Positions 1-54,205 of a stretch of DNA of 54,205 bases are shown one piece after another. How positions within the stretch are numbered: position 1 is the stretch's first letter; the number at the start of each line of letters is the position of its first letter. The position numbers and the translations under genes are program-made. The notes beneath the pieces are model-generated. The model did no database searches. It had not been told where the DNA came from and saw only the letters and a program-made list of their open reading frames with translations. Source of the stretch: Bacillota bacterium. GTDB lineage: Bacteria > Bacillota > Clostridia > Saccharofermentanales > DTU023. The DNA lies in NCBI GenBank assembly GCA_023388605.1, contig JAEWFX010000062.1, positions 1-54,205 of the forward strand, given 5' to 3'.

Positions 1-17
1 AATAAGCACTGCTCAGG

Positions 18-46
18 AGACTGTCGAATGACAGTCTTTTGTTTTT
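18..46 (+). terminator. Rho-independent terminator of the upstream off-window gene
   Basis: Hairpin AGACTGTC-GAAT-GACAGTCT followed by TTTGTTTTT. Confidence 0.6.
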
Positions 47-105
47 GTCCCATTTATTTCATGTATACTTATGTCGTTTGAACATTTTGTTTTTAGGGGA
101 TAGGT

Positions 106-1146
106 ATGTTTTTGTTTGGTAAAAAACGTAAGGACGGTAAACTGGTCACTGAAGGTGATCCGATGATCCACATCATGCCGTATGTGATGCGTGGTCGCAA
201 TGAGTCAGCTGTCTACTACACTAATACTATCGATATAGAGAATATTCAGAAATATATCCGTGAACAGCGCAAAAATAATACGCGTGTGACTCTGTTTAAT
301 ATTATCGTTACCACTATCTTACAGATCTTTTATACACGCCCGCACATGAATCGTTTCGTTGCTGGTAGGCGTTTGTATGACCACAATGATGTGGAGATTT
401 TGTATACCGTCAAGATAAGCATGAACGACAATAGCTATGAATCAGTCGCTCGTGTCAAATTTGATGGTGATGACAATTTGAGCTCAGTCACTGAACAGAT
501 GAATCAACAGATCGAAAAGATCAAGCAAGGCAGTGAAGGTTGGGATGATAAGCTCATCCATTTCTTTGCCGGTATGCCACGTTGGTTCTTGCGTGCAATG
601 CTCGGCTGGTTCCGTTGGTTAGATTTTCACGGTATGATGCCCAAGACTTTGATCGACATCATACCTATGTACTCTTCCATGTTTATATCGCACTTAGGCA
701 GTATCGGCGGCAATGCAGCTTTTCATCATCTATATGAGTTCGGTACCACATCTATTTTTATGACTATCAGTAAGGTGTATGAAAAACCGTTCAAGACCGA
801 AGATGGTGGTATAGAATGGCACAAGGTCATCGATCTCAATTTCACTATTGATGAGCGCATCGTCGATGGCTTCTACCTTATCAAGAGTTTGAAACTATTT
901 AATCAATTGTTGGAAAATCTCGAATTATTGGAGTATTCCCCAAATGAGTTGAAGGAATTGATCGACAAAGGGACAGTGCAATTCGGTCGCAGTAAGATCA
1001 ACATCGATTATGATAAAATCAAGAACAATGATAAAGACGAAAAGTCACATCACGATAAGAGTCCTCTAGAATTGATCATCGACCAAGAGGACTCAAAATT
1101 GAATAAACCAGTAGAAATTAGTCAGCCGGCAGATATAGAGGAATAG
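106..1146 (+). CDS. Stand-alone 2-oxoacid dehydrogenase E2 / CAT-fold acyltransferase catalytic-domain protein, with no lipoyl domain and a charged C-terminal tail
   Basis: 346-aa ORF. The C-terminal core LNFTIDERIVDGFYLIKSLKLFNQLLENLELL matches the E2 catalytic-domain signature (DHRxxDG...F...L..P..L), with Glu in place of His. The N-terminal part resembles the E2 substrate-channel region. The K/D/E-rich tail is low complexity. Confidence 0.7.
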   Translation: MFLFGKKRKDGKLVTEGDPMIHIMPYVMRGRNESAVYYTNTIDIENIQKYIREQRKNNTRVTLFNIIVTTILQIFYTRPHMNRFVAGRRLYDHNDVEILYTVKISMNDNSYESVARVKFDGDDNLSSVTEQMNQQIEKIKQGSEGWDDKLIHFFAGMPRWFLRAMLGWFRWLDFHGMMPKTLIDIIPMYSSMFISHLGSIGGNAAFHHLYEFGTTSIFMTISKVYEKPFKTEDGGIEWHKVIDLNFTIDERIVDGFYLIKSLKLFNQLLENLELLEYSPNELKELIDKGTVQFGRSKINIDYDKIKNNDKDEKSHHDKSPLELIIDQEDSKLNKPVEISQPADIEE

Positions 1147-1836
1147 ATGTTTAATAGTTTTAATATTGTTGAGATATTATCTTCCATTTTGGTATACACT
1201 TTTTCGCTGTCAGTACATGAGTATGCCCATGCCCGTATGGCGTATAGTCTAGGGGATAGAACTGCTTTCAGCCTCGGTCGCATGACGATAAATCCTGCTA
1301 AGCACATCGATCCTTTAGGTCTAGTAGCTTTTATCGTCGCTCATATAGGTTGGGCGAGACCAGTACCTTTTAATCCAAATAATTTCCGCAAAAATATCAG
1401 TAGACGTTGGGGTACATTGCTAGTTGCCATCGCTGGTCCAGTCAGCAATCTGATCATATCGTTTGTATCATACTTTATATTCAATTTGATCACAGTGCTG
1501 TTTTTGTCACCTTATAATATGACGCAAGCAACTGCTGGAACTGCCGTAATTTTCACTGTCTTAGATGTGTTGAACTTCTTCTTTGTGTGGAATATTTGGA
1601 TTGCGGTATTCAATATGATGCCCTTTCCTCCGCTCGATGGCTTCAAGGTATTCGGTGCTCTATTGCCTGCTAGATTTTACTACCTTATCAGTCAGTATGA
1701 ACAACAGATTTATATCATTCTTTTAGTATTTATTATCGCTGGCAGGGGGTTATTGAGCAGATTATTGTACATATTTGTTTTGCCGTTATCTAGATTGATA
1801 GCCTATCCCATCGATTTGTTGTTCTCCTTGTTCTAA
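1147..1836 (+). CDS. Site-2 protease family (peptidase M50) integral membrane zinc metalloprotease
   Basis: HEYAH (HExxH) lies in the first hydrophobic segment, and NMMPFPPLDG matches the NxxPxxxLDG motif. The protein is multipass hydrophobic. Its ATG directly abuts the upstream TAG. Confidence 0.85.
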   Translation: MFNSFNIVEILSSILVYTFSLSVHEYAHARMAYSLGDRTAFSLGRMTINPAKHIDPLGLVAFIVAHIGWARPVPFNPNNFRKNISRRWGTLLVAIAGPVSNLIISFVSYFIFNLITVLFLSPYNMTQATAGTAVIFTVLDVLNFFFVWNIWIAVFNMMPFPPLDGFKVFGALLPARFYYLISQYEQQIYIILLVFIIAGRGLLSRLLYIFVLPLSRLIAYPIDLLFSLF

Positions 1837-1837
1837 T

Positions 1838-2578
1838 ATGTTGATCGATGATATTAAAATAGCTAATTTTTCTGGGCCGCTGGATTTGCTCTGGCAACTC
1901 TTGCAGGTCAATAATTTTGATATCAAAGATATTCCAATAGCTAAAATTACGGAACAATATCTGACGATTATTCATCGTGACATCGATAATATAGATCCTG
2001 AGCTCGCTAGCGAATTCTTGATTATGGCTTCTACTTTGATGCAGCTTAAGTCACAGATCCTCCTGCCGCAGCTGTCTGATGATGAAGATGAAGAAGATCC
2101 ACGTGAAGAGTTGACTATTAAATTATTGCGCTATCGACGCAATAAACTGATAGCAGAACAATTGTGCAATATGTACGAGTCAAATAGTGGTTCTTATCGT
2201 CGCCAGCCGCTCAGTCCCTCGGATCTAGGTATAGATATTGATGTTATTGAAGACAAACCAAGTAAGAACAAATTTCTAGATGCTGTTGAGCGTTTGCTCA
2301 GACGTAATGAAGAGAGATTCAGTGATCGTCAACAAAAATTGCGTAGATTATTGCGTCGAGAGACGTTTTCAGTACGTGACAAAATCAAATTCATCGCCGA
2401 TAAGTTGACTAAATTAAAGCAGTTTAGCTTCAGCGATATTTTTCCGCGTTCCAAGATGCCTAAAGGAGAGATTGTGGCAGGATTTTTAGCTGTCTTAGAA
2501 ATGGTCAAAAACCAGCGTATTATAGCCAAACAATCTAAACCTTTTTCAGAGATAACAGTGAGACGAAATAATGAGTGA
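1838..2578 (+). CDS. scpA: Segregation and condensation protein A (kleisin)
   Basis: The N-terminus FSGPLDLLWQLL and the acidic linker are typical of ScpA. It overlaps the start of the downstream scpB. Confidence 0.85.
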   Translation: MLIDDIKIANFSGPLDLLWQLLQVNNFDIKDIPIAKITEQYLTIIHRDIDNIDPELASEFLIMASTLMQLKSQILLPQLSDDEDEEDPREELTIKLLRYRRNKLIAEQLCNMYESNSGSYRRQPLSPSDLGIDIDVIEDKPSKNKFLDAVERLLRRNEERFSDRQQKLRRLLRRETFSVRDKIKFIADKLTKLKQFSFSDIFPRSKMPKGEIVAGFLAVLEMVKNQRIIAKQSKPFSEITVRRNNE

Positions 2579-3146
2579 TAACAATGAATTCCTGAAAACT
2601 ACCATAATAGATGACGACGAGCTGAAATCATTGATTGAAGCTCTTCTATTCGCTGCTGCTGAACCTTTAGCGCTGTCGAATATTTGTCAGATTTGTGATA
2701 TGTCGCAAGCACGAGTGATGGACATATTAGCCTTACTAGAAGAAAAATACGCAGCCAAAGATTCTGGCCTTCAACTACGCAGTGTTGAGGATAAATATTA
2801 TTTAGCGACTAAGAGTCAATGGCAAGAGTACTTAGCTCGTCTATTCAGACCGGAACACAGACCAGCTCTGAGCAATGCCGCCTATGAGGTCCTAGCCTGT
2901 ATCGCCTACAACCAACCTTGTACTAGAGCACAGATTGAGCAGGTGAGAGGAGTCAATTCCGATACTTTAGTTTCTCGTCTGTTAGAACGTGGCTTGATCG
3001 AAGAAACAGGTCAGTTGGATTTGCCTGGCAGACCTGCAGTGTTTTCAGTTACAGAACATTTTTTGCAGGAGTTTGGTCTCAAAAGTGTAGATGATTTACC
3101 CACACAGGAAATGCTGATGTACGATATTCTAAATCAGTTGTCTTGA
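2571..3146 (+). CDS. scpB: Segregation and condensation protein B
   Basis: LIEALLFAAAEPL and tandem winged-helix-like repeats (AYEVLACIAYNQPCTRAQIEQVRGV) are present. It is coupled to scpA by an ATGAGTGA overlap. Confidence 0.85.
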   Translation: MSDNNEFLKTTIIDDDELKSLIEALLFAAAEPLALSNICQICDMSQARVMDILALLEEKYAAKDSGLQLRSVEDKYYLATKSQWQEYLARLFRPEHRPALSNAAYEVLACIAYNQPCTRAQIEQVRGVNSDTLVSRLLERGLIEETGQLDLPGRPAVFSVTEHFLQEFGLKSVDDLPTQEMLMYDILNQLS

Positions 3147-3156
3147 GTTTGGCGAT

Positions 3157-3185
3157 TTGATGAGATTTTATTTTTTTAATATACT
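3157..3185 (+). promoter_or_regulatory. Candidate sigma-A-type promoter for the carboxylase cluster
   Basis: TTGATG, 17 nt spacer, TATACT, in the 62-bp gap after scpB. Confidence 0.35.
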
Positions 3186-3235
3186 TGATGTGTTTGATTT
3201 GAGCTTTTATGAGTTCTAAATATCGAGGTGATTTA

Positions 3236-4699
3236 ATGGGTGCTAAACAAAGAGTTGAAGCATTTAATGCTAAACAATCTAAAGAATTTCAGAGCCGAAA
3301 TGAGAAAATTGTATCACGCCGTATTATGAGTTTGTTCGATGAAGATAGCTTCGTCGAATTCGCTAAATACTATGGTCTCGACGCTGAGTCTAAATTTCGT
3401 GAGCAGACCCCTAAAGACGGTATTACCACTGGTGTGGCCATGGTCAACGAATATCCAGTAATGGTGATCGCTCATGATCCCGAGATTCATTTAGGTTCGC
3501 TCGGCCTGCGTGACTTATCGAAGGCTACTAACGCTTTGAGTCGTGCTATCAGTATGGGTATCCCTATAGTATCTATGTTGGATTGTGCAGGAATTCAGAT
3601 CGATGAAGGTGCAGATACTCTTCTAGCGTTGTCGATCTTCAACGATATGTATCGTACTGCTAGCGAATGTAATCCTACCATCTCCTTGGTCTATGGTCCA
3701 GTTATCGGCTCCTTGTCCCTATTGCCGAGAATGTCGGCTTTTACCATTATGCATCGTGAGAAAGGTGCTATCAGTGTCAATGGACCGATGGTTGTGGCAG
3801 CTACAGAAGGTAAAGCCCCAGATCATCAGCTTTTGGCTGGCGGTGAAGTACAAGCAGCTTGTGGCGGAACTGATTTCTTAGTAGATAACGAAGAGGCTAT
3901 GGCCGCTGTTCTAGCTGATATTATCGATAAACTCAATAATGATGAACGAGATCTCAAGGATGATCCCAATCGTATCGAAGAAGAATTAGATCAGATCGCC
4001 ATGAATATGGACAGTACTGTAGATATGTCCAGGATTTTTGAATTGGTATCTGATCGCGGTAGTTTTGTAGAATTCAATTCTGCTTACGCCAGTGAGTTAG
4101 TTACTGGATGGGGTAAGCTCAATGGTACAACTGTAGGTTTTATCGGTTCTAACAGCGAGATCTGGACCGCTCCAATGTGTTGGAAAGCTAAGAGCTGTAT
4201 TGAAAAATTTGAGAAACTAGGAATGAGGTTTTTTAATTTTGTTCGCGGCACAGGTGCTGAGATCAGTTCTCAGGCAGAGCAAGCTGGTCTCAATCTAGCT
4301 TTAGCTGAGCTATCACGCAAACTGTCTTCCACTGGTTGTCTCGCAGCTAATGTCATCGTCGGCAAAGTATATGGCGTCATGTTCTCAACTCTGGTCGCTA
4401 GACCAGAAAGCAAGACTTGCCTGGTATGGCCGAGCGCAGAGATGTCCTTAGTTCCTTCTGATACCGCAGCTTCAATTCTTTACTTAGAGGAGATGAAGGG
4501 TGTAGATAATCCGCAAGCGAAACGTCAAGAGTTGGCAGATCGTTATGCGGAAGAAGAAGCCTCAGGTAGCGTATTCGAGAAACTTAGTTTCAGTTTCCAG
4601 ACCATCAGTCCTCGTGGTACCAGACTACATTTATATGCCAATGTTGGCTTGATGGACGAAGATCCAGATTTAGAAGAAATTAATTTTGCTGAATTTTAA
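3236..4699 (+). CDS. Acyl-CoA carboxyltransferase, 12S/PccB/MmdA-like but divergent
   Basis: It has the two-domain crotonase-like carboxyltransferase layout (VMVIAHDPEIHLGSLG...LDCAGIQIDEG...NGPMVV; TGWGKLNGTTVGFIGSN...WPSAEMSLV). I prefer the ATG at 3236, which has GAGGTG 5 nt upstream, over the ORF-track start at 3209, which has no SD. Confidence 0.75.
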   Translation: MGAKQRVEAFNAKQSKEFQSRNEKIVSRRIMSLFDEDSFVEFAKYYGLDAESKFREQTPKDGITTGVAMVNEYPVMVIAHDPEIHLGSLGLRDLSKATNALSRAISMGIPIVSMLDCAGIQIDEGADTLLALSIFNDMYRTASECNPTISLVYGPVIGSLSLLPRMSAFTIMHREKGAISVNGPMVVAATEGKAPDHQLLAGGEVQAACGGTDFLVDNEEAMAAVLADIIDKLNNDERDLKDDPNRIEEELDQIAMNMDSTVDMSRIFELVSDRGSFVEFNSAYASELVTGWGKLNGTTVGFIGSNSEIWTAPMCWKAKSCIEKFEKLGMRFFNFVRGTGAEISSQAEQAGLNLALAELSRKLSSTGCLAANVIVGKVYGVMFSTLVARPESKTCLVWPSAEMSLVPSDTAASILYLEEMKGVDNPQAKRQELADRYAEEEASGSVFEKLSFSFQTISPRGTRLHLYANVGLMDEDPDLEEINFAEF

Positions 4700-4719
4700 T
4701 AACAGGTAGGAGAATGTCT

Positions 4720-5112
4720 ATGAAAAAATTTAAAATCAATGTTAATGGCGTTGCATATGATGTTGAAGTAGAAGAGGTAAAAGGTACAAGTTCCAGCATG
4801 CCTCAAACAACAGCTCCGGTAGCTCAATCCACACCTGCTGTGGAGACAGCGACACCGGCTCCTACCGCAGCAGTTGAAGCTGCTCCTGTAGTGAGCGGGG
4901 CTGAAACTGTAGATGCACCAATGCCAGGCACTATCTTATCGATAGCTACACAAGCTGGTGCTCAGGTCAAGGCAGGAGATGTGCTGTTAGTTTTAGAGGC
5001 CATGAAGATGGAGAATGAAATAGTCGCTCCTCGTGATGGTGAAGTCGCAGCTGTACACGTAAACGTCAGCGCCGTCGTAGATGCTGGACAGGCTCTGGTC
5101 AGCTTAAAATAA
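4720..5112 (+). CDS. Biotin carboxyl carrier subunit (1.3S-like biotinyl protein)
   Basis: The N-terminus MKKFKINVNGVAYDVEVEEV, an Ala/Pro-rich linker and the biotinylation motif EAMKMENEI are present. The ATG at 4720 has AGGAGA 6 nt upstream; the ATG at 4714 is too close to the SD. Confidence 0.85.
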   Translation: MKKFKINVNGVAYDVEVEEVKGTSSSMPQTTAPVAQSTPAVETATPAPTAAVEAAPVVSGAETVDAPMPGTILSIATQAGAQVKAGDVLLVLEAMKMENEIVAPRDGEVAAVHVNVSAVVDAGQALVSLK

Positions 5113-5123
5113 TCGAGGTTACT

Positions 5124-6527
5124 ATGGCTAAAGTTAAGATTGTAGATACTATCTTACGTGATGCTCACCAGTCTCTGGCAGCTACTCGTATGACAACAGA
5201 GCAGATGTTGCCTGCCCTAGAGAGTTTGGATAAAGTTGGTTACCATGCACTAGAGTGCTGGGGAGGAGCTACTTTTGATTCGTGCATTCGCTTCTTGAAC
5301 GAAGACCCTTGGGAGAGATTGCGCACCATCCGTAAACATTGTCCTAACACAAAGTTACAGATGTTATTGCGTGGACAGAATTTGCTCGGTTACAAACATT
5401 ATGCAGACGATTTAGTTGAGTATTTTGTAGCTAAAGCTATTGAGAATGGTATGGATATTTTCCGTATCTTCGATGCTCTAAATGATTTCCGCAATATCGA
5501 GACAGCGATGAAGGCCACTAAGAAGTACGGCGGACATGCTCAAGGGTGTATTTCCTATACCTTGAGTCCTTTCCACTCGATCGAAAAATTCGTCGAAGAT
5601 GCTAAGCGTCTTGAAAGTATGGGTGCTGATTCCATCTGTATCAAGGATATGGCAGGTCTGTTGTTGCCGTACTCTGCTTACGAATTGGTCAAAGGTTTGA
5701 AAGAGGCTCTGTCTATTCCTGTAGATCTGCACACTCACTATACCAGTGGTACAGCTTCAATGGTCTTGTTAAAAGCCATCGAAGCTGGCGTTGATATCGT
5801 AGATACTGCTCTGAGTCCCTTGGCTCTCGGCACTTCACAAGCTCCGACTGAACCTCTAGTAGCTTCGCTGCAAAATACTGAATATGATACTGGACTTGAT
5901 CTAGAACTCTTAACTGATATCTCCAAACATTTTGACGGTATCCGCAAAGAGTGGTTAGAGTCTGGACGTATCAGCACCAAAGTATTGGGAGTTGATGTCA
6001 ACACCTTAAAATATCAGGTGCCTGGTGGTATGTTATCCAACCTTGTCTCTCAATTGCAGGAGGCTAAGCAGGAGGATCGTCTCTTGGAGGTTCTGCAAGA
6101 AGTTCCACGTGTGCGTGCTGATTTTGGTTATCCACCTTTGGTAACACCTTCTTCACAGATCGTCGGTACACAAGCTGTGCTCAATGTTCTGATGGGCGAG
6201 CGATACAAGATGGTTACCAAAGAAAGTAAGGGCATTCTCAAAGGTCAGTACGGTGCGACTCCTGCCCCTATCGACGACGAGTTGCGAGCACGTCTGCTTA
6301 AGGAAGAGAAGGACGATGTGATCACTTGCCGACCTGCTGACTTGATTCAGCCTGAGCTTGAAGAAATGAAGAAAGCGTCTGCTCAATGGCGTGAAAAAGA
6401 CGAAGATGTTTTGACCTACGCCATGTTCCCGCAAGTAGCAGAGAAATATTTCACTTGGCGTCAAGCTCGTGACCATAAGATTGACAACACAGTTGGAGAT
6501 AGCTCAAAAGCCATTCAACCAGCCTAG
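5124..6527 (+). CDS. Oxaloacetate decarboxylase alpha / pyruvate carboxylase B / transcarboxylase 5S-type carboxyltransferase, with no biotinyl domain
   Basis: It has the TIM-barrel HMGL-like signature DTILRDAHQS, CIKDMAGLL (the Lys normally carbamylated) and HTHYTSG. At 467 aa it ends without an AMKM motif. Confidence 0.85.
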   Translation: MAKVKIVDTILRDAHQSLAATRMTTEQMLPALESLDKVGYHALECWGGATFDSCIRFLNEDPWERLRTIRKHCPNTKLQMLLRGQNLLGYKHYADDLVEYFVAKAIENGMDIFRIFDALNDFRNIETAMKATKKYGGHAQGCISYTLSPFHSIEKFVEDAKRLESMGADSICIKDMAGLLLPYSAYELVKGLKEALSIPVDLHTHYTSGTASMVLLKAIEAGVDIVDTALSPLALGTSQAPTEPLVASLQNTEYDTGLDLELLTDISKHFDGIRKEWLESGRISTKVLGVDVNTLKYQVPGGMLSNLVSQLQEAKQEDRLLEVLQEVPRVRADFGYPPLVTPSSQIVGTQAVLNVLMGERYKMVTKESKGILKGQYGATPAPIDDELRARLLKEEKDDVITCRPADLIQPELEEMKKASAQWREKDEDVLTYAMFPQVAEKYFTWRQARDHKIDNTVGDSSKAIQPA

Positions 6528-6550
6528 TTGATCAGTAAATTTTGATTCAG

Positions 6551-6578
6551 AGAGGTTGACTACGTCAGCCTCTTTTTT
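6551..6578 (+). terminator. Rho-independent terminator after the carboxylase cluster
   Basis: 10-bp stem AGAGGTTGAC/GTCAGCCTCT (one G-U pair), 3-nt loop, then a T-run. Confidence 0.6.
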
Positions 6579-6584
6579 GTTAGA

Positions 6585-6593
6585 TGTTATACT
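6585..6593 (+). promoter_or_regulatory. Candidate extended -10 promoter for cmk
   Basis: TGtTATACT lies 33 nt upstream of the cmk ATG. There is no good -35 element. Confidence 0.3.
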
Positions 6594-6625
6594 AGCAGAG
6601 CAATAATGTTTTACTAGGTGAGATT

Positions 6626-7306
6626 ATGGATAGATACATAACAATAGCTATTGATGGCCCTTCAGGTGTAGGCAAGACAACAATCGCTGCTAAAGTAGCA
6701 AAGATGCTAGGGATTATGCACCTAGATACCGGTGCGATGTATAGAGCCCTCGGACTTGCTGCTGTACGAGAGGGATTAGATCCGATACAACAAACGACAG
6801 CTCAAAGTATATTGCATGATCACAAGTTACAAGTTAGATTTATCGATAATTCTCAACATACCTTTTTAGATGAAGAGGATGTCACGGATCTTTTGCGTTC
6901 TGAAGAAATATCGATGGCTGCTTCTACGATCAGCAAGCATCAGTTGATCAGAGATTATCTCACCGATATACAACGAAAATTAGCTGAGAAAAATTCTTTT
7001 GTGCTAGAAGGTCGTGATATTGGTACCGTGGTATTGCCTTCAGCTACATTGAAGATTTTTTTGACTGCGAATAGCGATGCTCGTACTGATCGTCGCTACA
7101 GCGATCTCTTTAAAAAAGGATATACAGTAACCAAGGAAGAAGTGGCAGCTGATTTAGCTAGACGTGATAAACAGGACTCTGAGCGAGCCATTGCTCCTTT
7201 GCGTCAAGCAGAAGACGCTGTTTTGATCGATTCTTCCAATTATGAGGTGGAAGACACTCTAGAGCAGGTGCTGAAAATATTAAGGGAAAGAAATTTGATC
7301 TCATAG
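6626..7306 (+). CDS. cmk: Cytidylate kinase
   Basis: P-loop IAIDGPSGVGKTT, then DTGAMYRA and GRDIGTVV. Confidence 0.9.
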   Translation: MDRYITIAIDGPSGVGKTTIAAKVAKMLGIMHLDTGAMYRALGLAAVREGLDPIQQTTAQSILHDHKLQVRFIDNSQHTFLDEEDVTDLLRSEEISMAASTISKHQLIRDYLTDIQRKLAEKNSFVLEGRDIGTVVLPSATLKIFLTANSDARTDRRYSDLFKKGYTVTKEEVAADLARRDKQDSERAIAPLRQAEDAVLIDSSNYEVEDTLEQVLKILRERNLIS

Positions 7307-7307
7307 T

Positions 7308-7952
7308 ATGGTTAACAGACAGCTAGAAGCCCAGTACCGTCTGTCGAATTTGTCTAATTATCCCAGGTATGTGCGGATAGTATCTCATTTGATTTATTTC
7401 GTTTTCCGCCTGCTGTATCGACCGTGTTATCATGGCCTAGAATATTTGCCGGTAAATGGCGGCTACATCTTCGCTGGCAATCATGTATCGCTATTTGATA
7501 TTCCAGCTATGCACGCCATCAATCCGCAACCTATTAAGTGGTTAGCCAAAAAAGAATTATTTAGCAATAGATTTACCGCAAAGTTATTCAGAGATTATGA
7601 AGCGATTCCGCTAGATCGTGAACATGCTTCGATCGATACTATGCGACAAGTATCATCTGTCTTGCAAAATAATGGAGTTCTTGGTATTTTCCCTCAAGGT
7701 ACCAGAGTAAAAGAAGAGGAAATAGCTGAGATTAAACCTAAAGCGGGAGTCGCTGCCATCGCCTTAAAAAGACGTGCGATGATCATACCGTTTAGTGTAC
7801 CTACGAAGATGCGTTTAGGTAGAAAAAATCATTACTACATCGGCCCAGCCTTTAGCCTGTTTTCTCCCCAAAGGCGTCCTAGTCCAGAAAATATGCAAGA
7901 ACTGAGCGATGAATTGCTTAGAAATGCTTTAAATTTGAGAGTTTCTCAATGA
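7308..7952 (+). CDS. plsC: 1-acyl-sn-glycerol-3-phosphate acyltransferase
   Basis: HX4D motif AGNHVSLFDIP and FPQGTR. Confidence 0.8.
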   Translation: MVNRQLEAQYRLSNLSNYPRYVRIVSHLIYFVFRLLYRPCYHGLEYLPVNGGYIFAGNHVSLFDIPAMHAINPQPIKWLAKKELFSNRFTAKLFRDYEAIPLDREHASIDTMRQVSSVLQNNGVLGIFPQGTRVKEEEIAEIKPKAGVAAIALKRRAMIIPFSVPTKMRLGRKNHYYIGPAFSLFSPQRRPSPENMQELSDELLRNALNLRVSQ

Positions 7953-7985
7953 TAGGACTAATAAAAATTTTTTAGAAGTGCATTT

Positions 7986-10490
7986 ATGGAAATTAAAGTT
8001 GCTAAATCAGCTGGATTTTGTTTCGGCGTCAAAGAAGCAGTAAAAACTGCAGAAGAAATGCTCAGAGCAGGCCAGAAAGTCGATATGCTCGGAGAGATAG
8101 TACACAATCAAGATGTTGTGTCTGAATTATGCGAAGCAGGATCTACTCTGTACAAGGAATTGTCAGATGTGCCGGAAAAAGCACAGGTGATTATCCGTGC
8201 CCACGGCGTACCTCCACAAACTATTGAACATTTACAGAAATGTCAGTGCCAGATAGTAGACAAAACCTGTCCTTATGTGAGTAAAATTCATAAATTAGCT
8301 GATCAGGCCGATAAAGAGGGGAAAGATGTGATCATTGTCGGCAATCCTAAGCATCCAGAAATTATAGGTATTGCAGGTTATGTCCGCCGACAAAATTGTT
8401 ACATAGTTAACAATTTAGAAGAAGCCAAAATTTTAGTTGAACAGCTAGAAAATGATGACAAGCTCGATCGTGAATATATTTTGCTGGCACAGACTACCTT
8501 TGAGCAAGATAAATTCACACAAATAAAAGAAATTATTAAAAATAAAGTTGTAACTTTGGTGGTTTTTGATACAATATGTTACACGACTAAGTATAGGCAA
8601 AATGAAGCTATTGAATTAGCAAAAAACTCTGATATTGTCTTCGTTATCGGAGGCGAACACAGCTCAAATACTGCTAAGTTAGCTGAAGTGGCGTCTAAAC
8701 ATTGTCGTGAAACATATTTAATTCAACGGCCGGCACAAGTTGCCGAGATCATCGGTAGCAGAGATTTGACAAATCTGCATATTGGGATCACAGCAGGAGC
8801 ATCTACACCGGAGCGTATGATCAGGGAGGTTATACAAGTAATGTCAGAACAAGATTTGCGTAATCAGCAAACAGAGGAACAAACAGCAGTTAATGAGGTC
8901 GCCGAGGAGAATCAAGTATCTAATGAGACTATAGCGACAGAGACTGTTGAGGTTTTAACTCCGGAAGATGTTGTCGGTACTGAAGAAAAAGAAGTGAAGG
9001 AAGAACCGGTCTCAGATGATATTGATTTCTCTGAGTTTATCGATAGTATTCCTCAACTAAAACGTGGTTCGACTGTCAAAGGTCGTATCGTTCGCTATGA
9101 TGACGATTTTGTCTATGTCGATGTCAAAGATAAGACTGAAGGACGTATCAATCGCCGCGAATTTGTCAGCGATTCAACTTTTGATCTCGATCAAGCAGTT
9201 GCCAATCAACAAACCATCGATGTCTATGTACGCAATATCCGCAACAACGAGCACGACAAGGAAATTCTTCTGAGCAAAGCTCGTGTGGATTTCAGCAAGC
9301 ATAAGGAAGCTATCGAGAAAGCATACAAAGAACAGACCCCTGTACAAGTTAAGGTCGTCAATACCGTCAAAGATGGTGTTATCGCCAGCTTCGGTAGCGT
9401 TGATCTCTACATTCACAGAACTCAACTGGAATTACAGATCGTCGAAGATTTGGAGCAATATGTCGGTCAAACTTTAGAGGTCATGATCACTCAGTTCGAC
9501 AATCAGGGCAAGAAGTTGCGTGTCTCCGGTTCACGCCGTGCACTCTTACAAAAAGCCCGTCATGAGCGTTCACGCCAAGTATGGGACAGCATTGAAATCG
9601 GCAAAGAGTATGAGGGTGTTGTCCGTAATCTAACTGATTTCGGTGCCTTCATCGATTTAGATGGTGTAGATGGTTTGGTTCATATCAGCGAACTGTCATG
9701 GGATCGCATCAAACATCCTTCAGAAGTTGTCAGTGTCGGCGATCATCTAAGTGTTTTTGTCAAAGATTTTGACCGTGAGAAGAAACGTATCTCGCTTGGT
9801 TTCAGACGTCCTGAGAACGATCCATACTACATGGTCGAAGAGAGATTCCCTGTCGGAAGCATTGTACGTGGTGTGGTTGTGAGAATGTTGCCTTTTGGTG
9901 CCTTCGTCGAGATCGCACCTGGTGTCGACGCTCTCTGTCATATCTCACAGATCTCTACCTATCGTTTAAATCGTCCCAGTGATGTCCTTAAAGAAGGTAT
10001 GGAAGTCGATGCGCGCGTCTTAGAAGTCAGCAATGCTGAACGCAAGGTTTCAATCAGCATTAAAGAGGTTGAGCCCATCAATCCTGAGCGCCCTGAACCT
10101 TCAGAGCAAACAGAGAAAAAGGTCAACAAAAAACCTCGCCGTCAACGTCAGAAGAATGAGCCCGATAAGTTGCCTACTACTTATGTGGATCAGGAATCAG
10201 GTTCAACCCTTTCATCACTCGCGAATTTCACTTTTAGCGATGAGGAGAGTGCAGAAGCTCTGGGTCTGATCAATCACGAAGAAAAACATGAGGAAGTAGT
10301 AGAAGAAGTTACAACTGATACTACTGAAGTCAACGTCAAAGCTCCTGTCAGCGATTTAGAGTTGCTCAAAGAAGAAACTGTTGAAGCTACACAAGCAGAA
10401 GCAGTTGTCGATGAAGCTGAAGTAGCTGAAGAAGCACCAGTCACTGGTGAAGATGGCGACGCAACTGTCGAACAAGGACACAGCCTATAA
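7986..10490 (+). CDS. ispH: Bifunctional 4-hydroxy-3-methylbut-2-enyl diphosphate reductase (IspH) / ribosomal protein S1 fusion
   Basis: The N-terminal ~285 aa carry the IspH Cys ligands (GFCFGV, CPYV, ICYTT). A Q/E-rich linker follows, then four S1 repeats (e.g. GVVRNLTDFGAFIDLDGVDGLVHISEL and GVVVRMLPFGAFVEIAPGVDALCHISQI) and an acidic tail. Confidence 0.9.
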   Translation: MEIKVAKSAGFCFGVKEAVKTAEEMLRAGQKVDMLGEIVHNQDVVSELCEAGSTLYKELSDVPEKAQVIIRAHGVPPQTIEHLQKCQCQIVDKTCPYVSKIHKLADQADKEGKDVIIVGNPKHPEIIGIAGYVRRQNCYIVNNLEEAKILVEQLENDDKLDREYILLAQTTFEQDKFTQIKEIIKNKVVTLVVFDTICYTTKYRQNEAIELAKNSDIVFVIGGEHSSNTAKLAEVASKHCRETYLIQRPAQVAEIIGSRDLTNLHIGITAGASTPERMIREVIQVMSEQDLRNQQTEEQTAVNEVAEENQVSNETIATETVEVLTPEDVVGTEEKEVKEEPVSDDIDFSEFIDSIPQLKRGSTVKGRIVRYDDDFVYVDVKDKTEGRINRREFVSDSTFDLDQAVANQQTIDVYVRNIRNNEHDKEILLSKARVDFSKHKEAIEKAYKEQTPVQVKVVNTVKDGVIASFGSVDLYIHRTQLELQIVEDLEQYVGQTLEVMITQFDNQGKKLRVSGSRRALLQKARHERSRQVWDSIEIGKEYEGVVRNLTDFGAFIDLDGVDGLVHISELSWDRIKHPSEVVSVGDHLSVFVKDFDREKKRISLGFRRPENDPYYMVEERFPVGSIVRGVVVRMLPFGAFVEIAPGVDALCHISQISTYRLNRPSDVLKEGMEVDARVLEVSNAERKVSISIKEVEPINPERPEPSEQTEKKVNKKPRRQRQKNEPDKLPTTYVDQESGSTLSSLANFTFSDEESAEALGLINHEEKHEEVVEEVTTDTTEVNVKAPVSDLELLKEETVEATQAEAVVDEAEVAEEAPVTGEDGDATVEQGHSL

Positions 10491-10508
10491 ACAAATATCC
10501 TTAATTTT

Positions 10509-10540
10509 AAGCACTGCCACTTTTGGCAGTGCTTTTTTGT
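10509..10540 (+). terminator. Rho-independent terminator after ispH-S1
   Basis: 9-bp stem GCACTGCCA/TGGCAGTGC, 4-nt loop, then TTTTTT. Confidence 0.7.
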
Positions 10541-10568
10541 TGCTGATTTTATGCTTCTATGCTATTAT
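10540..10568 (+). promoter_or_regulatory. Candidate promoter of the rpsB-tsf operon
   Basis: TTGCTG, 17 nt spacer, TATTAT, about 78 nt upstream of the rpsB ATG. Confidence 0.45.
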
Positions 10569-10646
10569 CTTGCACGGTAATACACACATGTGTTGGATCT
10601 TCCTGTACTTGGAAACAGCACATGGAGGAATAAACAGGAGGACAAT

Positions 10647-11423
10647 ATGTCAGTTGTAAGCATGAAACAACTATTGGAAAGTGGTGTTCATTTTGGTCAC
10701 CAGACTCGCCGTTGGAATCCCAAAATGGCTGAGTACATCTTCGCAGAGAGAAATGGTATCTACATTATCGACCTGCAAAAAACCTTACATCAAATCGAAA
10801 AAGCCTATGATTTCATCCGTGATCTCGCGATGAAAGGTGGCAACATTCTCTTCATCGGTACTAAAAAGCAAGCTCAAGATTCTATCAGAGAAGAAGCAGA
10901 GCGTTGCGGTATGTACTATGTCAACAACCGTTGGTTGGGTGGTACTATGACTAACTACACTACCATCAAAAAGCGTATCCGCCGTCTGCGTGAACTCGAA
11001 GAGATGGAAGAGAATGGCATGTTCGATGTTCTGCCTAAGCAGGAAGTTGTTAAACTACAACTCGAAGAAGTTAAATTAGAGAAAAACCTCGGCGGTATCA
11101 AAGATATGCCCGGTTTACCTGATGCTGTCTTCGTAGTTGATCCGAAAAAGGAGCATATCGCTGTGGCTGAAGCTCGTCGTCTGGGTATCCCCATTGTCGC
11201 CATCGTCGATACTAATTGTGATCCTGAAGAAGTTGATCATGTTATTCCCGGTAATGATGACGCTATCAGAGCTATCAAACTGATCGTCTCTGCTATGGCT
11301 GATGCTGTTATCGAAGGCCACCAAGGCGAGCAGTTTGACGCTGGTGAAGAAACTACTGAAGAAACTGATACAGTTACCGAAGAAGTCGAGACTGAAGAAA
11401 CAACCGAGTCTTTTGAAGAATAA
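10647..11423 (+). CDS. rpsB: 30S ribosomal protein S2
   Basis: [19 protein letters not shown] is present. The ATG at 10647 is preceded by AGGAGG. I judge the ORF-track extension from 10590 spurious. The protein has an acidic C-terminal tail. Confidence 0.95.
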
Positions 11424-11435
11424 TAAGGAGGCTTT

Positions 11436-12092
11436 ATGGCTATCACAGCACAAATGGTAAAAGAACTGCGTGAAAAAACTGGCGCAGGTATGATGGATTG
11501 CAAAAAAGCTCTGTCTGAGAGCAATGGTGATATGGACAAGGCCATTGATTGGTTGCGTACAAAAGGTATCGCCAGTGCTGAGAAGAAATCCTCTCGTGCT
11601 GCTGTTGAGGGTATTGTTGAACCCTATATTCACAAAGTAGATGGCATCGGTCGTGTCGGTGTTTTGTTAGAGCTCAACATCGAAACTGATTTCGCTGCTA
11701 AGAATGAGAATTTCCAAGCTTTAGCTCGTGATCTCGCTATGCAAGTAGCTGCTATGAATCCGGGCTGGGTTTCAGCTGATGAAGTTCCTGAAGATGTGCT
11801 AGAGCGTGAGCGTTCTATTGCTCGTGAGCAAGCTCTGAATGAAGGAAAACCAGAAGCCATCCTCGATCGTATCGTCGAAGGTCGTCTCAAAAAATTCTAT
11901 GCTGACAATTGCTTGATGAACCAATCCTTTATCAAGGACGATAGCAAGACTATCGAAACCTTAGTCAAAGAGATGATCGGTTCTATCGGCGAGAATATCA
12001 AAGTACGTCGTTTTGTACGTTTTGAAGTCGGTGAGGGACTCGAGAAAAAAGAAGAGAACTTCGCTGAAGAAGTTGCCAAACAGATCAAGTAA
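11436..12092 (+). CDS. tsf: Elongation factor Ts (short ~218-aa form)
   Basis: N-terminal UBA-like AQMVKELREKTGAGMMDCKKAL, and synteny after rpsB. Confidence 0.9.
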   Translation: MAITAQMVKELREKTGAGMMDCKKALSESNGDMDKAIDWLRTKGIASAEKKSSRAAVEGIVEPYIHKVDGIGRVGVLLELNIETDFAAKNENFQALARDLAMQVAAMNPGWVSADEVPEDVLERERSIAREQALNEGKPEAILDRIVEGRLKKFYADNCLMNQSFIKDDSKTIETLVKEMIGSIGENIKVRRFVRFEVGEGLEKKEENFAEEVAKQIK

Positions 12093-12107
12093 TAAATGTT
12101 TATATTG

Positions 12108-12137
12108 AGGACCGTCAGAAATGGCGGTCTTTTTTTG
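12108..12137 (+). terminator. Rho-independent terminator after tsf
   Basis: Stem GACCGTCA/TGGCGGTC (one G-U pair), GAAA loop, then a T7 run. Confidence 0.6.
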
Positions 12138-12152
12138 TAGAAAGAGAGAAAT

Positions 12153-12854
12153 ATGCAGTACAAACGTATTCTACTCAAAATTAGTGGTGAGTCTTTAGCA
12201 GGCTCGAAGAAGATGGGCATAGATGAGGAAACTGTATCTAAGTATGCTGAGGTAATCAAAGAGCTGGTAGATATGGGAACTCAGGTCGGCATTGTGGTCG
12301 GCGGTGGAAATTTTTGGCGTGGACGCTCCAATCCAGGTATGGAGAGAGTGACTGCCGATCAGATTGGTATGCTAGCCACTACAATGAATGCGATGGCTCT
12401 AGCTGATTCTGTTCAGCAATTAGGTGTCGCAACTCGCGTTATGAATGCAGTCAATATGTCTCAGATCTGTGAGCCATATATCCGTCTGCGTGCTGTGCGT
12501 CATCTGGAAAAAGGTCGGGTCTGTATTTTTGCTGGTGGTACGGGTAATCCGTTCTTTACCACGGATTCAGCTGCTGCTCTGCGCGCCTCTGAAATCGGTG
12601 CTGAGGTAATGCTCAAAGCCACACTCGTCGACGGTGTCTACGATGTAGATCCTAACATCGATAAAAATGCCAAACGCTATGATGAACTGACTTTTGATCA
12701 GGTACTGGCACAAAATTTGCGTGTTTTAGATGCTACCGCTGCGGCTCTATGCCGTGACAACAATGTTCCCTTAGTTGTATTCAGCATCACAGAACCATAC
12801 AATATAGTTAAAATTGTTAAAGGTGAAAAGATCGGTACTCTGGTCCGCTCTTAA
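12153..12854 (+). CDS. pyrH: UMP kinase
   Basis: KRILLKISGESLAG, VVGGGNFWRG and GTGNPFFTTDSAAALRA. Confidence 0.95.
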   Translation: MQYKRILLKISGESLAGSKKMGIDEETVSKYAEVIKELVDMGTQVGIVVGGGNFWRGRSNPGMERVTADQIGMLATTMNAMALADSVQQLGVATRVMNAVNMSQICEPYIRLRAVRHLEKGRVCIFAGGTGNPFFTTDSAAALRASEIGAEVMLKATLVDGVYDVDPNIDKNAKRYDELTFDQVLAQNLRVLDATAAALCRDNNVPLVVFSITEPYNIVKIVKGEKIGTLVRS

Positions 12855-12869
12855 TCATTGGAGGTAATT

Positions 12870-13442
12870 ATGGCGAAAATTGAGTTGAGCGCTGAATCAT
12901 TTAAGCACTATGAAGATAAAATGAAAGTCACCATGGAAGTATTGGAGGAAGATTTTAATCAGATACGTGCTGGTCGTGCTAATCCGCGTGTTCTGGATAA
13001 GATTTATATTCAATACTACGGTATGGAGACACCACTCAATCAGGTTGCCAATATTCAAGTGCCCGAAGCTCGTATGATCACCATCACTCCTTGGGAGCCA
13101 ACTGTGCTCAAAGATATAGAAAAAGCCATACAGGTGTCTGATCTCGGCATCAATCCCAACAATGATGGCAAATGCATTAGACTGCTCTTCCCGCAGTTGA
13201 CTGAAGAGCGTCGCCGTGAACTTACTAAGCAAGTGAGCCAATTAGGTGAGGACGCTAAGATCGCCATACGCAATGTTCGCCGTGAAGCTATCGAGCTATT
13301 CCGTGGCTACCTCAAGAAGAATGAGATAGCTGAAGACGATCTCTACTACGGTGAGCAGGAGATGCAGAAAATCACTGATAAATACACGGAAAAAATCGAT
13401 AAAGCTGTCAAAGTCAAAGAGAAGGAATTGCTTGAGATTTAA
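12870..13442 (+). CDS. frr: Ribosome recycling factor
   Basis: IRAGRANPRVLD and typical RRF length. The ATG at 12870 follows GGAGG; the ORF-track start at 12858 is a TTG inside the SD. Confidence 0.95.
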   Translation: MAKIELSAESFKHYEDKMKVTMEVLEEDFNQIRAGRANPRVLDKIYIQYYGMETPLNQVANIQVPEARMITITPWEPTVLKDIEKAIQVSDLGINPNNDGKCIRLLFPQLTEERRRELTKQVSQLGEDAKIAIRNVRREAIELFRGYLKKNEIAEDDLYYGEQEMQKITDKYTEKIDKAVKVKEKELLEI

Positions 13443-14170
13443 TGTCTAGCAGACAAAAACAAAATAATACGCCCGAACATATTGCCATCATTCTTGATGG
13501 CAATGGTCGTTGGGCTAAAAAACGGGGCTTGCCTCGCAAATTTGGTCATCGTCGCGGTTCGGAAAACGTCAAAACTATCTGTGCAGCTTGCATTGAACAA
13601 GGTGTCAAGTATCTGACCGTCTATGCTTTCTCCACCGAGAATTGGCAACGACCTGAAGATGAAGTCAACTCACTGATGCAGCTTGTGATCGACTTTTTTC
13701 GCAAGTATGACGACGAGATGGCTGAACAGGGAATTCGTCTGAGGTTTTCAGGAAATCTAGAGCGTTTACCAGAGAAAACTTTAGCGACTGTACGTGAAGC
13801 TGAGGCGAAATCAGCAGAGAGGGATACTCTACAGTTGATCGTATGCCTCAATTATGGTGGACATGAAGAAATTGCTAGAGCCTGTATTAAAGTGCATGAG
13901 CAATTATCAAAACAGACGAGTCCATTCTCTGTCAGTGATGTCACTGACATGATTCAGAATAATCTTTATATCAACGATGTACCAGCTCCAGATCTTTTGA
14001 TCCGCACAGGTGGTGATATTCGTATCTCCAATTTTCTGTTGTGGGAGATAGCTTATTCTGAGCTGTATTTTACGCCGAAACTGTGGCCTGATTTTTCTGC
14101 CGCAGATTTAGCAGAGGCCATCGATAATTATCGTAGCCGTCAACGTCGTTTTGGTAAAATTAACGAATAG
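13442..14170 (+). CDS. uppS: Undecaprenyl (isoprenyl) diphosphate synthase
   Basis: HIAIILDGNGRWA and RTGGDIRISNFLLWE. It shares a TAATG overlap with frr. Confidence 0.95.
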   Translation: MSSRQKQNNTPEHIAIILDGNGRWAKKRGLPRKFGHRRGSENVKTICAACIEQGVKYLTVYAFSTENWQRPEDEVNSLMQLVIDFFRKYDDEMAEQGIRLRFSGNLERLPEKTLATVREAEAKSAERDTLQLIVCLNYGGHEEIARACIKVHEQLSKQTSPFSVSDVTDMIQNNLYINDVPAPDLLIRTGGDIRISNFLLWEIAYSELYFTPKLWPDFSAADLAEAIDNYRSRQRRFGKINE

Positions 14171-14171
14171 T

Positions 14172-15053
14172 ATGAAACAACGCATTATCACCGGCTTTTT
14201 CTTTGTGCTGGCAGTATTATTATTTCTGATCCCCGGTTATTTCCAGCCACTGAGCTTATGTGCTTTTCTTCTGATCATAAGTGTGGCAGGTTCTTTTGAA
14301 TTGACTAGGGCTTGGTATCATAGAGGACATAAAATCAAAGTGTATTCACTGATTTTAGCTTCGCTTGCTTTGATTCCGCCAGTGATTATCGCAGAGATCG
14401 CACGTCTATATATATCGGTTGAGGCGAATTATACCTACATTACTTGGTCCATACTCAGCAGTTTTATCTGGATTGCTATTATTGGCATAAGTACTTTTTT
14501 TGCCTATTTATTTAAGCGTGGTTTAGATGATCTCAAGTTAGCAGTGATATGTTTTTTATCACAACTATATCTGTCTATACCGCTGAGCCTGGGTGTAGTA
14601 ATGATCTTATTTATACCCAGAGGAGCTATTTGGTTTTATCTGGCCATCCTAACACCTTGGGTCTGTGATACAGCTGCTTATTTTGTTGGTTACTTTTGGG
14701 GCAATAAAAAATGGGTACCTGAATTGAGTCCTAAGAAGACCTTTGCTGGATTTTATGGTGGTCTGATCGGTACAATATTGCTCTATATTATTATTTTCAA
14801 CACTGTCTTCTCGTCTTTGATGCAGGATAACCTTGTCTTACGTTACCACTTGATTATTGGTGGAGGTTTAATCAATGGCTTGCTGGCACAGTTAGGGGAT
14901 CTGGCAGCCTCGACTATCAAGCGGTATACAGGGATCAAGGATTTTTCTAACCTGATGCCTGGACATGGTGGAATCTTAGATCGTTTTGATAGTACTTTTT
15001 TCGTCTTACCAGCTACTTTTTGTTTAGCCTTGATTTTTACTATCGGAGGATAA
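14172..15053 (+). CDS. cdsA: Phosphatidate cytidylyltransferase
   Basis: CDS signature STIKRYTGIKDFSNLMPGHGGILDRFDS in a multipass membrane protein. The ATG at 14172 lies just after the uppS stop. Confidence 0.85.
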   Translation: MKQRIITGFFFVLAVLLFLIPGYFQPLSLCAFLLIISVAGSFELTRAWYHRGHKIKVYSLILASLALIPPVIIAEIARLYISVEANYTYITWSILSSFIWIAIIGISTFFAYLFKRGLDDLKLAVICFLSQLYLSIPLSLGVVMILFIPRGAIWFYLAILTPWVCDTAAYFVGYFWGNKKWVPELSPKKTFAGFYGGLIGTILLYIIIFNTVFSSLMQDNLVLRYHLIIGGGLINGLLAQLGDLAASTIKRYTGIKDFSNLMPGHGGILDRFDSTFFVLPATFCLALIFTIGG

Positions 15054-15054
15054 T

Positions 15055-16203
15055 TTGCTAGTCACAATTTTGGGTTCTACTGGAACTATAGGGAAAAAAG
15101 CTGTAGAGATCTGCGAGCGTTTAGGATTTGAGGTCTTAGGTCTGGCTTGCAATAGCAATATAGATTTGCTCTATCAACAGATTGTCGCAGCAAAGCCTAA
15201 GTATGTGGCGATCGCTGATCCTGTAGCGGCACAGCAATTAAAGCATAGATTATCTGACTTAACTGCTGCTCCACAGCTTTTGGTCGGTGAAAATGCCGCC
15301 TGTGAGTTGGCTGCCATGAAGTGTGATCGTGTGGTGGCTGCCATGGTCGGTTTTATAGGCTTGTTGCCTGTGATTTCAGCGATTGAAGTAGGCAATGATG
15401 TGGCACTTGCGAATAAGGAAACTTTGATCGCTGCAGGTGAAATTATTTTGCCTCTAGCAGAAAAACATCAGGTGGATATTATCCCAGTAGATTCAGAGCA
15501 TTCAGCGATTTTTCAATGCCTTGCTGGCAATCAGAACAATAAAATCAAAAAGATTTTATTAACTGCCTCCGGTGGTCCGTTCCGCAATTTTACAATGGAG
15601 CAACTTACTGAAGTAACAGCTAAAGATGCTCTGGCTCATCCTATTTGGGCTATGGGTTCAAAGATCACCATCGATTCTGCCACGATGATGAATAAAGGTT
15701 TAGAGCTGATAGAAGCCTGTCATCTATTCTCAGTAAGGCCAGATCAAGTAGAAGTGATTGTTCATCCTCAGAGCATCATGCATTCAGCAGTTGAATTTGC
15801 AGATGGCGGTGTGATAGCGCAATTAGGCGTACCAGATATGTATCTGCCTATACAGCTAGCACTCACTTGGCCTTTACGTCAGGAATTGCCGGTGCCACCA
15901 TTAGACATCTTCGCTCAAAATTTAGAGTTTCTTAAGCCTGATTTCGTTAAGTTTCCAGCTTTGCGTTTAGCTACAGAAGCTATTAAAATAGGTGGAACAA
16001 TGCCTTGTATTATGAATGCTGCCAATGAGATAGCAGTGCAGGCATTCCTTGACGCTGAGATCTGCTTCCTACGTATTACTGAAATTATTGAACAAGTTAT
16101 GGATGAGCTGAGTGATCAGGTTAAGTGTGAAAATTTAGACTTAAATGATGTGATAGAAGCTGATGTTTTAGCTAGACAAAGTGCCAAACTTTTACTCAGC
16201 TAG
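15055..16203 (+). CDS. dxr: 1-deoxy-D-xylulose 5-phosphate reductoisomerase
   Basis: ILGSTGTIGKKA, LANKE and DSEHSAIFQC. TTG start with GGAGG 5 nt upstream. Confidence 0.95.
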   Translation: MLVTILGSTGTIGKKAVEICERLGFEVLGLACNSNIDLLYQQIVAAKPKYVAIADPVAAQQLKHRLSDLTAAPQLLVGENAACELAAMKCDRVVAAMVGFIGLLPVISAIEVGNDVALANKETLIAAGEIILPLAEKHQVDIIPVDSEHSAIFQCLAGNQNNKIKKILLTASGGPFRNFTMEQLTEVTAKDALAHPIWAMGSKITIDSATMMNKGLELIEACHLFSVRPDQVEVIVHPQSIMHSAVEFADGGVIAQLGVPDMYLPIQLALTWPLRQELPVPPLDIFAQNLEFLKPDFVKFPALRLATEAIKIGGTMPCIMNAANEIAVQAFLDAEICFLRITEIIEQVMDELSDQVKCENLDLNDVIEADVLARQSAKLLLS

Positions 16204-16221
16204 ATATTAGTATAGGTGAAT

Positions 16222-17277
16222 ATGGGAATTTTAATTGGAATTATTATCCTCAGTTTGATTATGATCATCCATGAAAGTGGTCATTTTATAGCTGGTCGCT
16301 TATTGGGCTTTAGAATCAAGTCATTCAATATATTTATGGGGCCTAAACTCTTTTCGCGACGCGGTAAAGATGGCATCGAATACACATGGCGTCTTTTGCC
16401 GATAGGTGCATCTGTTGCTTTTCACGGTGAAGCAGATGAAGAAGAAGAGCGAGCTAATGTTGATGGTGAAGTGATAGCTGAGGATGATCCGGGATTATTT
16501 TATCGTCGTCCTCGCTGGGCTCGTGCCATCGTCATCGCGATGGGGCCTATGGTCAACTTTATATCTGCCTTTATCGCAACCGCTATCATCGTTGTATGTT
16601 ACGGCGTCACTACTACTCAGGTCGCCGAATTAGTGCCTGGTAGCCGTGCAGAACAAGCGCAGATAGAAGTGGGCGATCAAGTCCTTTCATACAATGGTTA
16701 TAAACTTAATACCATACTCGATCTATCGACTGCTAAGATGATCAGTGATCCTAGCAGTGCAGACTTAAAAATTGAGAAAAGCAATGGTGATATCGTCGAC
16801 TTGCATTTCGATAATCTGAGTGGCGAAACTCCGCTGGGTATTTCTTTTGCTCAAGATAAATCTTTTGGCACAGTTATCCATGAAAGCTTTTACTATCCTC
16901 TGTCTATTGTGCGCTCGACTATACATGGTCTAGCCATGATGATCAGAGGAGAGATCGCAGCAAAGGATGGCCTAGCTGGTCCTATAGGGATTGTCAATTT
17001 AGTCGATCAGTCGGTGGAGGCAGGCGGTGGTTTTGCCATCGTCATGTATCGTTTATTGATGATTTTTGTGCTTTTATCTACAGCTATTGGCTTCACTAAT
17101 CTATTGCCCATACCACCGTTGGATGGACACCTTTTGTCAGTGATTCTGATTGAAGCGATTATCCGTCGCGACTTGCCGCCTAAATTTAAGCAAGCTGTGG
17201 TTTTGGCTGGCTTTGTACTGATGATAGCTCTGGCAGCTTATGTAATATATCTAGATGTGACAAGGTTAATTGCATGA
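16222..17277 (+). CDS. rseP: RIP zinc metalloprotease RseP/YluC type (M50 with PDZ domain)
   Basis: HESGH in TM1, a central PDZ-like segment (GSRAEQAQIEVGDQVLSYNG) and NLLPIPPLDG. The alternative start is GTG at 16216. Confidence 0.85.
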   Translation: MGILIGIIILSLIMIIHESGHFIAGRLLGFRIKSFNIFMGPKLFSRRGKDGIEYTWRLLPIGASVAFHGEADEEEERANVDGEVIAEDDPGLFYRRPRWARAIVIAMGPMVNFISAFIATAIIVVCYGVTTTQVAELVPGSRAEQAQIEVGDQVLSYNGYKLNTILDLSTAKMISDPSSADLKIEKSNGDIVDLHFDNLSGETPLGISFAQDKSFGTVIHESFYYPLSIVRSTIHGLAMMIRGEIAAKDGLAGPIGIVNLVDQSVEAGGGFAIVMYRLLMIFVLLSTAIGFTNLLPIPPLDGHLLSVILIEAIIRRDLPPKFKQAVVLAGFVLMIALAAYVIYLDVTRLIA

Positions 17278-18338
17278 TGCGCCGTAGATCAAAACAAGTA
17301 AAAGTTGGTTCAGTATTAATTGGTGGCGATGCACCCATAGTTGTCCAATCTATGAATAATACGCCCACTACTGATGTCGAGGCGACTTTACAACAGATAA
17401 ATGAACTAGCTGACGCCGGTTGTGAGATAACACGTTTAGCGGTTTTAGACGTACGGGCTGCTCAAGCCTTACATGAGATTTGTGCTAAGAGTCCTTTACC
17501 GATAGTCGCCGACATACATTTCCAGTATAAGTTGGCTCTATTAGCAGTTGAGGCTGGTGTCTCGGCCCTGCGTATCAATCCCGGCAATATCGGTTCTATT
17601 GAACGTGTGCAGGCAGTGGCGGAAGCCTGTGGTAATGCTGGTATACCCATTCGTGTCGGTGTAAATGCAGGTTCTCTAGAGGCAGAGATCAGAGATAAGT
17701 TCGGTGGTATCAATGAAGACGCTCTTTGTGCTTCAGCACTTAAGGCCGTCGATACTTTGCAGAGTACAGGCTTTCAAGACATCGTAGTCTCTGTCAAGGT
17801 ATCTGACCCGATGTTGACAATTAAAACTTATCGTAAACTCGCAGATATGACTGATCTACCTCTGCACTTAGGAGTTACTGAGGCCGGAACTCTCAAGCAG
17901 GGAACTGTGCGATCTGCGGTGGGTATCGGTACATTGCTCGCCGAGGGTATAGGTGATACTATACGTGTTTCTCTGACCGCTGATCCTGTGCATGAAATTC
18001 AGGTGGCCTATGATATCTTGAAATCGCTCAATCTACGCGACAAAGGTGCTCTCTTGATCAGTTGTCCTACTTGTGGTCGTACACAGGTGCAATTACAGCA
18101 ACTGGCAGAACAAGTAGAGGATTTGATCGCTGATGTCAAACAACCGATTAAAGTTGCAGTTATGGGTTGTCCTGTCAACGGTCCTGGTGAAGCTAAGGAA
18201 GCCGATATCGGTATCGCCGGTGGACGCGGTAATTACTTAATCTTCAAAAAGGGTGAAGTGATCAGCAGAGTCGATGAAGAGAATGCCTTACCTGCTTTGG
18301 CAAGTGAGATAGATAAAATCATTCAGGAGCATGAATAA
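17274..18338 (+). CDS. ispG: 4-hydroxy-3-methylbut-2-en-1-yl diphosphate synthase
   Basis: VQSMNNTPT, RINPGNIG and the C-terminal Fe-S ligands CPTCGRT and GCPVNGPGE. Confidence 0.95.
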   Translation: MMRRRSKQVKVGSVLIGGDAPIVVQSMNNTPTTDVEATLQQINELADAGCEITRLAVLDVRAAQALHEICAKSPLPIVADIHFQYKLALLAVEAGVSALRINPGNIGSIERVQAVAEACGNAGIPIRVGVNAGSLEAEIRDKFGGINEDALCASALKAVDTLQSTGFQDIVVSVKVSDPMLTIKTYRKLADMTDLPLHLGVTEAGTLKQGTVRSAVGIGTLLAEGIGDTIRVSLTADPVHEIQVAYDILKSLNLRDKGALLISCPTCGRTQVQLQQLAEQVEDLIADVKQPIKVAVMGCPVNGPGEAKEADIGIAGGRGNYLIFKKGEVISRVDEENALPALASEIDKIIQEHE

Positions 18339-21300
18339 TAGTCTCGTAGAATTTCTTAAATATTTATTAGCTGAGTCTGAATTAGCTGATGTAGATTTAC
18401 AGAGCTTATCTACTGTAAAAATATGCAAGATGCAATGTCTAGCAGAGGGTTGTTTAGTAGTGCACTTAGTGACTCCTCATATCCTCGATCTAGGTCTGCA
18501 GATAGGCATAGAGCAATTGTTGGAAAACCATCTGCAAATTTCTGAAGTCATCATCAAGCAATATCACGAGGATACAGAGATAGACTACGATACATTCATC
18601 GCTGGCATACCCCAGTGGTTATTGCGTCATGCCGATAAAAACCAAAGTCTCTTAGCTACAGTTTTACAGAATACACAGTATTCGATCACCGAAAATATGG
18701 AATTAATCTGTCAGCTGCCCACAGGAACTGAACAGATTATCGAGAACAAGAAAAGTTGGATACATAGTTTTTGGCGACAATATGCACCTCTAGATCTCGA
18801 GCTTAAATTGGTCAGTGATGAAGCTGAACTCGAAGAACGTTTGGAGCGTACTATCAACCTCCTCGCCGATACCAGAGAGACAGTTCTAGCTGAACATCAA
18901 TGTTGCCATCACCATCATCATACTGAGCCTATTCAGCCGATTAAAAACAAGTATAAACGCGTCAAAAACCGTAACAGTGATCAGGTTATTTGGGGCCGAA
19001 CTGGCAAAGAGTTACCTCTTATATCTATTAGTGATATCGATAATGAAACTGATCGAGCACTATTCAAAGGTCAGGTTTTCGATTTTGAGAGCCGTAATCT
19101 ACGTTCAGGCAACCAGATGATCAAGTTTGCAGTAACTGATATGACTGGCTCCATCGAATGTGTTCTCTTCGTTGATCCAGAGACTGGGCAAGAGTTAGAA
19201 GAAAAGATCAAAAATCAGTACCTACAGATAACTGCTGATATAAGTTTCGACCATCGTTTCACAAATGATTACCAAGCAAAAGTTACCTGTATTGAGCGAG
19301 CAGTAAAACCGCAGAAGCGACAGGATACTTATGCCGATAAGCGTGTAGAATTACATATTCACTCCAAAATGTCAGCTAAGGATGCCATATCTGATCCTGC
19401 GCGTATTATTACTAGAGCGCATGAATTTGGACATCATGCCATTGCCTTGACAGATCACGGCGTAGTACAAGGATTCCCTGAGGCTGCTAATGCTGTGGCG
19501 AAAATCAATAAAAATGGTGGCGAACTCAAATTAATCTACGGTGTTGAAGCCTATTTATTAGATGACGGTCTAGATTGCATCTCCTATCTTTGTGAGGAAG
19601 TCGATCTCAGCGAGGGACTAGTTTTATTAGATATACATACCTGTGGTTCTAGACCAGCTCGCGGTGCAGTTAGCAGTGTAGATCTCTACAAGCTTTCTGC
19701 GGAAAAATTGAAATTATTTCTGTCAGCTGATAATAGAAGCGACGATGGTATAGATGAACTCAAAGCTTCGATTACTCACGATAGTTATAGATTGCGTAGT
19801 CAAGCAGAAGCAGAAGCTATCTGTGAGAGATTACATAGCGGTGAGACGCAAGAAGACATCGCTAACAACCCAGAGGTCGTCGATGTTTTATACAGTATTC
19901 AGTCTGACATCGCATCTAAACCCGTTATTATTGCGGGTGGTCTCAGCAAGCTCAATTATTTGCGTTACGAGGGTTTTCGCATCGCTGACAATGCTCCTAC
20001 TATCAAATTCAATCCAGCTGTCATCGATTGGCAAGTTTTAGCTGACCATGCAAGCGTATCTGATGAACTAACCGACAAGTCTTCCATACTTACTTGTTTT
20101 GTCAAAAATTGTGCAGAGTGGGGCATTCAATTGAATACTCCTCTGGTGCAACTAAATAAATTAGTTGATTGGAAATCATTTAATCAGCTTAGAGATGAGA
20201 AGAAGCGTACTAATCACATCATTCTGTTAGCTGAGGATAATCTCGGTCTATACAATCTTTATCGTATGGTCTCTGATGCTCACCTCAAGTATTTCTATTA
20301 CAAACCACGCACACCGCGTTCTATCCTCAAATATTTTGGGGCTGGCATCATCGTGGGGGCTGCTTGTGTATACGGCGAAGTGTTCATGAGCATCCTCGAT
20401 GCCTACCAACGTGCTGGCAGCGATTATGCCAAAGCTTGTCAGCTATTAGACGATGAAAGATTAAAGCGTGTTGCACAATTTTATGATTATCTGGAAGTGC
20501 AGCCACTAGGTAATAATCGCTTTTTAACTCGTACAGAAGGTAGTGGTGTCGCCAATGACATTGACCTGCAAAATCTGAATCGTTTGGTAATAAAACTCGG
20601 TGAGTTGGTTGATCGACCAGTATGTGCGACCTCAGATTCTCACTTTTTAGAACCTGAGGACGATGTCTATCGCCGCATACTTTTGACTGATATGAATTTT
20701 GATGATGCGGATGATTCGCCTGATCTGTATTTCCGCACAACTGACGAGATGTACCGTGAGTTTGCTTACTTGCCATCTGAACAGTGCGATCAAGTTATTT
20801 TATCCAATCCACAGGCTATAGCGGCACGGGTACAGAAGAATATGAAACCTTTTCCCGATGGATCATTTCCTCCCATCATAAGCAGTGCAGCACGGGAAAT
20901 CGAAGATTTGACTATGGCTACAGCCCATCAAATATATGGGCGTGACGGTGTGCTGCCAGATATTGTAGAAGCGAGAGTCAAGCGAGAACTTTCTTCCATC
21001 ATCGACAATGGTTTTGCCATCATGTACTACATCGCGCACAAACTAGTCAAACAGAGCAATGACGATGGTTATGTAGTCGGCTCACGTGGTTCGGTGGGAT
21101 CATCGCTGGTAGCAACTCTCTGTGGCATCACCGAAGTCAACCCGCTGTTACCACATTACATATGTCCTCAATGTCACTACTTTGAAGCAGATGAATCTGG
21201 TACTTATGGTTCGGGTTTTGATCTGCCAGCAAAGAAATGTCCTCATTGCGGAGCGGACCTCAAGCGTGAGGGACAGGATATCCCCTTTGAAACCTTCCTA

Positions 21301-22758
21301 GGTTTTGACGGCGACAAACAACCAGATATAGATTTAAATTTTTCTGGCTTTTACCAAGCGACTGCACACAGATTTATCGAAGATATGTTCGGCAAATCTC
21401 ATACTTATCGTGCAGGCACTATCAGTGGTTATGCTGAGAAAAACTCCGTAGCCATGGTGCGTGATTATACAGAGCGTACTCAGCAGCATTGGGGTGGTAC
21501 AGAGATCAAACGTCTCGCTCACGGTCTTCAAGGTATCAAACGTACCACAGGTCAACATCCAGGCGGAATAGTCGTCGTGCCAAAAGAACGCGAGATCTAT
21601 GATTTCACACCAATACAACATCCAGCTGACAAAAGAGATAGTGGTATCATAACAACTCATTTTGACTTTAACGCCATGCACGACACCATCCTAAAGTTGG
21701 ATGTTCTCGGCCATGATAATCCTAGTATGTTGAAGATGTTAGGTGACCAGACGGGTGTGAACATAGCTGATATACCCATTCCAGATCCCAAAGTGATGGA
21801 ATTGTTCAAATCTACTGCAGCCATCGGCATCGATCCTGAGGAATCTACTATTGGTTCAGCTACTATCGGTTTGCCTGAGCTAGGAACTTTTATGGCGCGT
21901 GAGATGATTTCAGAGACAAAACCTCAGCGGTTTTATGACTTAGTACAGTTGTCGGGACTCTCTCATGGTACTGATGTCTGGTCAGGCAATGCGCAGGAGT
22001 TGATCCGCAATGGGACTTGTACCATCAATGAAGTTATCGGTTGTCGTGATAGTATCATGACTTACTTGATCTATCGTGGTCTGCCGAAAAAAGCAGCTTT
22101 TGACATCATGGAGAAGGTGCGTAAGGGCAAGGGTCTTTCCGCTGAACATGAGCAGATGATGCGTGATCATAATGTAGATGATTGGTATATCGAAAGCTGT
22201 AAGAAGATCAAGTATATGTTCCCCAAAGCTCATGCCGTGGCATACATAATGTCAGCCCTACAAATTGCCTGGTTCAAAGTTTATCATCCAGAAAGTTATT
22301 ACTGTGCCTTTTTTACCATCCGTGCAGTCAATGATTTTAGCAGCGATGAGATGTGTCTATCTCCCGATAAGATCCGTATCAAGCGTCAGGAACAACGCAA
22401 GGATTTTAAGAAAATGTCTAAGCCAGACCAGAAAAAATTCTTTGTGCTCGAGTTAGTGGAAGAGATGCAGCATCGAGGAATCAATTTCTTGCCGCTAGAT
22501 TTGTTTGAGTCAAGAGCAACTGAATTTTATTCACCTGAGCCAGGTTGGATACGTCCACCTCTATCTACTATTCCCGGTATCAGTGCCAGTATCGCTGAAG
22601 CCATCGTCCGAGCTAGAGAAGAGGGAGAGATACCTAATTGTGAGATCTTGCAGCGTCGGGCTGGTCTAGGAAAAGCTACCATAGATGCTCTGCAGGTATC
22701 AGGTGTATTGAAAGACTTGCCAGAAACAGCACAGATCGATCTCTTTTCGTTATTATAA
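18331..22758 (+). CDS. polC: DNA polymerase III alpha subunit, PolC type (exonuclease insert appears degenerate)
   Basis: 1475 aa. OB fold (IKFAVTDMTGSIECVLF), PHP ELHIHSKMS...ALTDHG, zinc finger CPQCHY...CPHCG, palm PDIDLNFSG, GQHPGGIVVVP and the C-terminal HhH region are all present. Confidence 0.95.
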   Translation: MNNSLVEFLKYLLAESELADVDLQSLSTVKICKMQCLAEGCLVVHLVTPHILDLGLQIGIEQLLENHLQISEVIIKQYHEDTEIDYDTFIAGIPQWLLRHADKNQSLLATVLQNTQYSITENMELICQLPTGTEQIIENKKSWIHSFWRQYAPLDLELKLVSDEAELEERLERTINLLADTRETVLAEHQCCHHHHHTEPIQPIKNKYKRVKNRNSDQVIWGRTGKELPLISISDIDNETDRALFKGQVFDFESRNLRSGNQMIKFAVTDMTGSIECVLFVDPETGQELEEKIKNQYLQITADISFDHRFTNDYQAKVTCIERAVKPQKRQDTYADKRVELHIHSKMSAKDAISDPARIITRAHEFGHHAIALTDHGVVQGFPEAANAVAKINKNGGELKLIYGVEAYLLDDGLDCISYLCEEVDLSEGLVLLDIHTCGSRPARGAVSSVDLYKLSAEKLKLFLSADNRSDDGIDELKASITHDSYRLRSQAEAEAICERLHSGETQEDIANNPEVVDVLYSIQSDIASKPVIIAGGLSKLNYLRYEGFRIADNAPTIKFNPAVIDWQVLADHASVSDELTDKSSILTCFVKNCAEWGIQLNTPLVQLNKLVDWKSFNQLRDEKKRTNHIILLAEDNLGLYNLYRMVSDAHLKYFYYKPRTPRSILKYFGAGIIVGAACVYGEVFMSILDAYQRAGSDYAKACQLLDDERLKRVAQFYDYLEVQPLGNNRFLTRTEGSGVANDIDLQNLNRLVIKLGELVDRPVCATSDSHFLEPEDDVYRRILLTDMNFDDADDSPDLYFRTTDEMYREFAYLPSEQCDQVILSNPQAIAARVQKNMKPFPDGSFPPIISSAAREIEDLTMATAHQIYGRDGVLPDIVEARVKRELSSIIDNGFAIMYYIAHKLVKQSNDDGYVVGSRGSVGSSLVATLCGITEVNPLLPHYICPQCHYFEADESGTYGSGFDLPAKKCPHCGADLKREGQDIPFETFLGFDGDKQPDIDLNFSGFYQATAHRFIEDMFGKSHTYRAGTISGYAEKNSVAMVRDYTERTQQHWGGTEIKRLAHGLQGIKRTTGQHPGGIVVVPKEREIYDFTPIQHPADKRDSGIITTHFDFNAMHDTILKLDVLGHDNPSMLKMLGDQTGVNIADIPIPDPKVMELFKSTAAIGIDPEESTIGSATIGLPELGTFMAREMISETKPQRFYDLVQLSGLSHGTDVWSGNAQELIRNGTCTINEVIGCRDSIMTYLIYRGLPKKAAFDIMEKVRKGKGLSAEHEQMMRDHNVDDWYIESCKKIKYMFPKAHAVAYIMSALQIAWFKVYHPESYYCAFFTIRAVNDFSSDEMCLSPDKIRIKRQEQRKDFKKMSKPDQKKFFVLELVEEMQHRGINFLPLDLFESRATEFYSPEPGWIRPPLSTIPGISASIAEAIVRAREEGEIPNCEILQRRAGLGKATIDALQVSGVLKDLPETAQIDLFSLL

Positions 22759-22776
22759 GATCTGGGAGGTAGTTTC

Positions 22777-25011
22777 TTGGCGTACGCACATGTTTTATTG
22801 ACTGATTCTACGCGTAAGTATGATCACAATTATACTTATCGATTCGATGAGCAGTTGTGGGATCTACAGCCTGGCCATGTCGTCAAAGTGCCTTTTGGTC
22901 CAGCTAACAGGCGTATGCAAGCAGTTGTCACAGAGATAGTCAAAGATACAGATGACTTAACAGATATCGAATACAAGGAGATACTTGATCTAGTAAAACC
23001 TGAGCCAGTATATAATCGCGAACAGTTGAAGTTGGCTCTAGAAATGCGCAGGCGATATTTTTGTTCGACCGGTCAAGCTTTACGCACCATCGCACCAGCG
23101 GCAGTCCTCGCAGTTAAGTCGAAAAGTGAACGTTATGCTCGTCTGAATGATCCGGCCATGGTCAGTGAGATGTTGGCGGAAGGTGCCTTTCGCTCGCTCA
23201 ATCAAATACGGGTTTTGGAGATGTTATTGAGCTATGAATGCTGTAGTCTACAGGAGATCAGTAATTCCTGCTCAGTTAATACTAATGTGATCACACGCTT
23301 GGCGAAAAACGGCTATATAGAGATTTTTCGTAGACCTGTTAAACGTTTGATGACACAAGCTATGCCGTGGCGAGAAGCTGAAGTCAAAGAATTAACTAAA
23401 GATCAAAAAACAGTGATAGACCGGGTATTGGCTGATTTCAATCGAGGGGTGCAATCGGAGTTCCTCTTACAAGGAGTTACCGGTAGCGGCAAAACAGAAG
23501 TATACCTACAATTAGCAGAACAGGTTTTGCAAGCTGGTCGAGAAGTCATCATATTGGTACCAGAGATTTCCTTGACACCTCTGATGACAGGTAGAATAGT
23601 CAATCGTTTCGGCGACGGCGCGGCTATTTTACACAGTCGTCTCACAGCGACTGAGCGCTATGAACAATGGAACAGTATTGCCAGCGGTCACAAAAAATTA
23701 GTTGTAGGTGCTCGTTCAGCTGTTTTTGCTCCTCTGGCAAATGTCGGTTTGATCATTATCGACGAAGAGCAAGAAGATTGCTATATCTCAGATCTATCTC
23801 CACGTTACGATGCCGCAGAGATAGCTAGACTGAGAAGTCATTTCAATCAGAGCATTTTGTTGCTGGGTTCAGCAACACCTAAGGTAACTACTCGTCATCG
23901 CTGTGAGGCAGGGAAGAGCATTTTATTGGAACTACCCGAAAGAGTCCACGGTAGATGCATGCCAGAAGTGAATATCATTGAATGTAATGGTTTGAACTTA
24001 CGTTCTAATATATTTTCAGATCCATTGCTCGAAGCATTGCAGGCAGCCTTTGCAAGAGGAGAGCAGGCCATACTTTTCCACAATCGTCGTGGCCGATCAC
24101 AGGTGACTTATTGTCAACATTGCGGCAAAAGTATTTTATGTGAAAATTGTGATGTAGCACTCAAGCAACACAATAATCAACATAATAAAGGACAGAAAAT
24201 GTTGATTTGTCATTATTGCGGAAGTGTATCTCCAATACCCAAGCAATGTCCATATTGTGGTAGTGCTGAATTGCTTGAGAACGGTGCTGGCACGCAAGCT
24301 ATAGAAAGTGAATTTATCAGATTATTCCCCGAGCGTAAAATTCTACGCATGGATAAGGATACTACTACTGGACGCGGTGACCATGCCACTATTCTGCGTG
24401 CTTTTGCTGACGGCGAAGCCGACTGCTTGCTCGGCACTCAGATGATCGCTAAAGGTCATGATTTTCCGTCTGTGACAGTGGTAGGGATCACATCAGCAGA
24501 TGATTTGTTGATCGGTCAAAGTTATCGTGCAGCCGAAAAAGGCTTTCAATTGATCACTCAAGCTGCAGGTAGATCTGGCCGCGCTGAACAGCGTGGCAGA
24601 GTATATGTACAAACCAGAGATAGACATAATTATGCATTGAAATATGCTGTGGATCAGGATTATATAGGATTTTATGGAGCAGAACTCGAGAGAAGAAGGG
24701 TATTCGACTATCCGCCTTTTACCAATTTAGGTGTGATAATGTTGGTGGGATCACAAAGAGAAGAAGTAGTCTCGTCCAGTCTGTCTCTAGCTGAATGGTT
24801 AGATAAAACAATTGAACGCAATCAGCTGGCAATCAAAAATTTTGGTGCCGCTGAAGCACCGTTAAATCGCTTGAATAAACGCTGGCGTCAGCGTATAGTC
24901 CTCAAGGCAGAAAAAATAGCCGAATTGAATTGGTTACTCAGTCAAGTGATAGATTTACCACGTCGTGGCGATTATTATCTGACCTGCCAGATCAATGATG
25001 ATTGCCTGTAA
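22777..25011 (+). CDS. priA: Primosomal replication restart helicase PriA
   Basis: Walker A GVTGSGKTEVY, motif II IIIDEEQE, two CxxC pairs (CQHCG...CENCD...CHYCG...CPYCG) and the arginine finger region QAAGRSGR. TTG start with GGGAGG upstream. Confidence 0.9.
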   Translation: MAYAHVLLTDSTRKYDHNYTYRFDEQLWDLQPGHVVKVPFGPANRRMQAVVTEIVKDTDDLTDIEYKEILDLVKPEPVYNREQLKLALEMRRRYFCSTGQALRTIAPAAVLAVKSKSERYARLNDPAMVSEMLAEGAFRSLNQIRVLEMLLSYECCSLQEISNSCSVNTNVITRLAKNGYIEIFRRPVKRLMTQAMPWREAEVKELTKDQKTVIDRVLADFNRGVQSEFLLQGVTGSGKTEVYLQLAEQVLQAGREVIILVPEISLTPLMTGRIVNRFGDGAAILHSRLTATERYEQWNSIASGHKKLVVGARSAVFAPLANVGLIIIDEEQEDCYISDLSPRYDAAEIARLRSHFNQSILLLGSATPKVTTRHRCEAGKSILLELPERVHGRCMPEVNIIECNGLNLRSNIFSDPLLEALQAAFARGEQAILFHNRRGRSQVTYCQHCGKSILCENCDVALKQHNNQHNKGQKMLICHYCGSVSPIPKQCPYCGSAELLENGAGTQAIESEFIRLFPERKILRMDKDTTTGRGDHATILRAFADGEADCLLGTQMIAKGHDFPSVTVVGITSADDLLIGQSYRAAEKGFQLITQAAGRSGRAEQRGRVYVQTRDRHNYALKYAVDQDYIGFYGAELERRRVFDYPPFTNLGVIMLVGSQREEVVSSSLSLAEWLDKTIERNQLAIKNFGAAEAPLNRLNKRWRQRIVLKAEKIAELNWLLSQVIDLPRRGDYYLTCQINDDCL

Positions 25012-25036
25012 TTAGTAATAGTAACAAGGAGTCAAT

Positions 25037-25687
25037 ATGGCAAAGAGAAAAATAGTAGTAGAACCAGATGATGTATTAAAACGCAAAGCACGTCTGCAAG
25101 TTAAATTTGATTCTGATTTGAAAACTTTAGCTGAGGACATGTTAGAGACCATGCACGAAGCCAATGGAGTTGGACTAGCTGCTCCGCAATTAGGGATCTT
25201 ACGGCGTATTTTTACCATGAATGCTTGTGCCTTAGATGTCGAAGAGTGCGATCAGCCAGCTGAATTAAAGCTTAACTATCAAGATGAGAAATTGGCTTTG
25301 GCAAAACAGACTGCACCGGGTGATACCAATGTTGAATTGTTTTCTGAGGATATAGCACGAGTTGAAGATGATAAAGACTATGTATTGATCAATCCGGAGA
25401 TCATCGCTAAGCGTGGTTGTCAGTATGAAGCAGAAGGTTGTTTATCGGTACCTGGCATTTATGGCAATGTCTATCGTCCATATGAGGTGATAGTAGAATA
25501 TAGCGATCTGGAAGGTCAGCGTCAGCGTCTGTGCGGTAAGGGTTTGCAAGCTGCTTGTATATGCCACGAAACAGATCACTTGAACGGTGTGATGTTCTAT
25601 AACAGAGTACCAGAAGATCTCTATCGTGTTGTCGAACAAGAAATCCAGTTCATCTCACCAGAGGAAAGACATAGTTTAGGATTTTAG
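25037..25687 (+). CDS. def: Peptide deformylase with a ~50-aa internal insertion
   Basis: Motif 1 GVGLAAPQ, motif 2 EGCLSVPG and motif 3 HETDHLNG. Confidence 0.9.
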   Translation: MAKRKIVVEPDDVLKRKARLQVKFDSDLKTLAEDMLETMHEANGVGLAAPQLGILRRIFTMNACALDVEECDQPAELKLNYQDEKLALAKQTAPGDTNVELFSEDIARVEDDKDYVLINPEIIAKRGCQYEAEGCLSVPGIYGNVYRPYEVIVEYSDLEGQRQRLCGKGLQAACICHETDHLNGVMFYNRVPEDLYRVVEQEIQFISPEERHSLGF

Positions 25688-25688
25688 C

Positions 25689-26621
25689 ATGCGTAAAGAA
25701 CGTATTATTTTTGCAGGTACGCCAGAATTTGCCGTGCCAGCACTGCGAGCATTAGTTGCTGATGATTATAATGTTGTAGCTGTCTTGACTCAGCCAGATA
25801 AACCTGTCGGCAGGAAGAAAATTATCACTGCCCCACCAGTAAAAGTTGTGGCGGAATCATTGAATATACCTGTATTGCAGCCAGAAAAAGTTAATACTAA
25901 AGATTCCTTAAAGCAAATCGCCAGCTACGCTCCTGATCTTTTGATCACAGCGGCCTACGGTCAGATTTTTCGCTCAGAACTATTGAATTTACCACATAGA
26001 GGTTGCATCAATCTACATGCCTCACTCTTGCCAGCTTATCGTGGTGCAGCACCAGTACAGCGTTCTATTATGAATGGTGATGCAGTGACTGGTATCAGTA
26101 TTATGCACATGGATGTCGGCTGTGATACGGGAGATGTTTATTGTCAGCGAGAACTGATCATAGATCCTGCTGAGACAGCAGAGGATTTGTTATCACGTCT
26201 ATCTGAAGTGGCGAGCGATCTATTGCTTGAGTTTTTACCAGTCTTCTTCGATTCAGGTGTAGAGGCTACAGAGCAGGCCAGTTTAGGTGAGGCTACTCAT
26301 GCAGCACGCATCACCAACGATGATTGTCCGATTTTATGGCAGAGAAGTGCCTTAGATATCCACAATCAAGTGCGTGCTCTATCACCACAACCAGGAGCAT
26401 TTGCCTTTTATCAAAATAAGAAAATAAAGATTCTTAAGACCAGAGTTAGTGGCCAACAATGGACGGGAAATTCCGGAGAAATTGTGGATAACCGCAAGCA
26501 CTTGGTGATCAAATGTGGAGAAGGAGCACTGATAGTAGATCTCTTGCAACCCGCAGGAAAACAACTGCAAGCGGCTAGCGAAGTCGCCCATAACTACCAT
26601 CTGGGAACAATCTTTGTATGA
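25689..26621 (+). CDS. fmt: Methionyl-tRNA formyltransferase
   Basis: IIFAGTPEFAVP and HASLLPAYRGAAPVQ, with synteny after def. Confidence 0.95.
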   Translation: MRKERIIFAGTPEFAVPALRALVADDYNVVAVLTQPDKPVGRKKIITAPPVKVVAESLNIPVLQPEKVNTKDSLKQIASYAPDLLITAAYGQIFRSELLNLPHRGCINLHASLLPAYRGAAPVQRSIMNGDAVTGISIMHMDVGCDTGDVYCQRELIIDPAETAEDLLSRLSEVASDLLLEFLPVFFDSGVEATEQASLGEATHAARITNDDCPILWQRSALDIHNQVRALSPQPGAFAFYQNKKIKILKTRVSGQQWTGNSGEIVDNRKHLVIKCGEGALIVDLLQPAGKQLQAASEVAHNYHLGTIFV

Positions 26622-28003
26622 GCTCGAAAAAATCTTCAAACGTCAGTTCTCGTTATATTGCTTGTGAAATACTATGCTCCATTTTAGAGTTCGGTGAGAA
26701 TTCTCAAGAAGTTCTGAATTGGCAACTGCAAAATGCCGCTGCCACAGCACAAGAGCGTGCGCAGATCACTGCTATGGTATATGGCACTATAGATTATCTG
26801 ACCTATTTGGATTTTTGTTTAGAAGCCAATCTAAAAAAACCGCTATTGCGTTTAGAACCAATGGTGCGCACCATACTCAGACTAGGTGTCTGGCAGATAC
26901 TTAAATCTTATGCCATTCCTAAGCCTGTTGCGGTATCAGAGAGCGTGAAATTATGTCACGATTTTCAGCTCAATTATGCTAAAGGCTTAGTCAATGCCGT
27001 GTTACGTAATGTAAATGAGCCAGAACTAAATCGTCGTCAGGAACATCTGCGATATGGTATGAACAGTGAATTATTTGGCCTTTTACGTAAGTGGTATAGT
27101 GCCGATGCTATTGAAATTGCAACTAGTTATCTCAGACATCGTCAATATTTGACCGTCAAACTCAGCCCTAAGGCTTTGGCGAAAAAAGCAGGTTTGTTGC
27201 AGAGCTGGCGCGAGCAGGGAGTAGAAGTCGAGGAAGATACTTATTTCCCTGATTCCCTAAGGCTTAAATTAAACGGTACTGTCTTATCTAATCTCGAAGG
27301 TTATGCTGATGGCTGGTTCTATATTCAAGATGAAGCTGCGATGTTGCCGGCAGCGATAATGGAAGCTTACTATTCTGAGTCGAATAATCACTTGAGAATT
27401 TTGGATCTCTGTGCCGGTGTCGGTGGCAAATCCATCGATCTAGCTTGGAATTTGCCTTATGCAGATATCTATGCTAACGAACCAAATCAGCACCGTAGAC
27501 AACTTTTGTTGGATAATATTGCAAAGTACAATGTAGATCTCCAAGTAAGCGATATATTATTTACAGCAACAACTGAATTTATTGCAGATAATTTTGATGC
27601 TGTTTTGATCGATGCCCCCTGTAGTGGTCTCGGTGTGGTAGGACATAAGCCAGAGATCAAACATAGATTGACTTATGATCAAGTACAGACTTTTCCTAAA
27701 CTACAATTAGACTTGATCGAAGCTGCTAAAAAATTGTTGGTAGATGGTGGTATATTGTTGTATGCTACCTGCACCATTAACCCTTCGGAAAATCAATTAA
27801 TTGCCGATAGATTGTTGGCTGATACAGATTTTGAACCCGTATCACTCACTGGTCTTCTACCTGATAAATTGAATAATGAATTAGTCAAATATAGTGATGA
27901 GGGGTTAAATTTAGATTTAGGAAGAGTATTTTTACGACCTGATCGTTTGCCGGTAGATGGCTTTTTTGTACAGGTTGCGAGGAAAAATGAGCAAGCTAAA
28001 TAA
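26618..28003 (+). CDS. rsmB: 16S rRNA (cytosine967-C5)-methyltransferase
   Basis: NusB-like N-terminal domain, SAM-binding LDLCAGVGGKS, DAPCSGLGV and YATCTINPSEN. Confidence 0.85.
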   Translation: MSSKKSSNVSSRYIACEILCSILEFGENSQEVLNWQLQNAAATAQERAQITAMVYGTIDYLTYLDFCLEANLKKPLLRLEPMVRTILRLGVWQILKSYAIPKPVAVSESVKLCHDFQLNYAKGLVNAVLRNVNEPELNRRQEHLRYGMNSELFGLLRKWYSADAIEIATSYLRHRQYLTVKLSPKALAKKAGLLQSWREQGVEVEEDTYFPDSLRLKLNGTVLSNLEGYADGWFYIQDEAAMLPAAIMEAYYSESNNHLRILDLCAGVGGKSIDLAWNLPYADIYANEPNQHRRQLLLDNIAKYNVDLQVSDILFTATTEFIADNFDAVLIDAPCSGLGVVGHKPEIKHRLTYDQVQTFPKLQLDLIEAAKKLLVDGGILLYATCTINPSENQLIADRLLADTDFEPVSLTGLLPDKLNNELVKYSDEGLNLDLGRVFLRPDRLPVDGFFVQVARKNEQAK

Positions 28004-29036
28004 AAACTTTTATGACTTTGATCTGACAGATTGGCAACAGTGGTGCACAAGACAAGATTTGCCTAAATTTCGTGCTAAACAAATTTTCAAATGGCAGAAT
28101 GTAGGTGTTAAAAGTGCTGAAGAACTGACTGATCTCAGCAAGGAATTACGTAAGACTTTAGCTGCAGAATTTAACTTTGAACCAATTAAGACTTTGAGCG
28201 TTATCCGTTCTCAGCTTGATCCTGTGGCAAAATTTTTATTTTTGTTAGCTGATCGCCAGATCATTGAAGCTGTTCTGATGCACTATGATTATGGGACTAC
28301 TTTATGTCTGACAACTCAAGTAGGTTGTCGTATGGGATGTGACTTTTGTGCGTCTGCTCCTCTAGGCTTGATACGCAATCTCACTTCAGGTGAATTACTT
28401 GCCCAAGTCACGACCATTCAACGTTCTGAGAAAATTAGGATCAGCAATATTGTCTTGATGGGCATCGGTGAACCTCTCGATAATTATCAGAATACTGTTA
28501 AATTCTTACGTCAAGTAAATCATCCTGATGGACTGAATATTAGTCTGCGTAAGATTTCTCTGTCGACCTGCGGAGTAGTACCGATGATCTACCGCTTCGC
28601 TGAAGAGAAGATGCCTGTGACTTTATCGCTGTCTTTGCATGCATCTAATCAACAGATACGCGAACAATTGATGCCAGTTGCAAAACAATATGATATCGAC
28701 AAAGTACTGCGAGCCGTCGATGATTATTTTGAGGTTACGGGCAGGAGAGTTACCTATGAATACGCCTTGTTCCACGGTATTAACGACAGTGAAGAACAGG
28801 CACGACAATTATCTTCTCTGCTCAAAAATCATCGAGGTCATATCAATTTGATCCCAGCAAACCCCGTGCCGGGAAAAACTTTTTCACGCAGTCCACAACA
28901 AGTAGCAGATAGATTCAAGCAGATTTTAGAGCGTGACGGCTATGCCGTAACTATTCGTAAATCCATGGGTAAAGACATTGAAGCTGCTTGCGGACAATTA
29001 CGTCGACAAGCGATGGAGGAACAATGTTCAATTTAA
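27987..29036 (+). CDS. rlmN: 23S rRNA/tRNA (adenine-C2)-methyltransferase, radical SAM
   Basis: CRMGCDFC (CxxxCxxC) and GIGEPLDN. The ATG at 27987 (MSKLNKNFYDF) overlaps the rsmB end. I do not favour the ORF-track start at 27957. Confidence 0.9.
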   Translation: MSKLNKNFYDFDLTDWQQWCTRQDLPKFRAKQIFKWQNVGVKSAEELTDLSKELRKTLAAEFNFEPIKTLSVIRSQLDPVAKFLFLLADRQIIEAVLMHYDYGTTLCLTTQVGCRMGCDFCASAPLGLIRNLTSGELLAQVTTIQRSEKIRISNIVLMGIGEPLDNYQNTVKFLRQVNHPDGLNISLRKISLSTCGVVPMIYRFAEEKMPVTLSLSLHASNQQIREQLMPVAKQYDIDKVLRAVDDYFEVTGRRVTYEYALFHGINDSEEQARQLSSLLKNHRGHINLIPANPVPGKTFSRSPQQVADRFKQILERDGYAVTIRKSMGKDIEAACGQLRRQAMEEQCSI

Positions 29037-30946
29037 ATAATTGGCTAGATCCTAACTATATCGCCTATATTTTACGTTATTTTTTAGCACCCTTGTACGT
29101 AGCTGCAGCTATAATTTTGGCGCGGCGTACTTTTATAGTTTTACGAGAGCGCATCACTCGTCACCTAAAACCTGCTAATGGCTACTTTTTGTTGGCTCAA
29201 TCTGCCAATAATGATGGAGTTGTACAGACTTTCAAACTCTATCACACAACCTTGATAGGTAGTTCAAAATCTTCTGATATACGTATACGTGATAGTTTCA
29301 TAAAGTATCGTCATGCACTGATCTATCTCTATGATGGTCACTGGTACTTGCGACCAGCTAACAGCAAATCTCAGGTAGTGCGCAACAAACGCAAGGTCAC
29401 TGAACCAGTGTGTTTGAAAAATGAAGATGTGATCACCTTGGGTACTATGAGTTTGGTGTTTATCGATGAGCGGAGTGCAGCTAAGTCAGCTGGGTTCAAT
29501 TATGAGGGATCTTGGGTCGAAGCAGCACAAGGTACTAATTATGAGATGCCGTTACGTACACGTGATATCTGGAGTATATTTGTTAATTTCTATGTCTTAG
29601 CTAGTTTAGCTGTAGTCTTGCTCATACCAAAGAATTTCATCAGTTTATTGCCACTTGCAGCAGGTATACTTGGTGGCTTCGTTGTCATAGCTATGTTGAT
29701 ATACACCATGGCACCGCGTTTAGTGGGAAATTTTGATCGGACATTGTTCACCTGTTTTGCATTGTTGGCGGGTGTTGGACTAGTTATTCAGACTCGTTTT
29801 GCTTTTGTTGGACGTATACAGCCTGATGATTGGTCAGATTTAGAGATGTTGCAATATGTGAGACGTGATTTCATCGTACAAGGTGGAGTAGCACTGGTCG
29901 GCATGTTGCTGCTGCCATTGGTCGTACGTATTGTGACGCGTACACGTTGGCTTGAATATTTAGCGCCAGCTTGTCTGGTCATTACGCCAGCACTGTATAT
30001 CGTAACTTTTGTCCTGGGACGTGGTTCAGCTGAGTGGGGTGCAGGCCTGTGGATAAGATTGCCTGGAGGCCTGAGCATTCAGTTGACTGAATTCGCGAAG
30101 ATAAGTTATTTGATTGTGTTGGCACTGTTCTTCAAGAATAGGCCTACTTTCAAAATACAGATATTCTTTGCCTTTTGGGCAGCGGTCAACTTCGCTTTGA
30201 TTATGATACTGCCGGATCTGGGTTCGATGATGATACTATTGCCAGTGACCATAATCGTCTATTTCGCTATGACATCAGAATATCTGAAGACCATCTCTAT
30301 ACTAGCAGGTGGTTCAGCCATCTTCGTAGTTGCCTATCACACTATGGGTTACGTGCAGAGACGTATCTACGGTTGGACATCCCTGTGGACAGAGGTCAAT
30401 GCTAACAATGAGCAGATTATACGTGCTCTTCAAGCGATGGCGAGAGGAGGTTTAATTGGAAGGGGATTATCTCATGGTAATCCGCGTGCAATTCCACTCT
30501 ACTCTTCGGATATGGTCTTCGCTGCGATCACAGAAGAGATGGGGTTGATCCTGGCTCTGGGATTAGTATTGATTTTTGTGACTATTTGGTTGCGAGGAGC
30601 TACAGCTGTACCTGGTGTGCGCGATGGTTTCACCTCTTCATTAACCTTGGGTATGGCTAGCTATTTCTTCATGGAAGCGGCTGTCGTCATCGGCGGTGTC
30701 ACAGGATTAATTCCTCTAACTGGTGCTACTCTACCATTTATTGCTAAAGGAGGTAGCTCTATGTTGGCTAAATGGTTGATGGCAGGTCTTCTCCTGGGAT
30801 TGTATGGTAGACGTGAGCGTGGAGCTTACGAAACAGAGATTATCCAGCAAGCCAAACCAGCAGTCAATCAGTCCCGACAAAAATCGCGTTCAATTGGTAT
30901 GAAACCACAACGTCCTATACCACAGCAGAGAGGAGTTCGCAGATGA
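29024..30946 (+). CDS. FHA-like domain fused to a SEDS family (FtsW/RodA/SpoVE) glycosyltransferase
   Basis: N-terminal TM, then an FHA-like fold (TLIGSSKSSDIRIRDSFIKYRHALI...EDVITLGTMSLVFID), then ~10 TM segments with SEDS-like regions (SIQLTEFAKISYLI, DLGSMMILLP, PLTGATLPFIAKGGSS). The ATG at 29024 follows GGAGG. Confidence 0.8.
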   Translation: MFNLNNWLDPNYIAYILRYFLAPLYVAAAIILARRTFIVLRERITRHLKPANGYFLLAQSANNDGVVQTFKLYHTTLIGSSKSSDIRIRDSFIKYRHALIYLYDGHWYLRPANSKSQVVRNKRKVTEPVCLKNEDVITLGTMSLVFIDERSAAKSAGFNYEGSWVEAAQGTNYEMPLRTRDIWSIFVNFYVLASLAVVLLIPKNFISLLPLAAGILGGFVVIAMLIYTMAPRLVGNFDRTLFTCFALLAGVGLVIQTRFAFVGRIQPDDWSDLEMLQYVRRDFIVQGGVALVGMLLLPLVVRIVTRTRWLEYLAPACLVITPALYIVTFVLGRGSAEWGAGLWIRLPGGLSIQLTEFAKISYLIVLALFFKNRPTFKIQIFFAFWAAVNFALIMILPDLGSMMILLPVTIIVYFAMTSEYLKTISILAGGSAIFVVAYHTMGYVQRRIYGWTSLWTEVNANNEQIIRALQAMARGGLIGRGLSHGNPRAIPLYSSDMVFAAITEEMGLILALGLVLIFVTIWLRGATAVPGVRDGFTSSLTLGMASYFFMEAAVVIGGVTGLIPLTGATLPFIAKGGSSMLAKWLMAGLLLGLYGRRERGAYETEIIQQAKPAVNQSRQKSRSIGMKPQRPIPQQRGVRR

Positions 30947-32355
30947 AGCAATTATTGCGTAATCTCAAGATTATTTTAGTTTTATTCTTGGTCATCTCGT
31001 TGGGCTTGCTCGGCGGTGTCAGTTACCATCAATATAAAAGTCAAAAGATACTCTTGAATAGTTTTGGTGAAAGCAAACAAGCACTGGCTGAACGCTTCGC
31101 TTTTGCAGGAACTATCTATACGGCAGATAACATCAAGTTAGCTTACAGCAGCGATAAGCAGCGTCACTACAGCGAAGATCGCGAATTAGCTGAGGCCACT
31201 ATGCATTTGGTGGGTGATTATACTCAGAATATCTCTAACACCATCGAGACTGTGTATCAAGACAGCCTTACTGGTCACAGAAGACCTCTGCCATATCAAT
31301 TGCTCTTCGATTTGACAGGTAATGGATTGGTAGGCGATGACATAATCTTGACCATCGACAGTGAACTATCCAAACAGGCGTATCGCTTATTGGGTGATCA
31401 TCGTGGATCTGTAGTAGTGATCAATTACCAGACAGGAGCAATTGTCTGTATGGTCAGTTCTCCCAGCACTGTGCCAGAAAATGTCGTAGCTTATGAGGAT
31501 ATACCTGATACTGGCCTATTTAACCGAGCTCTTTTAGCTGAGTACAAACCTGGCTCTACTTTTAAGATCGTCACTGGTATGTCGTGGATTACCAGCGATC
31601 AATATGATCCTGATAAAACAGTTTATTGCAAAGGTACAGAACCTCTATTCGGTGAAGGAAGCGTGTTTGAAAATCGTGGTGAAAGCGGTCACGGTGATAT
31701 AGGTATAATTGATGCTTACGCTTATTCTTGCAACCACTTTTTCGGGCAAATCAGTGTCGATATAGGAGCAGAAGAATTACAATCTGGCGCTGAGAGTTTT
31801 GGCTTTAATCAGCAATATGAATTAGATAGGCTCTATGTAAATGAATCACAGTTTGCCATGCAGAGCGACGATGTATACAGCTTGAGTTGGCAATCTGTAG
31901 GTCAACCCAATGCCGAGACGACCTTAACTGTGACGCCTTTACATCTGAGCATGATGGCAGCTACCATAGCCAATCAAGGGCAAATGATGAAGCCACATGT
32001 GATAAAATACATGATAAATCCAATGCAACGTGGGTATCAGTATCTGAAGCCACGTGTACTGCGTGAGGTAACTTCACCAGAAGTGTGTCAAATCATTGAA
32101 GACGGTATGCGAGCAGCTGTTCAATACGGTACGGCAACAGGTGCACAGGGTTATGGCATAGAGGTAGCAGGTAAAACCGGAACCGCTGAATATCAACGTG
32201 AAGATGGTGAGATCGTAACCAATTCATTGTTCGCTGGTTTTAACGTCGATCGCGATCATCCCTATGCCGTCGCAGTCGTTTTAGAAGATGCAGCTGGTGG
32301 AGCAGCCGATATAGGTGGCAGTGTGCTAGCTTCAGCAAGTAAATTACAGGATTGA
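30943..32355 (+). CDS. Class B penicillin-binding protein (PbpA/PBP2-type transpeptidase)
   Basis: N-terminal TM anchor and the STFK, SCN (SxN) and KTGTA motifs. It overlaps the SEDS gene by ATGA. Confidence 0.85.
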   Translation: MKQLLRNLKIILVLFLVISLGLLGGVSYHQYKSQKILLNSFGESKQALAERFAFAGTIYTADNIKLAYSSDKQRHYSEDRELAEATMHLVGDYTQNISNTIETVYQDSLTGHRRPLPYQLLFDLTGNGLVGDDIILTIDSELSKQAYRLLGDHRGSVVVINYQTGAIVCMVSSPSTVPENVVAYEDIPDTGLFNRALLAEYKPGSTFKIVTGMSWITSDQYDPDKTVYCKGTEPLFGEGSVFENRGESGHGDIGIIDAYAYSCNHFFGQISVDIGAEELQSGAESFGFNQQYELDRLYVNESQFAMQSDDVYSLSWQSVGQPNAETTLTVTPLHLSMMAATIANQGQMMKPHVIKYMINPMQRGYQYLKPRVLREVTSPEVCQIIEDGMRAAVQYGTATGAQGYGIEVAGKTGTAEYQREDGEIVTNSLFAGFNVDRDHPYAVAVVLEDAAGGAADIGGSVLASASKLQD

Positions 32356-32356
32356 T

Positions 32357-32512
32357 ATGGTTAAGAAAGTCAAAGATAAAGAGATTAAAGAATTAGGTTA
32401 TGGTGCTCAAGTCACCATCATGTCACTGGGAACTATTTTAGGTATCATCAGTGTAATTGCAGCTGTAGTATATTTCTATTTCCGTGATTTTATCAGCATA
32501 TTATTTAGATAA
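32357..32512 (+). CDS. Candidate 51-aa single-pass membrane micro-protein (below the ORF-track cutoff)
   Basis: My translation is MVKKVKDKEIKELGYGAQVTIMSLGTILGIISVIAAVVYFYFRDFISILFR. It has a Lys-rich N-terminus followed by a ~23-residue hydrophobic helix. The ATG lies 1 nt after the PBP stop, and a weak SD (CAGGA) lies 5 nt upstream. Confidence 0.4.
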   Translation: MVKKVKDKEIKELGYGAQVTIMSLGTILGIISVIAAVVYFYFRDFISILFR

Positions 32513-32532
32513 TGTGTCCATGTAGGTGAGAT

Positions 32533-35079
32533 ATGAAATTGCTCTTAGTCGACGGCAATAGTCTATTAAATCGTGCTTATTACGCTACTAAAAACCAAAG
32601 ATTGACGGCTGTTGACGGTACGCCGACGGCGGCATTGCTCACTTTTATCAATATTATTGAACGTTTTTCTAAAGAGTTAAAGCCTGATATTTTCGCTGTT
32701 GCCTTTGATTTACCTGAACCGACATTCCGCCACCAGCGTTTTAAAGAATACAAAGCTCAGCGCAGTGGTATGGCTGAGGATCTAGCGGTGCAATTGCCCT
32801 GGGCCAAAAGAATTCTGGCGGCGATGAATATATCCATCCTCACCAGCAGCGGCTATGAAGCAGACGATGTGATCGGATCTTATGCTACTGCTGCTAAAGA
32901 TGCTGGCTATGAAGTAGCGATCTTGACTGGTGATCGAGATAGTTTTCAGCTCATTCAAGATCAGATTTCAGTGGTGTATCCGAGCACCAATAAGCAGGGT
33001 AGCACAGTAACTTATTTCGACAGCGCTAAATTTTACGAAAAATATGGTATCAATCCATCACAACTCATTGATCTTAAAGCTCTTATGGGTGATAGTTCCG
33101 ATAATATTCCTGGTGTTAAAGGAGTGGGTGAAAAAACTGCCACTAAACTTTTACAGGAATACGGTGATCTAGAGGGTATCTATGAGCACCTTTCAGAGAT
33201 CAAGGGCTCTACTCAACAGAAACTAGCTGATGATCGTGAGATGGCTTTTTTATCTCGTGAACTAGCTACCATTGTCACTGATATGCCATTGCCAATCTCT
33301 CTGCAAGATTTGGGGCGAAAAGAGATCGATAGAGCAGAACTCCTCGATATTTTTCAAAAACTAAAATTTATTAGTTTGATCGATCGCTTTGGTCTGCGTT
33401 CAGCAGAACAGTTATCGCTGGAACAGATGCCCGCAGTTAAGTTGCCAGCAGCAGTAGATAGTTGGCAAAGATTCTGTGAACTCAACCCCAAAGAAGTTGT
33501 GCTCATGTACGACGAAAAGCATGTGGTTTTTTATTGTAAGGCAGGCTATTGGTTGACCGATATCGTATCAGACACTCAGCTAGAGGTATTAGCCAAAACC
33601 AAATGCCAAGTTTTAACCTTCGGCTATAAAGATCTGTTAGTTCGTTATAATTTATCTCCATATATTCTGAAAACACAGGATTTGAGCATCTTAGCTTATC
33701 TGTTGAATAGTAGTGAGTGCAGGGATTTTGAACGCGCTTATTTTGCTGCACTCAACAAAGAGATTTCTATTGCTAAGGACGAATTATATCTAGTAAATTT
33801 AGCTAATTTAGCCAGTGAACTCTACGATGAACAGTATCGACAATTGTCTGAACGAGATCAGCTCAGTCTCTTGAATGATATAGAGTTGCCCTTGATTCCG
33901 ATCTTAGCTGAAATGGAGCAGATTGGAATCAAGATTGATCGTAAAAAAGCTGAAGAAGTAAATCAGGAATTGCTACAACGAGAAGAAACTCTCAGGCAAG
34001 AAATATACAGTTACGCCAAGTCAGATTTCAATCTGAACTCGCCCAAGCAATTAGCGGAATTTTTGTTCGATGATTTAGGTCTCAAGCCATTAAAAAAGAC
34101 CAGTGGCGGTCAGCGTTCCACAGCGGCGAATGTCTTAGAACAACTATATGATCAACATCCTGTGGTGAGTTTAATTCTAGATTATCGTGAACTCAGTAAA
34201 TTGCGTTCTACTTTTGTCGAAGGTTTATTGAACGTTGCAGACAATGATGATCGTATTCATACATCGTTCAATCAGACGCTGACTTCAACCGGGAGACTCT
34301 CAAGCTCTAATCCTAATTTGCAGAATATACCAATTCGCTCAGAAAATGCTCATTTAATCCGTTCAATGTTTGTGGCAGATTCGGGGCATTGTCTTTTGTC
34401 TTCAGATTATTCGCAGATCGAATTACGACTATTGGCTCATCTTTCTGGTGACGAAAATCTTAGACAAGCTTTTATTTCAGATGAAGATATACACGCCGAG
34501 ACCGCTGCAGGTATCTTTGGTATATCACAGGCTGAAGTGACAAGTCAGCAGAGATCAGTGGGCAAAACAGTGAATTTCAGTATCGTCTACGGTGTATCGG
34601 CTTTTGGTTTGTCACAAAATCTCAAAGTATTTCCTAAAGTCGCTCAATCCTACATCGATGGCTACAATCAGCATTTTCCTAAGGTCATGCCCTTTTTACA
34701 TGCTTTAGCTGAACAAGGTAAAGAGCGTGGTTATGTCGAGACGATGTTTAAACGCAGACGTTACATACCTGAATTGGCGAGTAGAAACTATCAACAACGT
34801 GAATTCGGCAAACGAGCCGCTATGAATATGCCCATCCAAGGCAGTGCTGCCGATCTGATTAAAATTGCCATGGTCAAAATTACTGAGCGTATACGTAAAG
34901 AAAAATTAAAGGCCAAACTGCTGTTGCAGGTGCACGACGAATTGATATTGACTGCACCTGAAGAAGAGTCGGAAAAAGTCTCAAAATTGCTTCAAGAAGT
35001 GATGCAACATGCTTATGAATTGACTATCCCGCTCAAGGCTGAAGTCAAAGTGGGAGAGACTTGGTCAGAACTTAAATGA
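32533..35079 (+). CDS. polA: DNA polymerase I
   Basis: 5' nuclease LLVDGNSLLNRAYY and GDSSDNIPGVKGVGEKTA; polymerase motifs DYSQIELRLLAH, KTVNFSIVYG and QVHDELIL. Confidence 0.95.
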   Translation: MKLLLVDGNSLLNRAYYATKNQRLTAVDGTPTAALLTFINIIERFSKELKPDIFAVAFDLPEPTFRHQRFKEYKAQRSGMAEDLAVQLPWAKRILAAMNISILTSSGYEADDVIGSYATAAKDAGYEVAILTGDRDSFQLIQDQISVVYPSTNKQGSTVTYFDSAKFYEKYGINPSQLIDLKALMGDSSDNIPGVKGVGEKTATKLLQEYGDLEGIYEHLSEIKGSTQQKLADDREMAFLSRELATIVTDMPLPISLQDLGRKEIDRAELLDIFQKLKFISLIDRFGLRSAEQLSLEQMPAVKLPAAVDSWQRFCELNPKEVVLMYDEKHVVFYCKAGYWLTDIVSDTQLEVLAKTKCQVLTFGYKDLLVRYNLSPYILKTQDLSILAYLLNSSECRDFERAYFAALNKEISIAKDELYLVNLANLASELYDEQYRQLSERDQLSLLNDIELPLIPILAEMEQIGIKIDRKKAEEVNQELLQREETLRQEIYSYAKSDFNLNSPKQLAEFLFDDLGLKPLKKTSGGQRSTAANVLEQLYDQHPVVSLILDYRELSKLRSTFVEGLLNVADNDDRIHTSFNQTLTSTGRLSSSNPNLQNIPIRSENAHLIRSMFVADSGHCLLSSDYSQIELRLLAHLSGDENLRQAFISDEDIHAETAAGIFGISQAEVTSQQRSVGKTVNFSIVYGVSAFGLSQNLKVFPKVAQSYIDGYNQHFPKVMPFLHALAEQGKERGYVETMFKRRRYIPELASRNYQQREFGKRAAMNMPIQGSAADLIKIAMVKITERIRKEKLKAKLLLQVHDELILTAPEEESEKVSKLLQEVMQHAYELTIPLKAEVKVGETWSELK

Positions 35080-35103
35080 CCTACTGTCACTTACATGAAA
35101 ACT

Positions 35104-35131
35104 AAAAAAGCGTCTAGTCAGACGCTTTTTC
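35104..35131. terminator. Bidirectional rho-independent terminator between convergent polA and the yitT-like gene
   Basis: AAAAAGCGTCT-AGTC-AGACGCTTTTT, with an A-run on one side and a T-run on the other. Confidence 0.7.
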
Positions 35132-35152
35132 ATTGCTGATTTATCTTGCAGA

Positions 35153-36028
35153 TCAAGGTGCATTTCTGAATCCTTTGCCGATAATTTCAGAAGTGCTGGT
35201 GATGGATATGAAAGCGTGTGGATCGACTTGCTTAATGTAATTTCTCAATTTAACAGCTTGATAACGGTTTACTACACAGACAAAGACTTGGCACTCCTTT
35301 TGGCTGAATAAGCCGTGTCCTGTGATGTAAGTAGCTGAGCGATGAAGATTGTTCTTGATGAAATCGCCAACTTTTTCAGGTTCGGTGGTCACGATGGTAA
35401 ATGATTTAACACGATTGAATCCCTCGATAAAACTGTCAACCATGAAGGTCTTGCACATCAGACCGGCGACGGAGAATAAGGCTGTTTGCGAAGAGAATAC
35501 AAAGAAAGTAGAGAGTGTGAAGAGAGCATCTGTGGCAAGCAATGCTTTGCCGATATCTAAACTAGTATATTTTTTGATAATTTTTGCGATGATATCAGTT
35601 CCGCCGCTCGATGCTTGAATATTGAAGAGAATGGCAGATCCAGCAGCGGGTAGGAGAAAGGCGAAGAATAGTTCTAGAACTGGTTGATCTGTCAGGGTTT
35701 CTTTTACGGGTATAACTTTTTCCATCACGGGTAAAAGCAGAGTTAATAGGATGGATGTGTAAGTAGTCTTGATACCGAAACTGCGTCCGAAGAAAATAAA
35801 ACCGATGGCCAGTAGTGTGAAGTTGAGGATGGCATTCATAATCGCTGCAGAGAAGCTGGGGAATAAGTGCGATAAAATGACTGACATACCAGCGACACCA
35901 CCCATGACGAAGTGGTTAGGAAATTTGAAGAAATGAATACCTATTGCGAGTAAAAATACACCGAGATGCAGTAGAAAAATTTCATTGGCCCAATTGTGCC
36001 ATGCTTTATTTTGTTGAACGGATTCCAT
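35153..36028 (-). CDS. YitT family membrane protein with C-terminal DUF2179 domain
   Basis: Multipass N-terminal half with GGTDIIAKII, and a soluble C-terminal domain (SFTIVTTEPEKV...ITSTSEIIGKGF) typical of the YitT/YqfU family. Confidence 0.8.
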   Translation of the reverse strand: MESVQQNKAWHNWANEIFLLHLGVFLLAIGIHFFKFPNHFVMGGVAGMSVILSHLFPSFSAAIMNAILNFTLLAIGFIFFGRSFGIKTTYTSILLTLLLPVMEKVIPVKETLTDQPVLELFFAFLLPAAGSAILFNIQASSGGTDIIAKIIKKYTSLDIGKALLATDALFTLSTFFVFSSQTALFSVAGLMCKTFMVDSFIEGFNRVKSFTIVTTEPEKVGDFIKNNLHRSATYITGHGLFSQKECQVFVCVVNRYQAVKLRNYIKQVDPHAFISITSTSEIIGKGFRNAP

Positions 36029-36116
36029 ATCTAATATCCTTAACAGATGTTAAAACAATTAAACTTAACAGAGTTACAGATGTCAATATCTTTGTTAAAA
36101 TCGAGCGAGAGGGACT

Positions 36117-36998
36117 ATGGATTATCAAGTTACTAGACAATTATTAGAACAATATCATCTATATCCTAAACAATCTCTCGGTCAAAACTTTTTGGTCGAT
36201 GAGCGAGCGGCCTATTCTATTGCTTCAGCTTGTATGGATAGTAAACCAGAGGTTGTTTTGGAAATAGGTCCAGGCTTAGGTTCGTTGACTGAACAGCTAT
36301 TGAAATTTACTGCCAGAGTTGTGGCAGTAGAGATCGATAGAATGATGATAGAAGTGCTCGAGGATCGTTTTGCGACAGAGATAGCTGCAGGAAGATTAGA
36401 GTTGATCCACGCTGATGTACGTGATCTCAATTTGGCAGAACATTTGTCGGATGAAGCTAAGATCTCTGTGGCGGCAAACATCCCTTATTATTGTACAGCT
36501 GATATTTTTCAACAATTGCTCTGTCAACTGCCACATGCTCAACAGATTGTTCTGCTAGTTCAACAAGAAGCAGGAGATCGCTTGCTCGCTAATCCCGGTT
36601 TAAAGCTCTACGGTACTAGCTCAGTTTTGACTCATCTTTTCGGCGTCGCTCGTGTATGTTACAAAGTCCCAGCTAATTGTTTTTATCCTCGTCCGAAAGT
36701 TACTTCGTCCGTCCTCGTTTTAACTGCACGTGACCAACATAAATTGCTGAAAACATTACCTGAGCAACGTGCTAGTATGGAGCAGAGATATCTGCTAGAT
36801 CAAGGTTTCTTAGCCTTTTTGAAATTGTCCTTTGCAATGCGCCGCAAAAAATTGCTAAATAATTTGCAGAAAAAATACTCTATTTCTGCGATCAAGACTG
36901 TTTTACGCGATCTGCAACTGTCTGAAGTAGTGAGATCTGAACAAGTTGAACCTGATAAATTCTATCGACTGTATCAAGAGTTGGAGAAAACTATTTAA
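36117..36998 (+). CDS. rsmA: 16S rRNA (adenine1518/1519-N6)-dimethyltransferase
   Basis: KQSLGQNFLVD, EIGPGLGSLT and NIPYY. Confidence 0.9.
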   Translation: MDYQVTRQLLEQYHLYPKQSLGQNFLVDERAAYSIASACMDSKPEVVLEIGPGLGSLTEQLLKFTARVVAVEIDRMMIEVLEDRFATEIAAGRLELIHADVRDLNLAEHLSDEAKISVAANIPYYCTADIFQQLLCQLPHAQQIVLLVQQEAGDRLLANPGLKLYGTSSVLTHLFGVARVCYKVPANCFYPRPKVTSSVLVLTARDQHKLLKTLPEQRASMEQRYLLDQGFLAFLKLSFAMRRKKLLNNLQKKYSISAIKTVLRDLQLSEVVRSEQVEPDKFYRLYQELEKTI

Positions 36999-37015
36999 CC
37001 ATAGTTGGAGGAATT

Positions 37016-37645
37016 ATGGATTTTGAACAGAAAGTATATTTTGAGGCTGACCAAAGCGTAGAAGTTCCTGTGTATGGCTCAGTAGATGCTGCTGGCTGCG
37101 ATGTTAAAGTAGCTGAAGATTGTGTTATTTTGCCTGGTCAGACTGTGATAGTCAAAACCGGCTTTAAGTTGGCTTTGCCTAAGGGAACTGAGCTCCAAGT
37201 TAGACCACGTAGCGGTCTGTCATTGAAAACTGATCTGCGTATCCCTAATTCACCCGGCACAATCGATGCTGACTATCGCCATGAATGCGGCATCATCATG
37301 CAAAATAGTTTTCAACAATCACATCTGATCGATCGTCTGATCGCAGATAGTGATTTGATCAATAAACTGAACGGTGAATATAAACTCGTCAAATTATCTG
37401 ACTATCTATTAGAGCGTGGCACAGCCGCTGAGTTGTTAGAAGTTTTGCCCGAATACTTACGCAATTCAGAGGTATATATCGATCAACAGGGTAATCCCTA
37501 CGGTACGGTCTATCTCAAAAAAGGAGAGCGTATTGCACAATTGGTGCTCAATAGCTTTCATAAAATCGATTTCGTCGCTCATGATGATGTCAGCAGCATT
37601 GGTTCTGATCGTGGTGGCGGCTATGGATCGACGGGTAGATTTTAA
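37016..37645 (+). CDS. dut: dUTP diphosphatase (trimeric dUTPase family) with a large internal insertion
   Basis: Motifs AAGCDV, RPRSGL, GTIDADYRHE, GERIAQLV and C-terminal DRGGGYGSTGRF. It is 209 aa versus roughly 145-150 aa for typical members. Confidence 0.8.
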   Translation: MDFEQKVYFEADQSVEVPVYGSVDAAGCDVKVAEDCVILPGQTVIVKTGFKLALPKGTELQVRPRSGLSLKTDLRIPNSPGTIDADYRHECGIIMQNSFQQSHLIDRLIADSDLINKLNGEYKLVKLSDYLLERGTAAELLEVLPEYLRNSEVYIDQQGNPYGTVYLKKGERIAQLVLNSFHKIDFVAHDDVSSIGSDRGGGYGSTGRF

Positions 37646-37669
37646 GATCCTGCAGTGATTTAGCTTGCC

Positions 37670-38716
37670 TCAAACTCCAGTAACGCTAAGAGGACGATAT
37701 TGTCCCAACTCAAGATTTGCAAAGGCATTGAGATCGCTATCTGCAAAATCGTTTTGTCGAAAATGATAAAAACCTTGGGCTGCGATCATCGCTGCATTAT
37801 CTGTGCAGTAGACCAATTCTGGGATGGTCAGTTCAAGGTTCTTCTCTGCGGCGAGAGAAGAGGCAGCCTGACGCAGATAGGAATTAGCAGAGACACCGCC
37901 AGCGATAGTTATCTGTCGATGTCCAGTCATATCTATAGCTTGGCTGAAGTGCTCTAAGAGAGTATCGATCACAGCGGTTTGAAAGCTGGCTGCGATATCT
38001 TCTAGCGGCAAAGCTTCATTTTTGCTGCGCAAATGATTTATCTGATTGAGTGTAGCTGTCTTCAATCCTGAGAAAGAAAAATCCATACTATCTTCGATAC
38101 GCACATGCGGTAGTTTCAGATAGTCACACCTTCCATTCTGTGCCAGTTTATCGATCAAGGGGCCGCCGGGATAACCTAGACCTAATTGACGAGCGATTTT
38201 GTCGAAGGCTTCACCAGGAGCATCGTCACGTGTGCGAGCTAGTATCTTGAACTCAGTGTAGTCTGTCACTTCCACAATGTGACTGTGAGCACCAGAGATC
38301 ACTATGGCGAGAAAAGGTGGTCTCAATTTTGGATTAGCTAGATAGTTAGCCGCTATGTGGCCTGCTAAGTGATGGACCTTGATCAAGGGCTTAGCCAATG
38401 CAGAAGACAAAGCCTTGGCAGCGGATACTCCGACTAATAGAGAGCCGACTAGCCCCGGACCATAGGTAACGGCTATACCGTCGATATCAGTTAGTGAAAT
38501 TTCAGCTTCAACTAGCGCTTGATCTATGACAGGGATAATCGAAGAAAGATGATTGCGCGAAGCGATTTCAGGTACCACACCTCCGAACTCGCGGTGGATG
38601 TCAGCTGAAGAAGCTATGACATTAGAGAGGGCCTTATGACCGTCAGCAACTATAGCAGCAGCGGTTTCATCGCAGGAAGTTTCAATGCCTAAAATCAACG
38701 TATCTTTTGCTGTCAT
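37670..38716 (-). CDS. tsaD: tRNA N6-adenosine threonylcarbamoyltransferase
   Basis: ILGIETSCDETAAAIV, HHLAGHI and AGGVSAN. I prefer the ATG at 38716 (MTAKDTLILGIE); the ORF-track GTG at 38731 would add 5 residues. Confidence 0.9.
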   Translation of the reverse strand: MTAKDTLILGIETSCDETAAAIVADGHKALSNVIASSADIHREFGGVVPEIASRNHLSSIIPVIDQALVEAEISLTDIDGIAVTYGPGLVGSLLVGVSAAKALSSALAKPLIKVHHLAGHIAANYLANPKLRPPFLAIVISGAHSHIVEVTDYTEFKILARTRDDAPGEAFDKIARQLGLGYPGGPLIDKLAQNGRCDYLKLPHVRIEDSMDFSFSGLKTATLNQINHLRSKNEALPLEDIAASFQTAVIDTLLEHFSQAIDMTGHRQITIAGGVSANSYLRQAASSLAAEKNLELTIPELVYCTDNAAMIAAQGFYHFRQNDFADSDLNAFANLELGQYRPLSVTGV

Positions 38717-38756
38717 GCTGTTATAATACACTAAGACTTTGAACTAGGCAGAGAAT

Positions 38757-39785
38757 ATGTATCAGAATGTATTTGATGATTACAATGTAAAACCCAGGCA
38801 TAGTTTGTTCAAAATACTCGCTGTGATTTTGATTCTAACTTGCATCATTTTCTGTGTGACGGCTTTGTTGCGTATATTCAGCACCGCTAATTCATTGATT
38901 GCCGCTAAACGTGATAGCAACGATGAGCTCGCTAATAATCTATTGCCCACACATGATGCTGTTACTTTTTCTCTGCATCAGGATGCACCAACTCTGAACG
39001 GTCTGTATTTTCGCTCCAAGCAGTGGCCAGCCAAAGCCAATGTAATTTTCATCCCTGATCACCATACTGATCATTTGCAGTATGGTCTGAAAACCGGTGA
39101 AGTTTTCGATTTTTTTATAGAACACGGTTACAATGTCTTCGCTTATGATCCACAAGGAACTGGTAAATCAGAGGGTGATATCTCTACCTATGGCTACAGC
39201 GAATATCAGGATGTGATCGCAGCGATGAGTGCCTGTAAACGTATCAGTGGTTTTACTGATTTTGTTCTATACGGTGTGGGTACAGGAACTAATGCTGCTG
39301 TGTTTGCTTGGGATAATTTACCAGAAGAAGTTTTAGCTGAGGATGATCGTAAAGCAGAATGGGAAAATGTTGATTTTTCTAAGCAAGACATCAAAGCCTT
39401 TATCTGCGATACACCTACATCGACAGTGGCTGAAAGCATACGTGCTGATATTGCTGATGATAATTTCTGGGATAGAGAGATTATCAGACGTTTTGTACCT
39501 CTAGCGATAAGGATCTCAACCGGTACAGGTAATCCCGATAATTTAGTGCAATTATATTCACGTATACAGATGCCTGTCTTTATGATGTATAACGATCCTG
39601 ACAATCATTATGACAATAAAGCGATCAACAGTATAGTCAGTGAACGTCGTCGACTTGTCCCAGCGCTGACAGATGTGTTTACCATTAAGCAGGAGGGTCA
39701 TCTCGAAATTTGGGGGCAAGACAATGAGAAATTGATCAAAAAATTACAGCAATTCATCGATAGATGGATGAGTCAGCCTAAATGA
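38757..39785 (+). CDS. Membrane-anchored alpha/beta-hydrolase-fold protein, with the nucleophile position not Ser
   Basis: N-terminal TM (ILAVILILTCIIFCVTALL), DPQGTGKSEG, nucleophile-elbow position LYGVGTGTNAA, late Asp (YNDPDNHYD) and His (QEGHLEIW). Confidence 0.6.
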   Translation: MYQNVFDDYNVKPRHSLFKILAVILILTCIIFCVTALLRIFSTANSLIAAKRDSNDELANNLLPTHDAVTFSLHQDAPTLNGLYFRSKQWPAKANVIFIPDHHTDHLQYGLKTGEVFDFFIEHGYNVFAYDPQGTGKSEGDISTYGYSEYQDVIAAMSACKRISGFTDFVLYGVGTGTNAAVFAWDNLPEEVLAEDDRKAEWENVDFSKQDIKAFICDTPTSTVAESIRADIADDNFWDREIIRRFVPLAIRISTGTGNPDNLVQLYSRIQMPVFMMYNDPDNHYDNKAINSIVSERRRLVPALTDVFTIKQEGHLEIWGQDNEKLIKKLQQFIDRWMSQPK

Positions 39786-39940
39786 CACAATTATTCACAT
39801 TTCTGATTATGTAGTTACAAAAAAGTTACAAACACAGTACTATTAAGTTGCTATTGTCGATGAAAACCCTATTTATTGACACTATTAACATAGTTATTAA
39901 CTAAATTTTGCAATTTATCCGTGTTGTAAAAAATGTATTA

Positions 39941-39970
39941 TTGCTATGGATATCTGGCATAGACTAAAAT
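39941..39970 (+). promoter_or_regulatory. Candidate promoter for efp
   Basis: TTGCTA, 18 nt spacer, TAAAAT. GGAGG at 39991-39995 precedes the ATG at 40001. Confidence 0.3.
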
Positions 39971-40000
39971 ATTTCGGTAAGAGTTTACTAGGAGGTATAT

Positions 40001-40564
40001 ATGATTAGTGCAGGCGATTTTCGTAATGGCGTGACCTTTGAGATGGATGGTCAGGTCTTCCAGGTAGTTGAGTTTCAACATGTTAAACCTGGAAAAGGTG
40101 CTGCCTTTGTCCGCACCAAGTATCGCAATGTTAAAACAGGAGCTGTTGTCGAACGCAGTTTTTCACCGAATGAGAAGTATCAAGAAGCTCAGCTAGAACG
40201 CAAGGATATGGCTTATCTCTACACCGATGGTGATTTCTACTATTTCATGGACAATGAGACATTTGAGCAATTGCCGATGACTGCTGAGCAAATTGGTGAT
40301 GGTCTAAAATTCCTCAAAGACAATATGGTTTGCCGCGTACTTTCATATAAAGGCGACATATTTGGTATTGAATTACCTTATTTCGTAGAACTCTTAGTAA
40401 CAGAAGCTGAGCCTGGCGTCAAAGGTGATACCGCCCAGAATGCCACCAAAAATGCCACACTCGAAACAGGAGCTGTGTTGCGTGTTCCTCTATTTGTCAA
40501 CACTGGCGATGTCATCCGTGTAGATACTCGTACAGGTGATTACATGGAGCGTGTTAAGGGCTGA
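40001..40564 (+). CDS. efp: Elongation factor P
   Basis: [20 protein letters not shown] (Lys-type loop), three-domain length and strong SD. Confidence 0.95.
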
Positions 40565-40956
40565 TGAGTAGTTCTGCAAGCGAGACCTACACTGTTAATT
40601 ACACGATCAAAGGTGATCGCAGCATGAGCAAGAGTTTCATTGCTCAGTACGCTGTAGAGGCGTCTCTCTGTGTTCCTGGTGTAGCCAATATGGATCGCAG
40701 CTTCATCGCCACTCTCAAAGATGTGATCGGTGGAGAACATGTTGGACAGGGAGTGAAGGTCGAATTCGGTGCAGATAATAGTGAAAGAGTAAATATCACT
40801 GTCTATCCCATCGTCTACTATGGACTAGTATTGCCAGAAGTTGCATGGGATATACAGGAAAAAGTAAAAGCTGATGTCGAGAAATTTACCGGTTTAGTTG
40901 TCGATTCAGTCAACGTTCAGATTATGGGAGTAGTTGAGAAGGGTAAACATGAATAA
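40564..40956 (+). CDS. Asp23/Gls24 family envelope stress protein
   Basis: SFIAQYAVEASLCVPGV and the C-terminal VEKFTGLVVDSVNVQI pattern. It shares a TGATG overlap with efp. Confidence 0.8.
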   Translation: MSSSASETYTVNYTIKGDRSMSKSFIAQYAVEASLCVPGVANMDRSFIATLKDVIGGEHVGQGVKVEFGADNSERVNITVYPIVYYGLVLPEVAWDIQEKVKADVEKFTGLVVDSVNVQIMGVVEKGKHE

Positions 40957-41500
40957 AGGCCAACGATTTATATTAGGTTTTTTTACGATTTTTTCTAGCA
41001 TACTCTCCTTGATTTTGATCGCAATTTTGTTGAGTACTAATCTCTTCAACAGTGTGATCGCTTTTTTAGTTGACCTATCCAATCAACCAGTGGCTAAACC
41101 TGTGATCGTCGCTGTACTCCTTATGTTCAGTTTGCTCGGCATCTGGACTTTTGCAGTTAATATTCTAGGACGTCATCTACGTCGTGCCTGCATCAGTGAC
41201 AATAGTATGGGCAGCATCGATATTAGCTCAGATGCTATAGAGAGCATTGCTCTTAATGCTGCTAATGCCTCACAATCAGGTGTCAAAACAGCTAAAGCCC
41301 ATATCACTGCTAACAAGGACGGGAAATTATCAGTCAATCTTGTTGTCATGGCTTATTCTGATGTCGAATTGCCAGCGATGATGAACAAAGTACAAGAACG
41401 TGTCAAAAAGGATATAGAACGCTACACGGGTATCGAAGTCGCCAATGTAGCAGTGAAGGTCTCGCGCGTCGACGTGATCGCCGCTAGAGTTGAGCGATAG
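40949..41500 (+). CDS. amaP: Alkaline shock response membrane anchor protein AmaP-like
   Basis: Two N-terminal TM segments followed by an Asp23-like C-terminal region (IESIALNAANASQSGV...ERYTGIEVANVAVKV). Its position after asp23 is typical. Confidence 0.65.
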   Translation: MNKGQRFILGFFTIFSSILSLILIAILLSTNLFNSVIAFLVDLSNQPVAKPVIVAVLLMFSLLGIWTFAVNILGRHLRRACISDNSMGSIDISSDAIESIALNAANASQSGVKTAKAHITANKDGKLSVNLVVMAYSDVELPAMMNKVQERVKKDIERYTGIEVANVAVKVSRVDVIAARVER

Positions 41501-41504
41501 TAAT

Positions 41505-41753
41505 ATGTCACGCCGTAATCGAGATTATTTCAATAACATTATCGCTAATCTCACCCATGCTAATGCAGGTAGAATAGGTGCTCTATTAGGCTTTGTTTTC
41601 AGCCTATCACTAGTCTTGTTCGGCTTTGTCAAAACTATCTTCATTCTATTAGTAACTTTTTTAGGACATTATCTTGGAGTAAGATATTTCAGTAACCGCG
41701 AAGATTTTCGCAAACTTTTGGATAAAATTTTTCTACCAGGTAAGTTTCGTTAA
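41505..41753 (+). CDS. Small integral membrane protein (DUF2273-like)
   Basis: An ~80-aa protein with two hydrophobic helices (GRIGALLGFVFSLSLVLFGFVKTIFILLVTFLGHYLG), in the conserved asp23-amaP-DUF2273-nusB arrangement. Confidence 0.55.
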   Translation: MSRRNRDYFNNIIANLTHANAGRIGALLGFVFSLSLVLFGFVKTIFILLVTFLGHYLGVRYFSNREDFRKLLDKIFLPGKFR

Positions 41754-41761
41754 TTGTAAGT

Positions 41762-42187
41762 ATGAGTAGTGAACAGCAAAAAGTTAATATGCGTTCTCAG
41801 GTGAGACAACTAGCTCTGCAGTATCTGTATGCCACTGAGATCAATACTAATAATCAAGCTGAATTGCGCAGCCAAATGGTGTTGCAGAATGAATGTCTGG
41901 GTTCGGCTAAGTACTGTCAATTTTTCGACGATATTATCTCGGGAGTGAGTGAGCATGCTCAAGCTCTTGATGATGATATCAGCTCTTACTTGATTAATTG
42001 GAAATTGAATCGTATCGCTATTTTAGAGCGTTTAATTTTACGTATGGCTTTTTGGGAGATCGATTACTATCAGACTCCTACGGGTGTTGCAGCTTCCGAA
42101 GCGATCGCGCTCAGCAAGATCTTTTGCGATGATCAAGCATCTTTTTATATCAATGGAATCTTAGGTAAAAAGATCAAAATAAATTGA
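41762..42187 (+). CDS. nusB: Transcription antitermination factor NusB
   Basis: RQLALQYLYATE and NRIAILERLILRMAFWEI, 141 aa, with synteny before xseA. Confidence 0.85.
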   Translation: MSSEQQKVNMRSQVRQLALQYLYATEINTNNQAELRSQMVLQNECLGSAKYCQFFDDIISGVSEHAQALDDDISSYLINWKLNRIAILERLILRMAFWEIDYYQTPTGVAASEAIALSKIFCDDQASFYINGILGKKIKIN

Positions 42188-42194
42188 GGTGGTC

Positions 42195-43406
42195 ATGGAA
42201 TTAAGTGTTAGCGAAGCTGTTAAATTAGCTCGTAATACTATCGCCAGTCACCCTGATTTATCCCGCATGACAGTTACTGGTGAAGTATCAGGCTTTAAAC
42301 TATATAGCTCAGGTCATGCTTATTTTACTTTGAAAGACGCAGATGCATCAGTATCTTGTGTCATGTTCTCTTCTGTAGTAAATCAATATGAAAAGGTGCC
42401 TAAAAATGGCGATCTAATCAAGGTGCTCTGCAAGGCTGATCTCTATGTTTCCAGAGGGCAATTTCAATTGCAAATTTTTGGTTGGGAACCTGCAGGTGCA
42501 GGTGCCTACTACGAACAGTTTTTGCAATTACATAAATTTTATCAAGACAAGGGTTATTTTGATCCGCAGATTAAGAAGCAGTTACCTGCAATTATCAGAA
42601 GAGTTGGTGTGATAACTTCACCTAAAGGTGCAGTCATCCACGATATTCTGCGTACTTCTAAGCAGATTTTTGATGGAGTTAATATCCTCTTGTATCCAGT
42701 TACTGTACAAGGTGAAACAACGGCAGAAGAAGTTACCGAGGGTATTGAATATTTTAATAAAAAACAAAATGTAGACGTGATCATCGTAGCTCGTGGCGGC
42801 GGAAGCATGGAAGATCTCTGGCCCTTCAATCATCCTGACATCGTAGAAGCAGCATATAAATCTACTTTACCCATAATCAGTGCTGTAGGCCATGAGAGTG
42901 ATTTTCATCTCTTGGATTATGTAGCTGATTTTACTGCTGCAACACCTACGATGGCCGCTGATTTCTGCTGGTCTAATAATGCTTTGCAAGTTGAGGCTAT
43001 CTCAGATTTAGCAAGACGTTTACATCAGTGTGTATTGCAGTTTTTGCGGGTTGAGCAACAGCGCCTCGATTTAATAATCCATCGAAGCATGATTGATGAT
43101 CCCACTGCAGCAATTGATACCAGTCGTAAGCGATTAGAGGACTTAGATTGCAAGTTATCTAAGAATATTCTCAACTTGCTCGAAAGAGAAAAAACAGACT
43201 TAGATCATCTGAAATCTTTGTTGGAGAGCTTGAATCCCAGAGCTATTTTGCGACGTGGTTATGCCACTGTCAGCGACAGCACTGGTAAATTGATACAATC
43301 ATTAAGAGACTGGCAAAAATCTAAAAGTGACGAATTGACTATTGATTGGCATGATGGACGTATTGTGCTGATTGATTATCGAGTAAAGGATGGGAACAAA
43401 AAGTGA
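42195..43406 (+). CDS. xseA: Exodeoxyribonuclease VII large subunit
   Basis: OB-fold VTGEVSGFKLYSSGHAYFTLKD, VGVITSPKGAVIHDI and ARGGGSMEDLWPFN. The alternative start is GTG at 42189. Confidence 0.9.
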   Translation: MELSVSEAVKLARNTIASHPDLSRMTVTGEVSGFKLYSSGHAYFTLKDADASVSCVMFSSVVNQYEKVPKNGDLIKVLCKADLYVSRGQFQLQIFGWEPAGAGAYYEQFLQLHKFYQDKGYFDPQIKKQLPAIIRRVGVITSPKGAVIHDILRTSKQIFDGVNILLYPVTVQGETTAEEVTEGIEYFNKKQNVDVIIVARGGGSMEDLWPFNHPDIVEAAYKSTLPIISAVGHESDFHLLDYVADFTAATPTMAADFCWSNNALQVEAISDLARRLHQCVLQFLRVEQQRLDLIIHRSMIDDPTAAIDTSRKRLEDLDCKLSKNILNLLEREKTDLDHLKSLLESLNPRAILRRGYATVSDSTGKLIQSLRDWQKSKSDELTIDWHDGRIVLIDYRVKDGNKK

Positions 43407-43636
43407 ATAAAAATTTTGAACAACCTGAGTCATATAAAGTAGCTATTGAACGCTTGCAAGAGATTGTAAATAGTTTAGAAGCTGGTGATCAGGACATAGA
43501 GACGGTATCAGATTTGTATCAAGAGGGAAAATTTCTAGCTGATTGGTGTAAACAGCAATTGAAATCAATCGAAGAACAGATCAAGATCGTCGATCCCAGC
43601 AGTGAAAACATTACAGATTTTGAATTGGGAATATAA
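43403..43636 (+). CDS. xseB: Exodeoxyribonuclease VII small subunit
   Basis: A 77-aa helical protein with the ERLQEIVNSLEAGDQDIE pattern. GTG start overlapping the xseA stop. Confidence 0.8.
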   Translation: MNKNFEQPESYKVAIERLQEIVNSLEAGDQDIETVSDLYQEGKFLADWCKQQLKSIEEQIKIVDPSSENITDFELGI

Positions 43637-44532
43637 TGAGTGATTTTCTGACGCTACAAAAAACCATTGAGTCAGAACTGCAGACAGTCCTAGCTGACTC
43701 TGATAATGTCGCTGTTAAATCAGCAAATTATTGTCTATTGATCGGCGGTAAGCGTCTGCGTCCAGTATTGATGTTGTCGGTAGCTGAGATGTTAGCGGTA
43801 GAACAAGCAGCTGTCATGCCCTTTGCCTTAGCTTTGGAGATGATCCATACATTTTCACTTATCCACGATGATCTGCCAGCCATTGATAATGACGATCTAC
43901 GGAGAGGCAATCCTACAAGCCATATCGTTTTCGGCGAAGCTCAAGCTATCTTAGGCGGTGATCTCTTACACAATTTTGCTTTTGAGTATATTACTGGCGC
44001 ATTGATGTCTAAGCCATTCACTGATGATAATCGATTGCTGTTTGCAGGAGTAGAAGCCCTGGCGTATCTCGCCCGTAAAAGCGGAAGTGAAGGGATGATT
44101 GTAGGCGAGAGCTTAGATGTCTCTACAGAGGGGGTCAAGAATAGTCAGGAGCTTTTGGACGAGATTCAGATATATAAAACTGGAGCCTTATTGGAAGTCG
44201 CTCTATGTCTACCTTTGATACTAGCTGGTATCGAAGATCACCGCGCCGAGTTGCTCAAAAAATATGCTGGTGTGATCGGACGTGCGTTTCAAATTAAAGA
44301 CGATATTTTAGATGAAACAGCGGATATAGAAGTTTTAGGAAAAAGTATTGGTAAGGATAAAAGAGACAATAAATTCACTTATGTGACTCTGTTAGGTTTG
44401 GATGGTGCCAAGCGAGCTCTTGCAGATTTGAAGCAACAAGCTGATAAGTATTTATCAGAACTCGAATTGGCAGGGCTGGATTGTCATAACTTATTTGAGT
44501 TAAATGAATTTTTGTACTTGAGAAATTATTAA
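43636..44532 (+). CDS. ispA: Polyprenyl (farnesyl/geranylgeranyl) diphosphate synthase
   Basis: First Asp-rich motif LIHDDLPAIDNDDLRRG and second motif FQIKDDILD. Confidence 0.9.
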   Translation: MSDFLTLQKTIESELQTVLADSDNVAVKSANYCLLIGGKRLRPVLMLSVAEMLAVEQAAVMPFALALEMIHTFSLIHDDLPAIDNDDLRRGNPTSHIVFGEAQAILGGDLLHNFAFEYITGALMSKPFTDDNRLLFAGVEALAYLARKSGSEGMIVGESLDVSTEGVKNSQELLDEIQIYKTGALLEVALCLPLILAGIEDHRAELLKKYAGVIGRAFQIKDDILDETADIEVLGKSIGKDKRDNKFTYVTLLGLDGAKRALADLKQQADKYLSELELAGLDCHNLFELNEFLYLRNY

Positions 44533-44540
44533 GGTGTATT

Positions 44541-46427
44541 TTGAGTAGAATTTTAGATCGTATAGAAAATACTGCAGATCTGCGTAGGCTAGATGAAACT
44601 GAGCTCACGCAATTATGTCAAGAAATTCGTGAGGAGATCATCAACACTGTATCTCAGACGGGTGGACATCTAGGCTCAAACTTAGGTGTAGTAGAGTTAA
44701 CCATAGCGATACTGCTGGAGTTTGATTGTCCACTAGATCAAGTTGTATTCGATGTAGGACATCAATGTTATACCTGGAAACTTTTGACTGGCAGGAAGGA
44801 TAAATTTGCTAGCCTACGTCAAGCAGGTGGTCTTTCAGGCTTTCCTAAGACTACTGAGAGCGAGTTCGATTGCTTCAATACAGGACATTCTTCTACATCG
44901 ATCTCTGCAGCGATCGGTATGGCCAGAGCTAATCGTTTGCGAGGCATAGACCAAAAGGTCATCGCCATCATCGGCGATGGAGCTCTGACTGGAGGTATGT
45001 CTTTTGAAGCCTTAAATGATCTATCTCAACAACGTGAAAACGTCTTGATTATCATCAATGACAACCAGATGTCCATCGATCACAATGTGGGAGGTCTAGC
45101 TCGTCACCTAGATCAAATGCGTGCAACTCCTCGCTATAATGAAATGAAAACCAATTGGATTTTGCGTCTGCGCAAGCTGCCTGTTTTTGGTAAGATTTTT
45201 CTCAAGATAACACGAGGTATTAAACGTTGGCTGCGTCGTAATCTCTTCAAAGATCGTGGAATATTTGAAAAACTGGGACTAAAGTATTTTGGTCCTGTCA
45301 ACGGCCATAATCTCACTGAGTTGCGTAAGTATTTTCACAATATCAAAAGACTGAAGCGTCCTACAATATTACATTGCACAACCATCAAGGGATATGGTTA
45401 TCACTTCGCTGAGAACACACCCGAAAAATATCACGGTGTTTCGCCTTTTGAGATCGAAAAAGGTGTATGTAGCAACGGTGTTTGCAAACCTACTTACTCT
45501 GCTTTGATCGGTGATAATATGTGTAAATTAGCTGCAGAAGACAAAACTGTTGTCGCCATCACTGCTGCGATGATGCAGGGAACAGGTCTCACGAAATTTG
45601 CCAAACAATATCCAGATCGCTTTTTTGATGTCGGCATCGCTGAACAGCACGCTGTCACTTTGGCTGCTGGTATGGCCAGAGGCGGATTAAAACCTTTTGT
45701 CGCCATCTACAGTACCTTCGCTCAACGTGCAATGGATCAGATTATCCATGATGTATGTCTTCAGAATCTGCCGGTAACTTTTCTGATTGACCGTGCTGGA
45801 GCTGTCTCTGCTGATGGAGACACGCATCAAGGCTATTACGATATGGCATTTTTGTCATCTTTGCCACACATTAGTCTCTTTTCGCCAGTAACAGAGAAAG
45901 ATTTAGAGTGCATAATGAGTTATGCGAAGTCAGCTGATAAGCCGGTTGCTATCCGCTATCCGCGTTCTACAGTAGTAGAATGTGGTGATAAATTAGCTGA
46001 TTTAAACGCTGACAATTTATTGTCAGTGCGCAGAGTGGTTGAGAATGAGGGTAAACTTGTCGTGATCGCTATCGGTGTATTGGTAGAAAAGTGTTTGGAA
46101 GCATACGAGCAATTAACTGAGGAACAGAAGCAGAAGGTATCTATTCTCAACTTAGTTAATCTCACTTTGTCTGAAGATCAGATCAGAGAATTGCATTCAT
46201 TGATTTTAGCTGCTGATCAGACTTTGATCTTAGAAGACGGAGCCATCGATGGCGGCATCGGACAGCAGTTACAATACGCTCTGCGTGATCTTGATTGTAG
46301 TTGGGAGATTTTAGGTTTAACTGATCTAACTGCTGATCAGGCATCACGTGATCAATTATTGGAAGCCGCAGGTTTAAACACTGACAATATTCGAAAAAAA
46401 CTGGAAGGAGCGATTGCAGGTGCCTAG
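44541..46427 (+). CDS. dxs: 1-deoxy-D-xylulose-5-phosphate synthase
   Basis: GGHLGSNLGVVELT, ThDP motif GDGALTGGMSFEALN and GIAEQHAVT. TTG start after AAGGTG. Confidence 0.95.
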   Translation: MSRILDRIENTADLRRLDETELTQLCQEIREEIINTVSQTGGHLGSNLGVVELTIAILLEFDCPLDQVVFDVGHQCYTWKLLTGRKDKFASLRQAGGLSGFPKTTESEFDCFNTGHSSTSISAAIGMARANRLRGIDQKVIAIIGDGALTGGMSFEALNDLSQQRENVLIIINDNQMSIDHNVGGLARHLDQMRATPRYNEMKTNWILRLRKLPVFGKIFLKITRGIKRWLRRNLFKDRGIFEKLGLKYFGPVNGHNLTELRKYFHNIKRLKRPTILHCTTIKGYGYHFAENTPEKYHGVSPFEIEKGVCSNGVCKPTYSALIGDNMCKLAAEDKTVVAITAAMMQGTGLTKFAKQYPDRFFDVGIAEQHAVTLAAGMARGGLKPFVAIYSTFAQRAMDQIIHDVCLQNLPVTFLIDRAGAVSADGDTHQGYYDMAFLSSLPHISLFSPVTEKDLECIMSYAKSADKPVAIRYPRSTVVECGDKLADLNADNLLSVRRVVENEGKLVVIAIGVLVEKCLEAYEQLTEEQKQKVSILNLVNLTLSEDQIRELHSLILAADQTLILEDGAIDGGIGQQLQYALRDLDCSWEILGLTDLTADQASRDQLLEAAGLNTDNIRKKLEGAIAGA

Positions 46428-47313
46428 AAAGATCGGTATCTTCATCAACCCACAGCGTGATCCTGGGTTGCGGGTCACTGAGCAACTGCTCAAGGAAATA
46501 CAGAGGCAGGGAGTACAGGCCATCTTAGAGCGAGAACAAGTACTAGAATTCTCTGATTTCAATGAGCGTATTCAAGTTTTAGAGTGCTTGTTCAGCTATG
46601 GCTCCTTCAAAGAGTGTGAACTTTTGATCTGTCTTGGTGGCGATGGAACATTCTTATCAGCTGCCCACTACGCCAGTGCAGAAGATCTACCAGTTATCGG
46701 CATCAATTTAGGCAGTGTCGGCTTTTTGCCATCGGTTCAAATAGATGAGATCGATAGTATGGTAAGTCAATTAGTCAACGGCCAATATACCTGTGAAAAA
46801 CGCATGTTGCTATCAGTTACACACCTAGATGCAGATAAAAAGGAGAAGGGCAGATATAGAGCTCTGAATGATGCTGTGATTTCACGTGGAGGTTACTCAC
46901 GCATTCTGACTACAGATCTCTTGATAGATGGCAAGCACATCGAGCGCATACCAGCTGACGGACTGATTGTAGCTACTCCTACAGGATCCACAGCCTACAG
47001 TCTATCCAGTGGTGGACCCATAACACATCCTCAGTTAGAAGTATTGTTGATCACACCTATCAGTCCACACACACTGCACAATCGTTCTTATGTCACCTGT
47101 CCTAACTCTGTCGTGCAGCTCAACATACTCGAATATCCCTATCCGGTAGCCTTGACCATAGATGGACGCATTTCCCGCATAGTAGAGACAGGAGATTGTA
47201 TAATGATCACCAAAGATGAACACTATGCTACTTTTGTCCGTCTAGGTGAAGATAAATTTTTCAGCGAATTACCGAAGAAGATTCAATTGCGTGGTATACC
47301 TTATTCTGGCTAG
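46420..47313 (+). CDS. nadK: NAD kinase
   Basis: GGDGTFL and ATPTGSTAYSLSSGGP. The GTG at 46420 is better spaced from GGAAGGAG than the TTG at 46414. Confidence 0.9.
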   Translation: MPRKIGIFINPQRDPGLRVTEQLLKEIQRQGVQAILEREQVLEFSDFNERIQVLECLFSYGSFKECELLICLGGDGTFLSAAHYASAEDLPVIGINLGSVGFLPSVQIDEIDSMVSQLVNGQYTCEKRMLLSVTHLDADKKEKGRYRALNDAVISRGGYSRILTTDLLIDGKHIERIPADGLIVATPTGSTAYSLSSGGPITHPQLEVLLITPISPHTLHNRSYVTCPNSVVQLNILEYPYPVALTIDGRISRIVETGDCIMITKDEHYATFVRLGEDKFFSELPKKIQLRGIPYSG

Positions 47314-47315
47314 CT

Positions 47316-48941
47316 ATGTTAGAGAGATTAGAGATTAAAGACTTTGCTTTATTGCGTCAGGCAGATTTCAATCCTGGCAGGGGACTCATCGTAATCAGCG
47401 GTGAAACCGGTGCTGGTAAATCTTTGCTGCTCGATGCGATCGGATCATTGACTGGCAAGAGGGTCAATAAAGACGTTATCGCCAGTGACAGTGAACGTGC
47501 ACAGATAGAAGCTCTCTTCTTTGACGGTGAGAACGAATTGTTGATCTCCAGACAAATAAAGGCTGATGGCAGAAGCGTTGCTCATATCGATGGTCACCTG
47601 GTTACGATTGCCCAGCTCAAAGAAAAAACACAGAAAATACTCGGCATTCACGGACAACACGAACAGCAACAGATTTTTGATGCCAAGAAACACGGTCAGA
47701 TCCTAGATAATTATATCGGCGATAGCATACAAGCACTCCTAGTAGCCTGGCGTAGCACTCTAGCAGATAGAAGGCAGATTGCAAGTGAGATCAAGCGTCT
47801 GGGTATCAGCCCTAAGCAACGTGAACGTCGTCTTGATTGGTTGGAATATAGTATTCAAGAGATTGAGGAAGCAGAGCTTAATCCTGACAGCGAAACTAGT
47901 ATCCTTTCTCGTATCGAAGAATTATCGAATGCTGAAGAATATGCCAGTAATCTCATTGATTGTTGTAATTATCTGTACGCAGAAGACAATGACCCCATAG
48001 ATCAATTGTCTAGAGCTTATACACATCTACAGGATATAGCTGACAGCGATGTCGAAATAGCTGAGATTAGGAGTGAGTTCGCACAGATAATCGATAGATT
48101 ACGCGATATGAGATCCACACTTCATAATTGTGTTGAGCGTGTAGATTATCGACCACAAGAACTAGCAGAACTAAATGATAAATTAGATCAAATTGCAGAG
48201 CTTTGTCGTAAACATGGACCTAAGCTGAGCGATGTTATAGCAAACCTCGCGGCTTATCGAGCTGAGCGCGATGAGTTGGTAGCCAGTGAAGAGGTCTTGC
48301 AACAGAAGATAAAAGAACTGAAAAGATTGGATCGTGAGCTCTCGCAGATCTCAGATCAATTGCACAGTATGCGTATAGAATATGGCATCTCTTTATCAGA
48401 GAAAATCGAGAAGGCTGTATCAGAGTTAGGCATGTCAGCGGTACAATTCGCAGTCGACTGTAAGTTGCCCTCTGCTGATGAAAAGATTGTCAATTATGAT
48501 AATGGCAGAGATACTGTGGAGTTCTTGATATCTACCAATGTCGGCGAAGCCTTAAAGCCATTAGCTAAGATCGCTTCTGGTGGTGAAGCTTCTCGTCTGC
48601 TTTTGGCAATTAAATCGATTATAGCTGATGCAGAAGGACTAGATGTCTTGATCTTCGATGAGATAGATACTGGTATCAGTGGAGAAGCGGCAGTCAAAGT
48701 CGCTCGCATGTTAAAACTATTGTCTAAAGACCGTCAGGTGTTGTGCGTATCTCACATGGCTCAGGTTGCAGCCTTAGCTGACGAACACTGGTTGATACAC
48801 AAAGAGGTGGAAGACGGTAAGACGACCACACATCTACGCAAATTAAGCCGTGAAGAACGAACTGAAGAGGTGACTAGATTATTAGCAGTAGATGAAGCAG
48901 AAGCACGTAATTTGGCAGAAAGTTTGTTGAGAGAATGTTGA
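47316..48941 (+). CDS. recN: DNA repair protein RecN
   Basis: Walker A GETGAGKS, a long coiled-coil middle, signature ASGGEASRLLLAIK and Walker B LIFDEIDTG. Confidence 0.9.
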   Translation: MLERLEIKDFALLRQADFNPGRGLIVISGETGAGKSLLLDAIGSLTGKRVNKDVIASDSERAQIEALFFDGENELLISRQIKADGRSVAHIDGHLVTIAQLKEKTQKILGIHGQHEQQQIFDAKKHGQILDNYIGDSIQALLVAWRSTLADRRQIASEIKRLGISPKQRERRLDWLEYSIQEIEEAELNPDSETSILSRIEELSNAEEYASNLIDCCNYLYAEDNDPIDQLSRAYTHLQDIADSDVEIAEIRSEFAQIIDRLRDMRSTLHNCVERVDYRPQELAELNDKLDQIAELCRKHGPKLSDVIANLAAYRAERDELVASEEVLQQKIKELKRLDRELSQISDQLHSMRIEYGISLSEKIEKAVSELGMSAVQFAVDCKLPSADEKIVNYDNGRDTVEFLISTNVGEALKPLAKIASGGEASRLLLAIKSIIADAEGLDVLIFDEIDTGISGEAAVKVARMLKLLSKDRQVLCVSHMAQVAALADEHWLIHKEVEDGKTTTHLRKLSREERTEEVTRLLAVDEAEARNLAESLLREC

Positions 48942-49867
48942 TAAAGCTTTTAATTGAATCATTTAAATTTAGCAAATTACAATCAGAGCGTTTTTTTCGC
49001 TTGCTCTTTGTATTGTTGATAGCCTGGCAATTCGGTATAAATTATCTATTCGAAAATTATTTACCTGCAGATGTAATGTCATTTTCCACAGCTTTTGATA
49101 TCAAAAAAATCTATGCTTTAGGATTGATGATCTTATCTCTTATTATTAGCCTCTTTATTTCCATACTTTATTCTGGCGTTTTGATCAAAGAAATTCGTAT
49201 CAAAAATAAAGGTGTGGATGTATATAAAAATTTATCTACCAACGTCTTGATGATGCCATTGAGCGAACGCAGCAAAGAAGATCAAGAGTATCTACAAAAA
49301 TTATTTAAACTGATACAGATGACTCCAGAAGAACGCACAGAAGCTCGTATTCTCAGGAGTTTGCAAAATAAGCAAAGTGATGTAGAGGAGGATTGGTCAG
49401 CAACAAATAAAAGTGTGATTCTGAGTAAGAAATCGCAACGTAGTATCTTTTGCAGAACAGCTCTGCAATTGATCAAAAAATCATTGCTTATTATGTTGTT
49501 TTTCTTGACGATGTTCTTTGCTATGCTAGTTTCTGCACCGCTGTTATTTCTTATAGGTTTCGTATATATATTCACCTTCTGTTTTGTGCCTATCCTATTA
49601 GTTGCAGAAAATAAAAGTTTAAGAGAAGCATTTCGCTTGTCCAAACAATACACTGATGGCAATCGTCTAAAAATCTTTGTGATCACTATTTTTCAGACAT
49701 CGTTATTGTTGAACATCAATTACTTACTCGATATTTTATTTACCAATTTCTATGCAGTAGCTATTACTGCTGGTCTGCTAATGGCGATCGAGACTTTTGC
49801 TCGCGGAAGATTATTCGGACTTTTATACTTATTGTTAGCTGACAAAAAACCAATTATTCCAAATTAG
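48935..49867 (+). CDS. Hypothetical multipass membrane protein (possibly DUF975/YciC-like membrane domain)
   Basis: 310 aa. Two N-terminal TM helices, a ~90-aa charged loop, then 3-4 further TM helices. No catalytic motif is recognisable. It overlaps the recN stop by 7 nt. Confidence 0.5.
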   Translation: MLIKLLIESFKFSKLQSERFFRLLFVLLIAWQFGINYLFENYLPADVMSFSTAFDIKKIYALGLMILSLIISLFISILYSGVLIKEIRIKNKGVDVYKNLSTNVLMMPLSERSKEDQEYLQKLFKLIQMTPEERTEARILRSLQNKQSDVEEDWSATNKSVILSKKSQRSIFCRTALQLIKKSLLIMLFFLTMFFAMLVSAPLLFLIGFVYIFTFCFVPILLVAENKSLREAFRLSKQYTDGNRLKIFVITIFQTSLLLNINYLLDILFTNFYAVAITAGLLMAIETFARGRLFGLLYLLLADKKPIIPN

Positions 49868-49874
49868 GGTACAT

Positions 49875-50975
49875 ATGTTTGAATTTGATGAACTTAGACA
49901 GAGAGTAGATAGTTACCAAGAACCATTGGAGGAATTAAATAAGTCCTTACACCTCGAGCAGGCAAAAGAACGAATTTCTGAACTCGAGGCTATATCCGCT
50001 GAACCAGATTTTTGGACTGATGCCGAAAAAGCGACGCGCCTTCAACAAGAATTAAAAGGTTTACAGGACAAAATTACCGAATTCAAAGCGTTGACAGATC
50101 TAGTTGATGATCTAAAAGTGATAATCGAGTTGGGGGATGAAGCAGAAGATACCAGTGTTATCTCAGATATAGAGAGTGATCTCACTAAGTTGGAGACATT
50201 GTACGAAAATCTCCGTCTCAAAACTCTGTTTGTGGGTGAGCATGACAAAGCCGATGCCATCATCACTCTGCATGCTGGTGCCGGTGGCACCGAAGCGCAG
50301 GATTGGGTCAGCATGCTCTTTCGTATGTACCAGCGCTTTGCTGAAGCTCATGACTTTAAGTGCACAGTACTCGATTATCTTGACGGTGACGAAGCAGGCA
50401 TCAAAAATGTATCGCTAAAAGTAGAAGGTGAAAATGCTTACGGATATCTCCGTTCTGAGCATGGAGTTCATAGGCTTGTGCGTATTTCTCCTTTTGATGC
50501 TTCTGGTCGACGACACACATCTTTTGCTTCAGCAGAAGTTATGCCTGTGATCGATCATGAAATTGAGATCACCATCAATCCTGATGATTTGCGTATCGAT
50601 TACTATCGTGCTTCCGGTGCGGGCGGTCAGCACGTCAACAAGACTTCCTCGGCTGTGCGTATCACTCATATCCCTACTGGTGTAGTTTGTGCCTGCCAGA
50701 ATGAGCGTTCACAGAGCATGAATCGCGAAACAGCGATGAGCATGTTGAAAGCTAAACTGTATACCTTGGCTCAACAAGCTCATATGGAAAAGATAGAAGA
50801 TCTCAAAGGTGAGCAATTAGAGATAGGTTGGGGCAGTCAGATCCGCTCTTATGTTTTCTGTCCATATACGAAGGTGAAAGATCATCGTTCAGAGTATGAG
50901 ACATCAGATGTCAGCTCGGTTATGGATGGAGATTTAGATCCCTTTATCACCGCTTATTTATCGATGTCTGATTGA
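49875..50975 (+). CDS. prfB: Peptide chain release factor 2, encoded in a single frame
   Basis: SPF tripeptide (RISPFDASGRRHTSF) and GGQ (SGAGGQHVNKT). The full N-terminus lies in the same frame. Confidence 0.95.
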   Translation: MFEFDELRQRVDSYQEPLEELNKSLHLEQAKERISELEAISAEPDFWTDAEKATRLQQELKGLQDKITEFKALTDLVDDLKVIIELGDEAEDTSVISDIESDLTKLETLYENLRLKTLFVGEHDKADAIITLHAGAGGTEAQDWVSMLFRMYQRFAEAHDFKCTVLDYLDGDEAGIKNVSLKVEGENAYGYLRSEHGVHRLVRISPFDASGRRHTSFASAEVMPVIDHEIEITINPDDLRIDYYRASGAGGQHVNKTSSAVRITHIPTGVVCACQNERSQSMNRETAMSMLKAKLYTLAQQAHMEKIEDLKGEQLEIGWGSQIRSYVFCPYTKVKDHRSEYETSDVSSVMDGDLDPFITAYLSMSD

Positions 50976-50982
50976 GGTCACC

Positions 50983-52176
50983 ATGAAGTATACGATCTAT
51001 GGCGGTTCATTTGATCCTTTTCATCTCGGTCATCTACGACTGATTCAAGCAGTGCTGGAGCAGAAATTGACTAAACGGCTCATCGTTATGCCCCTCGGTT
51101 TGGCTCCACACAAAAAGCACGTTCAGTCGATGGCCACATATCGTCTCGAAATGGTCAAGCGAGCTGTTAAAAATCTCAAGAATGTCACGGTAAGTGATTA
51201 CGAGATTAAGCGTCCAGGTAAATATTCATACACTGTCGATACTGTAGAACATTTTCGCGATCTCGCAGGAAAAAGTTCAGCTAAAGTTGAACTTATCTAT
51301 GGTTCAGATGCCCTGTTTTCCATCGAAGATTGGCACCGACCGGCTGAGATTATGGCGAATGCTAAACTTATGATCGCTGTACGTGGTCATGAAAATCGCG
51401 AGGTTTTGGAGAGTCAAAAAGATTATCTAGTAGAGAAATATGGTGCGAAAATCAAGCTGTTCACCATGGAGCCGACCGATATCAGCAGTACGGATCTGCG
51501 GGCAGACCTGCAATCTGGTAAAGACATAAGCAAGTATGTACCTGCCGAAGTCAATAAATTCCTACAAGCTAATCAGCCCTATGCTTATCTAGATGATCTA
51601 GGGAAATTAGCTCTTGAGCAACGTATCAGTCTTGCACGCTTAGAGCAGAAGATAACGCCTTTACTTAGTACTTATCGACTTTTACACACGCTCAATGTCA
51701 TGCATCTAGCTATCCATTTAGCGAGTAAACATAATTATGATTTAATGAAGGCTGCGCTGGCGGGGCTTTTACACGATTGTACTAAAGATATGCCTCTGAA
51801 AGATCAGTTCAAGTACGCCAAGAAGGCTGGCGCTCCTCAAGTGATGAACAAAAATATTGCTCATGGTCCAGCTGGATCCTACTATGCCAAACGTTTTCTG
51901 GGCATTACAGATCCTGAGATTTTAACAGCTATCTACTATCACACCACCAGCCGTGTGTTGATGAGTACTTTAGATCAGATTATATATCTGGCCGATAAAT
52001 GTGAATTGGGACGTCCCTATAAAAATCTAGATAAATTACGTGATTTAGCTGATCGCGATCTCACAGCAGCCATGAAGCTATGTTTTGCAGAAGTGCAACA
52101 AGCTTTTCAGCAGAAAGGTAAAAAATTACATCCTTTGACTGTAGCTGCAATTAAGTCACTAAATAACTTACAATGA
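50983..52176 (+). CDS. nadD: Fusion of nicotinate-nucleotide adenylyltransferase (NadD) and a YqeK-type HD-domain hydrolase
   Basis: The N-terminal half has GGSFDPFHLGH and ISSTDLR. The C-terminal half has the HD-domain pattern HTLNVMHLAIHL...LLHDCTKD...YYHTT. Confidence 0.85.
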   Translation: MKYTIYGGSFDPFHLGHLRLIQAVLEQKLTKRLIVMPLGLAPHKKHVQSMATYRLEMVKRAVKNLKNVTVSDYEIKRPGKYSYTVDTVEHFRDLAGKSSAKVELIYGSDALFSIEDWHRPAEIMANAKLMIAVRGHENREVLESQKDYLVEKYGAKIKLFTMEPTDISSTDLRADLQSGKDISKYVPAEVNKFLQANQPYAYLDDLGKLALEQRISLARLEQKITPLLSTYRLLHTLNVMHLAIHLASKHNYDLMKAALAGLLHDCTKDMPLKDQFKYAKKAGAPQVMNKNIAHGPAGSYYAKRFLGITDPEILTAIYYHTTSRVLMSTLDQIIYLADKCELGRPYKNLDKLRDLADRDLTAAMKLCFAEVQQAFQQKGKKLHPLTVAAIKSLNNLQ

Positions 52177-52190
52177 ACAGAGAGGTGCTT

Positions 52191-52541
52191 ATGGAACATA
52201 GAGAATTGGTTGATATGATTCTGCAGATTTTAGAACAGAAAAAAGCTGATAGGATCGAAGAGATAAGTGTAACTCAGAAAACAACGCTGGCAGATACCTT
52301 CGTCGTATGTAGTGGTAGCTCAACTACACAAGTGCATAGTTTGGCTGATGAATTGCAGTATCAAATTGGACAAAAAGCTGGTATCAAGCCACAGCGTGTA
52401 GAAGGACAAGAATCTAATAAATGGTTATTGCTCGATTATGGAAGCGTCATAGTCCATATCTTCAATCAAGATGAACGTGACTTCTACGATTTAGACAATA
52501 TGTGGCACGATCTACAGATCCAAGAAGATATTGTTAAATAA
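52191..52541 (+). CDS. rsfS: Ribosome silencing factor RsfS
   Basis: ADTFVVCSGSSTTQVHSLADEL and WLLLDYGSVIVHIF. The ATG at 52191 follows AGAGGTG; the alternative start is 52173. Confidence 0.85.
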   Translation: MEHRELVDMILQILEQKKADRIEEISVTQKTTLADTFVVCSGSSTTQVHSLADELQYQIGQKAGIKPQRVEGQESNKWLLLDYGSVIVHIFNQDERDFYDLDNMWHDLQIQEDIVK

Positions 52542-52542
52542 A

Positions 52543-53475
52543 ATGTCGCTCAATATCAATTGGTTTCCCGGACATATGGCCAAAGCTCTCCGCCAACTTG
52601 AAGCGGAGAGTAAGAACTGTGATTATGTGATCGAAAATTGCGATGCTAGAATACCTAATTTCAGTCGCAATCCGCTGCTGTGTAAACTAGCTCCACATAA
52701 GCCGCATCTTTTAGTTTTGAGCAAAGAGGATCTGGCAGATCCCCGATATACTGATTACTGGAAGAAACGTTTAGCCTCTGAAAATCTGCATGTCTATGCC
52801 TGCAATACTCATGACCGACAATCTGTGGAAGGTCTCAAACGTCAAGTAATAGCTGACTGCAGTGAATTGATTGAACGTGCAAAAGCACGTGGTAGAAGAG
52901 TTCGCCCCATCAAGGTCATGGTCACAGGCATTCCCAATACAGGCAAATCAACTTTGATCAATGCTCTGACAGGACGATATTCATTAAAAACAGCTAATCG
53001 TCCCGGTGTTACTCGCGGACTCAGTCGTCTAAAAGCAGGGACTGACTTAGAGCTTCTGGACTCACCAGGCACTTTGCCACCTAAATTGGCCACTCTCCAT
53101 GAACAGATTGCTCTTGCTGCAACAGGTGCCATTCGCGATGATATTTTACCTCTTGAGAAGACGGCAGGACTGACACTCTTATGGTTGATGCAAATTTATC
53201 CAGAATTGCTTGAACAACGTTATTCCTTAGGTAGAAGATCCATACCTGCTGAAGAGTCTGCTGCACATGGTTTAGCTCAGGAATTACTTCTTGAATTAGC
53301 ATTGAATCGTCAATTGCTCCTAGCTGGTCAAAAGCCAGATCTCAGGCGAGCCGCTACGGTATTATTCACAGATCTGCGTTCTGCTAAGATCGGTCGAATA
53401 ACTTTAGAGCAGGAAAATCAGATATATCTACCTGGACAAGCCATCGATTTTGATGCCAAAAAGTTGGTGGAATAG
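52543..53475 (+). CDS. rbgA: Ribosome biogenesis GTPase A (YlqF/RbgA), circularly permuted GTPase
   Basis: INWFPGHMAKA, a G4-like LSKEDL placed before G1 GIPNTGKSTLIN, and DSPGTLPP. Confidence 0.85.
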   Translation: MSLNINWFPGHMAKALRQLEAESKNCDYVIENCDARIPNFSRNPLLCKLAPHKPHLLVLSKEDLADPRYTDYWKKRLASENLHVYACNTHDRQSVEGLKRQVIADCSELIERAKARGRRVRPIKVMVTGIPNTGKSTLINALTGRYSLKTANRPGVTRGLSRLKAGTDLELLDSPGTLPPKLATLHEQIALAATGAIRDDILPLEKTAGLTLLWLMQIYPELLEQRYSLGRRSIPAEESAAHGLAQELLLELALNRQLLLAGQKPDLRRAATVLFTDLRSAKIGRITLEQENQIYLPGQAIDFDAKKLVE

Positions 53476-53476
53476 C

Positions 53477-54205
53477 ATGACTAAAACTGCGAGCTATCGT
53501 CCGAGATTCACCGATAAGGATCAAGAGCGTTTTCTCCAAATGAATGAATTAGAGAACGAACTGCATATGCGTGGTTATTTGCAGATCGCAGGTGTAGACG
53601 AGGCTGGCAGAGGTCCTTTAGCCGGTCCTGTGGCGTGTGCTGCTTGTATTTTAGATCCTGATCAGCCGATTATAGGTCTCAACGATTCTAAAAAATTATC
53701 ACCTGCCAAGCGTTCCTATCTTTTAAATGAGATTAAGCAGAAAGCCATTGCTTATAGTGTTGTCTTAGTGCCTGCTGCTGAAATCGATCGCCTAAATATC
53801 CTTGAAGCTACTAGACAAGGCATGATAACAGCCATACAGAAATTGAGTATTCAACCAGACTATTTACTGACAGATGCAATGAATTTTTCAGACAATAGTC
53901 TGCCAGCTTATCAAGCTTTGATCGGCGGTGACGCAAAAGTTAATTGCATAGCTGCAGCGTCAATCATCGCCAAAGAAACTCGCGATCGCTACATGATGGA
54001 GTTGGATGAACGTTTTCCAGGTTATAAATTCAGTAAGCACAAGGGTTATGGTACGCGTGAACATTATCAGGCCATAGAGGAATTGGGTATCTGTGAGGAA
54101 CATCGCCTAACTTTTCTCAAGAAATTAGCTTTGTCAGAATCTAATCTGAAAAATGTCGGTTCGCATGCCGAAGATAAAGTTGTCGAACATCTAATATCTC
54201 AAGGT
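53477..54205 (+). CDS. rnhB: Ribonuclease HII, 3'-truncated by the window end; the ORF continues in frame into a YraN-like N-terminus
   Basis: My translation is MTKTASYRPRF...IAGVDEAGRGPLAGPV...DSKKLS...KHKGYGTREH...HRLTFLKKLALSESNLKNVGSHAEDKVVEHLISQG. No stop codon occurs before position 54205. Confidence 0.85.
   Translation, partial: MTKTASYRPRFTDKDQERFLQMNELENELHMRGYLQIAGVDEAGRGPLAGPVACAACILDPDQPIIGLNDSKKLSPAKRSYLLNEIKQKAIAYSVVLVPAAEIDRLNILEATRQGMITAIQKLSIQPDYLLTDAMNFSDNSLPAYQALIGGDAKVNCIAAASIIAKETRDRYMMELDERFPGYKFSKHKGYGTREHYQAIEELGICEEHRLTFLKKLALSESNLKNVGSHAEDKVVEHLISQG

Follow-up and report, generated by a model that had tools for sequence, protein, structure and literature searches.

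In Firmicutes, PolC serves as the essential replicase, and antibiotics target it. The DnaQ exonuclease built into PolC, a domain of RNase H-like fold (beta1-beta2-beta3-alphaA-beta4-alphaB-beta5-alphaC), is regarded as a hallmark of the enzyme and, in Bacilli, as the replisome proofreader; Clostridia normally encode DnaE1 besides PolC. In PolC, the loop that lines the groove through which the primer enters the PHP site contains the DnaQ domain as an insertion, and in DnaE1 of Mycobacterium tuberculosis the PHP domain itself is the replicative proofreader (PMC5636811). The nine-residue motif HHDHEH[C/H]DH without any deviation has been used as the criterion for 'active' PHP proofreaders (PMC12926913). 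According to the latest census of complete genomes, decay in Pol III alpha subunits affects the PHP site, not the DnaQ site. Clostridia are reported to possess, as a rule, three 'active' proofreaders. PolCs lacking the exonuclease domain (exo-less PolCs) are confined to Clostridia and Negativicutes (Timinskas et al. 2014, PMC3919608). In the literature consulted on C-family proofreading, no experimental demonstration of exonuclease activity of a PolC PHP domain was found.

In the window analyzed here (the whole stretch of 54,205 nucleotides), the polC gene occupies the same ispG-polC-priA arrangement that was found at the loci of relatives with intact and with degenerate exonuclease inserts (Table 1). 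Its product is a bona fide PolC, scoring 1350.8 bits with the NCBIfam PolC equivalog model NF001688 (cutoff 873) and 1229.7 bits with TIGR01405 (cutoff 1043.45), and matching the PDB entries 3f2b (E 4e-293) and 9qpc (E 4e-271). Pfam searches identified the PHP, OB, Pol3 alpha, finger and HhH domains and, together with alignment to 3f2b and 9qpc, gave the domain order NTD-OB-PHP (split by the insert)-Pol3-HhH. The palm motifs (PDIDLNF, aa 998, and KLDVLGHD, aa 1122), the Cys4 zinc finger (CPQC/CPHC, aa 945-974) and the C-terminal clamp motif (QIDLF, aa 1468) are all intact. An earlier, sequence-only reading of this DNA had considered polC an intact gene and not a pseudogene, which is borne out by the uninterrupted ORF (4425 nt), the preserved motifs and the same state of the gene in dozens of independent assemblies. 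An Rfam scan of the window gave no match.

Table 1. Features of the polC and polA genes in the window (positions in nucleotides).
Feature	Position	Strand	Description
polC	18331..22758	+	1475 aa, PolC-type DNA polymerase III alpha; start overlaps ispG stop
PHP domain, N-terminal part	19336..19569	+	aa 336-413, PF02811; ligands H342, H344, D351, H376, E406
Degenerate DnaQ-like (DEDDh-type) exonuclease insert	19570..20211	+	aa 414-627, 214 aa, predicted pseudo-exonuclease domain
Exo I remnant LVLLDIHTCGS	19618..19650	+	aa 430-440; placed by MAFFT L-INS-i, HHalign and phmmer vs 9qpc
Exo II remnant VIIAGGLSKLNYLR	19924..19965	+	aa 532-545; placed by L-INS-i and HHalign
Lineage-specific conserved segment	19951..20028	+	L541..L544-R545..G548-F549..K559-F560-N561-P562..D566
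Exo III region HASVSDELTD	20047..20076	+	aa 573-582; placement shifts between alignments
PHP domain, C-terminal part	20212..20820	+	aa 628-830; ligands H629, C679, D769, H771
Polymerase core	20821..22755	+	PF07733, PF17657, PF14579; fingers, HhH
polA	32533..35079	+	848 aa; PF02739, PF01367, PF00476 only; best PDB match Taq pol I

The exonuclease insert is bordered by GVEAYLLDD (aa 404-412) on one side and by NHIILLAEDNLGLYNLY (from aa 628) on the other. As had been claimed from the sequence, it is of normal size and sits at the normal site, since the span from E406 to H629 comprises 224 aa and the same span in canonical PolCs comprises 213-229 aa. L-INS-i and two HHalign runs placed the first two motifs identically and in agreement with that earlier assignment. 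In Exo I, D434 is kept, the Glu is replaced by H436 and TTG reads TCG, while in Exo II the His, Asn, Phe and catalytic Asp correspond to A535, G536, S539 and K540, respectively. For Exo III, which directly follows a deletion of about 21 aa, the multiple alignment and HHalign paired S577 with the His and D582 with the Asp. The catalytic set thus reads D434/H436/K540/(S577)/D582, and the DEDDh ligands together with the general-base His are not preserved in this homologous, exonuclease-sized insert, as the earlier reading had proposed. A two-metal DEDDh site cannot be expected to form, because H436 and K540 stand in place of the Glu and the Asp and the His acting as general base is missing; judged by its predicted catalytic residues, this PolC has no competent integral DEDDh exonuclease. 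The 14 catalytic-motif columns, conserved in 100% of the canonical PolCs, are conserved in at most 36% (57% for G439) of 28 degenerate sequences. Moreover, Pfam returned no match to RNase_T (PF00929), either for the whole PolC (E<=1) or for the insert alone (E<=0.01).

On one point the earlier reading was wrong: it stated that no H-x4-D string exists anywhere in the insert, yet H573-A-S-V-S-D578 is present, and pairwise phmmer against PDB 9qpc paired H573 and D578 with Exo III. We nevertheless rejected this string as a surviving Exo III motif, as the profile alignments place it out of register and it is unconserved (neither residue is present in P0002, a relative with 76% identity). Given that the 208 aa contain 4 His and 19 Asp, it would moreover be expected by chance with P~0.32.

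Neither Pfam nor NCBIfam gave any match to the insert alone, and an HMM built from distant canonical exonuclease inserts left the insert of the query undetected, recovering nine of the 28 degenerate inserts at E<1e-3. For this reason, homology was assessed by profile-profile comparison. The clade profile matched the canonical PolC exonuclease profile in HHalign with 99.9% probability (2e-36) when the flanks were included, and with 98.8% (E 4.5e-17) when they were trimmed and solely distant canonical PolCs were used. A profile of only P0001-P0003 reached 25%, and as the insert of the query is individually undetectable, the homology rests on the wider clade profile. An AlphaFold (AF2) model of the insert, for which a structure prediction had been suggested earlier, had a pLDDT of 92.1 and a DnaQ-like fold, toward which it is biased by an alignment that includes canonical PolCs. 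In Foldseek the model matched DEDDh exonucleases only (PolC exonuclease, TREX1/2, DnaQ, RNase T and the DinG exonuclease), with probability 1.0 and modest TM scores (0.35-0.52). By profile and predicted fold, the insert is a genuine homolog of DnaQ-like exonucleases that has decayed.

The insert shares 50.5% identity with P0002, compared with 91% for the polymerase core and 88% for the N-terminal part of PHP (dN 0.074 and 0.087, respectively), and it evolves about seven times faster than the core. dN/dS against the closest relative (L059) was not estimable, the synonymous sites being saturated (pS 0.74-0.85), and pN or dN values are given per region. For the insert, pN was 0.37, with pS saturated at 0.83, and frameshifts and stops are absent; by these values it is still under constraint, i.e., purifying selection. 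At equal divergence of the polymerase core, the conservation of degenerate inserts is about half that of canonical ones (e.g., 20.5% vs 42.7%). The best-conserved stretch of the presumably dead domain is the segment of aa 541-566, whose listed residues (Table 1) are conserved in 93-100% of 28 degenerate and five near-canonical sequences (D566 in 79%, P562 in 82%) and which differs in 17 distant canonical PolCs.

It had been suggested to check whether related genomes share the decay, and they do: the same change was found in about 40 related PolC lineages, mostly metagenome-assembled genomes (MAGs) of Saccharofermentanales, although the exact residues vary (D-H-K in the query and D-K-S in the relative with 76% identity). 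These degenerate PolCs form about 40 independent clusters/species across NCBI, ENA, JGI and Logan assemblies, and in all of them polC is localized at the conserved ispG-polC-priA locus. The exact protein of the query was found on one contig only, and the best full-length PolC identity among GTDB species representatives was 60% (L001). A bootstrapped NJ tree shows at least six degenerate groups scattered among intact ones; this count relies on a tree of one protein in which several relevant nodes have 85-100% support and some deep nodes 50-80%. PolCs from which the insert has been deleted were recovered as well (P0038, P0055, P0058, P0067, P0100, P0112 and P0114), with a linker of 16-27 aa in its place. 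No assembly returned two PolC loci, which is weak evidence, as the scan patterns were query-specific.

The PHP domain presents the opposite picture. Its nine-residue metal site is complete (HHDHEHCDH; residues in Table 1), and the same set is intact in all degenerate and all insert-deleted relatives. In both Geobacillus 3f2b and 9qpc ('ATGNVHYL'), the residue paired with D769 is an Asn, and it is because of the Asn at this position that the Geobacillus PolC PHP was reported as inactive (PMC5636811). By its predicted ligands, the PolC of the query belongs among the 'active' PHP proofreaders (PMC12926913), although an intact ligand set is necessary, not sufficient, for proofreading.

Taken together, we consider it probable that the DnaQ domain of this PolC is a folded, catalytically dead pseudo-exonuclease and that proofreading is carried out by the enzyme's own PHP domain. 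The gene would be the polC ortholog encoding the primary replicative polymerase of an uncultured member of the Clostridia related to Saccharofermentanales. Its DnaQ-type insert would have decayed into an inactive but folded domain, kept because it is built into the PHP loop adjoining the PHP active site, and in this position its role is probably structural or one of guiding the primer. The PHP domain itself would most likely proofread through its trinuclear-metal ligand set (HHDHEHCDH), as the sequence and the literature on homologous domains suggest, and the PHP of DnaE1 may act as a backup proofreader. The apparently repeated loss of DnaQ-domain catalysis within Saccharofermentanales suggests, in turn, that this domain is redundant there. 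More tentatively, and with rather less confidence than for the single gene, we propose that the DnaQ proofreader of PolC died independently at least six times in Saccharofermentanales and in one or more further lineages of Bacillota, the domain being kept as a scaffold and the PHP site left untouched.

A different arrangement, which we regard as unlikely though the strongest competitor, is that PolC has been demoted, DnaE1 with its own active PHP being the main high-fidelity replicase and PolC having a task for which proofreading is less important, so that its DnaQ domain is free to decay. Such a possibility was raised by Timinskas et al. for Clostridia with PolC and DnaE1, and the same authors pointed out that every exo-less PolC is of clostridial origin and that in some Clostridia DnaE1 occurs without PolC (PMC3919608). 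The exonuclease domain has, furthermore, been repeatedly and independently decayed or deleted in Clostridia-type PolCs. A demoted enzyme agrees poorly with the very strong purifying selection on the polymerase core (dN 0.074, 91% identity to P0002), with its intact clamp motif, zinc finger and palm residues, and with the ancestral ispG-polC-priA position. In a demoted PolC, conservation of the PHP motif would have a structural or some other cause. Demotion of PolC and the explanation that we favor are not mutually exclusive. The sequence-only reading had argued for a replicase without intrinsic proofreading, whose fidelity would depend on a trans-acting DnaQ-like exonuclease or whose lineage would be a natural mutator. 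We find this improbable and the claim unsupported, as the PHP domain, with all nine of its metal ligands present, had been overlooked. The destroyed DEDDh site is in line with that proposal, and so is the PolA encoded on the same contig, which also seems to be without a functional 3'-5' exonuclease. This PolA resembles Taq Pol I, and its 3'-5' exonuclease region (aa ~268-470) is vestigial; neither PF01612 nor the DxE/NxxYD/YxxxD (DEDDy) set was found, in agreement with the earlier remark that it lacks a recognizable DxE Exo I motif. The PHP site is, on the other hand, strictly conserved in every degenerate or insert-deleted lineage, which would be unexpected if it were non-catalytic. Neither does the 54-kb window, one contig of the genome, contain a DEDD exonuclease gene that could act in trans. 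As for a mutator, root-to-tip distances of the PolC core are slightly longer in degenerate than in intact lineages (0.338 vs 0.291), while the branch lengths of degenerate and intact sisters (0.148 vs 0.146, 0.123 vs 0.110 and 0.196 vs 0.157) are nearly equal in two of the three comparisons. The excess of about 0-25% is small and inconsistent, and branch lengths, a weak proxy, thus gave no sign of a strong mutator.

That the insert is still an active exonuclease, or another metal enzyme, with a site rewired around D434, H436, H573, D578 and D582, appears very improbable. Two of the four carboxylate positions (D434 and D582) are kept in some alignments, His can ligate metals, and pairwise phmmer matched the H-x4-D string to Exo III. 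The candidate ligands are, however, unconserved in P0002 (D-K-S-K-L) and across the clade, the Exo II Asp is replaced by Lys, the string has the chance expectation and the shifted register described above, and the whole domain changes about seven times faster than the polymerase core. Least credible of all is a pseudogene or an artefact arising in assembly or annotation. It could be invoked because the contig is of metagenome type and is the single one carrying this exact protein, but the ORF runs without interruption for 4425 nt, its GC content is normal (insert 0.414, whole gene 0.429), the same architecture recurs in about 40 independent clusters/species from NCBI, ENA, JGI and Logan assemblies, and pN in the insert is far below pS.

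PolCs of Clostridia without the insert were known already; what appears to be new is the retention of a dead DnaQ domain in PolC. In the window and in about 40 related MAG lineages the decay would run opposite to the census statement. This sharpens the question of whether the PHP of clostridial PolC is a proofreader, and how labor is divided in replisomes with PolC and DnaE1. If PHP does proofread, sister lineages with dead and intact exonuclease domains constitute a natural series in which PolC proofreading through PHP could be shown and a non-catalytic job of the DnaQ fold, e.g., guiding the primer end, could be revealed. Annotation pipelines label the degenerate proteins as ordinary PolC, and the practical consequence is modest, although assumptions on the fidelity of replication in common gut, rumen and digester bacteria of these lineages may be wrong.

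Compared with canonical PolCs (Bacillus subtilis, Geobacillus kaustophilus 3f2b and 9qpc), the protein belongs to the same family, with the same domain order and the same polymerase, zinc-finger and clamp motifs, and carries an insert of the same size in the same PHP loop, but the canonical insert has D-E-D-D-H where here the DEDDh set is destroyed. The PHP domains differ in the reciprocal manner: in Bacilli-type PolC the eighth position is Asn (HHDHEHCNH), an inactivating D-to-N change, whereas the set is complete here. The exo-less PolCs (PMC3919608) likewise come from Firmicutes of the PolC+DnaE1 type and have lost DnaQ proofreading with the PHP site intact; they differ in that the insert is deleted (about 1223-1251 aa in total, with a 16-27-aa linker) and fall into a different clade of the tree, and the query, with its predicted folded insert of about 214 aa, does not belong to that class. 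The PHP proofreaders of M. tuberculosis and Thermus DnaE1 (PMC5636811) share with it the same nine-residue trinuclear-metal ligand set inside the replicase polypeptide. Their activity has been demonstrated in DnaE1, whereas that of the PolC PHP is deduced, and the loop adjoining the PHP of the query bears a whole, apparently dead DnaQ domain. The vestigial 3'-5' exonuclease of Taq and Bst Pol I is similarly a DnaQ-like fold that serves as a spacer after the loss of its catalytic carboxylates, and the class of 'PolA' with disrupted DEDDy (PMC12926913), of which the PolA in the window is a case, follows the same theme. Those family A enzymes act in repair and Okazaki fragment processing, whereas the PolC described here is a replicase of a different polymerase family.

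On all sequence criteria, the ORF carrying the insert is a PolC. It scored 1350.8 bits against the NCBIfam equivalog NF001688 (cutoff 873) and 1229.7 bits against TIGR01405, contains the Pfam OB, PHP, Pol3-alpha, finger and HhH domains, and matches the Geobacillus kaustophilus PolC (3f2b; E = 4e-293) and a full-length PolC (9qpc; E = 4e-271). In the palm, PDIDLNF (aa 998) and KLDVLGHD (1122) are kept; a Cys4 zinc finger spans aa 945-974, and the C-terminal clamp motif reads QIDLF (1468). The gene is localized within the string rpsB-tsf-pyrH-frr-uppS-cdsA-dxr-rseP-ispG-polC-priA, the ancestral Firmicutes order, and ispG-polC-priA is common to relatives with intact (DEDDh present) and with degenerate (full-size, DEDDh-less) inserts; it is therefore the primary polC and not a paralogue. 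The overlap of polC with ispG, together with a 4-nt rseP/ispG overlap, suggests translational coupling along dxr-rseP-ispG-polC. The coordinates of these and other features of the window are summarized in the table.

Features of the window discussed in this work
Feature	Position	Strand	Description
M50-family (site-2 protease) gene	1147..1836	+	short, 229 aa; adjoins scpA/scpB
IspH-ribosomal-protein-S1-like fusion	7986..10490	+	single 834-aa ORF; IspH/LytB (aa 3-286) and four S1 RNA-binding domains
M50-family (site-2 protease) gene	16216..17277	+	RseP-like, 353 aa; upstream of ispG
polC	18331..22758	+	single 1475-aa ORF
ispG/polC overlap	18331..18338		8 nt, polC ATG with ispG end
Cys/His-rich run	~18892..18930		EHQCCHHHHHTEP; PolC aa ~188-200, linker from N-terminal domain to OB fold
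PolC insert	19570-20211	+	aa 414-627; bounded by GVEAYLLDD and NHIILLAEDNLGLYNLY
FHA-FtsW/RodA/SpoVE fusion	28988..30946	+	652 aa; FHA domain N-terminal
Penicillin-binding transpeptidase gene	30943..32355		next after the FHA fusion gene
polA	32533..35079	+	848 aa, Taq-like; 5'-3' exonuclease and pol A domains
recN-like	47316..48941		flanks the 310-aa ORF
310-aa ORF	48935..49867	+	no Pfam match at E<=0.001
prfB-like	49875..50975		flanks the 310-aa ORF

The span from E406 to H629 comprises 224 aa, compared with 213-229 aa in canonical PolCs. Pfam RNase_T matched neither the whole protein nor the insert scanned by itself. Motif columns were read from an L-INS-i alignment of the 60 best homologues. 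At Exo I, the canonical D and E are D434 and H436; at Exo II, the block VIIAGGLSKLNYLR aligns with VAHNASFDIGFIR, with His replaced by A535, Asn by G536, Phe by S539 and the catalytic Asp by K540, and this register is anchored because a conserved F/Y-L-R comes next. For Exo III, the multiple alignment and HHalign place S577 at the His and D582 at the Asp, after a deletion of ~21 aa, in a register that varies between alignments. A pairwise phmmer alignment with 9qpc puts Exo III four residues upstream, at H573-ASVS-D578. This string was rejected as a surviving motif: it is off register in the profile alignments, the closest relative (P0002, a 76%-identical database cluster) has neither His nor Asp there, and an H-x4-D would arise by chance with P~0.32, given that the 208 residues include 4 His and 19 Asp. 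The sequence-only reading, which had described an insert of normal size in the normal place with the Exo I Glu and the Exo II His, Asn and Asp lost, was hence borne out in all but one detail, as its statement that no H-x4-D occurs anywhere in the insert is literally wrong.

Taken alone, the insert is almost unrecognisable as an exonuclease. When 23 distant canonical exo inserts, all from outside the near clade, were used to build an HMM, it recovered nine of the 28 degenerate inserts (E<1e-3) and missed this one, and a profile of the query and its two closest relatives gave an HHalign probability of only 25%. With a subclade profile (clusters P0001-P0014) and PHP-derived flanks trimmed, the match to distant canonical exo reached 98.8% (E = 4.5e-17, 157 columns), and when the flanks were kept and the full set of 28 canonical sequences was used, it reached 99.9% (E = 2e-36). 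Structure prediction, proposed as a check in the sequence-only reading, agreed with this, with the caveat that the underlying MSA included canonical PolCs: confident AlphaFold2 models of aa 330-800 (pLDDT 90.5, pTM 0.89) and aa 400-640 (pLDDT 92.1) both have strands and helices in DnaQ order, plus two additional helices following beta2. Foldseek searches of the PDB returned DEDDh nucleases only (PolC 9qrn/9qpc, TREX1/2, the S. thermophilus DnaQ domain, RNase T and the DinG exo domain), with probability 1.0 and modest TM-scores (0.35-0.52).

Fourteen motif columns (D434, E436, T437, T438, G439, E449, H535, N536, F539, D540, H577, R578, A579 and D582) are invariant in 22 canonical sequences (100%) and at most 36% conserved in 28 degenerate ones (G439 57%), with replacements varying by lineage. 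At equal polymerase-core divergence, insert conservation in degenerate proteins is about half of that in canonical ones (20.5% vs 42.7% identity for cores 60-65% identical). Between the query and P0002, identity is 55% in the NTD, 71% in OB, 88% and 78% in the N- and C-terminal parts of PHP, 91% in the pol core and 50.5% in the insert. Since synonymous sites are saturated (pS 0.74-0.85), omega cannot be given; pN, far under saturation in the insert, is about 5 times higher there than in the core (0.366 vs 0.070; dN 0.50 vs 0.074). There are no stops or frameshifts in the insert, and the segment L541/L544/R545/G548/F549/K559/F560/N561/P562/D566 is mostly 93-100% conserved in degenerate and near-canonical proteins alike (P562 82%, D566 79%). 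Thus, the insert is relaxed, not neutral, and has the look of a scaffold, not of an enzyme. Several degenerate inserts are expanded to 290-315 aa, compared with ~215-229 aa in canonical PolCs (cluster P0017 and loci L026, L027, L033, L034, L039, L046 and L051, the last five from rumen Saccharofermentans/Clostridiales MAGs), so the length constraint was also relaxed after the loss of catalysis.

The exact protein was found on this contig only, but the degenerate state is widespread. As to whether related genomes share the substitutions, another check proposed earlier, a full-size insert without DEDDh occurs in 31 of the best 120 database clusters. Of these, 29 fall in the near clade; the other two, P0094 and P0098 (1412-1414 aa), belong to a further Bacillota lineage and have the degenerate site A-K-E-Q. 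Of 52 GTDB species representatives evaluated, 13 are degenerate. Seven more clusters (P0038, P0055, P0058, P0067, P0100, P0112 and P0114; proteins of ~1223-1251 aa) have the insert cut to a 16-27-aa linker. The relatives comprise Saccharofermentans, Mageeibacillus, Fastidiosipilaceae, Saccharofermentanales and "Oscillospiraceae" MAGs; DEDDh is intact in the Mageeibacillus and Fastidiosipilaceae MAGs recovered. In a bootstrapped NJ tree (PHP and pol core, 99 taxa), at least six degenerate groups are interspersed with intact ones, all inside one clade with 100% support: P0026/P0032/P0021 have intact P0016/P0020/L011 as their sister group (100%), L017 is nested among intact sequences (85-100%), two rumen/digester groups lie inside a 100% clade that also has intact members, P0033/P0034 form a separate group (100%), and the query belongs to a 25-taxon group (81%). 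If decay is irreversible, it follows that the DnaQ site was inactivated repeatedly and independently.

It should be stressed that the query keeps all nine PHP metal ligands (H342, H344, D351, H376, E406, H629, C679, D769 and H771; HHDHEHCDH), as does every relative with a degenerate or deleted insert, including P0094, P0098 and the seven deleted clusters. This set is the criterion for an "active" PHP proofreader in a 2026 census (PMC12926913), and the same trinuclear-zinc site proofreads in M. tuberculosis DnaE1 (PMC5636811). The earlier claim of a PolC without intrinsic proofreading overlooked this site and thus finds no support in the sequence; PHP proofreading by this PolC is plausible. In PolC, the loop that carries the DnaQ domain lines the groove by which the primer enters the PHP site (PMC5636811), a position which suggests a possible reason for keeping a dead domain.

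Other explanations were considered. An artefact or a pseudogene, the latter already dismissed in the sequence-only reading, can be excluded, since the ORF is intact and the same state recurs in many independent assemblies. In the survey of Timinskas et al. (2014, PMC3919608), the exo insertion was absent in 6% of PolCs, all from Clostridia and Negativicutes and paired with DnaE1, and the authors speculated that DnaE1 may be the main replicase in those groups; a demoted PolC is compatible with our data, but fits poorly with the very strong constraint on its core. That fidelity comes from a trans-acting DnaQ, or that the lineage is a mutator, we consider improbable: the 54-kb window contains no gene for a DEDD nuclease, and PolC-core branches in degenerate lineages exceed those of intact sisters by only 0-25%. 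An active nuclease with a rewired site is unlikely, given that no conserved alternative ligand set was found.

PolA lacks a PF01612 match and a DxE/NxxYD/YxxxD set in aa 268-470, in line with the earlier remark that no evident Exo I DxE occurs in its middle domain; its 3'-5' exonuclease region is vestigial, as is common in Pol I (PMC12926913). Therefore, both DnaQ-type proofreading domains visible in the window are dead.

Clostridia usually have three active proofreaders according to the census of >3000 complete genomes, in which the order Saccharofermentanales is represented solely by two cultured species, Fastidiosipila sanguinis and Mageeibacillus indolicus (PMC12926913). Our literature search found no description of a PolC that keeps its DnaQ domain in inactivated form. 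That clostridial PolCs can lose DnaQ proofreading is known, so we rate the finding as not categorically new; the retention of the dead domain would be the new element. At the position of D769, Geobacillus PolC and 9qpc have Asn ("ATGNVHYL" vs "ATSDSHFL" in the query), and the PHP of Geobacillus PolC was described as inactive owing to that single change (PMC5636811). The pattern is therefore reciprocal: in Bacilli-type PolC the PHP site is dead and the DnaQ domain live, whereas in the PolC described here the PHP site is complete and the DnaQ domain dead.
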